A DNA stretch of 49,137 bases, taken from positions 1 to 49,137 of the forward strand of contig JAYTXY010000024.1 of the NCBI GenBank assembly GCA_043742705.1, given 5' to 3'. The notes under the pieces are model-generated. The model ran no database searches and had not been told where the DNA came from. It saw only the letters and a list, made by a program, of their open reading frames with translations. A program made the translations under genes and the position numbers. Below are positions 1 to 49,137 of this stretch, in pieces. Within the stretch, counting starts at the first letter, position 1, and each line of letters starts with the position of its first letter. Origin of the DNA: Bacteroidota bacterium. Lineage in GTDB: Bacteria; Bacteroidota; Bacteroidia; AKYH767-A; 2013-40CM-41-45.

Positions 1-1196
1 TCATATGCAAAACGCTTGTCTGAGTGAATAACGGTTTTGCCAACCCATTGATTGATGACGATAGCGTGCTCGTTCATTTCGAAAATGGCAGAGAAACAAA
101 GCTTGTCTTCATTCGGGCGAAGCGAGCAAACACCGTTCGATAATTTTTCCGGCAACATCGGAATCACGCGATCAACAAGGTAAACGGAGGTTGCTCGCTC
201 GTACGCTTCTTTATCGAGTGGTGTGCCGGGTTTTACATAATGAGAAACATCTGCAATGTGAACACCGATTTCCCAATTTCCGTTTTCCAGTTTCCGGATT
301 GAAAGCGCATCATCAAAATCTTTTGCATCTGCCGGATCAATGGTAAACGTGGTGACGTTCCGCACATCTCTGCGTTTTTTTATTTCAGCGGCATCCGGTT
401 CCATTGGAATTTTGTCTGCTTCATTTTCAACAGCCTTCGGGAACTCAAGCGGGAAACCAAACTCGGAAAGAATGGAATTCATTTCCGTATCGTTGTCGCC
501 GGGCCAGCCAAGCAACCGCGTAATTTTACCGATTGGATTTTTTGTTCCCTTCGGCCAGTCTGAAATTTCTGCGATTACTTTTTGTCCGTGCTGTGCAGCA
601 CCAACAAGATGCTGTGGAATAAAAATGTCCACCAACATCTTGTTGCTGTCGGGAACCACAAAAGCAAATTTTCCGGAAACCTGGATGGTGCCGGCAAATT
701 CGGTTTTGGCACGCTGCAGTATTTCTACAACCTCGCCTTCGAGCCGTTTATTTTGATGACGCGCATAGAGATAAATTTTTACTCGATCACCATTGAGCGC
801 ATTCTTCACATTGCGCGGAGCAATGAAAATATCGTCTTCATCATCTTCGCTTAGAAGGTAGGCGGCACCACCCGATGTAATGTCGATGACACCTTCCATG
901 TACGCATGTTTCGGCTTTAACTTGTAGCTGCCACGATCTGCTTCAATCAGATCACCTTTGTCAACAAGTTGGGGCAGAATAAAAAGAAGCTCCTTCTTCA
1001 GATCTGCACTTATGCCATCCATCGTTATTTCGGGATCGACAAATTCGCGAACAAAAGAAACGTAGGCTTGTTTAAGCTGCTTCGTAAGTTGTTTGTAGTT
1101 GAGTGTTTTGTTCGGATGCTTGTTGAATATTTTAGAGACCTCGCCAAGCAGGAATTGCTCAACGGGACGATTATCCGGTTTTGATTTTTTACCCAT
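1..1196 (-). CDS. rnr: Ribonuclease R, N-terminal ~398 codons; the 3' end runs off the left edge of the window
   Basis: Absent from the ORF track because no stop codon lies in the window. My minus-strand translation from the ATG (complement of 1194-1196) reads MGKKSKPDNRPVEQFLLGEVSKIFNKHPNKTLNYKQL... Codons were checked by hand over 841-1196 and I saw no stop in the rest down to position 1. It passes through RRDVRNVTTFTIDPADAKDFDDALS, VHIADVSHYV and ATSVYLVDRVIPMLPEKLSNGVCSLRP, which are RNB-domain signatures. Confidence 0.85.
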   Translation of the reverse strand, partial: MGKKSKPDNRPVEQFLLGEVSKIFNKHPNKTLNYKQLTKQLKQAYVSFVREFVDPEITMDGISADLKKELLFILPQLVDKGDLIEADRGSYKLKPKHAYMEGVIDITSGGAAYLLSEDDEDDIFIAPRNVKNALNGDRVKIYLYARHQNKRLEGEVVEILQRAKTEFAGTIQVSGKFAFVVPDSNKMLVDIFIPQHLVGAAQHGQKVIAEISDWPKGTKNPIGKITRLLGWPGDNDTEMNSILSEFGFPLEFPKAVENEADKIPMEPDAAEIKKRRDVRNVTTFTIDPADAKDFDDALSIRKLENGNWEIGVHIADVSHYVKPGTPLDKEAYERATSVYLVDRVIPMLPEKLSNGVCSLRPNEDKLCFSAIFEMNEHAIVINQWVGKTVIHSDKRFAY

Positions 1197-1395
1197 GTGG
1201 GAATAGTTGTTAGAAATATAAAAGTAGATTCTGTTGTGTAAGATATTACGCCATGCATAAAAATGTTATGAATAAAATACGGGCTTGAAATTGTGAAAAA
1301 CCCGTTTCAAAACTTTTAACGGACTCGCGCCTGTCGGAAACCGTTTTGGTTACCTTTGATCCTTGTTCTAATTTACACACTTTAAAATAAAAACC

Positions 1396-2295
1396 ATGGA
1401 AGCACAGAATCAAAATCCGAAAAAGGGACGGGGAATCCTCTGGATAATTTTATTGATCCTTTCGTTGATCGTCAACATCGTTCAATGGAGAAATCACACG
1501 ACAGAAATAACGGCTTACGAACAGAAAGTTGATACGCTTTATGTTGAACGCACAAACTTTGAGAAGGAGCTGATAGACACCCGCACCGAACTGAATAAGT
1601 ATCAGGGAATATCCGCAAACCTGGATAGCCTTCTCAGAGAGGCGAATGCAAAAGTGGATGAAGAAGAAAAGAAGCTTCGCACACTTACGCGGAAAGAAAA
1701 AAATTCAGAAGATCTTAATAAAAAGATGAAGCAACAATTGGCAGATCTGCAAATGTTGCGTGATGATTACCTGGGAAGAATTGATTCGTTGCTGATGTTG
1801 ACGAAACAACTTCAAACAGACAAAGAGCAGCTCACCGGCACCGTTGAACACCTTTCAAAAAACCTCGAGACAACCGTTAGCACAGCATCCGTGTTGAAAT
1901 CGGAATACCTGAAAGTAAAATCATACAAGCGCAAAAGCAGCGGCAAGTTTGTTGAAACAGCGATGGCTAAGCGAACACATAAATTGGAAGTGTGTTTTGA
2001 TGTGTTGGATAATAAGATTGCGAAAACCGGAGATAAGAATGTGTATCTTAAAATAACAGAGCCGGGCGGAAAGCCGATTGGTAACAAGGGTACAGGGTCA
2101 GCATCCTTTAAAACAGCAAGTGGCGAAGAGGTGATGTATGCCGCGACCACAACCATTAACTATACTGGTGCAAAGCAAAATGTCTGTTTGAATTACGAAG
2201 AGAAAGAAGACAAAATGTTTCCTCCGGGAACCTACCTCGTTGAAATTTACATTGACGGTAATCTGAGCGGAGCAAGTTCGTATGTGATGAAGTAA
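1396..2295 (+). CDS. Hypothetical membrane-anchored coiled-coil protein with a C-terminal beta-rich domain
   Basis: 299-aa ORF with an ATG start. It has an N-terminal hydrophobic helix (GILWIILLILSLIVNIVQW), a long charged heptad-like region (EKELIDTRTELNKY...LRTLTRKEKNSEDLNKKMKQQLADLQ) and a C-terminal ~130 aa rich in beta-type residues. I recognise no enzymatic motif. Confidence 0.6.
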   Translation: MEAQNQNPKKGRGILWIILLILSLIVNIVQWRNHTTEITAYEQKVDTLYVERTNFEKELIDTRTELNKYQGISANLDSLLREANAKVDEEEKKLRTLTRKEKNSEDLNKKMKQQLADLQMLRDDYLGRIDSLLMLTKQLQTDKEQLTGTVEHLSKNLETTVSTASVLKSEYLKVKSYKRKSSGKFVETAMAKRTHKLEVCFDVLDNKIAKTGDKNVYLKITEPGGKPIGNKGTGSASFKTASGEEVMYAATTTINYTGAKQNVCLNYEEKEDKMFPPGTYLVEIYIDGNLSGASSYVMK

Positions 2296-2311
2296 AAGAA
2301 AGTTTTTTTTG

Positions 2312-2350
2312 AAAGCCCTTCTTGTAATCAGATTGCAGGAAGGGTTTTTC
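2312..2350. terminator. Bidirectional intrinsic terminator between convergent genes
   Basis: Stem 2316-2324 (CCCTTCTTG) pairs with 2336-2344 (CAGGAAGGG), including one G-U pair. An A-run lies upstream and TTTTT downstream. It sits between the stops at 2295 (+) and 2354 (-). Confidence 0.6.
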
Positions 2351-2353
2351 TTT

Positions 2354-2665
2354 TTACAAATATGGAGTGAGGGTTCTTGTCAGCAAAGAAGCGGTGTCAA
2401 ACCCCCGCATACGCCAAACCTCATTCCCGTTTTTAAAAAGCATTAACGTGGGTACGCTCAGCACATGATATTCACGGGCAATGTCGGGTTGTTCATCAAT
2501 GTCGATTTTGTGAAGGAGAATTTTTCCTGAAAATGTTTTGATGACTTCGTCAAGAATCGGCACCACCCATTTACACGGCTCGCACCAGGTTGCATAAAAA
2601 TCAATCAACACAACATCGTGTGTCGAAATAATTTCCTGAAAAGCTTTTTGTTTTGTGGAATTCAA
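2354..2665 (-). CDS. Thioredoxin
   Basis: 103 aa. The active site is FYATWCEPCK (a WCxPC motif) and the size and layout are typical of thioredoxins. Confidence 0.85.
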   Translation of the reverse strand: MNSTKQKAFQEIISTHDVVLIDFYATWCEPCKWVVPILDEVIKTFSGKILLHKIDIDEQPDIAREYHVLSVPTLMLFKNGNEVWRMRGFDTASLLTRTLTPYL

Positions 2666-2689
2666 CTTCAGATAACCGGGACTAAAAAA

Positions 2690-4087
2690 TTATTCAGAAA
2701 TTAAATTATGTGGAACACCAAGTTCAACGGGCACATTGGTTTTTTTGATTTCATTCCAACCACCAAGAACATTTACTATGTTATTAAATCCATTCGCTTT
2801 TAAAATACTTGAAGCGATGACGGATCGATATCCGCCTGCGCAATGAATATACAACGGCTCTTCTTTATCTAAGGAGCTTATATTATTAGGTAAATCGGTT
2901 AATGGAATAACCACGGAGTCCTTCAGGTGACCGTTTTCCGCCTCGGAAATTTTTCTCACATCCAGGACAGATACTCCGTCCGCAACCCGCTGTGCAAAAT
3001 CAGCAGCATCAACAGACTCAATGGTGTCAACTGATTTTCCGGCATTTTTCCAGGCATTGAAGCCACCTTCAAGGAAGCCGCCTACCTTTTCATAACCAAC
3101 ACGCGCAAGACGCAGGATCGACTCTTCTTCCTTTCCCGGATCACAAACAATAACGAGATTCCTGTTGATGTCAATCAGCGTTCCCACCCAAATTGCATAC
3201 ATGCCATCAAGACCAATGTGAAGAGCCCCTTTTACAAAACCCTTTTCAAACTGATGGTTAACTCTCGTGTCGAGAACAAGCGCTCCGTTTTGAATTTCTT
3301 TTTCAAACGCATCAACACTCAATGACTTTACATTCTTTTTTAATACATCATCAATGGCATCATATCCTTGTTTGTTCAGCCTCGCATCACTGAAAAAATA
3401 TGCAGGAGGAGGAAGCAATCCTTCTGTCAGCTCGGCAATGAAAGAATCTTTGTTGGTTGACAGCAATGCGTAATTCGTTTTCTTCTGATGACCAATTGTG
3501 CTCCAGGTTTCTTTCCCCATGCTTTTTCCGCAAGCAGATCCGGGACCGTGGGCAGGATAAACAATCACCTCATCGGGAAGAGCTTTTATTTTTGTGTTCA
3601 GCGAATCGTACATCATCCCCGCCAGCTCTTCTTTGCTCATCTTTCCATCCAGTAAATCGGGTCTGCCAACATCACCAACGAATAATGTATCACCGGTGAA
3701 AATGCAATATTCCTGGTAGCTCTCATCTAACAATAAGTAACACGTTGACTCTGGCGTATGACCGGGAGTATGAAGTGCGCGAATGGTAATGTTACCAATC
3801 TTAAACTCTTCTCCGTCTTTTGCATTGAGAACTTTGTAATTTGTTTCTGCGAGTGGTCCGAAAATAATTGTCGCTCCCGTTTCATTTGCCAGATCAATGT
3901 GACCGGAAACAAAGTCAGCATGAAAATGTGTTTCGAAAACATATTTGATTTTTGCACCCCGCTGTTTCGCCAATTCAACATACGGTTCTGTTTCGCGAAT
4001 CGGATCAACGATGGCAGCTTCGCCATTTGATTCAATGTAATAAGCCGCTTCGGCAAGACAGTTTGTATAAAGCTGTTGAACGTACAT
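2690..4087 (-). CDS. MBL-fold hydrolase fused to two rhodanese domains (persulfide dioxygenase / sulfurtransferase-like, CstB/Blh-type architecture)
   Basis: Metallo-beta-lactamase motifs ETHFHADFVSGH, HTPGHTPES and GDTLFVGDVGRPDL are present. The C-terminal rhodanese active loop is HCAGGYRS. I start the gene at the internal ATG (complement of 4085-4087, MYVQQLYTNCLAEAAYY). The track's longer start at 4168 would overlap the upstream TauE gene by 37 nt. Confidence 0.8.
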   Translation of the reverse strand: MYVQQLYTNCLAEAAYYIESNGEAAIVDPIRETEPYVELAKQRGAKIKYVFETHFHADFVSGHIDLANETGATIIFGPLAETNYKVLNAKDGEEFKIGNITIRALHTPGHTPESTCYLLLDESYQEYCIFTGDTLFVGDVGRPDLLDGKMSKEELAGMMYDSLNTKIKALPDEVIVYPAHGPGSACGKSMGKETWSTIGHQKKTNYALLSTNKDSFIAELTEGLLPPPAYFFSDARLNKQGYDAIDDVLKKNVKSLSVDAFEKEIQNGALVLDTRVNHQFEKGFVKGALHIGLDGMYAIWVGTLIDINRNLVIVCDPGKEEESILRLARVGYEKVGGFLEGGFNAWKNAGKSVDTIESVDAADFAQRVADGVSVLDVRKISEAENGHLKDSVVIPLTDLPNNISSLDKEEPLYIHCAGGYRSVIASSILKANGFNNIVNVLGGWNEIKKTNVPVELGVPHNLISE

Positions 4088-4131
4088 GTGATACTTGATT
4101 TGACGACAAAGGTAAGAATTTGTACTTGGTG

Positions 4132-4932
4132 CTATTGAAAAAGCAATTCGCGCATTACGATATAACATCCCATTATCAATACAAACCAGCCAAACATCGG
4201 CTTCAATCGTGCTGCAGGAATGTGGCGGGCGATATTACTGCCCAGGAAAATTCCGGCCACGGAGAACGCGCAAAACTTAAAAAGGAAAATCCAATCGATG
4301 ATTGCCTGGTTGTGAAGATCACCGATAAAGCCAACAAATGCATTGGTCGCAATGATAAGCAGCGAAGTTCCGACAGCCATTTTGATCGGCACGCGTGCAA
4401 ACAAAACAAGAGATGGTATGATAAGAAATCCTCCGCCAACACTAACAAGCCCGGTCATTGCGCCAACAACAAATCCCAACACAAGAATCATCGGGTAGTT
4501 GAACGGACGCAACTCTGTAGCATCTGCACTACTGTATTTATTATTTCTGATCATTGAATAGGCGGCAGAGATCATCAGGATTGCAAACAATAACATGATG
4601 AAGACATCTTTCGTCAGTACAAAATTTTCTGACCGAAAAATAACAGATGGAATCAATGATAAAATAAATCGCCTGACAATGTAAACAGACACGAACGAAG
4701 GAAGTGCAAAAGCAACAGCGGTTTTATAATCCACCAGTTCTTTTCTCATGTAACTGATCGAGCCCGTCAAACTTGTTAATCCCACAATGAAAAGAGAGTA
4801 GCCGGTTGCAACCATCGGGTTGAAGTGCATGAGGTACACCAAAACAGGAACCGTCAGAATGGAACCTCCGCTGCCCAGAACCCCGAGCGTTAATCCAATG
4901 ATGACAGAACAGATGTATCCTAAAATGTCCAT
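4132..4932 (-). CDS. TauE/SafE-family sulfite/anion exporter (DUF81 membrane protein)
   Basis: 266 aa, strongly hydrophobic, with about 8 predicted helices and glycine-rich helix starts (GVLGSGGSILTVPVLVY, GLVSVGGGFLIIPSLVLF) typical of this family. It is co-directional with and tightly spaced to the MBL-rhodanese gene. Confidence 0.75.
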   Translation of the reverse strand: MDILGYICSVIIGLTLGVLGSGGSILTVPVLVYLMHFNPMVATGYSLFIVGLTSLTGSISYMRKELVDYKTAVAFALPSFVSVYIVRRFILSLIPSVIFRSENFVLTKDVFIMLLFAILMISAAYSMIRNNKYSSADATELRPFNYPMILVLGFVVGAMTGLVSVGGGFLIIPSLVLFARVPIKMAVGTSLLIIATNAFVGFIGDLHNQAIIDWIFLFKFCAFSVAGIFLGSNIARHIPAARLKPMFGWFVLIMGCYIVMRELLFQ

Positions 4933-4978
4933 ATACGTGCTGTCGAAAAGTTGGAGAGTAGCATTTTTTTAAGGGCAG

Positions 4979-4986
4979 CAAATATA
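4979..4986 (-). promoter_or_regulatory. Candidate Bacteroidota -7 promoter box for the TauE operon
   Basis: The minus strand reads TATATTTG, an exact TAnnTTTG match, about 47 nt upstream of the TauE ATG at 4932. No convincing -33 TTTG element was seen. Confidence 0.3.
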
Positions 4987-5025
4987 CGGTCTTGTTACTG
5001 AACTGTTTTAAAATCTGAAAAGGGT

Positions 5026-6270
5026 TTATTTCAATTCATCTAATGCTTTTGCTGCATTGGATTTGTATTCGCTGTTTCCCGCAGATAAATCCTGCAATAA
5101 TTTTTTGGCTTTTGAAATTTTATTTTCCTTAATATAAGCAAGTGACAAATACCATTTGGCGGCATCAGAAAATTTATTGGGCGTATTTTTTAAAACAAAT
5201 TCAAGTTCCTTGATGGCGATGCCATATTCATTGAGACTTAAATGAGAAACCCCGCTATAAAAAAGCGCTTCGTTATTCTGTGGCTCTTTCGTCAGTACTT
5301 CTTTAAAAACAGATGTTGCTGTCGGATAATTTTTTTCATCATAATATTTAATCCCAGATTTTATTAAACTGTCGGTGGGTGATTCGGAATTTTTAGAAGA
5401 CACTGTTGTTGAGAAAGCGGTCGCATTCAACTGTTTTTTTTCATCGCCCCGCGTGCGTTTGGAATCGATACTTTTAAAAGACCCTTCTCTTTGTGCTTCC
5501 GGAGCAGGAGTATTCGTTGAAACGCTATTGTCCGCTTTTGATTCATCGCGTTCTGATTTTTTATTCACTGCATCAAGATCCCGGGACGCTGATCCGGTGG
5601 CGACCGTTTCTTTTGATTCGTCATCTTTATCTTTTGCTGCCACAGAATTTTTTTTCTCCGCAAGCGTAAGATCCGATTGTGTTGGTGATGCGGCTGAACC
5701 GGAAATATTTTTTGTTACCGTAACCATTTGGTCGTTCACCGGAGTTTGTGATGGAGCCCCATTCTTTTCTTTTCCAGAAAACACTTGCTCCAATTGCCTT
5801 GCCGGGGCAACGACATTTTCTTCATCGTTTCTTTTCTCATTTGTTTCAACCGGAGCAACGGATGGTGCCGCAGGAGTCGTTGCAACGGTGTCACGATATG
5901 GTTTAAAGTTCTCGGTGAAAATCATTTCAGATTTTCGGATTGTGCGCAGGTAATAAATTCCTCCGCCAAACAGGGCAAACAATAAAAGCACAGCTGCAAT
6001 CCTGTAAAGAACAAATGAATTGGTAGTCTTTCCTCCTGAGCGAATTCTATTTTCTATTTGCTGATCGAGTCCGCGAAGAGCCTCTTTCGTCTGTTGCGGA
6101 GCGCGTGTTGACAACCCCTCAAAAGCATCGTGGCAGAAATCACATTCGAGCAAATGCTTTTCAACACGATGCTGATCCGAAGGATTTAGTTTTCCTTCAA
6201 GATACGCCAGCATCATTTCTTCCGAAATGCATCCTCCGTGATCCATTATGTTGTCGAACTTATTTGACAT
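5026..6270 (-). CDS. Membrane-spanning zinc-finger (zf-HC2) anti-sigma factor with a low-complexity linker and C-terminal TPR repeats
   Basis: The N-terminal HLLECDFCHDAF carries an H-x3-C-x2-C motif (H39, C43, C46; nt 6133-6156). A single TM helix follows (FVLYRIAAVLLLFALFGGGIYYL). A long S/T/D/E/K-rich region comes next, then a TPR-like C-terminus (YYDEKNYPTATSVFKEVL...ALFYSGVSHLSLNEYGIAIKELEFVL). It overlaps the sigma gene by 11 nt. Confidence 0.75.
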   Translation of the reverse strand: MSNKFDNIMDHGGCISEEMMLAYLEGKLNPSDQHRVEKHLLECDFCHDAFEGLSTRAPQQTKEALRGLDQQIENRIRSGGKTTNSFVLYRIAAVLLLFALFGGGIYYLRTIRKSEMIFTENFKPYRDTVATTPAAPSVAPVETNEKRNDEENVVAPARQLEQVFSGKEKNGAPSQTPVNDQMVTVTKNISGSAASPTQSDLTLAEKKNSVAAKDKDDESKETVATGSASRDLDAVNKKSERDESKADNSVSTNTPAPEAQREGSFKSIDSKRTRGDEKKQLNATAFSTTVSSKNSESPTDSLIKSGIKYYDEKNYPTATSVFKEVLTKEPQNNEALFYSGVSHLSLNEYGIAIKELEFVLKNTPNKFSDAAKWYLSLAYIKENKISKAKKLLQDLSAGNSEYKSNAAKALDELK

Positions 6271-6919
6271 TTTTTTTCTCCATCAATATTTTCAGGTTCC
6301 GTTTTCCGTTCTGAATAAAACTTTTCACCTGTAACATTCCGTAGCCCGTTAATTCCGAAACCTGTTGATATGATTTTTCCTCAAGATAAAACAATTCGAT
6401 ACACCTTCTTTGTTCTGTGTTTAATAAAGGAAGCGCCTTTTCAAGTTCTTGCAGTGCGGCTTCTTTTTCGTGGCTGTGATCTGGATGCAGGAGAGAATTC
6501 ATTTCCACAACCTCGAGTGAACTTTCGTGCTCGTCAAACGATTCGTGGTATTTCGATTTGTTTTTTCGAATCAGCATCAGGCAATGATTCTTCGAAACGG
6601 AGTGGAGCCACGATTTAAAATATTCAATGCTGTGCCTCTTTAAATCCGTCAACAGTTTCTCGAAAATCTGCATCACGGCATCTTTGCTGTCATCCTCGTC
6701 TCGCAGATATTTCAGACAAACTCCATAGACAAGGTGTTTGTAACGCTTGAATAAAATGCCAACAACAGATGCATCATTCGCTTCTTTGTAAAGAGCAATG
6801 AGTTGAGTGTCGTTGAGCAGATCTTTATCAGAATGAACTTTCAAGAGAGAATCGGTAGCTACAAGATTGTAATTGTTTTTGAAAGACCGAATGTGTTGTA
6901 AAAAGAATAGCCTTCTCAA
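6260..6919 (-). CDS. ECF (sigma-70 family group IV) RNA polymerase sigma factor
   Basis: Region 2 (LFKRYKHLVYGVCLKYLRDEDDSKDAVMQIFEKL) and region 4 HTH (LNTEQRRCIELFYLEEKSYQQVSELTGYGMLQVKSFIQNGKRNL) are recognisable. The track start at 6919 is a TTG inside a terminator-like hairpin. An in-frame TTG at 6844 (giving MKVHSDKDLLNDTQLIALY) may be the true start. Confidence 0.8.
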   Translation of the reverse strand: MRRLFFLQHIRSFKNNYNLVATDSLLKVHSDKDLLNDTQLIALYKEANDASVVGILFKRYKHLVYGVCLKYLRDEDDSKDAVMQIFEKLLTDLKRHSIEYFKSWLHSVSKNHCLMLIRKNKSKYHESFDEHESSLEVVEMNSLLHPDHSHEKEAALQELEKALPLLNTEQRRCIELFYLEEKSYQQVSELTGYGMLQVKSFIQNGKRNLKILMEKKNVK

Positions 6920-6932
6920 AAAGAAAAGGCTA
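6899..6932 (-). terminator. Candidate intrinsic terminator downstream of the PfkB kinase gene
   Basis: A 7-bp stem pairs TAGCCTT (6908-6914) with AAGGCTA (6926-6932). On the minus strand it is followed by TTCTTTTTA. It overlaps the longest version of the sigma ORF. Confidence 0.4.
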
Positions 6933-6957
6933 CCAGTATTTTTAGACGTAATTGAAT

Positions 6958-7881
6958 TTATACAAGTGCAATATCAAATTGAACAAGATCAATAAACTGT
7001 TGCAGGCGTTCATCTATTTCTTCCTGCGTTAAACCAACCAACCTTTCAAGACCAAATTTCTCAACACAGAATGAAGCCATGGCAGATCCATAAATGATTC
7101 CGCGTTTCATGTTTTCAAAGGAGATGTCGCGTGTTTGTGCAATGTGTCCGATGAAGCCACCGGCAAACGTATCGCCGGCTCCCGTCGGATCAAAAACATC
7201 TTCAAGAGGTAATGCGGGAGCAAAGAAGACTTGTTCTTTATTAAATAAAAGAGCACCGTGTTCACCCTTTTTAATGATCAGGTATTTCGGACCCATGTTC
7301 AGAATTTTCTGAGCAGCTTTTACCAATGAATATTCATTTGTAAGCTGACGGGCTTCAGAATCATTCACCGTCAACACATCAACAAGACCAATCACATCTA
7401 TTAAAGCATCCCACTGAGTCTCCATCCAAAAGTTCATGGTGTCCATCACCACCAACTTCGGGCGCTTATGTAAACGCTCAAGAACTTTTTTCTGCAACAC
7501 GGGCATGAGATTGCTCAGCATCAGAAACTCACAATCCTGGTACGAATCAGGAATAACAGGATCAAAGTCAAGCAACACGTTAAGCTGGGTGTCAAGCGTG
7601 TCACGTGTATTCATATCAGTGTGGTAGCGCCCTGACCAGAAAAAAGTTTTTTGTCCTTTCTTCACTTGCAAACCCTCTGTCTTTAGTCCGTGTTTGTGAA
7701 ACTGATCGATCGCAGAAGTCGGAAAATCATCACCAACAACTGATACCAGCTTGATATCTTTAGTAAAAAAGGATGCTGCTGTTCCTGAATAGGTTGCTGC
7801 GCCACCAATGATTTTGTCTGTTTTGCCGAAAGGCGTCTCTATTGCATCAAATGCGACCGTACCAACTACAACTAAGCTCAT
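6958..7881 (-). CDS. PfkB-family carbohydrate/nucleoside kinase
   Basis: The PfkB signature DPTGAGDTFAGGF lies near the C-terminus, and the N-terminus has the sugar-binding layout VVVGTVAFDAIETPFG. I start at the ATG at 7881 (MSLVVVGTV). The track start at 7920 is a TTG. Confidence 0.8.
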   Translation of the reverse strand: MSLVVVGTVAFDAIETPFGKTDKIIGGAATYSGTAASFFTKDIKLVSVVGDDFPTSAIDQFHKHGLKTEGLQVKKGQKTFFWSGRYHTDMNTRDTLDTQLNVLLDFDPVIPDSYQDCEFLMLSNLMPVLQKKVLERLHKRPKLVVMDTMNFWMETQWDALIDVIGLVDVLTVNDSEARQLTNEYSLVKAAQKILNMGPKYLIIKKGEHGALLFNKEQVFFAPALPLEDVFDPTGAGDTFAGGFIGHIAQTRDISFENMKRGIIYGSAMASFCVEKFGLERLVGLTQEEIDERLQQFIDLVQFDIALV

Positions 7882-7936
7882 GTTTTGTCTTGTTAAATTT
7901 TTTGCGCGAAGATATTGCAACTTTCCGAACTATCAT

Positions 7937-7944
7937 TACTTTTG
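7937..7944 (+). promoter_or_regulatory. Candidate -7 promoter box upstream of tRNA-Asn
   Basis: TACTTTTG is an exact TAnnTTTG match, about 108 nt upstream of the tRNA 5' end. Confidence 0.3.
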
Positions 7945-8051
7945 TCGCCCCCTAAATACTCTGCATGTATGCTTTAGTCCCGATAATCATCGGGATGGCT
8001 TTTGCGAAGAGGATGGGTCTTCTCACTGATTCAATCAAAGAGAAGGAACAT

Positions 8052-8125
8052 TCCTCCTTAGCTCAGCTGGTTAGAGCATCTGACTGTTAATCAGAGGGTC
8101 CCTGGTTCGAGTCCAGGAGGGGGAG
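8052..8125 (+). tRNA. tRNA-Asn (anticodon GTT)
   Basis: I folded the cloverleaf by hand. Acceptor: TCCTCCT/AGGGGGA. D arm: GCTC-AGCTGGTTA-GAGC. Anticodon arm: TCTGA-CTGTTAA-TCAGA. T arm: CCTGG-TTCGAGT-CCAGG. Length 74 nt; CCA is not encoded. Confidence 0.95.
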
Positions 8126-8133
8126 CATTGAAA

Positions 8134-8158
8134 AACCGGACCAGCGTCCGGTTTTTTC
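8134..8158. terminator. Bidirectional intrinsic terminator (tRNA-Asn / SOD)
   Basis: AAAAACCGGAC-CAGC-GTCCGGTTTTTT. The stem is GC-rich, with an A-run before it and a T-run after it. It lies between the tRNA (+) and the SOD stop at 8176 (-). Confidence 0.65.
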
Positions 8159-8175
8159 TTTTTTATCCCATTGAG

Positions 8176-8913
8176 CTAGAGGCTCTTTGCTACTTCGTCC
8201 CAGTTCACCAAATTCCACCAGGCCGTTATATAATCTGCTCTTTTATTCTGATAGTTTAGATAATAGGCGTGTTCCCAAACATCTAGCGCTAAAATTGGCT
8301 TGCCCTTGAAATCAGAGACATCCATCAATGGATTATCCTGATTGGGGGTTGAACCAATTTGCAATTTTCCGTTGCTCTTGACAAGCCAGGCCCAACCACT
8401 TCCGAAACGCGTTTTGCCGGCATCACTAAACTGTTTTTTCATTTCGTCAAAACTTCCGAAGGAAGTATTTATCGCTTCGGCAACCTTTCCTGTTGGCGCC
8501 CCACCTCCGTTTGCTTTCATAAGTTTCCAGAAAAAAGAATGGTTCCAGTGTCCTCCTCCATTGTTTCGAATTGCAGTCGGATATTTGGAAACATTTTTCA
8601 TCAGATCGTCCAGCGAAACAGCAATCTTTCCCTCTTCACATGCTTTGTTCAGATTGGTAATATAGGCCTGGTGATGTTTCGTATGATGAATTTCCATCGT
8701 CATCTTATCAATGTGCGGCTCCAGCGCATCGTATGCATAAGGCAAAGCAGGAAGCGTAAACGCTGAACCTGAATCAGAGAAAGAATTTTCCACAATTACA
8801 CTTTCCGCGAACGAAGCATTTGATAAAACAGAATTAGCGGCTAATCCCGCCAAAGTAAGAAGAGCGCCTTTTTTTAAAAAGTCTCGCCTGCCGTTTTGTT
8901 CCTCAGATTCCAT
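8176..8913 (-). CDS. Fe/Mn-family superoxide dismutase with a twin-arginine (Tat) signal peptide
   Basis: SOD motifs [14 protein letters not shown] and DVWEHAYYL are present. The N-terminus [36 protein letters not shown] carries the RRxFLK Tat motif. I start at the ATG at 8913. The track start at 8934 is a TTG. Confidence 0.9.
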
Positions 8914-8959
8914 GGTTGTATTTTTTAGTATCAATAGTAAAATTAAACAATCCGTTTGA

Positions 8960-9754
8960 TTAACGGAACTGTTTTAAATGCCCCTTTCGAATCAACGTAT
9001 AATTGCACGATTCATTTGAGTCCACAATCACATAACCGTAATCCAATAAAGAGCGAAGAGATTTTTTTATCCGAGATAAAAAACCGGCATCAAGAGGCGA
9101 ATGAGCTTCGTCATACTCAACACAGATCATTTGAATGAGTAGGCGGTCTTCAATCATTGACTCTATTACTTTGTATTCCGCGCCATCAATATCAAGTTTC
9201 AGCAGGTCAATGGAAGAGTGACCGAATCGATTCATTATATTCAAAAGACGATCCACCTTGGCTTCAATGTAGTTTTTTGTTTTCTGAAGATTCAATATTG
9301 AATGAGAGGCGTGTTCGGGATTTTTCGGAACATAAAATTTTAAGACAGCTTCTTTATCCCAAAGCCCCACATCACAAAAAGTTAGACGCGAAAATCCATT
9401 CAGGCTGATGTCGTAAAATAAAGAGGAGTCATTGTTGATCGGAGTCGGGGCACCTCTTGCGGCATTCATTTTAAGAATTTCAAAATGCCGGATGGCCTTC
9501 GGAGTGGGATCAAAAATAAAAACACGACAGCCATATTTTTCTGCAATCCCCGTATCAAATGAAATGTCTTCACCCGCTCCGGCGAGATAACAAACAGAGG
9601 ATTCATTCAACGCGTTTTGCGGAATTGTCCATCCACCATATTCTGTACCAATGGTTTCAAGCCCCCCGATTCGATGGATCTTAAATTTCGTTACCGGATC
9701 AACTCCTAAAAAGGAAAAGAAGAGTCGTTTTATTTTTGAAAATGCATTGATCAT
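8960..9754 (-). CDS. FkbM-family SAM-dependent methyltransferase
   Basis: 264 aa with an ATG start. The motif [18 protein letters not shown] is typical of FkbM-type methyltransferases, and the region around [13 protein letters not shown] is glycine-rich. Confidence 0.7.
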
Positions 9755-9967
9755 CGAAAGAAATATAGAGACGAAAGTTAAAATTATTTTTCTTCAACAC
9801 AGGAAAAAAATCAGCGCGATCCATGGATCCAACAGTCCGCTTGATTAATTTATTTTCTAATTGCTGTATGGAAAGACCGATTTGATCTCATCTCAACCGA
9901 ACACAAAATTCCGAAATCATTTTTTTTAAACAATCAACGATTAACTTTATAGCCAATATCTTAAACC

Positions 9968-12900
9968 ATGAAATCACGCAACCTGATTTTCCTTTCGTTC
10001 ATTGTTCTGGCAGCTTCCGGAGCATTCATTTCTTTTCAACAGAAGAAGGGTAAGAAACCAACAAGTCAAACAAGTACGGTGACGCTTTCCGGAAGCTATC
10101 AGCAGCAATGGTCAAGGGTTGACTCCCTTACCCAAAAGGGGCTTAGTAAATCAGCGCTTGAACAGGTGATGAACATTTACAAAAAGGCGAAGGCGGAAAA
10201 CAATGCTCCGCAATTGGTGAAGGCGGTTATTCACCGCATGAAGCTTCAAAGTTACACCGAAGAAGATGCCATGAAAAAAATGATTGGTGATCTGAAGAAA
10301 GAAGCATCGTCTGCACGATTTCCTGCGCGACCGCTTTTGCATAGCATGCTTGCCGAAACCTATGTGAGATTTTACGCACAGAACAGATATCGCTTTTTGA
10401 ACAGAACAGAAACTGCGGATTACAAAAATGATGACATTAATACATGGGACTTAAAAAAGATTGTCAAAGAAACAATTCATGAATACGAGTTGTCAATGGT
10501 TGATGAAGACAGTTCGAAGCACGCCCAGGTGAATATTTACGATGACGTAATTCAAAAAGGAAATGCAGATGACGCAAGAAAATTCCGTCCGTCATTGTAT
10601 GATTTTGTTGCGCATCGCGCACTTGATTTTTTTGTGAATGAAGAATCCGGATTGACGGAGCCGGCAAACAAATTCGAAATCAATAACGCTTTTTATATGA
10701 GCAATGCTGATATTTTTCTAAACGTTGTTTTAAAAGCAGACGACTCATTATCATTGAAATTCAGGGCAACAAAATTTTTTCAGAATCTAATTGCTTTTCA
10801 CCGGAGAGATGCTCATCCGGGAGCATTGATTGATGTTAATCTTGAACGATTGAAGTTTGTTCACGACAATATAACTCTTCCAAACAAAGACTCGCTTTAT
10901 TTTGATGCACTGCAGGAAATGGAAAAACAGTATGCCGACTATCCTGGCTCTGTTGATGTGCTCTTTGAAATTGCCTCAATGTATTTCGAGTGGGGAAACC
11001 GTTATGCATTCGGAGAAAAACCGGAAGCAAAAATGCTGATTAAAAAAGCAAAAGAAGTTTGTGAAGCCGGGATTTCAAGATTTCCTTATTCACAAGGAGG
11101 GTTGAATTGCAAATCGCTGAAAAGCCGGATTGAAGAAAAGTCGATGGCATTTACTATTGAGCAGATCAATATTCCCGATCAACCGTTTCGCGCAAAGCTT
11201 GATTATAAAAACATTCGGAGAATTTATTTCCGCATAGCAAAGAACGATCGTGACGAAACAAATGAATACGAGGATTTGTACGGAGAAAAACTTACCAAAC
11301 ATTATGTAAAGCTTCCTGTTATCAAACAATGGAATGTTGACGTGGAAGATGACGGAGATTTTCAACAACATTCAACAGAGATAAAAATTCCGGAACTTCC
11401 TGTTGGGAACTATGTAATTCTTTCCGGATCTGATCCGGATTTCAGCTATGAAAAGAATGCAGTTGCCTACACCACCTGTTGGGTGTCAAACATCAGCTAT
11501 GTAACGCGAAGACGCCAGGATGGCGGATTTGATTTTTATCTGCTTCACCGTGAAACCGGTGAGCCGCTTGCAGATGTAACTGCGCAACTCTATGCACAGG
11601 AATACGATTACATTTTCAGAAAATACAAATACGTTAAGCTGGACGCATTCAAGACAAATGCAGACGGCTTTTTCTCCGTTGCCTCCGTTTCTGATTACAG
11701 GAATTTCGACATTGAATTTACGCGTGGAAAGGATCGCCTGTTTCTGAATGATAACTTTTATCAATACCGTAATAATTCAGATGTCAGGAAAACAAGAACG
11801 CAGACTTTTTTCTTTACAGACAGATCGATTTACCGTCCCGGACAAACAGTTTATTTCAAAGGCATCGTTCTTGAAACTGATGGAGAAAAGAATTCCATCA
11901 AAACCAAACAGGCAACCACTGTCACAATGTTCGATGTAAACGGACAAAAAGTTTCCGACCAGACGCTTACCACAAATGAATACGGAACTTTTGGCGGAAG
12001 CTTCACCGCTCCAATGGGTTTGTTGAATGGCACGATGAGAATCGGAAATGAAAGCGGTTCGATTTATTTTTCCGTGGAAGAATATAAGCGACCAAAATTT
12101 GAAGTCACGTTTGAACCGATCAAAGGTGTTTACCGTCTGAATGATAAAGTAAGTGTCAAAGGAAGGGCCACGGCATACTCCGGGGCAAACATTGACAATG
12201 CGGAGGTGAAATACAGTGTTGTGCGCACGGCAACGTTTCCATTCTGGAATTATTACTGGCGCGGATATCCGCCATCACCGCAAATGGTAATCACACATGG
12301 AACGACCGCGACAAACGATCAGGGAGAATTTTCTATCACCTTCGATGCAATTCCGGATAACGGCATCGATAAAGAAACCAACCCGATTTTTAATTTTAAA
12401 ATTTCTGCAGACGTGACGGATTTGAACGGAGAAACGCAAAGCGGATCACAAAACGTGAGCGTCAGTTACAATGCGCTGATGCTATCGGTGGCAATTCCAT
12501 CGGAGTTGAATAGAGAGTCCGCAACAGATTTTATGATCAATACGAAAAATTTATCGGGAGAATTTGTTTCCACGAAAGGAATGATTGCTATTGCTAAACT
12601 AAAAGAGCCGTCACGTATTTTCAGAAAAAGAAAATGGCAGAGACCGGAAAAGCAGACACTCAGCAAAGAAGAATATGAACGAACATTTCCGTACGATCTT
12701 TATGCAGACGAAGACGACCCCGATAAATGGGAAAATGAAAACACGGTGTATGGCTCCGGTTTCAATACAGAAAAAGATTCGCTGCTTCATCTCGCATCAA
12801 TCAAAGATTGGAAACAAGGAATCTACAAACTGGAAGCAACAACGAAAGATAAATATGGCAGCGATGTAAAGTTTGTAAAATATTTTACGCTCTTTTCTGA

Positions 12901-15900
12901 AAAGGAAAAACAGGCGCCCCTTAAAAGAACAGATTGGTTTTATGTGATAAAAGATAATGCTGAACCGGGAAACTCCGATCAGTTTCTCATAGGAACACGC
13001 GATCAAGATGTAAAAGTGCTTTATGAAGTGGAACAAAAGGGAGAAGTCATCAGCAAACAATGGTTGCTTCTGAATGATGAACAAAAACGGATCGATGTTC
13101 CCATACTTGAATCGTACCGGGGAAACATCGCTGTCCATTTCACATTTGTAAAGCACAACCGTGATTATCATTTCGATCACGTTCTCACCGTTCCATACAC
13201 AAACAAAGCATTGGATATTTCTTTCGAAACATTCCGAAGCAAATTGTATCCCGGACAAAAAGAGGAATGGAAAATAAAAATTCGCGGAAAGGCCGGGGAA
13301 AAAGTTGCGGCAGAAATGCTCGCTACGATGTATGATGCATCGCTTGATGCGTTTAAGCCGCACAATTGGATGTTCAGTATTTACAATAGCTATTATTCCA
13401 CGCTTAACCTTGAAGCATACCGTTCTTTTGGAATAGCAAACTCAAACATATTTTCTCATGAGTGGAATAACTATGCTCCGGAAAAATTCAGAACGTATGA
13501 TCAATTAAACTGGTTCGGATTTTCTGGGGATAACTACTATTACCGAAACAGCAGAACAGAAAGAGAAGATGTTGTTCTTGATATGGCAGCTCCAATGATG
13601 TCGCCAAAGCGCGCGGAAACAACAATTGTTGCCGGGAATACGAAGGGCGCGTTTGCGGAAGGAAAGCAAAGTTTCAAAAAAGATGGCGGAGCGGACAAAG
13701 ATGAAAATAATTTGGAATCTACTGGAGAAACGGGAAAGGAAAAACAAAACCTCTCAGGAATAAAGGGAAGAGCCAACTTTAATGAAACGGCATTTTTCTA
13801 TCCCCAGCTTTCAACAAACGACAGCGGTGAAGTGATTGTCTCATTCACGCTTCCGGAAGCATTGACGCGTTGGAAGATGATGGGATTTGCCCACACCGCT
13901 GATTTAAAATACGGAATGATTGAAAAGGAATTGGTGACTCAGAAAGAGTTGATGGTGATTCCAGATCCCCCACGATTCTTTCGCGAAGGAGATAAAATTT
14001 CATTTACAACAAAAATTTCGAATCTCTCAGACAGTTTATTATCCGGAACGACACAGTTGTTTTTATACGATGCGATTACAATGCAGCCGCTGAATATTTT
14101 TATTCCATCATCGAAAAATATAAAAGGAGAGGCAACATCTGTTTTATCATTCACCGCTTCAAAAGGACAAAGCGCTACTGCAGAATGGAATCTTAGTATT
14201 CCGGAAGGCGTAGGAGCAATTACATATAAGGTCGTAGCGAAAGCGGGGAATTACAGTGATGGTGAAGAGCAAACAATTCCTGTGTTAACTAATCGCATGT
14301 TGGTTACAGAAACAATGCCGCTGCCCGTGAGGGGCAATCAAAGCAAGGCGTTTGAGTTTATCAAACTTAAAAATTCCGGAGCATCAACGACTCTTCGCAA
14401 TCACAAACTCACCCTTGAGTTTACTTCCAACCCTGCATGGTATGCTGTGCAAGCATTGCCTTACATGATGGAGTTTCCATATGAATGTTCCGAGCAGGTG
14501 TTCTCGCGTTATTATGCAAATGCAATTGCATCGCACATCGCGAATTCAAATCCTAAAGTGAAAGCAGTCTTTGACAATTGGAAAAGCAGCAGCCCGGATG
14601 CATTTTTATCCAACCTCGAAAAAAATCAGGAGCTAAAATCACTGATGCTGGAAGAAACACCGTGGGTTCTTGATGCGAAGAATGAATCCGAAAGAAAGAA
14701 ACGAGTCGCACTGTTGTTTGATCTGAATAAAATGTCGAATGAATTGAACGGTGCATTGTTGAAGTTGCAGAAGAAGCAGGTTGCAAATGGCGCGTGGCCA
14801 TGGTTTGACGGTATGCCGGATGACCGTTACATCACGCAATACATCGTTGAGGGCTTCGGTCACCTGGATCATCTCGGAGTAAAAAATGTTCGGGGGAATG
14901 ATAAGGTTTGGGAGATGGTGAAACGCGCGGTGCAATATCTTGATGCAAGAATCAAGGATGATTACAATCACCTTGTTGAAATAAAAGTTGATCTTTCAAA
15001 GAATCAGCTAAGCGCAATTCAAATCCAGTATTTGTATGCAAGAAGTTATTTCAAAGACATTGCGGTTTCATCAGAATCAAAAAAGGCGTTCGACTTTTAC
15101 AAAGACCAAAGCAAAAAATTCTGGTTAAACAATGGTGAATACCTCGAAGGAATGATTGCACTGGAGCTGAATCGTTTTGATGACGGTAACACAATTTCAA
15201 CAGACATTTTGAAATCTTTGAAAGAGAATTCTCAATATAGCGAAGAGTTGGGAATGTATTGGAAGAATAATACAGGCGGATATTATTGGATGCAGGCACC
15301 AATCGAAACACAGGCATTGATGATTGAAGCGTTTGATGAAATTACAAATGATCAGAAGGCCGTTGATGATATGAAAGTGTGGTTGCTTAAGCAAAAGCAA
15401 ACACAGGATTGGAAAACTACCAAAGCCACAGCAGAAGCATGTTATTCGTTGTTGCTAAGAGGAACAAACTGGCTGACAGAACAGGCGCCTGTTGAAATAA
15501 CCATCGGCAACAAAAAAATTAATGCAACAGAAATGCCGGACTTAAAAGTTGAAGCGGGAACAGGATATTTTAAAACATCCTGGAGCGGTGGCGATATAAA
15601 ACCCGAAATGGCAAACGTGAAAGTCGAAAACAAAAACAATGTCGTTGCCTGGGGCGCGCTTTACTGGCAGTATTTCGAACAGCTTGATAAAATAACTCCG
15701 CACCCAACGCCTATTAATCTGAAGAAGGAATTGTTTCTTGAAAAGAACTCTTCAACAGGACCGATCATTACTCCGATAACGACACAAACAAACCTGAAGC
15801 CGGGTGATCGCATCAAAGTTCGAATTGAATTAAGAGTTGACCGTGACATGGAATATGTAATGATGAAAGACATGCGTGCTGCCGGTTGTGAGCCGGAAAA

Positions 15901-16132
15901 TGTGTTGTCACAATTCAAATGGCAGGATGAACTCGGTTACTACGAAAGCACACGCGATGCTTCCACAAATTTCTTCTTTTCATATCTTCCGAAAGGAACA
16001 TATGTGTTCGAATATCCGTTGCGTGTTTCTCACAAAGGTGATTTCTCGAATGGCATTACTGAAATCCAGTGTATGTATGCTCCTGAATTTGCAGCGCACT
16101 CCGAAGGGATAAGGCTTTCGGTTAAGCAATAG
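9968..16132 (+). CDS. Alpha-2-macroglobulin family protein (large bacterial A2M with a thioester motif)
   Basis: 2054 aa with an N-terminal signal or anchor (LIFLSFIVLAASGAFISF). The MG-domain body follows. A charged, low-complexity bait-like segment lies at about nt 13550-13775 (...KRAETTIVAGNTKGAFAEGKQSFKKDGGADKDENNLESTGETGKEKQNL...). It sits directly before NFNETAFFYPQL. The thioester motif is PYECSEQ (CSEQ at nt 14486-14497, Cys 1507). Confidence 0.9.
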   Translation: MKSRNLIFLSFIVLAASGAFISFQQKKGKKPTSQTSTVTLSGSYQQQWSRVDSLTQKGLSKSALEQVMNIYKKAKAENNAPQLVKAVIHRMKLQSYTEEDAMKKMIGDLKKEASSARFPARPLLHSMLAETYVRFYAQNRYRFLNRTETADYKNDDINTWDLKKIVKETIHEYELSMVDEDSSKHAQVNIYDDVIQKGNADDARKFRPSLYDFVAHRALDFFVNEESGLTEPANKFEINNAFYMSNADIFLNVVLKADDSLSLKFRATKFFQNLIAFHRRDAHPGALIDVNLERLKFVHDNITLPNKDSLYFDALQEMEKQYADYPGSVDVLFEIASMYFEWGNRYAFGEKPEAKMLIKKAKEVCEAGISRFPYSQGGLNCKSLKSRIEEKSMAFTIEQINIPDQPFRAKLDYKNIRRIYFRIAKNDRDETNEYEDLYGEKLTKHYVKLPVIKQWNVDVEDDGDFQQHSTEIKIPELPVGNYVILSGSDPDFSYEKNAVAYTTCWVSNISYVTRRRQDGGFDFYLLHRETGEPLADVTAQLYAQEYDYIFRKYKYVKLDAFKTNADGFFSVASVSDYRNFDIEFTRGKDRLFLNDNFYQYRNNSDVRKTRTQTFFFTDRSIYRPGQTVYFKGIVLETDGEKNSIKTKQATTVTMFDVNGQKVSDQTLTTNEYGTFGGSFTAPMGLLNGTMRIGNESGSIYFSVEEYKRPKFEVTFEPIKGVYRLNDKVSVKGRATAYSGANIDNAEVKYSVVRTATFPFWNYYWRGYPPSPQMVITHGTTATNDQGEFSITFDAIPDNGIDKETNPIFNFKISADVTDLNGETQSGSQNVSVSYNALMLSVAIPSELNRESATDFMINTKNLSGEFVSTKGMIAIAKLKEPSRIFRKRKWQRPEKQTLSKEEYERTFPYDLYADEDDPDKWENENTVYGSGFNTEKDSLLHLASIKDWKQGIYKLEATTKDKYGSDVKFVKYFTLFSEKEKQAPLKRTDWFYVIKDNAEPGNSDQFLIGTRDQDVKVLYEVEQKGEVISKQWLLLNDEQKRIDVPILESYRGNIAVHFTFVKHNRDYHFDHVLTVPYTNKALDISFETFRSKLYPGQKEEWKIKIRGKAGEKVAAEMLATMYDASLDAFKPHNWMFSIYNSYYSTLNLEAYRSFGIANSNIFSHEWNNYAPEKFRTYDQLNWFGFSGDNYYYRNSRTEREDVVLDMAAPMMSPKRAETTIVAGNTKGAFAEGKQSFKKDGGADKDENNLESTGETGKEKQNLSGIKGRANFNETAFFYPQLSTNDSGEVIVSFTLPEALTRWKMMGFAHTADLKYGMIEKELVTQKELMVIPDPPRFFREGDKISFTTKISNLSDSLLSGTTQLFLYDAITMQPLNIFIPSSKNIKGEATSVLSFTASKGQSATAEWNLSIPEGVGAITYKVVAKAGNYSDGEEQTIPVLTNRMLVTETMPLPVRGNQSKAFEFIKLKNSGASTTLRNHKLTLEFTSNPAWYAVQALPYMMEFPYECSEQVFSRYYANAIASHIANSNPKVKAVFDNWKSSSPDAFLSNLEKNQELKSLMLEETPWVLDAKNESERKKRVALLFDLNKMSNELNGALLKLQKKQVANGAWPWFDGMPDDRYITQYIVEGFGHLDHLGVKNVRGNDKVWEMVKRAVQYLDARIKDDYNHLVEIKVDLSKNQLSAIQIQYLYARSYFKDIAVSSESKKAFDFYKDQSKKFWLNNGEYLEGMIALELNRFDDGNTISTDILKSLKENSQYSEELGMYWKNNTGGYYWMQAPIETQALMIEAFDEITNDQKAVDDMKVWLLKQKQTQDWKTTKATAEACYSLLLRGTNWLTEQAPVEITIGNKKINATEMPDLKVEAGTGYFKTSWSGGDIKPEMANVKVENKNNVVAWGALYWQYFEQLDKITPHPTPINLKKELFLEKNSSTGPIITPITTQTNLKPGDRIKVRIELRVDRDMEYVMMKDMRAAGCEPENVLSQFKWQDELGYYESTRDASTNFFFSYLPKGTYVFEYPLRVSHKGDFSNGITEIQCMYAPEFAAHSEGIRLSVKQ

Positions 16133-16240
16133 GATTTTGCAGCCGATCGTGAAAAAATGCATAGCACATCCGTTAAACCACAGGCGCAAAGTAACAGTCA
16201 AAACGCAACTATAAATTTCCCAACTCAAACAATTAAAAAG

Positions 16241-16558
16241 ATGAAAACAAAATTCATGATTATTTTTCCGGCAACATTGTTATTCGCATTTGCCGTGAAT
16301 GCACAAACCGCCACTCCTGAAGTTACGAAACGCCAGGTAAACCAGGAAGCAAGAATCAAAGAAGGTAAAAAGAGCGGAGAACTCACGAACAAAGAGGCTG
16401 CGGGTCTTCAACTGCGAGAAGCCAAAATTCAGCATGACAAAAAAGTTGCAAAGAGTGATGGTGTTGTAACCCCTGCCGAAAAAGCAAAGCTAAACAGGGA
16501 AGAAAACCGCGCCAGCCGTGCAATTCACCGCAAGAGAAATAATGAGGTGAAGAAATAA
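16241..16558 (+). CDS. Small secreted lysine/glutamate-rich protein with a two-fold internal repeat (hypothetical)
   Basis: I start at the internal ATG, which gives the signal peptide MKTKFMIIFPATLLFAFAVNAQ. The mature part has two related half-repeats (..SGELTNKEAAGLQLREAKI.. and ..DGVVTPAEKAKLNREENRASRAI..). The track's longer start at 16157 adds a non-hydrophobic extension. Confidence 0.55.
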   Translation: MKTKFMIIFPATLLFAFAVNAQTATPEVTKRQVNQEARIKEGKKSGELTNKEAAGLQLREAKIQHDKKVAKSDGVVTPAEKAKLNREENRASRAIHRKRNNEVKK

Positions 16559-16594
16559 CCACCACTTGTTATCTTCCAAACAGGGATTTTATTA

Positions 16595-16626
16595 AACCAT
16601 TTCGTTTAAGCGGGATGGTTTTTTTG
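16595..16626 (+). terminator. Intrinsic terminator after the small secreted-protein gene
   Basis: A stem of about 10 bp, including two G-U pairs, pairs AACCATTTCG with CGGGATGGTT. A TTTTTTT run follows. Confidence 0.5.
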
Positions 16627-16674
16627 TTTGTTTCATTTTAGTAATTACATTGCGTTGCAACAAAAACAAATGGT

Positions 16675-18138
16675 ATGGCAAAATCAATGAGGTCAACAAA
16701 ATCCATGGTTACACTCATGGATGAATCAAGCGACTCGAGCACAGGTCTTAAGCGAACACTGGGTGCCGGAAATCTTGTGGCACTTGGAATCGGAGCCATT
16801 ATTGGTGCGGGATTATTTGTACGTACAGCAGCAGCGGCAGCAAATAATGCAGGACCATCTGTAACACTTGGTTTTATCATAGCGGGAATTGGTTGTGCAC
16901 TTGCCGGTCTTTGTTATGCAGAATTTGCCTCCATGATTCCGATTGCGGGAAGCGCATACACGTATTCGTATGCTACCATGGGACAACTTGTTGCCTGGGT
17001 AATCGGATGGGATCTTGTGCTGGAATATGCTTTGGGTGCGGCAACGGTAAGTATTGCGTGGAGTGAATACCTGAATAAGTTGTGTAAAATATTTTTTGAT
17101 TTTGAGATTCCATATAAGTGGTGCCACTCCCCTTTCGAAGCCTCAGTAGGCGGCATTCATGGAATCATGAATCTTCCGGCACTGTTCATTCTTTTTTTGT
17201 TGACGGTGCTGTTAATCAAAGGAACGAAAGAATCGGCATTTGTAAATGGGCTCATAGTAATCACCAAGGTGACCATCGTAATTTTGTTTATCTGCTTCGG
17301 ATGGTCATTCATGAATTCGGCAAACCATCATCCGTTCATTCCTGTAGCGCAAACTTATGTGGACAGTCAGAATGTTCCGCATAATTTCGGAGGCATCCTG
17401 GGAATACTTGGTGCTGCTGGAGTCGTGTTCTTTGCTTTTATAGGCTTTGATGCAGTATCCACTGCAGCACAGGAAGCAAAGAATCCTAAAAAAGATATGC
17501 CAATGGGCATTCTCGGCTCGCTTGCAATTTGCACAGCGCTCTACATTTTATTTGCATACGTTCTCACTGGAATCGGAAGCACGGAAGATTTTCGTCACGC
17601 AGGAAAAGAAGCATCTGTTGCGTTTGTAATTCAAACGTATATGACGGGTTATGGCTGGCTCGCAAAACTTGTAACAGTAGCCATCCTCGCCGGATTCTCT
17701 TCTGTAATTCTTGTAATGTTAATGGGACAGTCGCGCGTATTTTATTCGATGAGCAATGACGGATTGGTACCCAAGATTTTTTCAGACCTCCACCCGAAAT
17801 TCAGAACACCTTACAAATCGAATTGGCTGTTTCTGATTTTTGTAGGACTGTTTGCCGCATTTGTTCCGGGAGATATTGTTGGAGACATGACCAGTATCGG
17901 AACCTTGTTTGCCTTCATACTTGTTTGTGCAGGGGTTTGGATATTACGGGTGAAGCAACCCGGACTACAACGACAATTCAAAACGCCACTTGTTCCGCTT
18001 GTTCCTATACTGGGAATTGTTGTTTGCGGAGCGATGATTTTCGGATTGGGTTGGACAAACTGGCTGCGACTTGCCATCTGGATGGTCATAGGCTTTGTTA
18101 TCTATTTTAGCTACAGCCGTCATCGTGCAAAACATTAA
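16675..18138 (+). CDS. APC-superfamily amino acid permease (cationic amino acid transporter-like)
   Basis: 487 aa, polytopic, with about 12 or more hydrophobic helices. The N-terminal motif is LGAGNLVALGIGAIIGAGLFV. The mid-protein FAFIGFDAVSTAAQEAKNPKKDMP is typical of this family. Confidence 0.85.
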   Translation: MAKSMRSTKSMVTLMDESSDSSTGLKRTLGAGNLVALGIGAIIGAGLFVRTAAAAANNAGPSVTLGFIIAGIGCALAGLCYAEFASMIPIAGSAYTYSYATMGQLVAWVIGWDLVLEYALGAATVSIAWSEYLNKLCKIFFDFEIPYKWCHSPFEASVGGIHGIMNLPALFILFLLTVLLIKGTKESAFVNGLIVITKVTIVILFICFGWSFMNSANHHPFIPVAQTYVDSQNVPHNFGGILGILGAAGVVFFAFIGFDAVSTAAQEAKNPKKDMPMGILGSLAICTALYILFAYVLTGIGSTEDFRHAGKEASVAFVIQTYMTGYGWLAKLVTVAILAGFSSVILVMLMGQSRVFYSMSNDGLVPKIFSDLHPKFRTPYKSNWLFLIFVGLFAAFVPGDIVGDMTSIGTLFAFILVCAGVWILRVKQPGLQRQFKTPLVPLVPILGIVVCGAMIFGLGWTNWLRLAIWMVIGFVIYFSYSRHRAKH

Positions 18139-18162
18139 TAGCTTCTTGTTTCACAAAAATTT

Positions 18163-18194
18163 CTGCCCGCCAACAACGGGCTGATTTTTCTTTT
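18163..18194 (+). terminator. Intrinsic terminator after the permease gene
   Basis: GCCCG-CCAACAA-CGGGC followed by TGATTTTTCTTTT. Confidence 0.55.
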
Positions 18195-18270
18195 GCTGAT
18201 TTAAGAACGAAGCCGAACATTTTTTCAGCGTAAGAGTAAAACCAACGTATTTGTTTAACAAACAACATTC

Positions 18271-19494
18271 GTGGTATTAGTAATACGATTGTGGATTCTA
18301 TTGTCCGGCACATCGCCGGATCTTAACCATCCCGCTGCTTTTTGGCGCGACATCTGGCTGATCGTTATCAGCTTCAGCATGTTCCTTGGAACTATTTATG
18401 TTTATTTCAAACTTCGGGCAAGTTCTTTCAAGCGTGTCAGGAAATTATTGGAACAACGCGTTGAAGTCAAAACAAAACAACTGAGCAAGAAGAACAGCGA
18501 CCTTGAAAAACTTTCATTGGTTGCCAGCAGAACGGGGAATGCCGTAATGGTTGCTGATTCAACAGGAAGAATTGACTGGGGAAACGATGCCTTTATGAAA
18601 ATGACAGGCGGCTCCCGTGAAATTATCGGTAAGAATGTAGCAGAGATTAATATTTATAGTGATGTTCAAAGCGCCATCGCTGAAGCCGTAAGAGAAAGAA
18701 AGTCGAAAATTTTTGAATCAAACATTCAACTGAATCCGGATTCTGATCAATGGATTAGCTCAACTCTCACTCCCATCTTTGATGAAAACAACAACCTGAA
18801 GGAACTTGTTTTTGTGGATACCGATATCACAGCCAGTAAGGTGCTCGAAAACCAGATCAAAGCATCACTTCGTGATAAAGATATTTTATTAAAAGAAATT
18901 CATCACCGTGTTAAAAACAATTTACAAATCATTATTAGTTTGCTGAACCTGCAATCGGGATATATTAAAGACGAACAAACGCTGAAAGCTGTGAAGGACG
19001 GACAAAGCAGGGTTCGATCCATGGCTCTTGTGCACGAAAAATTTTACCAGGCAGACGAACTTACAGAAATAAATTTTGCCGAATACGTAGATAAACTGTG
19101 CCAGTTTCTTTTTCAATCATACGGTGATAAAACAGACCGCATCCAGTTGACAGTAAACGCGGATAAAGTGGCATTTGACATGGACACAGCAATGCCATGC
19201 GGTTTGTTGATTAATGAAATTGTTTCCAATTCTCTGAAGTATGCTTTTCCTGATGAACGTAACGGAGAAATAAAAATAGAACTACGCAAACTACCGGACC
19301 AAATGGTAATGATGAGCATTTCAGATGATGGCATTGGGCTGGCAGAAGATTTTACAATTGAAAAATCGGAAACGCTCGGGCATCAGTTGATTATTGCACT
19401 TGCCAACCAACTGGATGGAGAGCTAAATGTTTCACATGAAAACGGAACCAGCTTTTCGGTTACTTTTAAATATCCCAAAACTCAACATTCGTAA
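18271..19494 (+). CDS. Sensor histidine kinase (TM - PAS - HisKA_2 - HATPase)
   Basis: One TM helix (IWLIVISFSMFLGTIYVYF). PAS-like segment (ASRTGNAVMVADSTGRIDWGNDAFMKMTGGSREIIGKN). H-box HHRVKNNLQIIISLLNLQ is of HisKA_2 type. ATPase G-boxes are DDGIGL and GHQLI. The track start is a GTG, so the exact start is uncertain. Confidence 0.8.
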   Translation: MVLVIRLWILLSGTSPDLNHPAAFWRDIWLIVISFSMFLGTIYVYFKLRASSFKRVRKLLEQRVEVKTKQLSKKNSDLEKLSLVASRTGNAVMVADSTGRIDWGNDAFMKMTGGSREIIGKNVAEINIYSDVQSAIAEAVRERKSKIFESNIQLNPDSDQWISSTLTPIFDENNNLKELVFVDTDITASKVLENQIKASLRDKDILLKEIHHRVKNNLQIIISLLNLQSGYIKDEQTLKAVKDGQSRVRSMALVHEKFYQADELTEINFAEYVDKLCQFLFQSYGDKTDRIQLTVNADKVAFDMDTAMPCGLLINEIVSNSLKYAFPDERNGEIKIELRKLPDQMVMMSISDDGIGLAEDFTIEKSETLGHQLIIALANQLDGELNVSHENGTSFSVTFKYPKTQHS

Positions 19495-19558
19495 GTTTGT
19501 GTCCGTATTTAGGAAACAAAAACGCAGGATGCTTTGTACAACGGTTAACCTTTGACCT

Positions 19559-20695
19559 ATGAGCGGACTAAAAATAATGATTGTTGAGGACGAAAGCATT
19601 GTTGCTAAAGACATTCAACGCATTCTGAAAAAAATTGGCCATGAAGCATTTGATCCCTTTTCACAGGGAAAAAAAGCTCTTGACGCCATCGAACGATTGA
19701 ATCCCGATTTGATTATTCTCGACATCAACCTGAAGGGCAGTGAAATGGACGGAATTCATATTGCGGAACAGATTCATCAGAATTATCAAATACCATTTAT
19801 TTTTCTCACAGCATTCTCCGACAAAAGCACCCTTGAAAGAGCAAAGTTGACGGAGCCGTATGGTTACATCATTAAGCCCTTCGAGGAAGACGATATTCGC
19901 ACAGCCATAGAAATCGCATACTATAAATACACGAAGGACATTGAGATGAAAAACAAGGGCAATCGGTTTGCGACAGCCCTGGATAGTCTTGATGTTGCTG
20001 TGATTATCACCGATGCGAATGAGAAAATTATTTTCATGAATAAGATGGCTGAAACACTGACCGGTTCATTGAAACAGGAAGTGCTTGGCAAAGACATCGC
20101 ATTGGCAATGAAGAATTGTAACCAAGGCACGCGTGATTCTATGAAAACCATGGCAAATGCTGTGGTTGGGACCATTCAGAAAAATGAAAACGATTCTGAG
20201 CTGGCGATTTCAAACGGAGTTACAGAGCATCGTGTAAACGTAAATACATTCCCTATCCTCACCGTCAATAATAAAATTAACGGCTGTGCTTTTGTGATGA
20301 CTTCGCCCGGAAAAAAGGACGCTGTTGAAGAATCAAGTGCGGATAAAAACCTCTTCAACTTCCTTGAGAATATTTATGCAAACAACAGCTTCTTCGTAAA
20401 GAAAGATTCGCGTTTTGTGAAAGTAAATTTTCAGGACATTCTTTGGATTGAAGCGCTCGACAATTATGTTATTATCAAAACATCTTCGAAAGAACAATTC
20501 ATTCTCCATAGTTCAATGAAAGACATTGAACTTAAATTACCGCAACTTAATTTTGTGCGTGTTCACCGATCCTACATTGTGCAGTTGGAAAAAATTGCAG
20601 CACTTGAAGAAAACGCCTGCATCATTGACGGAAACCGGATTCCCATTGGAAAATCTTTTAAAGATAACCTGATGAACAGGCTAAACCTGTTTTAA
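19559..20695 (+). CDS. Response regulator with REC - PAS - LytTR DNA-binding architecture
   Basis: REC domain (IMIVEDESIVAKD...LIILDINL...IPFIFLTAF...GYIIKPF). Central PAS-like segment (LDVAVIITDANEKIIFMNKMAETLTG). C-terminal LytTR domain (VKVNFQDILWIEALDNYVIIKTSSKEQFILHSSMKDIELKLPQLNFVRVHRSYIV). Confidence 0.85.
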   Translation: MSGLKIMIVEDESIVAKDIQRILKKIGHEAFDPFSQGKKALDAIERLNPDLIILDINLKGSEMDGIHIAEQIHQNYQIPFIFLTAFSDKSTLERAKLTEPYGYIIKPFEEDDIRTAIEIAYYKYTKDIEMKNKGNRFATALDSLDVAVIITDANEKIIFMNKMAETLTGSLKQEVLGKDIALAMKNCNQGTRDSMKTMANAVVGTIQKNENDSELAISNGVTEHRVNVNTFPILTVNNKINGCAFVMTSPGKKDAVEESSADKNLFNFLENIYANNSFFVKKDSRFVKVNFQDILWIEALDNYVIIKTSSKEQFILHSSMKDIELKLPQLNFVRVHRSYIVQLEKIAALEENACIIDGNRIPIGKSFKDNLMNRLNLF

Positions 20696-20717
20696 TAAAT
20701 GCTTGAAAAAATTTGCA

Positions 20718-20751
20718 AACCGTGCGGCTATTTTGTTGTACGGTTTTTTTT
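20718..20751. terminator. Bidirectional intrinsic terminator
   Basis: AACCGTGC-N12-GTACGGTT forms an 8-bp stem with one G-U pair, followed by TTTTTTT. It lies between the stops at 20695 (+) and 20758 (-). Confidence 0.65.
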
Positions 20752-20757
20752 ATACCA

Positions 20758-21612
20758 TCAGAGAATAGCAAAACTTAGCGAGGCGGTAAAATAGGTTGTT
20801 GCCGTTGCATTAAGCCTCCGGGGCTGATTCAGCGGAATGTTATAGTGAATGGCCGGCTCAATGGAAAACCGTCCGATGTCATATTCTAAAGGGAGTGAAA
20901 ATTCAATACCCGTAAAATTAAATTTTGTGTTGGCGGTTGCCGTCAAATTTTGCAAGCTTGGTTTCTCGTTCGGATCCTTCAGCCGGACCCTGTAAAAATT
21001 TAGTGTGCCCGCACTAATGCTTATCATCGGTTTGATTTTCATAATATCATCGTCATCAAAAACATGTTCAAAAACAAAATCATGAGAATTATCCCAGGTA
21101 AAACTGTGATCATTGTTACCGTGTCCGAAATCAAAATCAAAAAATAATCTTGACGTTAACGCTTTGAAATTTTTTCGAAGAATCAATTCAAGGTTGTTAT
21201 TCAATGAATCCCGCAACTGAATACTGTTTGAGTTAAAGACAAAGCGGGTATAAGAAACAGAGGCCTCCAGTCTTTTCTTGAACAGAAAAAAATCCCATCC
21301 AAAATTTAAGTCCAGTTCATCCCAGTGCTGTTGAGGGCTCAGGAGGAAATATGGAGCGATGCTTACAAAAAATCCTGAAGACGCTTCGTATAATACAGAA
21401 GAAGCAAGGTAAACCAGGTTGGTACTTGTTGTGCGGTTAAGGAAGACTTTGTTAGAGCCATAATCCAAAGACAGCACAAGGCTGCGTTCAAAGGAAGTAT
21501 CGGAAGAAGAACCGGTTTCATTAGCAGGAACTCCTGCAAACAAAGAGGTGAGCGGAGTAATCAGAAGAATTAATACTGAGACAATGATTTTTTTGGGAGC
21601 AAACATCGCCAT
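20758..21612 (-). CDS. Hypothetical secreted protein, probably an outer-membrane beta-barrel
   Basis: Signal peptide (KKIIVSVLILLITPLTSLFA). The body shows alternating hydrophobic/polar strands with frequent aromatic residues. No recognisable catalytic motif. Confidence 0.5.
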   Translation of the reverse strand: MAMFAPKKIIVSVLILLITPLTSLFAGVPANETGSSSDTSFERSLVLSLDYGSNKVFLNRTTSTNLVYLASSVLYEASSGFFVSIAPYFLLSPQQHWDELDLNFGWDFFLFKKRLEASVSYTRFVFNSNSIQLRDSLNNNLELILRKNFKALTSRLFFDFDFGHGNNDHSFTWDNSHDFVFEHVFDDDDIMKIKPMISISAGTLNFYRVRLKDPNEKPSLQNLTATANTKFNFTGIEFSLPLEYDIGRFSIEPAIHYNIPLNQPRRLNATATTYFTASLSFAIL

Positions 21613-21714
21613 AAATGTATTTAAAGTTATTTGAATGAGGCGGTCAATTCAACCTCACGGTTCTTTTATTTCACATGAAAAATTAATGGTAAGTTCGCAA
21701 CTTATTCGGGAAAT

Positions 21715-22482
21715 GTGAATTCGTCAAATTCAATTATTCAAGTGCGCGATCTGGTTAAGCACTACGACCAGATTCATGCTGTGAACGGAATCAGCTTCAA
21801 TGTTTACGAGGGAGAAATCTTCGGGTTGCTCGGTCCCAATGGTGCAGGAAAAACAACGACACTTGAAATCATTGAGACGCTTCGCGAAAAAACATCGGGT
21901 GAAATTTTCGTGGAAGGGTTGTCGGTAGATAAAGACGCGAACCAAATCAAAAAAATTATCGGAGTTCAGTTGCAGGCAGCGGGATATTATCCAAGTCTTA
22001 CGTTGCTTGAGTTGCTACGACTTTTTTCGGGCTTGTATAATGTGAAAATTGATCCGCATGAAATGCTAAAGCTTGTCGGACTCGAAGAGCGCGGAAAGGC
22101 TAAGTACAAGGAACTTTCGGGGGGACAAAAGCAACGTTTTTCTATTTGCACCACGCTGATCAACAATCCCAAAATTGTTTTCCTGGATGAACCGACAACA
22201 GGACTTGATCCGCAGGCGAGAAGAAATCTTTGGGATTTGATCAGACAAATAAAAGACAAGGGCACAACCGTTGTTATCACCACGCATTATATGGATGAAG
22301 CAGAAAATCTTTGCGATCGTGTTGCCATTGTCGAGAAAGGAAAAATAATTGCGATTGATACACCTGATAAGTTGATTGACGATCTCGTTGCAAAAGGTTT
22401 TGTCAGAGAGAAGCAGGTGAAAGAAGCGAGTCTCGAAGATGTATTTCTTTCGCTCACCGGACAAGAGTGGAGAGATGAATAA
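21715..22482 (+). CDS. ABC transporter ATP-binding protein
   Basis: Walker A GPNGAGKTT, ABC signature LSGGQKQR, Walker B IVFLDEPTTGLD, H-loop TTHYMDE. The start codon is GTG. Confidence 0.9.
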   Translation: MNSSNSIIQVRDLVKHYDQIHAVNGISFNVYEGEIFGLLGPNGAGKTTTLEIIETLREKTSGEIFVEGLSVDKDANQIKKIIGVQLQAAGYYPSLTLLELLRLFSGLYNVKIDPHEMLKLVGLEERGKAKYKELSGGQKQRFSICTTLINNPKIVFLDEPTTGLDPQARRNLWDLIRQIKDKGTTVVITTHYMDEAENLCDRVAIVEKGKIIAIDTPDKLIDDLVAKGFVREKQVKEASLEDVFLSLTGQEWRDE

Positions 22483-22488
22483 TTGTAA

Positions 22489-23589
22489 ATGAAAATGGAG
22501 AATCCTCGTTACAGCCAACTAAAAGCAATGCTCGCCATCACGCGGGCAAGCCTGCGTTCCAGCACACGAAGCCCGTCAGCCGTGGTTTTCACACTCTTGT
22601 TCCCGTTAATTTTTATTGTGGTATTCGGATTTATCGGTGGAGGAACGTTTTCGGTTGATGTTGCAGTGAAAAAAGATTGCGAGAAGAACAATCCGATTTA
22701 TGAAGCACTGCTTAGCTCACCGGTTATAAAATTGGATACATCGTTGACTGAGACGGAGATGAAATCGAGTTTGGAAAAAGGAAGAATAGACGCAGTGCTT
22801 TCCATCCGAACGAATAGCGGAAATCCACAATACACTGTTTTTCTTGAAACAACAAGTGCTTCACGGGAACGCGGCAATGTTTTGAAATCTGTTTTGAATA
22901 ATATTTTTTACAATGCAAATCTCGTGTTTGCAAATACCCCATCTGTCGCGGATCTGAAAGAGACAGAGGTAAACGTGAGAGAGTATAAGAGGATAGATTT
23001 CATTCTTCCCGGTCAGCTAGGTTTCTCCCTCTTAAGTTCCGGTGTTTTCGGAACAGCATTTGTCTTTCTGAGTTTGCGGCAAACCCTTGTGATCAAACGT
23101 TTTTTTGCAACGCCCATTCAACGCCCATTTATTGTTCTTGGCGAAGCCTTGAGCAGGCTGGTCTTTGCGTTGATCGGTGCGCTCATCATAATTCTGATCG
23201 GACATTTCGCATTTGGTTTTACATTGATACACGGAATATCAACAGTCGTTGACATGTTGTTTCTGTCTACCCTGGGGTTGATTGTTTTTATGGGTTTTGG
23301 TTTTGCTGTTTCGGGAATTGCAAAGAATGAAAGTGCGATACCTCCGATCGCAAACATTATTACGCTTCCTCAGTTTTTATTGTCCGGAACCTTTTTTTCG
23401 ATTTCAGTATTTCCATCCTGGCTTCAACCGATTTGTAAAATTCTTCCCCTTACCTATCTTAATGATGCGATGAGAAAGGTTGCTTTTGAAGGCGCAAGTT
23501 TGTTTAGTGTAGGACATCAAATTGGAATTGTTGCACTGTGGGGAGTCGCAGTTTATTTTCTTGCTGTGAAGGTTTTTAAATGGGAATAA
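22489..23589 (+). CDS. ABC-2 type transporter permease
   Basis: 366 aa. It has one N-terminal TM helix, a ~150-aa extracytoplasmic loop and then a cluster of about 5 TM helices, which is the ABC-2 exporter layout. It begins 7 nt after the ATPase gene. Confidence 0.8.
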   Translation: MKMENPRYSQLKAMLAITRASLRSSTRSPSAVVFTLLFPLIFIVVFGFIGGGTFSVDVAVKKDCEKNNPIYEALLSSPVIKLDTSLTETEMKSSLEKGRIDAVLSIRTNSGNPQYTVFLETTSASRERGNVLKSVLNNIFYNANLVFANTPSVADLKETEVNVREYKRIDFILPGQLGFSLLSSGVFGTAFVFLSLRQTLVIKRFFATPIQRPFIVLGEALSRLVFALIGALIIILIGHFAFGFTLIHGISTVVDMLFLSTLGLIVFMGFGFAVSGIAKNESAIPPIANIITLPQFLLSGTFFSISVFPSWLQPICKILPLTYLNDAMRKVAFEGASLFSVGHQIGIVALWGVAVYFLAVKVFKWE

Positions 23590-23851
23590 CTTTTTTATTG
23601 TTGAATAGCAGCCCCTTGTTAATATAGAAGGCAACTCGCGAACACATCTCCGGAAAAATCTCTTCTGCTTTCATTTTTTGTAAGCGTGATGTAAGGAAAA
23701 ACTTCTTTTCCATAGAACAATCAGTTTTATATTCTGTATAATTTGCTAAATAATAAAGAAGCAATTAGGGTTGATGTTTCTGGTGAATATCCATTGTTTT
23801 ACCTTGTAAAGAGAAGCATTAAGGCCTACTTGTTTTTAAGAAGAAAGAATT

Positions 23852-24979
23852 ATGGAAATAGCTCAACAACTTCGTAAGCAAATTGATTCGGAAAAGCTTA
23901 ACAAAGCGGTTAACATTTTACTGGTTGATGACAAGGAAGAAAACCTGCTTACTCTCGAATGTATTCTTAAGCAGGAAGGAAGAAGTATTTTTAAAGCGGC
24001 TTCCGGAAATGAGGCGTTGGAAATTGCACTCACCGAAGAAGTGGGATTAATTTTGCTCGATGTGCAAATGCCGGAGATGGACGGTTTCGAAGTAGCAAGG
24101 TTGCTGAAAGAGAACCCAAAGACAAAGGACATTGCGATTATTTTCGTAACGGCAATTAATGAAGAAAAGTTTACCATGCAGGGATACGAGGAGGGTGCAG
24201 TCGACTACCTATATAAACCACTGGAAATCAACATTGTAAAAGCGAAGGTTGCCGTCTTCGAAAAATTATATTTACAGAGAAAGGAATTGAAGCATTATAC
24301 GGAGACTGTGATGAGAATCAATAAGCAGTTGGATGAGTTTGTATACATTGTTTCACATGACTTAAAAGCTCCTTTGCGCGGTTTAGCAAGTCTTGCCACT
24401 TTCATGGAAGATGAACTTGGCGCGGATCCAAAGCCGGAAGTGATTGACATATTGAAAATGATAAAGAGCAGAACGGCAAGGATGCAAAACTTAATTGATG
24501 GCATTCTCCACTACTCAAGACTTGGAAATACAAAGACAGAAACGGAAGATGTTAATACAAAAGAATTGTTGATTAACATCATTGATCTGATTTGTCCGCC
24601 GGAAAATATAAGAATTGAGTTCCCCGATAACATGCCAACCATCAAGGCAGAAAAGATAAAGTTGCACGAGGTTTTTCAGAACTTAATAAGCAATGGAATT
24701 AAGTACAACGATAAGGAAGCCGGAGTGGTTAAGATAACCTTCTTTGAAGATGGAAATCATTACGAGTTCTCGGTGACTGACAATGGTATGGGAATTAAGT
24801 TGGAGCACCAGGAGAAAATATTCGGCATATTCCAAACGCTACAACCGAAGGATAATGTGGAGAGCACCGGAATAGGATTAACGATCGTGAAAAAGATTGT
24901 TGAGGAACAAGGCGGAGCAATCACCGTTCAATCAGAATACGGTGCAGGAACAACCTTTAAGTTTAATTGGAATAAGTAG
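23852..24979 (+). CDS. Hybrid signalling protein: N-terminal receiver (REC) domain fused to HisKA-HATPase histidine kinase
   Basis: REC domain (ILLVDDKEENLL...LILLDVQMPEMDGFEV...IIFVTA...DYLYKP). H-box VSHDLKAPLRG. N-box NLISNGIKY. G-boxes DNGMGI and GIGLTIVKKI. Confidence 0.85.
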   Translation: MEIAQQLRKQIDSEKLNKAVNILLVDDKEENLLTLECILKQEGRSIFKAASGNEALEIALTEEVGLILLDVQMPEMDGFEVARLLKENPKTKDIAIIFVTAINEEKFTMQGYEEGAVDYLYKPLEINIVKAKVAVFEKLYLQRKELKHYTETVMRINKQLDEFVYIVSHDLKAPLRGLASLATFMEDELGADPKPEVIDILKMIKSRTARMQNLIDGILHYSRLGNTKTETEDVNTKELLINIIDLICPPENIRIEFPDNMPTIKAEKIKLHEVFQNLISNGIKYNDKEAGVVKITFFEDGNHYEFSVTDNGMGIKLEHQEKIFGIFQTLQPKDNVESTGIGLTIVKKIVEEQGGAITVQSEYGAGTTFKFNWNK

Positions 24980-25023
24980 ACAATCAGAGGATCATCGCCA
25001 GATTCTGTCCCACGTCCTTTTTA

Positions 25024-25039
25024 TGTTTCACGTGGAACA
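25024..25039. other. parS centromere-like ParB-binding site, exact consensus
   Basis: TGTTTCACGTGGAACA. Its reverse complement, TGTTCCACGTGAAACA, is identical to the canonical 16-bp chromosomal parS consensus. It is intergenic, between the convergent stops at 24979 and 25047. Confidence 0.7.
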
Positions 25040-25046
25040 CTTACCC

Positions 25047-26921
25047 TCACCTTTGTAAATGAACCATCAAGATAGAGATATCTGATGGAGAAACTCCGCT
25101 AATTCGCGAAGCCTGGCCAAGTGTTGATGGTTGTATTTTCGAAAGCTTTTGACGCGCCTCCATGGATAAAGACCCTAGTTCGTGATAATTGAAATCTGAT
25201 TTAAGAAACATGCTTTCATAGCGCTCAACCTTTTCCACCAGTTCCCGTTCCTTTTGAATATATCCCTCGTATTTAATGATCGTTTCAACCTGCCCTCCAA
25301 ACTCAATCTTTTCTTGAGGTGAAAGCCTTTCGAAATAAGAATTTAGTTCCGAAATGTGTGGAATAAGATCGAAAATCGAAACCTGTGGCCGAAGTAAAAC
25401 ATTGAGCAGCTTCTGCTTTTGCCTTAGTGGTTCCGTTCCAAGTGAAATAAGAAGAGCGTTGATATTTTCATGATGAACAGAAAAATCTTTGATAAAGGAG
25501 ATTATCTCATCAGTATCATTTACCTTCTTCTCAACACGTCTTAATCTTTCATCAGAAGCAAGTCCCAATTTGTGGCTTATTGGTGTTAATCGAATATCTG
25601 CGTTGTCTTGCCTAAGAAGAGACCTGAACTCCGCTCGGGATGTGAACATCCGATAAGGCTCTTCTGTTCCTTTGGTAACAAGATCATCAATCAGAACACC
25701 AATATAAGCCTCCGAGCGCTTTAAAATAAGTGGGTCCTTATCATTACTCTTTTGGTGAGCATTGATCCCCGCCATTAATCCCTGGCAAGCAGCTTCTTCA
25801 TATCCAGTCGTTCCATTAATCTGTCCAGCGAAAAACAGGTTTTGGATATTTTTAGTTTCCAACGTTAAGCTTAATTGCTCCGGAGGGAAATAGTCATATT
25901 CAATAGCATAACCAGGACGAAACATTTTTACATTTTCTAATCCCGGAATTAGTCTAAGTGCCTTATACTGTGTGTCTTCTGGAAGTGATGTGCTAAATCC
26001 ATTCAAATAGATCTCAACAGTATTCCAGCCTTCCGGCTCAACAAATAGTTGATGCCTTTCTCTTTCTGCAAAGCGATTAATCTTATCTTCTATAGAAGGA
26101 CAATATCTTGGACCCATTCCTTTAATCCTTCCCGAAAACATCGGAGACATATCAAAACCCTCTTTCAATATTTCGTGCACATTCTCATTTGTATAAGTTA
26201 TGTGGCAACTCATTTGTTTTGAGAGCCTTGGCGTGTCAGTGAAAGAAAATTTACCCGGATTTTCGTCTCCTAACTGTTCTTCCATTTTAGAGTAGTCCAA
26301 ACTTCTTCCATCAAGCCGCGGAGGTGTGCCCGTTTTCATTCGTCCGCTTTCGAAACCAAGAGAAACTAATTGCTCTGTTATTCCTGTCGCTGATTTCTCT
26401 CCTGTTCTTCCTCCACCAAATTGTTTTTCACCAATGTGAATAATTCCGTTTAGAAAAGTTCCGTTGGTGAGGACGACAGCCTTGGCTCCAAACTCAATGC
26501 CCATGCTTGTTCTGACGCCAACAACTTTATTGTTCGCGATGATCAGCTCCTTCACCATGTCCTGCCAGAAGTCAACGTTAGGCGTTTGCTCAAGCATCAT
26601 TCTCCACTCATTCGCAAACAACATCCGATCGTTCTGAGAACGCGGACTCCACATTGCAGGACCTTTAGAACGATTCAGCATTCTGAATTGAATCATTGAA
26701 CGATCCGAGACAATTCCCGAATACCCGCCCAACGCATCTATCTCCCTGACTATCTGTCCTTTGGCAATTCCTCCCATAGCCGGATTACACGACATCTGTG
26801 CAATGGTCTGCATGTTCATGGTGATCAATAAAACTTTTGACCCCAGGTTTGCAGCAGCAGCAGCGGCTTCACAACCGGCATGACCGGCTCCGACAACAAT
26901 GATATCGTAATTTGATTGCAT
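25047..26921 (-). CDS. mnmG: tRNA uridine 5-carboxymethylaminomethyl modification enzyme MnmG (GidA)
   Basis: FAD motif [16 protein letters not shown], then [11 protein letters not shown] and the long conserved MnmG body. I start at the ATG at 26921 ([11 protein letters not shown]). The track start at 26939 is a TTG. Confidence 0.95.
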
Positions 26922-27008
26922 GGTAGAATTGAGTTGCAAAGTTAAGAATTAGAAATAAAGTGTTTCGACTGACATCAGGATTGCAAAACTTGTTTCGGTT
27001 GTTGAAAA

Positions 27009-27024
27009 TGTTTCACGTAAAACA
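27009..27024. other. parS-like site, one mismatch to the palindromic consensus
   Basis: TGTTTCACGTAAAACA against TGTTTCACGTGAAACA (G to A at position 11). It shares the extended 11-mer ATGTTTCACGT with the site at 25024. It lies in the divergent mnmG/kup intergenic region. Confidence 0.5.
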
Positions 27025-27045
27025 TTCATTTGTATTTCTTCTTTA

Positions 27046-27053
27046 TACATTTG
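27046..27053 (+). promoter_or_regulatory. Candidate -7 promoter box for kup
   Basis: TACATTTG is an exact TAnnTTTG match, 21 nt upstream of the kup start codon. A TTTG at 27029-27032 is spaced too closely to be a canonical -33 element. Confidence 0.3.
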
Positions 27054-27073
27054 CCCACCGATTTTTATTCTGA

Positions 27074-29011
27074 TTGAACAGGCGATCTATAAACACCGTT
27101 ACCGCAGCAGGACTGCTCGTAACTCTTGGCATCATATACGGAGACATAGGAACGTCTCCGCTTTATGTTTTAAAAGCCATCGTTGGGAAACATGCGATCA
27201 ATAAAGAAGTTGTACTTGGAGGTATTTCCTGCATCTTTTGGACGCTGACAATTCAAACAACATTCAAGTACATCATTCTCACGCTGCGTGCCGATAACAA
27301 AGGTGAAGGAGGAATTTTTTCTTTGTATGCGCTTGTAAGAAGAACGAAATTAAAATGGCTTGTATGGCCCGCTATCATTGGCGGAAGTGCGTTGCTTGCT
27401 GACGGAATTATTACTCCGCCAATTTCTGTTTCATCGGCTATTGAAGGATTGCGTGTTTTGAATAATGATATTCCAACAGTTCCGATTGTCATTGCAATCA
27501 TCACTGCGATGTTTATCATTCAGCAATTCGGAACAAAGTTTGTCGGAAAATTTTTCGGACCGATTATGCTAATCTGGTTTTCGATGATCGGAGTGTTGGG
27601 ATTATCAGAATTACTGATCAATCCATATGTGCTAAGAGCGCTGAATCCTTATTATGCAATCAATCTTATTACACAATATCCAGGAGGCTTCTGGTTATTG
27701 GGAGCGGTTTTCCTCTGCACAACTGGAGCGGAAGCATTGTACAGTGATCTTGGTCATTGCGGAAGACAGAACATTCGCATCTCATGGATATTCGTTAAAA
27801 CATGTTTGGTCTTAAATTATTTCGGACAAGGAGCATGGCTGTTAGCAAGGGAAGGAAGTTTTTTGGAAACACAGAATCCGTTTTATGCGATGATGCCTCC
27901 CTGGTTTTTGATTCCCGGAATTATGATTGCAACGGCAGCTGCTATTGTTGCCAGCCAGGCACTCATCAGCGGATCTTTTACATTGATCAACGAAGCAATT
28001 CGATTGAACTTCTGGCCAAAGGTGCGAGTTGTTTATCCGACGGATCTTCGCGGACAGTTGTATGTACCATCTGTGAACTGGTTGTTACTGTTGGGTTGTA
28101 TCGGCATTGTTCTTTTTTTCAGAGAGTCATCGGGAATGGAGGCAGCTTATGGACTTGCCATTATCATTACCATGTTAAGTACAACAACGTTGTTGTCTTA
28201 TTATCTCTATTTGAAGCGAACAAAGATTGTATTGATTGTTCTTCCACTCATCTTATTCGCGACCGTTGAAATTTCATTTCTTGTTGCAAACCTGAATAAG
28301 TTTCCTCACGGTGGCTGGCTCACGTTGTTGATTGCAAGCTGTCTTGTTTTCCTGATGTGGGCTTGGTACCAGGCAAGAAAAGTCCGCAATCGTTTTGTGG
28401 AGTTTGTAAAATTAAAAGACTACTTAAATCTTTTGCGCGACTTGAGTCACGATTTTTCAATTCCGAAATATGCGACTCATCTTATTTACCTCACGAGCGC
28501 AAACATGCGCGATGAAATAGAAGCGAAAGTAATTTACTCCATTTTGCAAAAGCAACCAAAACGTGCCGACATGTATTGGTTCGTGCATGTTGATGTATTG
28601 GATGAACCATATACGATGGAATACAAAGTAACGGAGTTGATTAAGAGCAATATCATCCGTATAGATTTCCGTCTTGGTTTCCGTGTGGAGCCGCGCATTA
28701 ACCTGATGTTTCGAAAAGTGGTGGAAGACCTTGTCCGTAATTTTGAAGTGGACATTACATCGCGGTACGAATCACTTGGAAGAAAAAATCTGATCGGGGA
28801 TTTTCGTTTTGTGGTAATGGAAAAATTTCTTTCGTACGACAATGAACTTCCGTTCTATGAAAAAATCATCATGGATATTTATTTTTTCTTCAAAGGGGTT
28901 TCTTTGTCTGAAGAGCGCGCATTTGGCTTGGATACAAGCTCTGTAACCATTGAAAAAGTACCGATGATTGTCAGCCCCGTGAGCGAAGTAAATTTAAAGA
29001 GGATTAAGTAA
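27074..29011 (+). CDS. kup: KUP-family potassium uptake protein
   Basis: 645 aa. The N-terminal signature GIIYGDIGTSPLYV is present, followed by about 12 TM helices and a cytoplasmic C-terminal domain. The start codon is TTG. Confidence 0.9.
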   Translation: MNRRSINTVTAAGLLVTLGIIYGDIGTSPLYVLKAIVGKHAINKEVVLGGISCIFWTLTIQTTFKYIILTLRADNKGEGGIFSLYALVRRTKLKWLVWPAIIGGSALLADGIITPPISVSSAIEGLRVLNNDIPTVPIVIAIITAMFIIQQFGTKFVGKFFGPIMLIWFSMIGVLGLSELLINPYVLRALNPYYAINLITQYPGGFWLLGAVFLCTTGAEALYSDLGHCGRQNIRISWIFVKTCLVLNYFGQGAWLLAREGSFLETQNPFYAMMPPWFLIPGIMIATAAAIVASQALISGSFTLINEAIRLNFWPKVRVVYPTDLRGQLYVPSVNWLLLLGCIGIVLFFRESSGMEAAYGLAIIITMLSTTTLLSYYLYLKRTKIVLIVLPLILFATVEISFLVANLNKFPHGGWLTLLIASCLVFLMWAWYQARKVRNRFVEFVKLKDYLNLLRDLSHDFSIPKYATHLIYLTSANMRDEIEAKVIYSILQKQPKRADMYWFVHVDVLDEPYTMEYKVTELIKSNIIRIDFRLGFRVEPRINLMFRKVVEDLVRNFEVDITSRYESLGRKNLIGDFRFVVMEKFLSYDNELPFYEKIIMDIYFFFKGVSLSEERAFGLDTSSVTIEKVPMIVSPVSEVNLKRIK

Positions 29012-29022
29012 CCCGTAAACAA

Positions 29023-29544
29023 ATGTCACTCAAACCGAAAACAGCCAGCGAATCGCTTACCATCATGACGGAGATTGTATTGCCGAATGATACCAACGTA
29101 TTAGGCAATCTCATGGGTGGACGACTTCTCCACTGGATGGACATTTGCTCTGCAACAGCTGCGCAACGTCATTGCCGCAGAGTGGTTGTGACCGCTTCGG
29201 TGAATAATGTTTCTTTTGATCATCCGATAAAACTCGGAAGCATTGTTACGATACAGGCGAAAGTTTCACGCGCTTTCAACACTTCAATGGAAGTTTACAT
29301 TGATGTGTGGGTGGAGGATCGCGTAACAGGAGAAAAGAAAAAATGCAACGAAGCTATTTATACGTTTGTTGCAGTTGATCAGCACGGAGCACCGCTTCCT
29401 GTACCGGAACTTATTCCGGAAACAGCGGAGGAGAAACATCGCTTTGCAAGCGCGCTCAGAAGAAAACAACTTGCTCTTATCCTTGCCGGAAAAATGAAGC
29501 CGGAAGACGCCAATGAATTAAAGGCACTTTTCTTTAAGCAATAA
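29023..29544 (+). CDS. Acyl-CoA thioesterase (hotdog fold, YciA/BFIT-like)
   Basis: 173 aa. LPNDTNVLGNLMGGRLLHWMDICSA and VVTASVNNVSFDHPIKLG are typical of hotdog acyl-CoA thioesterases. It begins 11 nt after kup. Confidence 0.8.
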   Translation: MSLKPKTASESLTIMTEIVLPNDTNVLGNLMGGRLLHWMDICSATAAQRHCRRVVVTASVNNVSFDHPIKLGSIVTIQAKVSRAFNTSMEVYIDVWVEDRVTGEKKKCNEAIYTFVAVDQHGAPLPVPELIPETAEEKHRFASALRRKQLALILAGKMKPEDANELKALFFKQ

Positions 29545-29565
29545 GTTTGACTGGATAATGCACAA

Positions 29566-30555
29566 TCAAAGTGCACCAACAATTTTTTCCTCGTCCAGGT
29601 CCACCATACATTTAAAGTGGCCTTTCGGACATTTGTCAAAACCGATTTTTGAGCAGGGACGGCAGGAGAGATTTTTTATTTCTGATTTCTGATTTTTTAT
29701 TTTTAAGTCTCCATAATATGGATACATACCGAATTCAGGAATTGTATTTCCCCACACGCTGACGATTTCTTTTTTGAAGGCAGCTGCAATATGCATCAGC
29801 CCTGTGTCGTGCGTAATTATTTTTGATGCATACTTTACCAATGCAGCAGATTCGTTGATGGAAAATTTTCCGGCAGCGTTGAAGATTTTTGACTGATTAT
29901 TTTTTATTTTTAATTGTTGCAGAATAGATTCGGCAATTTCCCGGTCTTCTTTTCCACCAAGAAGAACTATTGGCAGATTGATTTTTTCACAGATGGAAAT
30001 AATTTTTTCTACAGGCAATTTCTTTGTCACGTGTCTTGCCCCGATAACGAAACCAATGTATCCGTTGCGAAATGTATCGGGAAGAGAAGAGATAATTTTT
30101 TCGTCTTCCTGCGAAAGAAAATAATCTAATCCCTGTCCGTCATTCACTACATCCAACGACTTCACCGTTTCCATATAACGGTCAACAATGTGAGTATCGG
30201 GAAGGCGGTTAAGTTTAAAACTAACCATCAGCCACTTTTCAAAATTGAGCTTGTTGAAAGAAAAGCTCTTTACTCCAAGTCGTGTTTTAATAATGAGTGT
30301 GCGAAGGTTGTGATGAAGATCGATGATGTAATCGTAGTTTTCTTTTTTCAGATCCCGAATGAAAGCAGATAGATCTCCTTCCAGAAAAATCTTTTTATCG
30401 ATGAACGGATTGTGTTCAATGATTGATGAAAAACTTTTCTTCGTTGCAAAATGAATTTCCGCGTTCTTCACCTGTTGTTTCAGACAACGTACAACAGGGC
30501 TCGTGAGTACAATGTCACCGATGGAGGAGAAGCGAAGAATTAGGAACTTTGTCAT
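29566..30555 (-). CDS. Glycosyltransferase family 9 (LPS heptosyltransferase-like)
   Basis: N-terminal ILRFSSIGDIVLTSPVVRCLK and C-terminal ITHDTGLMHIAAAF are the GT9 hallmarks. Confidence 0.8.
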   Translation of the reverse strand: MTKFLILRFSSIGDIVLTSPVVRCLKQQVKNAEIHFATKKSFSSIIEHNPFIDKKIFLEGDLSAFIRDLKKENYDYIIDLHHNLRTLIIKTRLGVKSFSFNKLNFEKWLMVSFKLNRLPDTHIVDRYMETVKSLDVVNDGQGLDYFLSQEDEKIISSLPDTFRNGYIGFVIGARHVTKKLPVEKIISICEKINLPIVLLGGKEDREIAESILQQLKIKNNQSKIFNAAGKFSINESAALVKYASKIITHDTGLMHIAAAFKKEIVSVWGNTIPEFGMYPYYGDLKIKNQKSEIKNLSCRPCSKIGFDKCPKGHFKCMVDLDEEKIVGAL

Positions 30556-30666
30556 TATGCTGACGAAAATAGCTATTAATAAACAATTTCGAATTTCGAA
30601 TTTTAGATTTCGGATTAAATTTTGTTAATTGTTTTGCAATCCGCAATTCAAAATTCGTAATCCGCA

Positions 30667-31434
30667 ATGATCTTTACTGATACACACACCCACCTTTACG
30701 CTGAAGAATTCACGAGTGATCGCGATTTACTTATTCGTGAGGCGATGGAGAATGGTGTTCAACGGTTTTTCCTTCCGAATATTGACAGCGCATTTGTTGA
30801 TTCCATGCTGGAACTGGAGAAAAAATATCCACAGCATTGTTTTCCGATGATGGGATTGCATCCGTGTTCAGTGAAGGAAAACTGGAAGGAAGAATTATTG
30901 TTGGTCGAAAAATACCTGGGCGAACGGAAGTTTGTCGGAGTTGGTGAAATTGGCATTGATTTATACTGGGACAAGACTTTTGTAAAAGAGCAGGAAGAAG
31001 TTTTTAGAAGGCAAATTGAACTTGCTAATCAGTACAAGCTTCCGATTGCGATTCATTCAAGAGAATCGTTTGAGGAAATTTGCAAGATACTCCTTGAAAC
31101 GAAAAAGGAAAACCCTGCCGGCATCTTTCATTGTTTCACAGGAAATATTGACCAGGCAAAGCGGGCGATTGATCTCGGCTTTTATTTGGGTATCGGAGGT
31201 GTTGTCACCTTTAAAAATTCCGGACTTGATAAAGTGGTTGCAGAAATTGATTTGAAGCACATCGTTCTCGAAACAGATGCACCGTATCTTGCTCCTGTTC
31301 CTTTCAGGGGAAAAAGAAATTTGCCGTCTTATATTTTGAAAGTGGCGGAGAAGATTGCAGAGATTAAGAACTGTTCAATTGAAGAAGTTGCAGAAGTCAC
31401 GACTGAGAATTCAAAAAAAATATTTGGAAGATAG
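30667..31434 (+). CDS. TatD-family metal-dependent hydrolase (DNase)
   Basis: DTHTHL at the N-terminus, then GEIGIDLYW, IHSRES, HCFTG and ETDAPYL. Confidence 0.9.
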   Translation: MIFTDTHTHLYAEEFTSDRDLLIREAMENGVQRFFLPNIDSAFVDSMLELEKKYPQHCFPMMGLHPCSVKENWKEELLLVEKYLGERKFVGVGEIGIDLYWDKTFVKEQEEVFRRQIELANQYKLPIAIHSRESFEEICKILLETKKENPAGIFHCFTGNIDQAKRAIDLGFYLGIGGVVTFKNSGLDKVVAEIDLKHIVLETDAPYLAPVPFRGKRNLPSYILKVAEKIAEIKNCSIEEVAEVTTENSKKIFGR

Positions 31435-31445
31435 AGGATGCTTGA

Positions 31446-32492
31446 ATGAAAATAAAAACCGCAAAGAAACCACAACACATGCAGCGTAAACAAATTCTAA
31501 TTCTCTACACGGGCGGAACAATCGGCATGATACACGATTACCGTACGCGCGCACTGAAGCCGGTTGATTTTAAATCCGTCACCGAACAGATTCCTGAGCT
31601 CAAGCATCTCAACTGTAAAATTGATTTTCATTCATCACGAAAACCAATTGACTCATCCAATGTTCAACCGGAACTTTGGATTGAGCTTTCAAAAGTGATT
31701 GAAAAAAATTATCGAAAATACGATGGCTTTGTTATTCTTCACGGAACGGATACGATGGCGTACACTGCATCAGCGCTGAGTTTCATACTGGATAATTTAA
31801 GCAAACCTGTTATCCTAACGGGATCACAGCTTCCGCTGGGAGTAATTCGTACCGATGCAAAAAGAAATTTAATTACAACGGTTGAGATTGCGGCATCAAA
31901 GACCGTTGTTCCCGAAGTCTGCATTTATTTCAACAACCAGTTATTCAGAGGAAACCGTTCTGAGAAATTTACTTCGAGTAAGTTTGATGCTTTTCAATCG
32001 CCCAATTATCCTGTGCTGGCGGAAGCGGGAACGGAAATAAAATTTAATAAAGATTCAATAAGAAGATCGCCAAATCAAAAATCAAAAATCAAAAATCAAA
32101 AATTTGATACTAACGTTGCACTTGTCCGGATATACCCAGGACTTTCAAAGGAAGTGTTGGAAGCCACGCTTTCAACAAAAAAATTGAAAGCGGTTGTTCT
32201 TGAAACCTATGGAAGCGGCAACGCACCAACCGATAAATGGTTTGTTGACACCTTGAGCAAAGCGATTGATCGCGGTGTTCTGATTCTGAACGTTTCACAA
32301 TGCAGCGGAGGAATTGTGGAACAAGGAAAATATGAGACAAGCCTTTCTTTAAAAAAGATCGGTGTCATCAGCGGAAGAGATATTACAAGGGAAGCAGCGC
32401 TCACCAAACTAATGTTCCTGCTTGGCAAAGGATTGAAGCGAAAAGAGATAGAGAAAATACTGTCGAAAAATCTGCAGGGAGAAATGAGTTAA
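31446..32492 (+). CDS. ansA: Type I (cytoplasmic) L-asparaginase
   Basis: Active-site motifs ILYTGGTIGM and ILHGTDTMAYTASAL, and the C-terminal domain LETYGSGNAP. The start may instead be the internal MQRKQILILY. Confidence 0.9.
   Translation: MKIKTAKKPQHMQRKQILILYTGGTIGMIHDYRTRALKPVDFKSVTEQIPELKHLNCKIDFHSSRKPIDSSNVQPELWIELSKVIEKNYRKYDGFVILHGTDTMAYTASALSFILDNLSKPVILTGSQLPLGVIRTDAKRNLITTVEIAASKTVVPEVCIYFNNQLFRGNRSEKFTSSKFDAFQSPNYPVLAEAGTEIKFNKDSIRRSPNQKSKIKNQKFDTNVALVRIYPGLSKEVLEATLSTKKLKAVVLETYGSGNAPTDKWFVDTLSKAIDRGVLILNVSQCSGGIVEQGKYETSLSLKKIGVISGRDITREAALTKLMFLLGKGLKRKEIEKILSKNLQGEMS
32075..32102 (+). repeat. Heptanucleotide tandem repeat (TCAAAAA)x4 inside ansA
   Basis: Read directly: TCAAAAA TCAAAAA TCAAAAA TCAAAAA. 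It encodes part of ..NQKSKIKNQKF.. between the two asparaginase domains. Confidence 0.9.
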
Positions 32493-32532
32493 CACAAAAA
32501 AACCTCCGAAGGTAAACATCGAAGGCTGATCG

Positions 32533-32620
32533 CGGAGAGAGTGGGATTCGAACCCACGGTACCCTTTTGGGGCACACACGCTTTCCAAGCGTGCTCCTTA
32601 AGCCACTCGGACATCTCTCC
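32533..32620 (-). tRNA. tRNA-Ser (anticodon GGA)
   Basis: The minus strand folds as a class II tRNA. Acceptor: GGAGAGA/TCTCTCC. Anticodon arm: CACGC-TTGGAAA-GCGTG. It has a long variable arm. T arm: GTGGG-TTCGAAT-CCCAC. Length 88 nt. Confidence 0.9.
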
Positions 32621-32637
32621 TGATTTTTTAAGGAATG

Positions 32638-32645
32638 CAAAGATA
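32638..32645 (-). promoter_or_regulatory. Candidate -7 promoter box for tRNA-Ser
   Basis: The minus strand reads TATCTTTG, an exact TAnnTTTG match, 17 nt upstream of the mature tRNA 5' end. Confidence 0.35.
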
Positions 32646-32655
32646 AAAATTACAT

Positions 32656-33570
32656 TTACCCTTCTGAATATTTTTTCTTCCCCTCTTTTCTATAAATCAA
32701 CCACAGCAAGCCAGACAAAATCACAGCGCTTATCAGCACAGAAGTCATTTCGCCTTCCATTCCAATTTTATCAGGATCAAGAGAAATTATTTTTTCATTG
32801 AAGAGATAGGTAAAAAGCACAGCCGATGCATTGTTTACAAAGTGTGCAAGGATAGGAAGCCATAACGATCCGCTCCACACAAGCAGATAACCGAACAGCG
32901 CGCCCAGCAACATCCGCGGAACGAAACCATAAAACTGCATGTGCATGGCGCTGAATAAAACAGCAGACATCCAGATACCGGTGTGAACATTCTTTGACCA
33001 CTCTGAAATAATCCGCTGAATGATTCCGCGAAACAATAATTCTTCTCCCAATGCTGGAAGTAAACCGATCATGAATACATTAAAGAGCATATCGGAAACG
33101 GAATGCATTTCAAGAAACGCTTTCGTTGCGAGAGCTGCTTTATCTTCAAGCTCTTTAAAAAACCCCGGAAGAGGAAGATGAGAATTTAATTCTCCAAGAA
33201 AATTAATTAGAGGAAGGCTGGTTATCAAAGCGATTATGACAAGCGCTCCTGAAACAAAGCCAATTTTTTTATTGAGACATAAATAATTCACCGCAGTAGA
33301 ACCAAAAATATAAGCGAGGAGAAACGAAAGGAAAGTAAAAGAGCAAATGCTGGAAATAACTTGCATGAGATTCAATGCAGCTACAAAACGTACATTGCCT
33401 AGGCTTGCCTCATCCATTTGTGCTAGTGATAAAACAGAGAAGCCATATATGCGACTTGCGATAAAAGCACTTAATAGTGGAAAAAAAACATAAAAGAAGA
33501 GGAAAGAGCCAATAGCAATGAGGAACTTGGAACTTGGTTCAACTCTTTCACAGATTGCTTTGAGACTCAT
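32656..33570 (-). CDS. CPBP-family intramembrane glutamic endopeptidase (CAAX protease-like)
   Basis: A polytopic membrane protein with the three family motifs: GEELLFRG, FSAMH and HFVNN. Confidence 0.8.
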   Translation of the reverse strand: MSLKAICERVEPSSKFLIAIGSFLFFYVFFPLLSAFIASRIYGFSVLSLAQMDEASLGNVRFVAALNLMQVISSICSFTFLSFLLAYIFGSTAVNYLCLNKKIGFVSGALVIIALITSLPLINFLGELNSHLPLPGFFKELEDKAALATKAFLEMHSVSDMLFNVFMIGLLPALGEELLFRGIIQRIISEWSKNVHTGIWMSAVLFSAMHMQFYGFVPRMLLGALFGYLLVWSGSLWLPILAHFVNNASAVLFTYLFNEKIISLDPDKIGMEGEMTSVLISAVILSGLLWLIYRKEGKKKYSEG

Positions 33571-33606
33571 AATGGTTTACCTTTGGGGGCGCAATTTAGA
33601 TATTTG

Positions 33607-33709
33607 TTCATTGGTTGATTCGTTTACCGGTTCATTTGTTTGTTAAACGAACTGGATTAAGGATTTCAGACGAATCAACTAATTAACAAATGAACGAATC
33701 AACCATTAA
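33607..33709. repeat. Intergenic GGTTSATT-word repeat element (inverted pair)
   Basis: 33607-33646 (TTCATTGGTTGATTCGTTTACCGGTTCATTTGTTTGTTAA) matches 42384-42423 at about 31 of 40 positions. 33671-33709 carries the same words in reverse complement (..GAATCAACTAATTAACAAATGAACGAATCAACCA..). Confidence 0.6.
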
Positions 33710-34705
33710 GTGATCAAAATAGGCAACATACAACTCGGTGAATTTCCTTTACTTCTCGCTCCCATGGAAGATGTGAGTGATCCGCCATTTCGTTTTGTGT
33801 GTAAGCAGAACGGTGCCGACATGATGTACACGGAATTTATTTCTTCGGAAGGATTGATTCGTGATGCAGCCAAGAGTGTTCACAAGCTTGATATTTTTGA
33901 ATACGAGCGCCCGATTGGAATCCAACTTTTCGGCGGAGACATCGATCACATGCGTGAAGCCGCATTGATTGCTGAAAACGCACAGCCGGATCTCGTTGAT
34001 ATCAATTACGGTTGCCCCGTGAAAGCGGTTGCCTGCAGAGGTGCCGGAGCTGCGTTGTTACAGGACATTCCGAAAATGGTGAAGATGACGGAAGAAATTG
34101 TAAAAGCAGTAAAACTTCCCGTCACCGTGAAAACGCGTTTAGGCTGGGATGAAAATACACTGAACATTGTTGATGTTGCAGAGCGTTTGCAGGACATTGG
34201 TATTGCAGCACTCAGCATACACGGACGAACACGCAAGCAATTATACAAGGGTCCGGCTGACTGGACGCTGATCGGAAAAGTAAAAAACAATCTGCGCATG
34301 CACATTCCGATTTTCGGAAACGGTGATGCAGACTCTCCGGAGAAAGTAATGGAGATGAGAAACAACTACGGTGTAGATGGAGTTATGATTGGTCGTGCAA
34401 GTATTGGCTATCCGTGGATCTTCAACGAGATCAAACATTTTTTAAAGACAGGAGAATACCTTGCTGCACCTTCCATTGAACAACGTGTTGCCACCTGCAG
34501 AATGCATCTTGAGAAATCAATTGAATGGAAAGGAGAGAAGGTTGGCATTTTTGAAATGCGCAGACACTATTCAAATTACTTCAAAGGGTTCGACCATTTC
34601 AAAGATTTCCGGATGAGCCTCGTTACTTCTGCTTCTGTTGAAGAAATAAATTCAATTCTGAGTGATGTTGAAAATCACTACCGGCAAGAAGAAGTGTTGA
34701 CTTGA
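33710..34705 (+). CDS. tRNA-dihydrouridine synthase (DusB-like)
   Basis: LAPMEDVSDPPFR, DINYGCPVKAV (catalytic Cys) and HGRTR are present. The start codon is GTG. Confidence 0.9.
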   Translation: MIKIGNIQLGEFPLLLAPMEDVSDPPFRFVCKQNGADMMYTEFISSEGLIRDAAKSVHKLDIFEYERPIGIQLFGGDIDHMREAALIAENAQPDLVDINYGCPVKAVACRGAGAALLQDIPKMVKMTEEIVKAVKLPVTVKTRLGWDENTLNIVDVAERLQDIGIAALSIHGRTRKQLYKGPADWTLIGKVKNNLRMHIPIFGNGDADSPEKVMEMRNNYGVDGVMIGRASIGYPWIFNEIKHFLKTGEYLAAPSIEQRVATCRMHLEKSIEWKGEKVGIFEMRRHYSNYFKGFDHFKDFRMSLVTSASVEEINSILSDVENHYRQEEVLT

Positions 34706-34759
34706 TTGTTATTCATACTCACTTTACTTTTCCGAATACTTAAACCCTGTTGACAAGAG

Positions 34760-35383
34760 ATGAACACACACGATGCCTACAATCTTTGGGCGACTCAATA
34801 TGATACGAATGAAAACAAAACGAGAGATGTTGAATCGCTTGCGTTGAGAACAACCCTGGCCGACATTCTTTTTGAAACATGCCTTGAGATCGGTTGTGGG
34901 ACGGGAAAAAATACAGAATGGTTAATTACAAAAGCCAAACAAATTACAGCCGTTGACCTTTCAGAAGAAATGCTTGCTAAAGCAAAAACAAAAATAACGG
35001 CTGAGGAAGTGCAGTTTATTTGCGCAGACATTAACAGCAAATGGACTTTCTTGAATGAACGTTATGACCTTGTAACGTTTAGCCTGGTGTTAGAACACAT
35101 TCAAAATCTTGATCACATTTTCAGCGAAGCCGCTAAATCTTTAATTCCGGGAGGACATGTTTACATTGGAGAACTTCATCCATTCAAACAATACAATGGA
35201 AGCAAAGCAAGGTTTGAAACGAAAAATGGAATCCAGGTGGTCGATTGTTTTAATCATCATCTTTCAGACTTCGTTCAACAGTCAAAAAAGAATGGACTTT
35301 CGCTTGTTGACATGAACGAGTATTTCGATAATGACAGAAGCGAAGTGCCAAGAATCTTAACAGTTGTATTGAAAAAAATCTGA
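34760..35383 (+). CDS. Class I SAM-dependent methyltransferase
   Basis: Motif I is LEIGCGTGKNT, the acidic loop is AVDLSEEML, and motif post-II is DLVTFSLVLEH. Confidence 0.8.
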   Translation: MNTHDAYNLWATQYDTNENKTRDVESLALRTTLADILFETCLEIGCGTGKNTEWLITKAKQITAVDLSEEMLAKAKTKITAEEVQFICADINSKWTFLNERYDLVTFSLVLEHIQNLDHIFSEAAKSLIPGGHVYIGELHPFKQYNGSKARFETKNGIQVVDCFNHHLSDFVQQSKKNGLSLVDMNEYFDNDRSEVPRILTVVLKKI

Positions 35384-35400
35384 AACAGAATTCTAGCCAC

Positions 35401-35437
35401 AAAAAAAACGCTTCAGAATTCTGAAGCGCTTTTTATT
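35401..35437. terminator. Bidirectional intrinsic terminator
   Basis: A perfect 20-nt palindrome, CGCTTCAGAATTCTGAAGCG (35409-35428), has an A-run upstream and TTTTTATTT downstream. It lies between convergent stops. Confidence 0.7.
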
Positions 35438-35453
35438 TAACGGGATAAAAAAA

Positions 35454-38360
35454 TTATTGAATCACTAGTTTCTGATACGAAGTTTTGTCTTTTGACGAAA
35501 CATGAATTGTATACAATCCTTTTGCAAATTTACTTACAGAAAATTCGCGGCTGTAATTTCCTCCGGTATTTTCTATTACATCAGAAGAAACAACGCGACC
35601 CACCGCATCAATGAATTCAACTTTTGAAGTTGTCGCATCCGCCAGGTCAAATGAAACGGTTACGTTTTCACCTGCAGGATTTGGATATACATGGAAATGA
35701 TTATCTGCAGAGATGTTGTTCACACCTGTCGGAATAATAATGATTGCCTGAACAGGAACACGCTCGCTAACACAAACGGTTGGAGGAACCACAATATTCC
35801 AATCATAAAAATAATAATAGGCCGAAGAACTTGTCGCGGAGCCTGTCCAGCCATTCGTAATGGTCACCTTTCCGCTCTGAATGTAAGGATAACCAACTCC
35901 TGAATTGCTTCTTTGCATAAAAGGAGAAGCCGCTCCGAAATTGGTATTGTCTAACGTGCCATTTGTAGTGATGCGATATCCGGTTCCGACAGCCAGCGAA
36001 AAATTTAATGGAACTACCGTTGTATCAGCAGAGAGGTTCACAACTAAAGAACGGATCACCGTTCCGACCGAATTCAGAATCTGAATTTCACGTGTACCAT
36101 AATGCGTTGATTCGGTATAAATTTTTACGGAAGCAAGCATACATGCAGAGGTAACATTAAAATCAAGGCCACCATTCACTCCATTGTTATACAAATTTCC
36201 ACCGGAATGATACGGCTGTCCTGCAAATTCACTTGACCCTCCATAGCTGGTTGCGTTTTCGGCCCAGTAAGTAGTGGTATTAAACAATACAGGTGTTGTA
36301 AATGAAAGCCCCGTGTACTGCAGTGTTCCTCCGGTTTGCTGATCGTACCAGGAAACAAAATTTCCTGTTGCATTTAAAGTAACAGCAGCGGGACCTGGCG
36401 ATGTTACATCGGGTGCAAAAGGAGGAGGATCTGGAAGCACATTTACTTCCGTGGAATCGGAAGTGAACGATACGCATAAACCCTGAATGGTTACTGCATA
36501 TTTTCCGGAAGCAGTCGCCACGATAGCTTGCGTGGTTTCTCCGGAATTCCAGGCATACGATGCTGCCTGTGTTGCGGTGAGCGTTACGCTACCTCCGCCA
36601 CAAAACTCAAGATGACCCGAAGTATTAATAGTTGGAGTTTCATCAGGATTTAATTCTACATCTACAGATGGAGAAATATTGGAACAACCATTTGCAGCGA
36701 TTACCGATACATTATAAAATCCTGTCGAGGATACAATAATTGATGAAGATGTTTCACCGGTTGACCAGTTGTAGGATGAAAACCCTCCAGTGGCGAGCGG
36801 GAGAGTTTGTCCTGTGCACAATCCAAATGGTCCAGGAATAACGTTTCCAGTAAGCGTACAACCTGCTTCAACAGCGGTTACAAACTGATCAGCTGCGAGG
36901 TTTGCGAAGCGGGTTTGTAAATGCGAAGGCCAGTCAATGTGCGCAGAGTCAACAGTCGTATGTTGTCCTAACCCAAAATGCAATTGCATGGAGTTGGATG
37001 TTCCGTAACTTTCACCTGCACGTACTTCACGAATTTGTTTTCCCCACGGACCGTAAAGTGTTACACGGGCACCAATGGCCCCTAAGTTACTCTGTGTCCC
37101 TTTTAAATCAAACGTGATAAAATGATAGGAGTTTTTCGTTGTGTTCATATAAAGCGCATCTGCGGTAGAACCGCTCGGAGTATTGTAACCGCCACCATAG
37201 GAGGTGATGACATCAATCTTCCCATCGTGATTCAAATCTCCAGTTGCAAAAGATAAGAAGGTTGTTCCTCCGAAAGGATTCGCAACTTCTGTGAACGTAT
37301 TATTACCATTGTTGTGAAACAGTGAAGTGCCCGAGTGATTGTAGCCGGATACCAATAAATCCAAATACCCGTCATTATCAAAATCTTCAAGAACAGATTC
37401 CAGTGATGAATAAGACAATGAAAAATTCGTGCTTGCTGTAATATCAGTATAGTGCCCTGTTCCATCATTGAGTAATACGAGACTTACATCACTGTGATTC
37501 GTCTCAATCAAATCTAAATCTCCATCGTTGTCTATGTCTCCAAAGCTGCTTGTCCATGTTTCTTTAAAATCGGTTGTTTCAATGCCGTACGATTGCGCCA
37601 TTTCTGTATAAACATTGCTTCCGTTGTTTACGAATAAGCGGTCTCTTCTGCGTTGATCTGTATTGCTGGTAACACCTAAGCGACAATGAGCAATGAAAAG
37701 GTCAAGGTCGCCATCGTTGTCAAAGTCCGTCCATACGCTTCCGTAGTTTCCTGAATCGTAAGGATCACCGCCACTGTATGTCATGCCCGGATTAATGTTT
37801 GTATTGATCAAAGTAGTTGTCTGTGTCAAAGTTCCGGTTCCGTCATTTTTATAAACTTTTGCATAGTCATTATCATCACATACAAAAAGATCGGCCCATC
37901 CATCATTATTAAAATCCCCGAACGTTACGTTCTGAACCAGATAACTTCCGGTTAATGTTGTGGTAGCGGCAGCAATCGTGCTTCCTGTCCATGATAGTTT
38001 GACAATATACATTGCACTGCCGGTACCGGTCGCCACATCTTTCCAGCCATTGTGGTCAACATCGGCTGCGGCCATTCCCCAGACTCTTGAAGTTCCTGAG
38101 ATATTGCCCAGGTTGTAGTGTGTGAAAGTTCCGTTCTTGTTTTGCAAGTCAACCATCAAGGTTGTTGACTGATCCATTTTAACAACATCATCAAGCCCAT
38201 CGTTGTTTACATCCACAATAGTCATTGCGCAACCACTATGCGTAGCTGTCGAAAGCGCGCTTGAACTTGTGAACGTAAATTGTGCCAGGCTTTGAAATGC
38301 AACGAAAAAAGAAAATAGTAAAATAAAAAACAGTGAGCGATTCAAGGTAGATGTCTTCAT
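35454..38360 (-). CDS. FG-GAP/VCBS-repeat beta-propeller protein with an ASPIC/UnbV domain, Ig-like repeats and a T9SS C-terminal sorting domain (CRTAC1-like)
   Basis: At least seven calcium-binding FG-GAP loops are present (VNNDGLDDV, VDHNGWKDV, FNNDGWADLFV, FDNDGDLDLFI, IDNDGDLDLI, FDNDGYLDLLV, LNHDGKIDVI). The UnbV-type segment is GARVTLYGPWGKQIREVRAGESYGTSNSMQLHFGLG. There are repeated Cys-bracketed modules (YNWSTGETSSSIIV / YAWNSGETTQAIV). The C-terminal tail is HVYPNPAGENVTVSF...LYTIHVSSKDKTSYQKLVIQ. I start at the ATG at 38360, which gives the signal peptide MKTSTLNRSLFFILLFSFFVAFQSLAQ. The track start at 38426 is a TTG. Confidence 0.85.
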   Translation of the reverse strand: MKTSTLNRSLFFILLFSFFVAFQSLAQFTFTSSSALSTATHSGCAMTIVDVNNDGLDDVVKMDQSTTLMVDLQNKNGTFTHYNLGNISGTSRVWGMAAADVDHNGWKDVATGTGSAMYIVKLSWTGSTIAAATTTLTGSYLVQNVTFGDFNNDGWADLFVCDDNDYAKVYKNDGTGTLTQTTTLINTNINPGMTYSGGDPYDSGNYGSVWTDFDNDGDLDLFIAHCRLGVTSNTDQRRRDRLFVNNGSNVYTEMAQSYGIETTDFKETWTSSFGDIDNDGDLDLIETNHSDVSLVLLNDGTGHYTDITASTNFSLSYSSLESVLEDFDNDGYLDLLVSGYNHSGTSLFHNNGNNTFTEVANPFGGTTFLSFATGDLNHDGKIDVITSYGGGYNTPSGSTADALYMNTTKNSYHFITFDLKGTQSNLGAIGARVTLYGPWGKQIREVRAGESYGTSNSMQLHFGLGQHTTVDSAHIDWPSHLQTRFANLAADQFVTAVEAGCTLTGNVIPGPFGLCTGQTLPLATGGFSSYNWSTGETSSSIIVSSTGFYNVSVIAANGCSNISPSVDVELNPDETPTINTSGHLEFCGGGSVTLTATQAASYAWNSGETTQAIVATASGKYAVTIQGLCVSFTSDSTEVNVLPDPPPFAPDVTSPGPAAVTLNATGNFVSWYDQQTGGTLQYTGLSFTTPVLFNTTTYWAENATSYGGSSEFAGQPYHSGGNLYNNGVNGGLDFNVTSACMLASVKIYTESTHYGTREIQILNSVGTVIRSLVVNLSADTTVVPLNFSLAVGTGYRITTNGTLDNTNFGAASPFMQRSNSGVGYPYIQSGKVTITNGWTGSATSSSAYYYFYDWNIVVPPTVCVSERVPVQAIIIIPTGVNNISADNHFHVYPNPAGENVTVSFDLADATTSKVEFIDAVGRVVSSDVIENTGGNYSREFSVSKFAKGLYTIHVSSKDKTSYQKLVIQ

Positions 38361-38438
38361 TTTTTGATCGTAGGGTTTATTCAACGGGTGAGGAGATAAT
38401 TTTGTCGTTTTGTTTTTAGAAAACAAAGTAATCGATTT

Positions 38439-40388
38439 TTATTGTAGCCTGATAATTTTTCGGTAGTGTATTTTCCCTTCAGATAAAATCTTCATCAAGT
38501 AAACAGATTGTTTGGACGGAAGTGCAACAGTACAGGAGTTGATGATTCCGTTAAAATTCATCTCATTCACCATTCGGCCTTGTAAATCATAAACATCGAT
38601 GTGTTTTATTCCATGTCCCGGGCGGGTTTTAACAAATACTTTTCCATCTGTTGAAAGGGTCGGATATACTTCAATTTCATTTTCACTTAACAGGTTTTGA
38701 TCGGTTGACAATACGACCATGTTGATGATGCTATCAGAAGCAATCCGCACAGGCGTTTGATCCGCATTATTAAACATGGTTCGGAATGAATCAATCTCCG
38801 GGCTGCTGTAAGTCATCATTTCATCCACCCATTTAGGCGGAACGGATTGATAATACATGTTTGCATGGACACTTACATTTCCAGTGACCAGCACGAGAGG
38901 TACATGATAATGAATGAGGTCCACTCCGGACCCTTCAACAGCATTTATCTTGTTGAAATCGTTATCGGCCAATGCATCATTTGAAATGCTTACAGTATCA
39001 TATACAGAAGATGTTGTAAGAAAACCGGCAGGAGGAATACGATCATCTTTGAGAAGAATCGCACCACGCTCAAGCACTGAAGTAAAATGACCGAATACAT
39101 CACCCATCACCAATTCATAAATCTGTGGTACATCCGATTGGTTGATCGCATCATGATGCGGTTCGAAGGAAGGGTTTTCACCAACCACATGGTAATCATT
39201 TGTGAAGGTTCCTGATTTGAAAACGGTATCCCCTGTTACATCAGTCACAACAAACTCAACAACTGCCCTGCGCGAAGGATAGCCGGAAGGGAATTTATGT
39301 CCGGCTTTGTTTTGAACCCGTACGTGAAAGTATGCGGTGTCATTTGCAACACTATCTGCAAGCAAACTGAAATGAATGGATCGTTCCTGCAGAAGTGCTT
39401 TTGTATCAGCAATGGTGGAATCAAACTGCCAGTCTGCGGCATCTGCCCCAAGTAATGCTTTATTATTTTTAATCAGGTTGACCATAAACGAATTTGCTCC
39501 TACAAATGTGTGTTGATTGAATGGAAAACGCGCCGGCAATGTGTTGAAACCATTTGCAATTACGATTGCATCTTCGAGGTGAGGCATGTGGCAGGTCTGG
39601 CAGGTAATGGTATCAGCAGGATATCGGGAGTTGAGATATTCGTGATAGGTTGCCTGCTCCGTAAATGTTCCTCCCGTGTAAACACCGAATGTATCAGTCG
39701 ACTGTGTGATCAACGTATGACACGCTGAACAAACACGTGCCTGGTTCATGTGATCGCTGTACGTGGGAGTATAACCCTCGTACAGTTGCATTGGGCCAAC
39801 ATCAGGAAGTGTGAAAGGACCATACACATTTTTGCTTGTGTCATAGGGTATAATTCCTGAATACGTACTTCCTACTGATGTTGCAATCGTATGACAGCTT
39901 TCGCAGGCAACTCCATCCTGTCCTAACGAATCAAACGCAAGATTCGCCAATCCGTAATGTGCCTCACCGTGAAACTGGGAAGTGTATTTGCCCATCGGTG
40001 CATGGCAGGAAGTGCATTTATCCGGCAACTCGGCAGCGTGAGACGGGTCGACTAAAATCTCATGACTTACTTTTGCTCGCCAGAACGGATCGCGTGCGCT
40101 GTTTGCCATCATCGTACTTTGCCAATGATCAAAAAGATTTACCGAGTTGCCGTTTTCATCTACGTTGGCAAGGTGAGTTAAATCGTATCCGTGACATTCT
40201 TTGCAATGAGAAGACGGTAGAAAATATTCACCGGGAGCAATGGGAGACATGATCTGGTTTTGAAATGCCCTTATTTCTTGTGAAGTGTGAAAAGAAGTCT
40301 TCACCTCATATCCACGAGGAATTAAGAATCCCATCAGGAGGATAAAAGAAAAAATAAGACTACTAACCAGAAGTAATTGTCGATGCAT
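38439..40388 (-). CDS. Pentaheme c-type cytochrome with a C-terminal non-heme domain and a T9SS-like sorting tail
   Basis: Five CXXCH motifs were verified at nucleotide level: CKECH 40191-40205, CTSCH 40002-40016, CESCH 39891-39905, CSACH 39717-39731, CQTCH 39588-39602. The N-terminus is a hydrophobic signal (LLLVSSLIFSFILLMGFLI). The last ~80 aa (IEVYPTLSTDGKVFVK...VYLMKILSEGKIHYRKIIRLQ) resemble the sorting tail of the neighbouring gene. Confidence 0.8.
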   Translation of the reverse strand: MHRQLLLVSSLIFSFILLMGFLIPRGYEVKTSFHTSQEIRAFQNQIMSPIAPGEYFLPSSHCKECHGYDLTHLANVDENGNSVNLFDHWQSTMMANSARDPFWRAKVSHEILVDPSHAAELPDKCTSCHAPMGKYTSQFHGEAHYGLANLAFDSLGQDGVACESCHTIATSVGSTYSGIIPYDTSKNVYGPFTLPDVGPMQLYEGYTPTYSDHMNQARVCSACHTLITQSTDTFGVYTGGTFTEQATYHEYLNSRYPADTITCQTCHMPHLEDAIVIANGFNTLPARFPFNQHTFVGANSFMVNLIKNNKALLGADAADWQFDSTIADTKALLQERSIHFSLLADSVANDTAYFHVRVQNKAGHKFPSGYPSRRAVVEFVVTDVTGDTVFKSGTFTNDYHVVGENPSFEPHHDAINQSDVPQIYELVMGDVFGHFTSVLERGAILLKDDRIPPAGFLTTSSVYDTVSISNDALADNDFNKINAVEGSGVDLIHYHVPLVLVTGNVSVHANMYYQSVPPKWVDEMMTYSSPEIDSFRTMFNNADQTPVRIASDSIINMVVLSTDQNLLSENEIEVYPTLSTDGKVFVKTRPGHGIKHIDVYDLQGRMVNEMNFNGIINSCTVALPSKQSVYLMKILSEGKIHYRKIIRLQ

Positions 40389-40496
40389 CCAGTGAACGTT
40401 GAAAGGGATAGTTAAACGGAGGAGTAAAGATAGAAAATACTTGTAACCGGTGCAATGAATTCCAAAGGGGCAGAGGGAGAAGGCACTCGTCCCTCG

Positions 40497-41699
40497 TCAC
40501 CTGCTTACAAGCTTATCCACGAATTCTGTAAATTCTGCTTTCCATTTTTCGAAATGCTCCCCGGTTGCCGGTCCTGAAAAGCCAGTATGAATTTTTCTGA
40601 CTTTATGATCCCCGTCAAGTACGATGGTCGTTGGAAATGAAAGAATGTTGTTCAACATCGGTAATGCTTTTACCCGAAGTCTCTGATCGTTGCTTCCTGC
40701 GTATAACAGTGTGTAATCGATGTCGTATCTTTTTTTCAATCGCTGAAGATTTTTTTTCGCAGTTGGAAATTCATTGATGCGCTCAAAGTCGAGCGCGATA
40801 ATTTCAACGCCTTTCTCTTTGTACTTTTTGTAAAACGGAGCGAGGAATGCTGTTTCATCCATGCAGTTCGGACACCATGTTCCCATAATTTGTACAATCA
40901 CAATTTTGTTTTGAAATTTTTTATCACTCAGCGAAACAAGGTTGCTATCAGTATCGGGAAAAGTAAAGCTGATTTTATCATAACCGGATTTTAGAAACGT
41001 GAGCGAGTCAGCATCAGGAAGAGTTGCATTTTCATTTCGTTCAGCTTTCCACGTGTCATGCCAATGTACTCCGGAATAATAGTGTCCGGTGATGGTTCCA
41101 TCTGTAGTATAATTTCCGGTGAACAAATAAAGATGCGAACCATCGAAGCAGAACAGTTTAAAAGTGCTTCCGGTTACGATTCCTTCGAGGTAACGGTAAT
41201 CTCCTATTGAAGTGAGAAATGTTCCGGCGAGTAAATGATCGTGTTGTTTAAATTCTCCGACAGAGTGATTGAGGGGAGGTGCGTCTCCCGCAAACACAAC
41301 ATCCCATCTTCCTGTCATGTTGAATGTTGGAGGAGTGAGCGAATCTTTAAAGCGAAACGATTCATGTGTTGCAACAAAAGGAATTACATTTTTATCTCTG
41401 CGCGCGTGATTCAAAAAGTTCCCTGAAATTTTATCGCCTGAAATTTTTCCTCTGAACTCAGAATCAAAAACAGGCATTTTAATAAAAACAGAATCTCCGG
41501 AATAATTTATTTCATCAACAAAAATTTTTTCTTCAGCATTGATGATGTCCATTGTCTTTTCTTTCACGTCCATCATGAACGGCAATTCTGTACTGTCGTT
41601 TAATTGCAATGCGTATCGCCAGAATCCTTTTTGCATCACCGTTTGTGATTTTGCAATGCAAGCGATCATCATGAGTAAAGCAAGTAAGCGGTATTTCAT
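40497..41699 (-). CDS. TlpA-family thiol-disulfide oxidoreductase with a large N-terminal beta-rich extension
   Basis: The thioredoxin-fold active site is IMGTWCPNCMDE (WCxxC) in the C-terminal ~150 aa. The N-terminus is a signal or lipobox-like sequence (LLALLMMIACIAKSQ). The ~230-aa N-terminal region is of the type commonly fused to Bacteroidota redoxins. Confidence 0.8.
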   Translation of the reverse strand: MKYRLLALLMMIACIAKSQTVMQKGFWRYALQLNDSTELPFMMDVKEKTMDIINAEEKIFVDEINYSGDSVFIKMPVFDSEFRGKISGDKISGNFLNHARRDKNVIPFVATHESFRFKDSLTPPTFNMTGRWDVVFAGDAPPLNHSVGEFKQHDHLLAGTFLTSIGDYRYLEGIVTGSTFKLFCFDGSHLYLFTGNYTTDGTITGHYYSGVHWHDTWKAERNENATLPDADSLTFLKSGYDKISFTFPDTDSNLVSLSDKKFQNKIVIVQIMGTWCPNCMDETAFLAPFYKKYKEKGVEIIALDFERINEFPTAKKNLQRLKKRYDIDYTLLYAGSNDQRLRVKALPMLNNILSFPTTIVLDGDHKVRKIHTGFSGPATGEHFEKWKAEFTEFVDKLVSR

Positions 41700-41766
41700 G
41701 GTGAAAATTTATAGAGCTTAAAGGTAAGCAATCACAAAAAATTTAATGACGAATATTCTTCGCGCG

Positions 41767-41810
41767 CTTTGCGCCTTTGCGAGAGAATAATTTCGCGCAA
41801 AGGCGCAAAG
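41767..41810. repeat. REP-like hairpin element, copy A
   Basis: Perfect 15-nt inverted repeat: CTTTGCGCCTTTGCG (41767-41781) and CGCAAAGGCGCAAAG (41796-41810), with a 14-nt loop. The same arms and geometry recur at 45070-45113. Confidence 0.75.
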
Positions 41811-41924
41811 TTCGCAAAGACGAAACCTTACAAAAGTGTAAGGTTTGGGATTCTTTTGCAGCAGATTACCACCAACTCACTGTTATATTGTACGTACAAT
41901 CCAACAAACTAAATTCAGAAAAAG

Positions 41925-42383
41925 ATGAAAACATTTTTCCAATATGCTGTCGTGATTTGCATACTGTTCAGCACAGCTTTCGCACAGAGCACTTCTCCGG
42001 ATGCAGTCACAGGAACATGGACGGTTGCTGACGGTTCCGCAAAAATTAAAATTGAAAAGACCAACGGCAAATATGTCGGCAAAATGGTTTGGATAAAAAA
42101 TCCGAACGACAAGGCAGGAAAACCACTCGTTGATTCAAACAACCCGGATGCTTCGCTGAAAAGCAGGCCTCAGATGGGACTTCCTTTACTTACGGGTTTT
42201 GTATATGACGGAAGCAACGTATGGAACAATGGAACTATCTACGATCCCGATGGAGGAAAAACCTACAGCTGCAAAATCACGATGAAGAACAACGAGACCA
42301 TTGAAGTTCGAGGTTATGTTGGGATTTCTCTCTTCGGTCGCACTGATACTTGGAAGCGTGCGCAGGATATTACGATGAAATAG
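41925..42383 (+). CDS. DUF2147-like small secreted protein
   Basis: Signal peptide MKTFFQYAVVICILFSTAFAQ. The mature part (GTWTVADGSAKIKIEKTNGKYVGKMVWIKNP...GTIYDPDGGKTYSCKITMKNNETIEVRGYVGISLFGRTDTWKR) matches my recollection of the DUF2147 family pattern. Confidence 0.7.
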   Translation: MKTFFQYAVVICILFSTAFAQSTSPDAVTGTWTVADGSAKIKIEKTNGKYVGKMVWIKNPNDKAGKPLVDSNNPDASLKSRPQMGLPLLTGFVYDGSNVWNNGTIYDPDGGKTYSCKITMKNNETIEVRGYVGISLFGRTDTWKRAQDITMK

Positions 42384-42423
42384 TTGATTGGTTGATTAGT
42401 TCACTGGTTCATTAGTTGATTAG
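42384..42423. repeat. GGTTSATT-word repeat element, second locus
   Basis: TTGATTGGTTGATTAGTTCACTGGTTCATTAGTTGATTAG lies immediately after the DUF2147 stop codon. It aligns with 33607-33646. The 10-mer TTGATTGGTT also recurs at 47910-47919. Confidence 0.6.
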
Positions 42424-42445
42424 TCAAACTAACCAGATAAAATTA

Positions 42446-42487
42446 AAAAACCTCCGTGGAATTTAATTTCTTCGGAGGTTTTTCTTT
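42446..42487. terminator. Bidirectional intrinsic terminator
   Basis: AAAAACCTCCG...CGGAGGTTTTTCTTTTT. A GC-containing 6-bp core is extended by A/T pairs. It lies between the convergent stops at 42383 and 42504. Confidence 0.7.
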
Positions 42488-42503
42488 TTGAAATAATTAT
42501 TTC

Positions 42504-44069
42504 TCAAAGATCAAATCGAATTCCCTGCGCTAATGGAAGCGTAGTAGAATAGTTGATAGTATTCGTTTGTCTTCTCATATATACTTTCCATGCATCGCTT
42601 CCAGATTCACGACCTCCTCCGGTTTCTTTTTCTCCGCCGAATGCTCCACCAATTTCAGCACCGGATGTTCCGATGTTTACGTTTGCAATTCCGCAATCGC
42701 TTCCTTCATGCGACAAAAACTTTTCTGTCTCAAGTATGTTACGGGAAAAAATGGATGATGATAAGCCCTGCGGAACATCGTTGTGCAAGGCAATCGCTTC
42801 GTCCAATGTTTTGTATTTCATAATATACAAGAGCGGAGCAAATGTTTCTTCGCACACGATTTGTAGATTCTTTTTCACTTCAGCAATGCAAGGCATCACG
42901 TAGCAACCGCTTTCGTATCCGTCACCACTCATCACATCTCCACCGTAAATAATTTTTCCGTCTTCTTTTTTCACACGCTCAATCGCTGTGAGAAAATCAT
43001 TCACCGCTCCTTTGTCGATCAATGGTCCCACCAATGTTTTTGAATCCAGCGGATGTCCGATGCGGATGTGTTGGTAAGCGCTCACGAGTTTTGATTTAAA
43101 ATTTTCATACACCGATTCGTGAATAATCAATCTTCTCGTTGAAGTACAACGTTGACCGGCAGTTCCAACGGAACCAAATAACACAGCACGCAAAGCCATG
43201 TCAAGATCTGCATTCTCCGTGATGATAATTGCATTGTTGCCACCAAGTTCAAGCAAGCTTCTCCCCAATCTTTCTCCGACAATTTTCCCAACTCGTTTTC
43301 CAACGCGCGTTGATCCTGTTGCAGAAATTAACGGCACACGGTGATCCGCCAGGAAATTATCACCAACATATTTTGATCCGCCGGCAACTAAATTTAAGAC
43401 GCCTTCGGGAACATTATTTTTCTTTAATACACTTGCAACGATGTTGTGAGTTGCAATGGCGCACAGCATGGTTTTGCTGGACGGTTTCCAAACCACCACA
43501 TCACCGCAAACCATGGCAAGCATTGCATTCCACGACCATACGGCAACAGGAAAATTAAAAGCGGAAATAACTCCTACAATTCCGAGCGGATGATATTGCT
43601 CATACATGCGATGACGCTCGCGCTCGCTATGCATGGTAAGTCCATACAACTGTCGTGATAAGCCGACAGCAAAATCGCAGATGTCAATCATCTCCTGAAC
43701 TTCACCCAAACCTTCCTGGTAAATTTTTCCCATCTCGTAGGAAACTAATTTTCCGAGCGGCTCTTTGTATTTACGCAACTCATCACCGATCTGGCGAACA
43801 ATTTCTCCGCGTTTCGGTGCGGGAATCATCCTCCATGTTTTGAATGCTTCCTGCGCTGTAGTGATGATGGTTTCATAATCATCAGCCGTTGCTTGTTTTA
43901 TTTTTCCGATCAATGCTCCGTCAGCCGAAGCATATGATTCGATGATTTCTCCTTTAGTGTCAAACCATTTTGTGCCTGTGCTGGCCCCCTGGTTAACGTC
44001 TTTGATTCCCAATGTTTTCAGCACTTCAGCAATGCCGAAATCTTTTTCTGCAAGAGTTTCTGATTTCAT
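42504..44069 (-). CDS. Aldehyde dehydrogenase family protein (ALDH7 / aminoadipate-semialdehyde dehydrogenase-like)
   Basis: LELGGNNA, the catalytic-Cys motif GTAGQRCTSTRR, and the C-terminal EETFAPLLY and GGEKETGGGRESGSDAWK are present. I start at the ATG at 44069 (MKSETLAEKDFG). The track's upstream extension lacks family features. Confidence 0.85.
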   Translation of the reverse strand: MKSETLAEKDFGIAEVLKTLGIKDVNQGASTGTKWFDTKGEIIESYASADGALIGKIKQATADDYETIITTAQEAFKTWRMIPAPKRGEIVRQIGDELRKYKEPLGKLVSYEMGKIYQEGLGEVQEMIDICDFAVGLSRQLYGLTMHSERERHRMYEQYHPLGIVGVISAFNFPVAVWSWNAMLAMVCGDVVVWKPSSKTMLCAIATHNIVASVLKKNNVPEGVLNLVAGGSKYVGDNFLADHRVPLISATGSTRVGKRVGKIVGERLGRSLLELGGNNAIIITENADLDMALRAVLFGSVGTAGQRCTSTRRLIIHESVYENFKSKLVSAYQHIRIGHPLDSKTLVGPLIDKGAVNDFLTAIERVKKEDGKIIYGGDVMSGDGYESGCYVMPCIAEVKKNLQIVCEETFAPLLYIMKYKTLDEAIALHNDVPQGLSSSIFSRNILETEKFLSHEGSDCGIANVNIGTSGAEIGGAFGGEKETGGGRESGSDAWKVYMRRQTNTINYSTTLPLAQGIRFDL

Positions 44070-44268
44070 TCTAAATAAATTTTGTGCAAAGATAATTAAA
44101 TGGGACGAGGGAGAAGCGAAAAAGACGGTCAACAGTGTTCTTGGTTCCGATTTCGGAATTCGGATTGCCAAAAATTCGGATTGTTCGTTACATTAAATTC
44201 GATCTGCCTTTGGCGGACGTAATCGGCAATTTTCAAATTTTATTTCATACGGATGCACCAAAGGGGTA

Positions 44269-45057
44269 TTACAATTTCTTCTTCGGAATGGTTTGAACAA
44301 TGTATTCGGCAATTTTCAAAAAATTCGCCTGCATGATTTGTTTAATGTCATTGGAATTGCTGGGAAAATCGACCACGGCAACGTCACCGTAAAGCTGTTT
44401 TCCAAAAGCATCATACACTGCATAATGAACCTTGATTTCGCGCCTGTAAATTTTCAGCGCAAGGTCGAGGCAATCATCATAGTTAGTTTTTATTTCAAGT
44501 TGATTGAGAAATACGAAAAGATCAGCACCGTATTTTTGAGAAAGTAATGTGAGCAACTCCGGATGACTCAATCCGATGTTCATGAATTTCAGTTCACGGA
44601 TCTCTTTAACTTTTTTAAGTTGCTTTTTTGAAAGAACAGATTTTCTTTTCAGCGAATCGGCTTTCGTAGCAGGATGAGCAACCGGGAACACTGTATCCAT
44701 CGAGTAATTAACGGAACCGTAAATCATGTTGAGGTCCTTCTCAGTTTCTTTTGAAGCATCAGAAATCAAGGAATAGGTTGGATACACTTTGACCAATTGC
44801 GCGCCAACGGCTTCCGTCAACCCCAGGCGAAACATCGTTCGTAGTTCCGTCACATTTTTTTCTGAATATTCTGCAATATCATGGTCAGCATCCGACACAT
44901 GCATGATCGGGTTGTATGGAACCAGTAAAATCTTTTTGTAAACGGTATCGATTTCAGAATGCAATGCATCGTTACCTGTCATCTGTGCTTGTGTACACAC
45001 AACACCAACGAAAAAAAATAATACAAGAAGAATATTTTTTCTCATATAGTGTTTCAT
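44269..45057 (-). CDS. Hypothetical secreted protein
   Basis: I start at the ATG at 45057 or 45045, giving the signal peptide M(KHYM)RKNILLVLFFFVGVVCTQAQ. No motif is recognised. The track's TTG start at 45111 lies inside repeat copy B. Confidence 0.55.
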   Translation of the reverse strand: MKHYMRKNILLVLFFFVGVVCTQAQMTGNDALHSEIDTVYKKILLVPYNPIMHVSDADHDIAEYSEKNVTELRTMFRLGLTEAVGAQLVKVYPTYSLISDASKETEKDLNMIYGSVNYSMDTVFPVAHPATKADSLKRKSVLSKKQLKKVKEIRELKFMNIGLSHPELLTLLSQKYGADLFVFLNQLEIKTNYDDCLDLALKIYRREIKVHYAVYDAFGKQLYGDVAVVDFPSNSNDIKQIMQANFLKIAEYIVQTIPKKKL

Positions 45058-45069
45058 TGCCTTGGCGAG

Positions 45070-45113
45070 CTTTGCGCCTTTGCGAGATAAAAATTTCACG
45101 CGAAGGCGCAAAG
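45070..45113. repeat. REP-like hairpin element, copy B
   Basis: CTTTGCGCCTTTGCG (45070-45084) pairs with CGCGAAGGCGCAAAG (45099-45113). There is one mismatch, which becomes a G-U pair. The loop is 14 nt and the orientation matches copy A. The flanks also align (GCTTTGCGCCTTTGCGAGA shared). Confidence 0.75.
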
Positions 45114-45195
45114 ACCGTAAAGAATAGTCTTTTGTTTCTGATACGATAAAAAAGAAACGGAGTTCCCTTCGACTACGCTCAGGGTGACAATTAGT

Positions 45196-46518
45196 TTAAT
45201 TGATAACATGTTTCCAGATATCGTTTCCGATGGTGAATGCCATCAGCGCAAGCAAGATCACCATACCGACAATCTGCGCACGCTCCATAAATTTATCGGA
45301 GAATTTTTTCCGAGTGATCGCTTCAACTGTCAGGAAAATCACATGACCACCGTCCAATGCGGGAATCGGCAGGATGTTCATGAAAGCAAGAATCATGGAT
45401 AACAAACCCGTGATGAGCCAGAACCTGCGCCAGTCCCAGATGCCACCGTAAATCGTAGCAATTCCGATCGGACCTTGCAGCGAGTCACTTGCCTTTTCAT
45501 GTCCTGTGAAAATCCGTTTCAATCCTTTCAGGTTGGAAACGATTGCATCAAGAGCATCCGAGGTTCCAAATTTAAAAGAAGAAGACAAATTGTAATCCGT
45601 AAGCGGGTAATTACCCGGAACCAAACCTTGAATAATACCAATGGTTCCCGAATCGCTGACAAGCGGTTGAACACTCACGGAATCAGCTCCGCGGAGAACC
45701 TGAATTGCAACAGACTTGCTCTTGTTTACAAGCATCGAATTTCTGAAAGACTGCGGAGAAACAATTTGAGAATCGTTGACGGCAATGAGCTTATCACCCT
45801 TCTTGAGTCCTGCCATCTCCGCTGGTTTACCAGGCAATATGCTGTCAACAATCAGATCCCAGCGATACGTACTTACAAAATTTCCTTTTCCTGCCTGTGT
45901 AATCTGTCTATAGAAATCGTCAGGAATTACCACGTCAATACTTTTTCCGTTGCGGTCAACGGTGAGTTTGCAACCAAATACGACACGACCGGAAAGCACA
46001 TCATCGAACCGCTCAAATGCCTTTCCGTTGATGGCAACAATTTTATCTCCTGTTTGAAGCCCGACTTTTTGCCCAAGTTCAAAAGCATAAATACCGTCTG
46101 TCACAGCATCGTTGCCAAGGTATTTTTGTTCGTAGTGAAGCAATGAGAATGAATAGATGATAATACCGAGAATGACATTCATTGTTACGCCACCAACCAT
46201 TACGATCAATCGCTGCCATGCTGGTTTAGATCTGAATTCCCAGGACTCCGCAGGTTGTTTCATGGCTTCCGTGTCCATGCTCTCGTCAATCATTCCCGCA
46301 ATTTTTACGTAGCCGCCAAGAGGAAGCCAACCGATTCCGTATTCCGTATCTCCTTTTTTGAAACTGAAAAACTTAAATCCCCATGCATCAAAGAAGAGGT
46401 AAAATTTTTCGACACGAATTCCAAAAGCACGTGCGGCAAGAAAATGCCCCAGTTCGTGAAGTGTCACTAAAATTGCAAGACCCAGAATTAACTGGGCAGC
46501 CATGATTAATCCAGCCAT
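45196..46518 (-). CDS. rseP: RIP metalloprotease RseP (site-2 protease)
   Basis: HELGHFLAAR zinc motif in the first TM helix. PDZ-like segments (GDKIVAINGKAF, PAEMAGLKKGDKLIAVND). C-terminal NILPIPALDGGH motif. Confidence 0.9.
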   Translation of the reverse strand: MAGLIMAAQLILGLAILVTLHELGHFLAARAFGIRVEKFYLFFDAWGFKFFSFKKGDTEYGIGWLPLGGYVKIAGMIDESMDTEAMKQPAESWEFRSKPAWQRLIVMVGGVTMNVILGIIIYSFSLLHYEQKYLGNDAVTDGIYAFELGQKVGLQTGDKIVAINGKAFERFDDVLSGRVVFGCKLTVDRNGKSIDVVIPDDFYRQITQAGKGNFVSTYRWDLIVDSILPGKPAEMAGLKKGDKLIAVNDSQIVSPQSFRNSMLVNKSKSVAIQVLRGADSVSVQPLVSDSGTIGIIQGLVPGNYPLTDYNLSSSFKFGTSDALDAIVSNLKGLKRIFTGHEKASDSLQGPIGIATIYGGIWDWRRFWLITGLLSMILAFMNILPIPALDGGHVIFLTVEAITRKKFSDKFMERAQIVGMVILLALMAFTIGNDIWKHVIN

Positions 46519-46613
46519 TTATATTGATTGATTATTGTTGAGTGATAATTGAATGCAAAGTTGCAAAATAAAACAGCAGGTTGAATGAACCGGCTGTGAA
46601 TAAGAGAAACGCA

Positions 46614-47768
46614 TTAAGCGGGAAGAAATTCTATCGCGCGCTTTCTTGTTTCGCTGTCGGTTTCTACGTAATCTTCGTAGGATGGTTGAGCAATGAATGA
46701 AATTTTTTGCATGCAGCTTTCAATCGTATCCGACATCTCAAGGAAACCAATCTGATCGCGAAGGAATGCAGCCACCACAATTTCGTTGGCGGCATTAATG
46801 ATGCATGGCGCATTTCCGCCACGGTGCATAGCTTCCGTTGCCAATGCAAGGTTTCGAAATGTACTGAGATCCGGTTTTTCAAATGTGAGTGCTGCATAAT
46901 TTGCAAAATCAAAACGTTTGAAATCTGATTTTAAACGTTGCGGATAACCGAGCGCATATTGAATCGGAAGCTTCATGTCGGGCAATCCCATTTGTGCTTT
47001 CATGCTTCCGTCTTCAAACTGAACAATGCTGTGGATGATGCTCTCGGGATGAACAATCACATCAATTTGCTGTGGAGTAAGTCCGAACAACCATTTCGCT
47101 TCAATCATCTCAAGTCCTTTATTCATGAGTGTTGCGGAGTCGATGGTAATTTTTGCTCCCATCTCCCAGTTCGGGTGTTTCAGCGCCTGTTCTTTTTTAA
47201 CGGTGGAGAGAAAATTTTTGTCTTTGCCGCGAAACGGTCCTCCGGAAGCGGTGAGATAAATTTTTTCAATCGCATTGTGCCATTCACCCGCCATGCATTG
47301 AAAGATGGCGGAATGTTCCGAATCAATGGGATAAATGTTAACTGATTTTTCTTTTGCCAGGGAGGTGATGAGTTCACCTGCAACAACAAGAGTTTCTTTG
47401 TTTGCAAGCGCAATTTGTTTTCCTGAACGAATGGCAGCAAGTGTCGGTTTCAATCCGGCATAACCAACCAGGGCTGTAAGCACAATGTCAATCTCATCCA
47501 TCTGAACGGATTGTGTGATTGCATCTTCTCCTGTAAAAACTTTAACAGGAAGTTCTTTCAGTGCCTCACGAACGAGTTGATATTTTGATTCATCTGCAAC
47601 AACAACAGCGTTCGGCAAAAATTCTTTTGCCTGCTGAATGAGCAGTTCAGCATTGCTGTTTGTCGTCAGTACTTCAACGGCAAAACTATTCGGATGAGAC
47701 CTGATTACTTCCAGTGCCTGTGTTCCGATAGAGCCCGTAGAGCCAAGTATAGCGATGTTGCGTTTCAA
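46614..47768 (-). CDS. dxr: 1-deoxy-D-xylulose-5-phosphate reductoisomerase
   Basis: NADPH motif ILGSTGSIGTQALEV, then LANKETLV, DSEHSAIFQC, and HPNWxMG as HPNWEMGAKITIDSATLMNKGLE. The dxr-rseP arrangement is the classic conserved synteny. Confidence 0.95.
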   Translation of the reverse strand: MKRNIAILGSTGSIGTQALEVIRSHPNSFAVEVLTTNSNAELLIQQAKEFLPNAVVVADESKYQLVREALKELPVKVFTGEDAITQSVQMDEIDIVLTALVGYAGLKPTLAAIRSGKQIALANKETLVVAGELITSLAKEKSVNIYPIDSEHSAIFQCMAGEWHNAIEKIYLTASGGPFRGKDKNFLSTVKKEQALKHPNWEMGAKITIDSATLMNKGLEMIEAKWLFGLTPQQIDVIVHPESIIHSIVQFEDGSMKAQMGLPDMKLPIQYALGYPQRLKSDFKRFDFANYAALTFEKPDLSTFRNLALATEAMHRGGNAPCIINAANEIVVAAFLRDQIGFLEMSDTIESCMQKISFIAQPSYEDYVETDSETRKRAIEFLPA

Positions 47769-47835
47769 AAGTTGATGTTGTATTCCGCGAAATTAAACAT
47801 TCCTAAGTTAATAGGATGATCGACACTTATATGTA

Positions 47836-47905
47836 GTCATTCAGGAGGAATCTATTTCTGAATAAATGACACAACTTACTTTGAAATGGATTCCTCCTGA
47901 ATGAC
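47836..47905. repeat. Perfect 17-bp inverted repeat with a 36-nt spacer (REP/MITE-like hairpin)
   Basis: GTCATTCAGGAGGAATC (47836-47852) and GATTCCTCCTGAATGAC (47889-47905). It is intergenic, between the GH3-like stop and the dxr start. No T-run follows on either strand. Confidence 0.8.
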
Positions 47906-47961
47906 GGCATTGATTGGTTCAGAATGAAGAAGGAAAGTATTCGCGTTCTTAAAGAAGCAGT

Positions 47962-49137
47962 TTATTGAATGTACTGTTTCATCTCCTCCGCAATGTTCCT
48001 GTCATTCGAAAGCCGCGGAACTTTATTTTGTCCGCCCAACTTTCCTTTTGATCTCATGAAAGAAATAAAAGAATCTTTTTGCAGCGATCGCAATTTCAGT
48101 GGTTGCAAAATATGGCCGAGAATTAAATCACGGTAGTAACTATTTTGCTGTTGCAGCGATTCGTCAATCGTTAAACGAAACTTTTCCATGTCGTGTGGAG
48201 GAGACGAAAACTCAATAAACCATTCATGATGCGGCAATTCACCGGGCTCAGGATTCACCTGCGGAGCCACGGTGAACTCAATTACTTCAGCATGCTGTTC
48301 GTGTGCAGCTTTCATCAATGCATTTTCCACTTCCTCCGCAATCACATGCTCTCCGAATGCGGAGATGTAATGCTTGATTCTTCCGGTTACAATTATTTTG
48401 TACGGATTTTTTGAAACGAACTTAACGGTGTCGCCCAAACTGTATCCCCACAAACCCGCATTAGTATTAAGTATGATGGCGTAGTTAATTCCAAGTTCCA
48501 CATCACCGATTGAAATCCGTTCCGGCTTTTCGGAAAAGTAATCTGATGCGGGAATGAACTCATAAAAAATTCCTGTGTTTAAAAGAAGTAACAACCCATT
48601 GTCTTTTTGCGAATCCTGGTATGCAATGAATCCTTCTGATGCCGGATACAATTCAATTGAATCCACTTTTCTTCCAATGCTCCCCTCAAATTTTTTCCGG
48701 TACGGTTCATAGTTCACGCCACCGTAAACAAAAAGAGAAAAGTCGGGAAAAAGGTCTTTGATTTTCTTCCCGGTTTTTTCATGGAGCTTGTCGAAATACA
48801 TTTGTACCCACGGAGGAATACCGCTGATGAAGGTCATGTTCTGCGGCATCGTTTCAGCCACTATTGCATCCAGTTTTCTTTCCCAGTCTTCAACACAATT
48901 TGTTTTGTAAGAAGGAAGCTGTTTTTTTTTCAGGTATTGTGGAACATGGTGATTCACAATTCCGCTGAGCCTGCCGATGGGAATTCCTCTGAGGTTATCC
49001 AGTTTTGGACTGCCGGAAATAAAAATTAATTTTCCATCCAGGAATTTTGAATTGCCTGTTTCGTGAATGTAGCTTAACAATGCATTCCGTGTGGAGTTGA
49101 GATGATTTGGGAGAGATTCTTTCGTAATCGGAATATA
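47962..49137 (-). CDS. GH3-family (auxin-responsive promoter-like) acyl-adenylate-forming protein; the 5' end runs off the right edge of the window
   Basis: The reading frame stays open upstream of the track's ATG at 49080 to the window end (..YIPITKESLPNHLNSTRNALLSYIHETGNSKF..). The family layout includes YPASEGFIAYQD and the C-terminal GQNKVPRLSNDR. Confidence 0.8.
   Translation of the reverse strand, partial: YIPITKESLPNHLNSTRNALLSYIHETGNSKFLDGKLIFISGSPKLDNLRGIPIGRLSGIVNHHVPQYLKKKQLPSYKTNCVEDWERKLDAIVAETMPQNMTFISGIPPWVQMYFDKLHEKTGKKIKDLFPDFSLFVYGGVNYEPYRKKFEGSIGRKVDSIELYPASEGFIAYQDSQKDNGLLLLLNTGIFYEFIPASDYFSEKPERISIGDVELGINYAIILNTNAGLWGYSLGDTVKFVSKNPYKIIVTGRIKHYISAFGEHVIAEEVENALMKAAHEQHAEVIEFTVAPQVNPEPGELPHHEWFIEFSSPPHDMEKFRLTIDESLQQQNSYYRDLILGHILQPLKLRSLQKDSFISFMRSKGKLGGQNKVPRLSNDRNIAEEMKQYIQ

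Follow-up and report, generated by a model that had tools for sequence, protein, structure and literature searches.

Immediately adjacent genes for a pentaheme c-type cytochrome and a CRTAC1-like FG-GAP/UnbV propeller protein form a conserved unit in Bacteroidia. We found both in a 49,137-nucleotide contig from a Bacteroidota bacterium (JAYTXY010000024.1, the whole of which is referred to as the window). The functional unit is most likely a two-gene operon, with co-transcription suggested by the gene arrangement, and not the three-gene cluster with a TlpA-like gene that an earlier note had proposed. We consider it somewhat better than even (probability about 0.55) that this operon encodes an extracellular pair, in which a propeller is combined with an electron relay. 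We found no description of such a cytochrome-propeller pair in the literature.

In the proposed mechanism, both proteins would enter the periplasm via Sec, and the general cytochrome c maturation machinery would load the five hemes of the cytochrome there. The folded cytochrome and the propeller protein would then be exported by the T9SS, via their type A CTDs, to the cell surface or the medium, where they would act as a single extracellular redox device. The propeller protein, with its Ig-like domains as a stalk, may bind, or act on, a substrate or surface, and the pentaheme module may shuttle electrons, in one direction or the other, between the propeller site and an external donor or acceptor. 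The TlpA-like protein would be an ordinary envelope thiol reductase that lies beside the pair in this lineage by descent. Like any reductase of this kind, it may help to keep CXXCH cysteines reduced, but it would not be a dedicated component.

All three genes are on the minus strand. The TlpA-like gene (41699..40497; 400 aa) is followed, after a 108-nt spacer (40389..40496), by the cytochrome gene (40388..38439; 649 aa) and, after a further 78 nt (38361..38438), by the FG-GAP gene (38360..35454). This layout was reproduced as first reported. The FG-GAP gene itself was also confirmed, but the length of its product had been given as 969 aa, which is off by one: the ORF starts with the ATG at 38360 and has 969 codons including the stop, and the protein has 968 aa. 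Domain matches of the locus proteins are far above chance.

Of 166 related loci in the synteny set, 155 were evaluable for an FG-GAP/UnbV partner. In 130 of these 155, the next gene downstream of the cytochrome gene is a same-strand FG-GAP/UnbV gene, and a co-directional downstream FG-GAP gene is present in all loci with a cytochrome at least 51% identical to that of the window. At least five Ca loops are encoded by 125 of 133 downstream genes, and the gap between the two genes has a median of 64 nt in the relatives. The two T9SS cargo genes recognized earlier are a real, co-directional and deeply conserved pair, and the products of both end in type A CTDs. The pairing was also seen from the propeller side. 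One FG homologue (P0490), picked independently of the cytochrome list, has a gene for a 650-aa cytochrome 63 nt upstream, and, among the top 120 FG homologues, at least 45 are on contigs equal in length to one that carries a cytochrome homologue. Pairwise distances of the cytochrome and propeller proteins are correlated (r = 0.86, 96 pairs), although this mirror-tree comparison is confounded by shared phylogeny.

The neighbors of the pair are diverse: 59 different families were counted upstream and 59 downstream, and 87 loci have 71 combinations of flanks. Any other neighbor family occurs at a given position in at most 12 of 167 loci. In one locus (L094), the cytochrome-propeller cassette is inverted as one unit. 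The Bacteroidetes-type promoter box TAnnTTTG is enriched ahead of the cytochrome gene, with 50 of 151 loci having it there (about 7% expected), but it occurs in only 10 of 122 cytochrome-propeller spacers. By their adjacency, varied flanks and box placement, the two genes are a conserved two-gene unit. T9SS cargo genes commonly cluster, and CTDs also occur in 9 of 77 upstream neighbor families. Such clustering could mean that the two genes are merely co-located, co-regulated T9SS cargo with independent functions. This is extremely unlikely, however, as no other CTD-bearing neighbor is conserved, and the pairing survives both the 59 by 59 flank contexts and the cassette inversion.

The cytochrome (38439..40388) begins with a signal-like hydrophobic segment, followed by a five-heme domain (approximately aa 35-300), a conserved Ig-like/beta-sandwich domain (approximately aa 320-560) and a T9SS type A C-terminal sorting domain (aa 574-649; 38442..38669, minus strand). 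As described earlier, five CXXCH motifs are present (starting at aa 62, 125, 162, 220 and 263). On the minus strand these are CKECH (aa 62-66; 40191..40205), which is invariant in 154 sequences, CTSCH (aa 125-129; 40002..40016), CESCH (aa 162-166; 39891..39905), CSACH (aa 220-224; 39717..39731) and CQTCH (aa 263-267; 39588..39602). The last is followed by an invariant M-P, a feature shared with T. tepidum c552. Exactly 10 Cys are conserved across the 154 family members. Distal ligands could come from seven conserved non-proximal His and five invariant Met, and thus all five hemes may be six-coordinate. The sorting domain scores 27 bits against TIGR04183 (cut-off 23), its profile matches the CTDs of 8glk_D, 9whd and 5hfs, and Foldseek aligned it to the CTDs of RemA, RemZ and NucA with TMt of 0.78-0.82. 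It resembles the CTDs of T9SS substrates seen in translocon complexes. In line with secretion of both proteins, PorP/SprF genes and other CTD-bearing genes recur next to the pair.

The cytochrome is a member of the pentaheme c552/ExtKL (MccSep; “PHC”) superfamily. The family profile matched pentaheme c552 of T. tepidum (PDB 5ze8) with an E-value of 1.7e-6 in three collinear segments, and MccSep/ExtKL (9wt8) weakly. The top Foldseek match of the cytochrome model was likewise 5ze8; because this AF2 model is poor (pLDDT 49), the likeness to the c552 fold is supported by a weak model and a modest profile E-value. Five CXXCH motifs together with a GHK[FL]P[ST]GxPxRR loop define a family of 3927 representative clusters. 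Three representative clusters, including one from Phycisphaerae (Planctomycetota), have the pentaheme core joined to PQQ/GSDH sugar-dehydrogenase propellers, and one of these fusions also has a discoidin domain. These fusions to dehydrogenase propellers point toward a relay role. The core is also fused to DUF642 plus dockerin, and in Gemmatimonadota its gene is translationally coupled to a class I cytochrome c gene.

Instead of a relay, the cytochrome could be a stand-alone secreted or surface enzyme that, like MccSep, NrfA or OTR, performs one-heme redox chemistry on small soluble species (polysulfide, other S/N oxyanions or peroxide). The propeller protein would then only be expressed alongside it, as an adhesin, anchor or stalk. 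We regard this reading as unlikely. It would be in line with the superfamily kinship with the polysulfide reductase MccSep, whose catalytic loop aligns to the best-conserved motif of the cytochrome. This motif is the signature loop of the Ig-like domain (NKAGHKFPSGYPSRR; aa 360-374; 39267..39311, minus strand), which is invariant in the T9SS clade, and the Ig-like domain is conserved as strongly as the heme domain. No co-directional downstream propeller partner is present in 25 of the 155 loci, often on deep branches (43-50% identity), and in four of these an FG gene adjoins the cytochrome gene but is convergent. Given that the propeller partner is often missing in deep branches, the cytochrome can work alone. 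Rhodanese genes adjoin the cytochrome gene in one deep clade, and the Ig-like part of the propeller protein resembles the Aureispira grappling hook protein GhpA, a surface appendage. However, the catalytic Cys and Sec of MccSep are absent from the cytochrome. There is no conserved Cys or Sec outside the CXXCH motifs, and thus the His/Cys-plus-Sec chemistry of MccSep is excluded. In an alignment with 9wt8 and 5ze8, the catalytic selenocysteine U325 of MccSep corresponds to Y370, and this position is variable among representative sequences of the wider family that have the loop (Y in 78, F in 34, I in 24 and H in 4). The possible six-coordination of all five hemes also argues against an enzyme of this kind, and the dehydrogenase-propeller fusions favor the relay.

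The CRTAC1-like protein was annotated using Pfam, Ca loops, AF2 and Foldseek. A signal peptide and a seven-blade Ca-binding FG-GAP propeller (aa 28-420) are followed by UnbV/ASPIC (aa 428-495; UnbV_ASPIC E 4e-20), Ig-like domains (approximately aa 500-715, with an Ig_7 match), a conserved beta-rich domain without known family (approximately aa 716-880) and a T9SS CTD (aa 891-968; Por_Secre_tail E 6e-13), which passes the TIGR04183 cut-off. Seven DxDxDGxxD loops are located at aa 50, 100, 149, 212, 275, 326 and 375. The seven Ca loops and the domains after the propeller agree with the earlier description. The AF2 model (pLDDT 84) has murine CRTAC1 as its top Foldseek match (9etn, E 2e-20, TMt 0.67), and the protein also matches 9etn by sequence. 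We know of no FG-GAP/UnbV propeller with redox chemistry. CRTAC1-like genes next to heme-c genes have an independent precedent (PMC12758564).

It is very unlikely that the pair is a surface device for extracellular electron transfer, in which the cytochrome, possibly polymerized as in c552-related archaeal cytochrome nanowires, delivers electrons from respiration to minerals or humics and the propeller serves as a mineral-binding scaffold. The cytochrome does bear an export tag, and the PHC family has been tied to ExtKL and the AvECN nanowire (PMC11976967). A weak match to MtrC/MtrF domain II/IV falls just under the cut-off (29.9 vs. 30 bits), and, with the cytochrome being of c552/ExtKL type, an MtrC-type surface reductase was rejected. 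No gene for an outer-membrane electron conduit, porin-cytochrome or periplasmic cytochrome was found in conserved neighbor positions, and no obvious electron donor gene near the pair. To our knowledge T9SS cargo is lipid-anchored or released, and we know of no electrical link from it to the periplasm. The pair occurs in hundreds of uncultured species, with no cultured carrier among the best 80 genome matches, and the carriers are Bacteroidia from soils, lakes and wastewater, a class known best as aerobic heterotrophs.

The TlpA-like gene is probably a neighbor and not part of the unit. Its product, a thiol-disulfide oxidoreductase, may carry a lipoprotein signal. About 235 aa at the N terminus form a domain with no Pfam or NCBIfam match at E ≤0.01, and a Redoxin domain (PF08534, E 1e-14) holds the WCPNC motif already noted (aa 275-279; nt 40863-40877). 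Among PDB entries the protein matches B. subtilis ResA best (E 2e-11), but it is below the NCBIfam ResA, TlpA and DsbE cut-offs. The earlier note had considered this protein the dedicated reductase for apocytochrome CXXCH cysteines in a three-gene surface redox module, which now seems improbable. The relationship to ResA is consistent with that role, and in the window, L085/L087, L086, L088, L089 and the contexts of P0004, P0035 and P0032 the gene immediately precedes the cytochrome gene in the same orientation, with outer flanks that differ among these loci. Moreover, the 108-nt spacer has no significant RNA structure or clear terminator. However, the adjacency is restricted to the clade of the window (cytochrome at least 60% identical), where 5 of 13 evaluable tree leaves have it and 8 do not. 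It was found in none of 129 more distant loci (<60% identity). The TlpA-like gene (7 loci) is conserved no better than the unrelated flank genes dus (9 loci) and a CAAX protease gene (8 loci). L094 and L112 carry the cassette in inverted orientation, convergent with the TlpA-like gene, which makes TlpA-cytochrome co-transcription impossible there. The spacer in the window includes a near-consensus Bacteroidetes -7 box (TATCTTTA; 40432..40425, minus strand), 36 nt upstream of the cytochrome ATG, which by its sequence is a candidate working promoter. L085 and L086 have an exact TAnnTTTG box in the same place. TlpA orthologues remain linked to an aldehyde dehydrogenase backbone gene; the orthologue on JADKKE010000003.1 is about 123 kb from the pair, and that in Pontibacter has an unrelated context.

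Genes for thioredoxin folds of any kind are modestly enriched near the pair, at 5 of 262 gene families within two gene slots compared with 1 of 531 at greater distance (p = 0.017, Fisher test applied post hoc), but the enrichment is not significant for strict adjacency only (p = 0.12). The enrichment includes a DsbD gene directly upstream of the pair in an independent clade of eight loci. L137 has Redoxin genes next to the cytochrome gene, and L077 has one at slot -2. Because of this weak enrichment, a maturation tie between the pair and thiol reductases survives as a weak residue.

Both ends of the cluster are as reported earlier. A strong bidirectional intrinsic terminator (35401..35437) closes the pair and a convergent methyltransferase gene; its hairpin (35409-35428) has an A-run on one flank and a T-run on the other, and a fold of -21.4 kcal/mol (z = -5.7 vs. 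shuffles). The repeat-rich 225-nt region upstream is a divergent promoter region between the TlpA-like gene and a DUF2147 gene, and includes a palindromic intergenic repeat (41757..41820) with 28-nt arms and a CGCAAAGGCGCAAAG core, a second copy of which is located at 45070-45113.

Three large minus-strand ORFs make up the cluster at 41699..35454. The first (41699..40497) encodes a TlpA-like protein of 400 aa with a Redoxin/AhpC-TSA/Thioredoxin_8 domain at aa 244-375 (Redoxin E = 1e-14) and a WCPNC motif at aa 275-279; for the N-terminal 235 aa, neither Pfam nor NCBIfam gave a match at E up to 0.01. The second (38439-40388, minus strand) encodes a 649-aa cytochrome with exactly five CXXCH motifs and a C-terminal T9SS domain. 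Its ATG at 40388 is backed by homologues of 643-650 aa. The public gene call for this protein (P0001, 631 aa) starts 18 codons late and has lost the hydrophobic signal segment. The third (38360..35454, with the ATG at 38360) encodes a propeller protein of 968 aa with FG-GAP_3 (E = 6e-45), UnbV_ASPIC (E = 4e-20), Ig_7 and Por_Secre_tail (E = 6e-13) domains and seven DxDxDGxxD loops. The spacers are 108 nt (TlpA-like/cytochrome) and 78 nt (cytochrome/propeller). A terminator hairpin with an A-run and a T-run at its sides lies at 35409-35428 (-21.4 kcal/mol, z = -5.7), and the 225-nt region upstream of the cluster contains a palindrome with 28-nt arms. The earlier note had described these genes, spacers, motifs, domains, terminator and upstream repeat accurately, and we reproduced its description. 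Scans against Rfam and for tRNAs gave no match within the cluster.

We found more than 2800 homologues of the cytochrome at E up to 1e-5. The best 120 are all metagenomic, and the few with a source name are Bacteroidota MAGs. The related loci compared with the window comprised 80 from species-representative genomes (which hold at least 593 matching stretches), 80 metagenomic loci and six obtained by exact look-up, and their neighbours were analyzed by ORF calling and clustering. The sole conserved neighbour family is the FG-GAP/UnbV gene, which occupies the next downstream slot on the same strand in 133 loci; the runner-up at any position was found in 12 loci only. The arrangement holds without exception where the cytochrome is at least 51% identical to that of the window; the loci that lack it are confined to deep branches (43-50% identity), and four of these loci have the FG gene adjacent but convergent. 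Among the 133 downstream genes, 125 encode five or more Ca loops and another five are truncated at contig ends. The spacer between the two genes has a median of 64 nt across the related loci, and the flanks of the pair include 59 upstream and 59 downstream gene families. The pair is carried by at least several hundred species-level genomes.

In the reverse test, the 120 best propeller homologues all had the same architecture, and at least 45 of them are on contigs equal in size to cytochrome-bearing contigs. P0490, a propeller homologue picked from outside this set, is preceded by a gene for a 650-aa cytochrome at a distance of 63 nt. Pairwise distances of the cytochromes and propellers correlate with r = 0.86, a value to which shared phylogeny contributes and which was not reached in any of 500 permutations. 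In 50 of 151 loci the 150 nt that precede the cytochrome gene contain a Bacteroidetes -7 box (TAnnTTTG), where about 7% of loci would be expected to have one; only 10 of 122 cytochrome-propeller spacers contain the box. The conserved arrangement, this distribution of promoter boxes and the terminator fit a two-gene operon, and the cytochrome and propeller genes are probably co-transcribed. With a single conserved neighbour family amid such variable flanks, we regard coincidental co-location of the two genes as highly improbable. We have little doubt that the cytochrome and the propeller protein form a conserved functional pair of T9SS-tagged proteins.

The earlier note had proposed a three-gene surface redox module in which the TlpA-like protein is a dedicated maturation reductase for the cytochrome. 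None of 80 GTDB loci had a TlpA-like gene near the cytochrome gene, a result for the GTDB loci only that overstated the case against adjacency. A 400-aa orthologue lies directly upstream of the cytochrome gene in L085/L087, L086, L088 and L089 and in the contexts of the homologous proteins P0004, P0035 and P0032, and the outer flanks vary among these loci. All of this adjacency falls within the window's own clade, where the cytochromes are at least 60% identical. Among the 14 leaves of that clade on the NJ tree, five have the adjacency, eight have none and one is unscorable. The cytochrome and propeller genes stay together in 130 of the 155 loci with enough downstream sequence. The TlpA-like gene is adjacent in none of the 129 evaluable loci below 60% cytochrome identity.

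As a positional control, we counted Dus beside the pair in 9 loci, CAAX protease in 8 and TlpA in 7. Neither Dus nor CAAX protease has a plausible link to a cytochrome. In locus L094 (6843-14369) the gene order is CAAX, Dus, cytochrome, propeller, TlpA (minus strand), which is the arrangement of the window with the two-gene cassette alone inverted, and in locus L112 the TlpA gene is likewise convergent to the cassette. The inversion indicates that the cassette moves as a unit while the TlpA gene stays put. Exact -7 boxes occur between the TlpA-like and cytochrome genes in L085 and L086; their counterpart in the window is TATCTTTA at 40432..40425, and this spacer has no clear terminator.

TlpA orthologues of 48-50% identity occur in other contexts in Pontibacter korlensis and two MAGs, and in the two MAGs the gene is linked to an aldehyde dehydrogenase gene 86% identical to that of the window. 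Contig JADKKE010000003.1 carries both, with the TlpA orthologue at ~30 kb and the pair ~123 kb away at ~154 kb. The protein resembles TlpA/ResA/CcmG in its Redoxin fold with WCxxC, and its best solved relative is the ResA of B. subtilis (E = 2e-11), which fits a thioredoxin fold with a CXXC active site. It differs from that group in its extra 235-aa N-terminal domain, in scores below every NCBIfam equivalog or subfamily cut-off (ResA 60 versus 170, TlpA 23 versus 230, DsbE 24 versus 123), in having no ccsBA/resBC linkage within the window and in orthologues that occur independently of the cytochrome. We conclude that the adjacency in the window represents inherited local synteny. A linked, dedicated reductase does not agree with adjacency in only part of one shallow clade and a separation of 123 kb elsewhere, and despite the suitable active site we consider the three-gene module quite unlikely. 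We also considered insertion of the cassette between the TlpA-like and methyltransferase genes, based on a 206-aa methyltransferase beside the Pontibacter TlpA orthologue. This idea was dropped because the Pontibacter and window methyltransferases are only 27% identical.

Other thiol-active proteins are encoded beside the cytochrome gene in some relatives. In a monophyletic clade of eight loci, L006 (7681-9798, plus strand), L009, L010, L011, L014, L021, L095 and L097, a full-length DsbD gene (DsbD_N, DsbD_TM and thioredoxin-like domains) is directly upstream of the cytochrome gene and co-directional, at a distance of 106-283 nt, and in locus L137 two Redoxin genes lie next to the cytochrome gene. 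Of the 262 gene families within two slots of the pair, 5 are of the thioredoxin fold, compared with 1 of the 531 located farther out (one-sided Fisher p = 0.017); with strict adjacency p = 0.12. The two-slot threshold was picked post hoc, after the data had been seen, so we take the enrichment as a weak hint that a cargo with ten cysteines may benefit from a nearby capacity for thiol reduction.

The family of the cytochrome was recognized by profile search alone, as a PDB search with its single sequence gave no match. A profile of 27 members matches PDB 5ze8, the pentaheme cytochrome c552 of Thermochromatium tepidum (E = 1.7e-6), in three collinear segments: hemes 2-3, heme 5 and a loop of the C-terminal domain. 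Through the same loop the profile weakly matches 9wt8, the multiheme selenoprotein MccSep/ExtKL. The AF2 model built from 27 sequences is poor (pLDDT 49, heme domain unmodelled), and from it we used only the top Foldseek match and the CTD matches; the top match is again 5ze8 (E = 3e-6), with TM of only 0.22 and 0.34. Like c552, the cytochrome has an N-terminal helical domain that holds the five CXXCH motifs and then an Ig-like beta-sandwich with a conserved H-x-x-P-x-G-x-P-x-R loop, and heme motif 5 (CQTCHMP) is identical. We know of no established role for c552.

The pentaheme cytochromes ExtKL, Gsu2801 and those of cable bacteria have been grouped with c552 in a published "PHC" family, for which a proposed relation to an archaeal cytochrome nanowire was noted (PMC11976967). 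Compared with c552 and the PHC family (ExtKL/MccSep GSU2937-2936, Gsu2801 and the cable-bacteria sPHC/lPHC), the window cytochrome has ~200 aa more. Its C-terminal domain is far larger and highly conserved, and it ends in a T9SS tail, whereas the known members are periplasmic.

Across 154 sequences the five CXXCH motifs are invariant, and their ten cysteines are the only conserved cysteines. Seven non-proximal histidines (H34, H117, H213, H249, H293, H364 and H411) and five methionines are conserved in at least 92% of these members, and by this count all five hemes could be six-coordinate. The loop of the Ig-like domain, NKAGHKFPSGYPSRR, lines up with PHAMPTGAPFRN in 5ze8 and with AGHSIPDGUPTPNR in 9wt8. 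MccSep reduces polysulfide in the periplasm; it has a cap with five hemes and an Ig-like stem, and its active site is formed by Sec325 in the stem loop and Cys239, the distal ligand of heme 2 (bioRxiv 10.1101/2025.11.18.688581). In the alignment Sec325 corresponds to Y370 of the cytochrome, which, together with the whole loop, is invariant in the 154 members (the T9SS clade). MccSep chemistry is excluded because only the CXXCH cysteines are conserved and Tyr takes the Sec position; the protein thus has neither the heme-ligating Cys nor a catalytic Sec/Cys, and its score with NF040886, the NCBIfam model for ExtKL, is 27 bits (cut-off 250).

An exhaustive profile search recovered 3927 representative clusters at E up to 1e-3, and 842 with the limit tightened to 1e-30; among 188 representative sequences 155 have exactly five CXXCH motifs. 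The shared core of this wider family is the heme domain plus the central domain, and the tail is absent in many members. Loop-bearing representatives follow GHK[FL]P[ST]GxPxRR, where x is Y (78), F (34), I (24) or H (4). We therefore discarded the Tyr at the Sec position as evidence for catalysis: since the position varies, the Tyr is specific to its clade and is no family-wide catalytic residue. The superfamily is very large, and its characterized relatives are only the polysulfide reductase and cytochrome c552.

Weak multiheme Pfam matches of the cytochrome include MtrC/MtrF II/IV (29.9 bits; cut-off 30). An assignment to the MtrC/MtrF/OmcA type was rejected, as the score is below the cut-off and there are five hemes, not ten. 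No porin or periplasmic decaheme gene is present at any conserved neighbour position of the pair. A respiratory surface conduit or nanowire could draw on this near-threshold match and on the nanowire relation proposed for PHC proteins; set against these neighbours and the score below the cut-off, it is very improbable.

The AF2 model of the propeller protein (40 homologues) has a pLDDT of 84, and its best Foldseek match is murine CRTAC1, 9etn (E = 2e-20, TMt 0.67 over 543 columns). Membership in the CRTAC1/ASPIC-UnbV family is established by the Ca-binding FG-GAP propeller with seven Ca loops and the UnbV_ASPIC domain that follows, the same order as in CRTAC1. In contrast to CRTAC1, the window protein adds Ig-like domains, an unassigned beta-rich domain and a T9SS tail, and its gene is paired with a cytochrome gene. 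Conservation extends over its full length, including the beta-rich domain at aa 716-880, and no redox cofactor motif is evident in its sequence. To our knowledge, the bacterial CRTAC1/ASPIC-UnbV family has no established function. The Ig-like region resembles segments of the Aureispira grappling-hook protein GhpA. Such a resemblance would suit an adhesin that is co-expressed with a stand-alone enzyme for a small molecule, and polysulfide reduction by MccSep offers a precedent for the enzyme. We think this division of labour unlikely, as the MccSep residues are not conserved in the cytochrome.

Both proteins have hydrophobic N-termini by sequence (MHRQLLLVSSLIFSFILLMGF and MKTSTLNRSLFFILLFSFFVAFQSLAQ) and T9SS tails. 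The tail of the propeller protein scores 40.8 with TIGR04183 (cut-off 23) and 49.3 with Pfam PF18962 (cut-off 27); that of the cytochrome scores 27 bits with TIGR04183 (cut-off 23) and 16.9 with Pfam (cut-off 27). The CTD model of the cytochrome superposes on translocon-bound CTDs of the T9SS substrates RemA, RemZ and NucA with TMt of 0.78-0.82. In the literature searched, we found no description of a T9SS-exported c-type or multiheme cytochrome, of a cytochrome-CRTAC1-like operon or of a pairing of UnbV with a cytochrome. No cytochrome c maturation, respiratory or T9SS core gene is present in the 49-kb window. In five loci (L103, 6702-7754, plus strand, and four others), the gene immediately before the cytochrome gene, on the same strand, encodes a T9SS membrane protein of the PorP/SprF family, and T9SS tails occur in 9 of 77 distinct upstream neighbour families.

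Three representative clusters (P0303, P0354 and P0356) have a PF07995 PQQ-type glucose/sorbosone dehydrogenase propeller fused N-terminally to the same pentaheme core, with an F5/8 type C domain between propeller and core in P0354. The P0303 cluster is annotated as PQQ-dependent sugar dehydrogenase (Phycisphaerae); HON67499.1 is a Phycisphaerae fusion of this kind. These fusions look like an undescribed bacterial multiheme quinohemoprotein architecture. One more cluster has DUF642 before the pentaheme core and a dockerin behind it. On the Gemmatimonadota contig L168 (4856-6001, 6001-7677), the gene for a CTD-less cytochrome homologue is translationally coupled to one for a 381-aa class I cytochrome c, and the start of the former overlaps the stop of the latter. 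In combination, the propeller and DUF642/dockerin fusions and the coupling to class I cytochrome c show the pentaheme core as a modular partner in extracytoplasmic electron transfer that is repeatedly joined with beta-propeller or carbohydrate-binding modules.

Two known systems offer parallels. In other phyla, CRTAC1-family FG-GAP genes have been reported within gene clusters for heme-c proteins that resemble hydrazine synthase (PMC12758564), a second case of such a gene conserved beside extracytoplasmic c-type heme genes. The heme proteins there are homologues of HZS alpha and beta-gamma, and those clusters have no T9SS. Quinohemoprotein dehydrogenases likewise couple a secreted beta-propeller module to a cytochrome relay module, and the fungal AA12 PQQ pyranose dehydrogenase has a cytochrome domain and a CBM (PMC4332668). 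The partner in the window differs in being an FG-GAP/UnbV propeller with no known cofactor and a separate protein, and the cytochrome domain of AA12 carries a b-type heme, with a fold unlike that of the pentaheme core.

All parts belong to known superfamilies. The mechanism that we propose is that both proteins cross the inner membrane via Sec, and that the cytochrome would receive its five hemes in the periplasm from the general maturation system. The T9SS would then export both proteins folded, the cytochrome as holo-protein, to be anchored or released. Outside the cell, the two would presumably interact, the propeller protein serving in binding or catalysis and the pentaheme module relaying electrons to or from an external partner. 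On its own, we hold this division into relay and binding as tentative. For the statement as a whole, a T9SS-tagged functional pair with the relay-plus-binding mechanism, we give a probability of roughly 0.55. More speculatively, many uncultured, probably aerobic Bacteroidia may export a matured pentaheme cytochrome and a CRTAC1-like propeller through the T9SS as a new extracellular oxidoreductase, with a polymer or mineral bound by the propeller at one end of the electron transfer and external acceptors or oxidative enzymes at the other. This version is rather doubtful; if true, it would be a bacterial counterpart of fungal cytochrome-linked dehydrogenases and a first function for the bacterial CRTAC1/UnbV family. 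Should export be real, it would widen the T9SS cargo range to heme-loaded redox proteins and put redox chemistry at the cell surface of Bacteroidia that are common in soil, lakes and wastewater. The cytochrome operon and the propeller-cytochrome fusions elsewhere give a concrete, testable lead for the CRTAC1/UnbV and cytochrome families.

Other upstream neighbours of the pair, including M42 peptidase, pyruvate kinase, M14-CTD peptidase, YhdP-like, MacB/FtsX, ExbB, CBS, DinB, SecG and rhodanese, had no consistent theme. Isolated heme- or iron-related neighbours are a Haem_bd (PF14376) gene ~460 nt downstream of the pair on a 1.86-Mb contig (L172, 8377-8886, minus strand) and a ferritin gene after the cytochrome gene in locus L077. 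In locus L044, CCATTTGA/CCATTTAA octamers are in tandem directly before the start codon of the cytochrome gene (~100 nt upstream). Three independent assemblies of the closest relative (L081, L082 and L083; 74% identity) break ~400-450 nt upstream of the cytochrome gene, and because they end at the same place, a repeat or mobile element is suggested there. Locus L084 reaches farther upstream and has a 327-aa gene on the opposite strand with no Pfam match.

The remainder of the window is ordinary chromosomal backbone, with genes for Dus, SAM methyltransferase, CAAX protease, asparaginase, TatD, DUF2147, aldehyde dehydrogenase, RseP, DXR, MnmG, Kup, two-component proteins and alpha-2-macroglobulin. 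The bacterial alpha-2-macroglobulin (9968-16132, plus strand) has 2054 aa with MG2, A2M and bMG10 domains. A 492-aa protein (2690-4168, minus strand) with a metallo-beta-lactamase fold and two rhodanese stretches resembles a persulfide dioxygenase-sulfurtransferase fusion. A palindromic intergenic element with the core CGCAAAGGCGCAAAG occurs in two copies, at 41757-41820 and 45070-45113, each just 5′ of minus-strand genes (4 motif matches versus 0.42 expected).

Follow-up and report, generated by a model that had tools for sequence, protein, structure and literature searches.

A pentaheme c-type cytochrome with a type IX secretion sorting domain and a linked CRTAC1-like propeller protein in Bacteroidota

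Multiheme cytochromes reach the outside of diderm cells by several routes, which include type II-secreted lipoproteins, porin-cytochrome complexes and filament assembly. In c-type cytochromes, heme is attached covalently and the protein folds in the periplasm. The MtrC, OmcA and MtrF proteins of Shewanella carry ten hemes in four domains and are type II-exported lipoproteins that dock on the MtrAB conduit. A different architecture, the pentaheme "cap plus Ig-like stem", is found in a superfamily that includes cytochrome c552 of Thermochromatium tepidum (PDB 5ZE8) and ExtKL/MccSep of Geobacter. The low-potential cytochrome c552, from a purple sulfur bacterium, is soluble and has about 385-435 residues; its N-terminal helical domain holds five CXXCH motifs and is followed by an Ig-like domain bearing a (G/P)H..P.G.P.R loop. 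A relation of 5ZE8 to an archaeal cytochrome nanowire has been suggested (PMC11976967).

MccSep of Geobacter sulfurreducens (GSU2937-2936, PDB 9WT8, family model NF040886) is the only member of the superfamily for which a function has been demonstrated. It is a periplasmic, homotetrameric polysulfide reductase with a five-heme cap and stem, whose catalysis needs Sec325 together with Cys239, the latter ligating heme 2. Its adjacent heme irons lie 9.5-11.8 Å apart (bioRxiv 10.1101/2025.11.18.688581). The "large pentaheme cytochromes" (lPHC), which include GSU2801 and lPHCtX of cable bacteria, have been described as a larger version of the pentaheme domain plus Ig-like domain, sometimes fused to other domains (PMC11976967). 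They are predicted to be periplasmic and none has been reported with a type IX secretion system (T9SS) tail or an FG-GAP/ASPIC partner; a literature search found no functional report on GSU2801.

The cytochrome analysed here is encoded in a 49,137-nucleotide stretch of Bacteroidota DNA, which is referred to as the window, and its features are collected in Table 1. The protein is ordered as a hydrophobic N-terminus, a heme region, an Ig-like beta domain of ~260 residues and a C-terminal domain of 78 residues. The N-terminal signal proposed in an earlier note on this DNA is present as MHRQLLLVSSLIFSFILLMGFLI, a hydrophobic segment that reads as signal-like, is conserved in kind among 39 close relatives and aligns with their own signal-like N-termini; a clear cleavage site is not visible. 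The database gene call is a protein of 631 residues that starts 18 codons downstream, and from which the hydrophobic N-terminus would be lost.

Table 1. Features of the cytochrome gene and its partner (window positions; residues refer to the cytochrome)
Feature	Residues	Positions	Strand	Basis or remark
Whole gene: pentaheme c-type cytochrome with T9SS tail	649 aa	38439..40388	-	Stop codon 38439-38441
N-terminal hydrophobic, signal-like segment	1-25	40314..40388	-	Sequence reading and alignment with relatives' N-termini; no lipobox Cys
Clade-specific N-terminal arm	26-55	40224..40313	-	Carries invariant F33-H34; low model confidence
Alpha-helical pentaheme "cap"	56-299	39492..40223	-	AF2 mean pLDDT 89.9; Foldseek 5ZE8; profiles 5ZE8 and 9WT8
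Heme motif 1, CKECH	C62-H66	40191..40205	-	Nucleotide check and alignment
Heme motif 2, CTSCH	C125-H129	40002..40016	-	Nucleotide check and alignment
Heme motif 3, CESCH	C162-H166	39891..39905	-	Nucleotide check and alignment
Heme motif 4, CSACH	C220-H224	39717..39731	-	Nucleotide check and alignment
Heme motif 5, CQTCH	C263-H267	39588..39602	-	Nucleotide check and alignment
Helical linker and Ig-like beta-sandwich "stem"	300-560	38709..39491	-	Alignment, profiles, AF2; invariant H364 and H411
Signature loop GHKFPSGYPSRR	363-374	39267..39302	-	Aligned with MccSep loop GHSIPDGU bearing Sec325; Y370 at the Sec position
T9SS type A C-terminal sorting domain	572-649	38442..38675	-	TIGR04183, profile, Foldseek; 11-residue linker before
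Partner gene		35454..38360	-	Likely ATG 38360; longest ORF from TTG 38426; Pfam, NCBIfam

More than 2,800 homologues of the 649-residue protein were found in a protein collection. A scan of species-representative genomes returned 595 relatives among the 600 matched stretches listed, that is, at least 595, and the best 80 genome loci with a relative are all from Bacteroidota (80/80). By their submitters' names, the carriers include Chitinophagales, Saprospiraceae and Flavobacteriales, with many freshwater, soil and sludge lineages. Conservation was read from two alignments, one of the 39 close relatives and one of a more diverse set of 41 relatives, and cluster-level counts were taken over 121 full-length representatives, comprising 22 that bear the C-terminal domain (CTD) and 99 that are tail-less.

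The five CXXCH motifs reported in the earlier note are present at the nucleotide level, where 0.009 would be expected by chance from the protein's own composition. When their conservation was checked, all five were invariant in 39/39 close relatives and in 41/41 relatives down to 28% identity, and exactly five motifs occur in 118 of the 121 cluster representatives. The cytochrome has 11 cysteines, ten inside the motifs and one in the tail. As all five motifs are CXXCH and none is CXXCK, and as there is no PF02335 match, the pentaheme nitrite reductase NrfA was rejected as a family; NrfA entries in the PDB profile search are short heme-motif matches only, with E values of 2e-4 and weaker.

The view that the cytochrome resembles no known type proved to be wrong. 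A single-sequence search of the PDB gave no match, and only profiles reached 5ZE8 (E = 1.7e-13, the best sequence-profile match) and 9WT8 (E = 3.6e-9). Consistent with this, 5ZE8 is also the best fold match in Foldseek (E = 3.8e-17, TMt 0.68), and the loop GHKFPSGYPSRR aligns with PHAMPTGAPFRN of 5ZE8 and with GHSIPDGUPT of 9WT8. By profile and predicted fold, the cytochrome is a member of the superfamily that holds c552 and ExtKL/MccSep. The diversity of the alignment matters for the model: AF2 run from the 39 close relatives left the heme domain at pLDDT <50 and a fold search with that model gave mostly generic Ig/FN3 matches, whereas the diverse 41-sequence alignment raised the pLDDT to the value in Table 1. 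The stem beta sandwich is modelled at high confidence.

Several differences separate the cytochrome from its characterised relatives. Compared with c552, to which it is about 16% identical, it has a larger cap and stem of about 500 residues, and c552 has neither the sorting tail nor the Phe-His arm found here. A core of about 500 residues, which occurs in many phyla, fits the lPHC as these are described. Relatives are fused to PQQ-type GSDH propellers and to PKD, Calx-beta, dockerin and Big_9 domains, and one (P0205) ends in a tail that reads as GlyGly-CTERM-like. Such fusions and the GlyGly-CTERM-like tail support an extracytoplasmic electron-relay role of the module in general.

The segment with HKFPSGYPSRR, to which the earlier note drew attention, was confirmed, and no other loop of the cytochrome is as conserved in either alignment. 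Here, the likeness to MccSep raises the question of an extracellular enzyme, in which heme 2 and the conserved GHKFPSGYPSRR loop (K365, Y370, R373, R374) together would make up an active site that binds anions and reduces or oxidises a small molecule, for example sulfite, polysulfide, a nitrogen oxyanion or peroxide, with electrons delivered by the remaining four hemes in the manner of MccSep, MccA and NrfA. In MccSep, the aligned loop bears the catalytic Sec325 beside heme 2; K365, R373 and R374 are kept throughout the family; and in a study of cable bacteria, PHC proteins were counted as potential catalysts that have a five-coordinate heme (PMC11976967). However, the Sec325 position holds Y, F, I or H across the family, and an equivalent of Cys239 is not present, there being no conserved Cys beyond CXXCH and F-x-E-Q in the aligned region. 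NF040886 gives a partial match in 39/39 close relatives, and on the cytochrome itself it scores 27.3 bits over residues 347-392 only, far below its cut-off of 250. With neither a catalytic Sec/Cys at 325 nor Cys239, and with that score, membership of the MccSep polysulfide reductase family was rejected.

The candidate ligands bear on the same question. Outside the motifs, H293, H364 and H411 are found in 41/41 relatives, M200 in 39/41 and H213 in 37/41, and H34 is clade-specific. Judged from the alignments, these conserved His and Met residues suffice for six-coordination of all five hemes, which argues against a vacant catalytic heme. They also alter the picture of the stem: the domain of ~300 residues described earlier as non-heme does exist, but it is not independent of the hemes because H293, H364 and H411 probably supply ligands. 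Sulfur genes lie near a minority of relatives: an operon in locus L085 holds MBL-rhodanese, TauE and the cytochrome, a metallo-beta-lactamase gene adjoins a relative in L081, and one relative is fused to TauE and another to metallo-beta-lactamase. The MBL-rhodanese/TauE link occurs in only 2/86 loci of tail-less relatives and in none of the T9SS clade, so a sulfur role was rejected as the main explanation and is kept as a minority lead. Any extracellular reductase would, in addition, still require an electron donor. On balance, the enzyme is unlikely.

The C-terminal tail sets the cytochrome apart from c552. When the last 78 residues, which the earlier note had taken for a T9SS tail, were searched against CTD models, TIGR04183 was passed (27.0 bits, cut-off 23) and Pfam PF18962 was below its cut-off (16.9 bits, cut-off 27). 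TIGR04183 matches 37/39 close relatives, with a best E of 5.7e-11, and a profile search matches the NucA CTD (8GLK_D) with E = 0.0023. The AF2 model predicts a seven-strand beta sandwich, with strands in residues 572-647 at pLDDT of about 88-94; between the sandwich and the core lies a short linker of low confidence. The modelled tail superposes, at TM ~0.8, on three substrate CTDs solved inside SprA translocon complexes; in Foldseek it matches the seven-strand CTDs of RemA and RemZ of Flavobacterium johnsoniae (8GL6_D, 8GL8_D) with TMt 0.81-0.83 and an rmsd of about 2 Å. NucA is from the same species. HBP35 of Porphyromonas gingivalis is also among the fold matches; it binds heme non-covalently, unlike a c-type cytochrome. 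No c-type cytochrome was found among described T9SS cargo in the literature on T9SS with multiheme or c-type cytochromes.

These matches bear on whether the tail is instead a beta sandwich that arose by chance or is vestigial, in which case the cytochrome would remain in the periplasm, as do c552 and MccSep. The PF18962 score and the periplasmic location of the characterised relatives would fit such a protein, as would the weak pairwise similarity of the tail to the CTD of the neighbouring gene product (E = 0.1). Against this stand the TIGR04183 scores and solved-CTD superpositions, the confinement of the tail to a Bacteroidota-type clade (22/121 representatives), its attachment through a short, low-confidence linker and the strong CTD of the linked partner. 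A purely periplasmic cytochrome is therefore highly improbable. On sequence grounds the tail is a genuine T9SS type A sorting domain; as such, crossing of the outer membrane is the expected fate of the cytochrome, and its export is well supported by sequence and model. T9SS component genes were not found within the window.

The conserved pairing with the partner gene is the strongest functional clue at this locus and was missed in the earlier note, which had recognised the next gene as T9SS cargo, in agreement with the match of its CTD to sorting-domain models. The product of this gene combines a signal peptide and an FG-GAP propeller of seven repeats with UnbV/ASPIC and Ig-like domains, a domain of ~200 residues (700-900) that has no assignment and a T9SS type A CTD, and it matches CRTAC1 (9ETN) with E = 2e-6. 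The two genes are separated by 78 nt, in which no terminator is predicted. A sigma-70 promoter scan was at background (18 found, 16 expected), the sigma-70 consensus being ill-suited to Bacteroidota. In the T9SS clade, the partner lies directly downstream of the cytochrome and on the same strand at 54 of the 64 loci with enough flank, and within 8 kb at 60/64, a count that includes convergent and divergent arrangements in Saprospiraceae. Beside tail-less relatives it was found at 0/86 loci, nor was it present in six individually inspected loci.

Apart from the propeller gene, no conserved neighbour was found in the 80 loci. The upstream gene for a TlpA/ResA-like thioredoxin, a possible cytochrome-maturation helper, was rejected as part of the module because it is absent at all 80 related loci. 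A recognisable redox cofactor site was not found in the partner, and a literature search found nothing on the function of bacterial UnbV/ASPIC proteins.

The neighbourhood also bears on a third alternative, that the cytochrome sits on the cell surface as the terminal point at which electrons leave or enter in respiratory extracellular electron transfer, the role of MtrC/OmcA in Shewanella. Here, a conduit whose genes lie elsewhere would bring electrons from the periplasm, the cytochrome would hand them on to Fe(III)/Mn(IV) minerals, humic substances or partner cells, and the propeller would be an adhesin. The cytochrome shares with MtrC, OmcA and MtrF the mixing of heme and beta domains in an exported multiheme c-type protein, as judged by its CTD and fold, and in places its sequence weakly resembles MtrC domain II/IV and OmcA/MtrC models: PF22113 (MtrC domain II/IV) gives 29.9 bits against a cut-off of 30, and TIGR03507 matches 18/39 close relatives. 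In addition, tail-less relatives lie directly downstream of a cytochrome c-outer-membrane beta-barrel fusion at 5/86 loci, and this shows that members of the family can be connected to the outer membrane. Among activated-sludge MAGs, a survey reported many predicted extracellular multiheme proteins in Bacteroidota (PMC11495043), and the suggested nanowire relation of 5ZE8 points the same way.

Against respiratory transfer, however, the window holds no porin-cytochrome conduit or any other cytochrome, and at the 80 loci the gene is not linked to a conduit, a quinol dehydrogenase or a periplasmic cytochrome. The Chitinophagales, Saprospiraceae and Flavobacteriales, as the submitters name the carrier genomes, are mostly aerobic heterotrophs, which likewise counts against it. 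The statement that the cytochrome is unlike the decaheme Mtr/Omc types holds at the level of fold, since no Mtr-family structure is among the Foldseek matches of the model, and needs qualifying for the weak local sequence similarity. With five hemes rather than ten, no lipobox Cys, PF22113 under its cut-off and no fold match, membership of the MtrC/OmcA decaheme family was rejected; a T9SS tail and the lack of a nearby conduit gene are further differences. We consider a respiratory outlet of the Mtr kind quite unlikely. With no conduit across the outer membrane in view, surface display and extracellular electron transfer of the classical kind are inferences only.

The reading we prefer, with a probability of roughly 0.55, is that the cytochrome and the propeller form a two-protein extracellular redox module, in which a c552/ExtKL "PHC" cytochrome acquired a T9SS tail in one Bacteroidota clade. 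The cytochrome would be exported by Sec to the periplasm, where its hemes would be attached covalently and the protein would fold. The T9SS translocon would then recognise the folded CTD and carry the cytochrome across the outer membrane, a step with strong sequence and fold support. Outside the cell, it would work with the FG-GAP/ASPIC (CRTAC1-like) propeller protein, presumably co-transcribed and co-exported with it: a relay of tightly spaced hemes, most or all of them six-coordinate, would carry the electrons, and the propeller/Ig protein would give substrate or surface binding, or an unrecognised redox site.

The N-terminal arm may contribute to this module. Its H34 is invariant among the close relatives (alignment A1), and an aromatic-His motif is present in the arm of 16/22 CTD-bearing representatives compared with 4/99 tail-less ones; in the AF2 model, residues 23-34 and 44-53 of this region are at pLDDT <50. 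The Phe-His arm might close a heme site, or might join subunits as in cytochrome filaments.

Some points count against the two-protein module. The closest characterised relatives are periplasmic and one of them, MccSep, is an enzyme and not a wire; the PF18962 model of the CTD is below threshold; the partner lacks a recognisable cofactor site, with no bacterial ASPIC function in the literature searched; an electron route across the outer membrane is seen neither in the window nor among conserved neighbours; and one of the hemes may be open and catalytic.

The wider proposal, which is possible but tentative, is that environmental Bacteroidota carry an unrecognised two-protein system, a T9SS-secreted pentaheme cytochrome with a T9SS-secreted CRTAC1-like propeller, for moving electrons beyond the outer membrane. 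By analogy with the fungal cytochrome-containing dehydrogenases that drive LPMOs, the pair could power an extracellular oxidative enzyme, or it could serve the reduction or oxidation of minerals and humic matter. If true, a T9SS-routed holo-cytochrome would add a further route by which multiheme cytochromes leave the cell, in a phylum that has hardly been studied for redox activity outside the cell. Nor is the module rare, given the number of genome stretches that carry a relative and the thousands of relatives in the protein collection. The conserved pairing provides a first functional handle on bacterial CRTAC1/ASPIC proteins and, for one branch of the pentaheme superfamily, a hypothesis that can be tested. 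Were the pair to move electrons extracellularly, abundant heterotrophic Bacteroidota would have to be re-examined for their part in the cycling of carbon, iron, manganese and humic matter.

The cytochrome gene (table) encodes a 649-residue protein, to which all residue numbers refer. Each of the five CXXCH motifs claimed in the earlier note (residues 62, 125, 162, 220 and 263) was verified at the nucleotide level; given how much Cys and His the protein contains, 0.009 would be expected by chance. The motifs hold 10 of the 11 cysteines. The conservation among orthologues on which the note had made its claim depend holds, with 5/5 motifs invariant in 39 relatives of 53–74% identity and in 41 relatives with identity down to 28%. 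Among the 121 full-length proteins that represent 50%-identity clusters, 118 carry exactly five motifs. A hydrophobic N-terminus without a lipobox cysteine aligns with the signal-like N-termini of relatives. The public gene call on this contig begins at Met19 (631 residues) and drops this segment; we consider the 649-residue start, which relatives back, to be the correct one.

The last ~78 residues match the NCBIfam model of the T9SS type A sorting domain, TIGR04183, at 27.0 bits (cut-off 23). The Pfam model PF18962 scores 16.9 bits, below its cut-off of 27, so that the proposed HMM check was positive for the first model only. TIGR04183 is matched by 37 of the 39 relatives (best E = 5.7e-11), and the family profile matches the C-terminal sorting domain (CTD) of NucA, a T9SS substrate from Flavobacterium, in its translocon-bound structure (8GLK_D; E = 0.0023). 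Further support came from a high-confidence AlphaFold2 model of the cytochrome (mean pLDDT 89.9, pTM 0.84). Here, the tail forms a seven-strand sandwich after a short low-confidence linker; its superposition on the SprA-bound CTDs of RemA and RemZ gives TMt 0.81–0.83 and an rmsd of about 2 A. In a direct pairwise comparison, the tail shows weak similarity to the CTD encoded by the neighbouring gene (E = 0.1). T9SS CTDs are usually this divergent, and identification of the tail thus rests on profile and fold. Several relatives already carry the NCBI name 'T9SS type A sorting domain-containing protein'. On the profile matches and predicted fold, we take the sorting domain to be real, as the note had proposed.

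As to cytochrome type, Pfam gives sub-threshold heme-motif matches only, among them one to MtrC/MtrF domain II/IV that reaches 29.9 bits (cut-off 30), and NCBIfam gives a short match to the ExtKL selenoprotein model (residues 347–392). The suggested search of multiheme families was productive: a profile of diverse relatives finds c552 of Thermochromatium tepidum, a low-potential pentaheme cytochrome (5ZE8, E = 1.7e-13), and the Geobacter multiheme selenoprotein MccSep/ExtKL (9WT8, E = 3.6e-9). In addition, 5ZE8 is by far the best fold match of the AlphaFold2 model (E = 3.8e-17, TMt 0.68). No Mtr or Omc structure is among its fold matches, and the claimed dissimilarity to decaheme Mtr/Omc types therefore stands for the fold, with the near-threshold MtrC/MtrF match as a qualification. 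A cable-bacteria study placed c552, ExtKL, GSU2801 and larger variants in a 'PHC family', with no function assigned to c552 (PMC11976967). MccSep, a periplasmic polysulfide reductase, is described as a 'mushroom' in which an alpha-helical cap with five hemes sits on an Ig-like stem. The irons of adjacent hemes are 9.5–11.8 A apart; four hemes have bis-His ligation, and Cys239 ligates heme 2 beside the stem-loop Sec325 (bioRxiv 10.1101/2025.11.18.688581).

The cytochrome follows the cap and stem plan but has a larger core of about 500 residues. The loop GHKFPSGYPSRR, more conserved than any other, aligns with the MccSep segment GHSIPDGU, but Tyr370 occupies the Sec position. As cysteines beyond the heme motifs are not conserved in the family alignment either, the cytochrome is assigned, from sequence and model, to the c552/ExtKL superfamily and not to the MccSep enzyme family. 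The cytochrome may be an enzyme acting at heme 2, but the MccSep catalytic residues are absent. A minority sulfur link among relatives was noted as a lead. Outside the motifs, H293, H364 and H411 are conserved in 41/41 relatives, M200 in 39/41 and H213 in 37/41, with H34 conserved additionally within the close clade. With these candidate ligands, each of the five hemes could be six-coordinate, a state more in keeping with electron transfer than with catalysis. H34 belongs to an N-terminal arm (residues 26–55) with an invariant Phe-His (F33-H34 here); this aromatic-His motif occurs in 16/22 tailed versus 4/99 tail-less representatives. The arm, modelled at low confidence by AlphaFold2, could provide the sixth ligand of a heme or a contact between subunits.

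The partner gene starts 78 nt after the cytochrome gene, with no terminator predicted in the gap. Its product, a CRTAC1-like protein of ~970 residues, has a signal peptide, seven FG-GAP repeats, UnbV/ASPIC and Ig-like domains, an unassigned ~200-residue region and a T9SS CTD. That CTD is strong (PF18962 49 bits, TIGR04183 41 bits), bearing out the earlier view of the next gene's product as T9SS cargo. The propeller matches human CRTAC1 (9ETN, E = 2e-6), and the partner alignment contains calcium-loop motifs and disulfide-type cysteines and no redox-cofactor motif. Of the related Bacteroidota loci, 64 extend at least 3.2 kb downstream; the partner is directly downstream on the same strand in 54 of these and within 8 kb in 60. 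In Saprospiraceae MAGs (L063, L067, L068, L073, L074, L079) it is convergent or divergent, not co-oriented, and paralogues sometimes lie to both sides of the cytochrome. Among the best 80 loci, the partner is the only conserved neighbour; it is missing from 86 loci of tail-less relatives and from six loci inspected singly. Directly upstream of the cytochrome lies a gene for a 400-residue protein with an unassigned ~230-residue N-terminal domain and a C-terminal TlpA/ResA-like thioredoxin fold (Redoxin, AhpC/TSA). ResA-type proteins assist cytochrome c maturation. This gene was rejected as a conserved neighbour, being absent from all best 80 related loci.

An exhaustive search of cluster representatives found 2,631 relatives (E <= 0.001), of which 518 reach E <= 1e-30; most align solely over residues ~50–553. 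The tail HMM matches 22 of the 121 full-length representatives. Relatives that lack the tail are 540–620 residues long, occur in Chloroflexota, Acidobacteriota and further groups, and are annotated as 'hypothetical protein' or 'multiheme c-type cytochrome'. A relative is encoded in at least 595 stretches of species-representative genomes (595 among the 600 listed). The best 80 of these loci are Bacteroidota MAGs, counting L035 and L044. These two are titled Bifidobacteriaceae or Bifidobacterium, but at 49–51% identity their sequences are closely related to the other 78 loci, all Bacteroidota; the titles are probably taxonomic mislabels of bins.

In other lineages, the pentaheme module also occurs behind a PQQ-type glucose/sorbosone dehydrogenase propeller in three proteins (P0205, P0217, P0177), one of which adds an F5/8 type C (discoidin) domain and an apparent GlyGly-CTERM-like tail. 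The end of P0205 that looks like this sorting signal is glycine-rich, hydrophobic and basic, and P0189 and P0217 carry many Cys/Asp-rich repeats. Further fusions of the module are to PKD, Calx-beta, Big_9, dockerin, metallo-beta-lactamase or TauE domains. These architectures suggest that it often serves as an electron-transfer unit on extracytoplasmic proteins.

Coordinates of the features discussed, in the window or in loci of relatives
Feature	Sequence	Coordinates	Strand
Cytochrome gene	window	38439-40388	-
N-terminal segment dropped by the public gene call	window	40335-40388	-
N-terminal arm	window	40224-40313	-
Partner gene	window	35454-38360	-
TlpA/ResA-like gene	window	40497-41699	-
Metallo-beta-lactamase+rhodanese gene	window	2690-4168	-
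TauE sulfite-exporter gene	window	4132-4932	-
ECF-type sigma factor gene, then TPR-protein gene	window	5026-6919	-
Fe/Mn superoxide dismutase gene	window	8176-8934	-
Alpha-2-macroglobulin gene	window	9968-16132	+
Sulfur-gene pair and tail-less relative	L085	4605-8761
Cytochrome c-barrel fusion	L141	6657-7808
Cytochrome c-barrel fusion	L152	2499-3731
Cytochrome c-barrel fusion	L161	6190-7323
Cytochrome c-barrel fusion	L157	1-669
Cytochrome c-barrel fusion	L159	3-443

Several side observations were made. In the window, 34 kb from the cytochrome, a metallo-beta-lactamase+rhodanese gene, putatively of the persulfide dioxygenase type, overlaps a TauE gene. The same pair directly precedes a tail-less relative in one operon in L085; such sulfur-gene links are rare (2/86 tail-less-relative loci). 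In five metagenome loci, the gene directly upstream of a tail-less relative encodes a ~380–410-residue fusion of class I cytochrome c and a Phenol_MetA_deg outer-membrane beta-barrel. This fusion, noted as a further lead, brings Cyc2 to mind and may be a cytochrome-porin. The window also encodes a 2,054-residue bacterial alpha-2-macroglobulin (MG2, A2M and bMG10 domains) and a 252-residue superoxide dismutase whose Pfam domains begin at residue 59; the latter may carry an export signal and hence be periplasmic or secreted. The sole CXXCH in the window outside the cytochrome, in a 414-residue TPR protein encoded after an ECF-type sigma factor gene, is probably incidental.

Both building blocks were already known, and the tail was already flagged by automatic annotation. 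A secretome survey predicted many extracellular multiheme proteins in Bacteroidota MAGs (PMC11495043). In the literature searched, no description was found of a c-type cytochrome as T9SS cargo, of a cytochrome–ASPIC protein pairing or of a function for this cytochrome branch. Respiratory extracellular electron transfer in the classical sense is a possibility, but no path by which electrons could cross the outer membrane is visible. The remainder of the window holds housekeeping genes and none for the T9SS, for cytochrome maturation or for a conduit; it has no further multiheme ORF. Sequence and model evidence lends good support to a holo-pentaheme cytochrome in the c552/ExtKL superfamily that the T9SS exports and that is genetically coupled to a CRTAC1-like protein, likewise exported. 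The two proteins would act jointly beyond the outer membrane, where the cytochrome would relay electrons.
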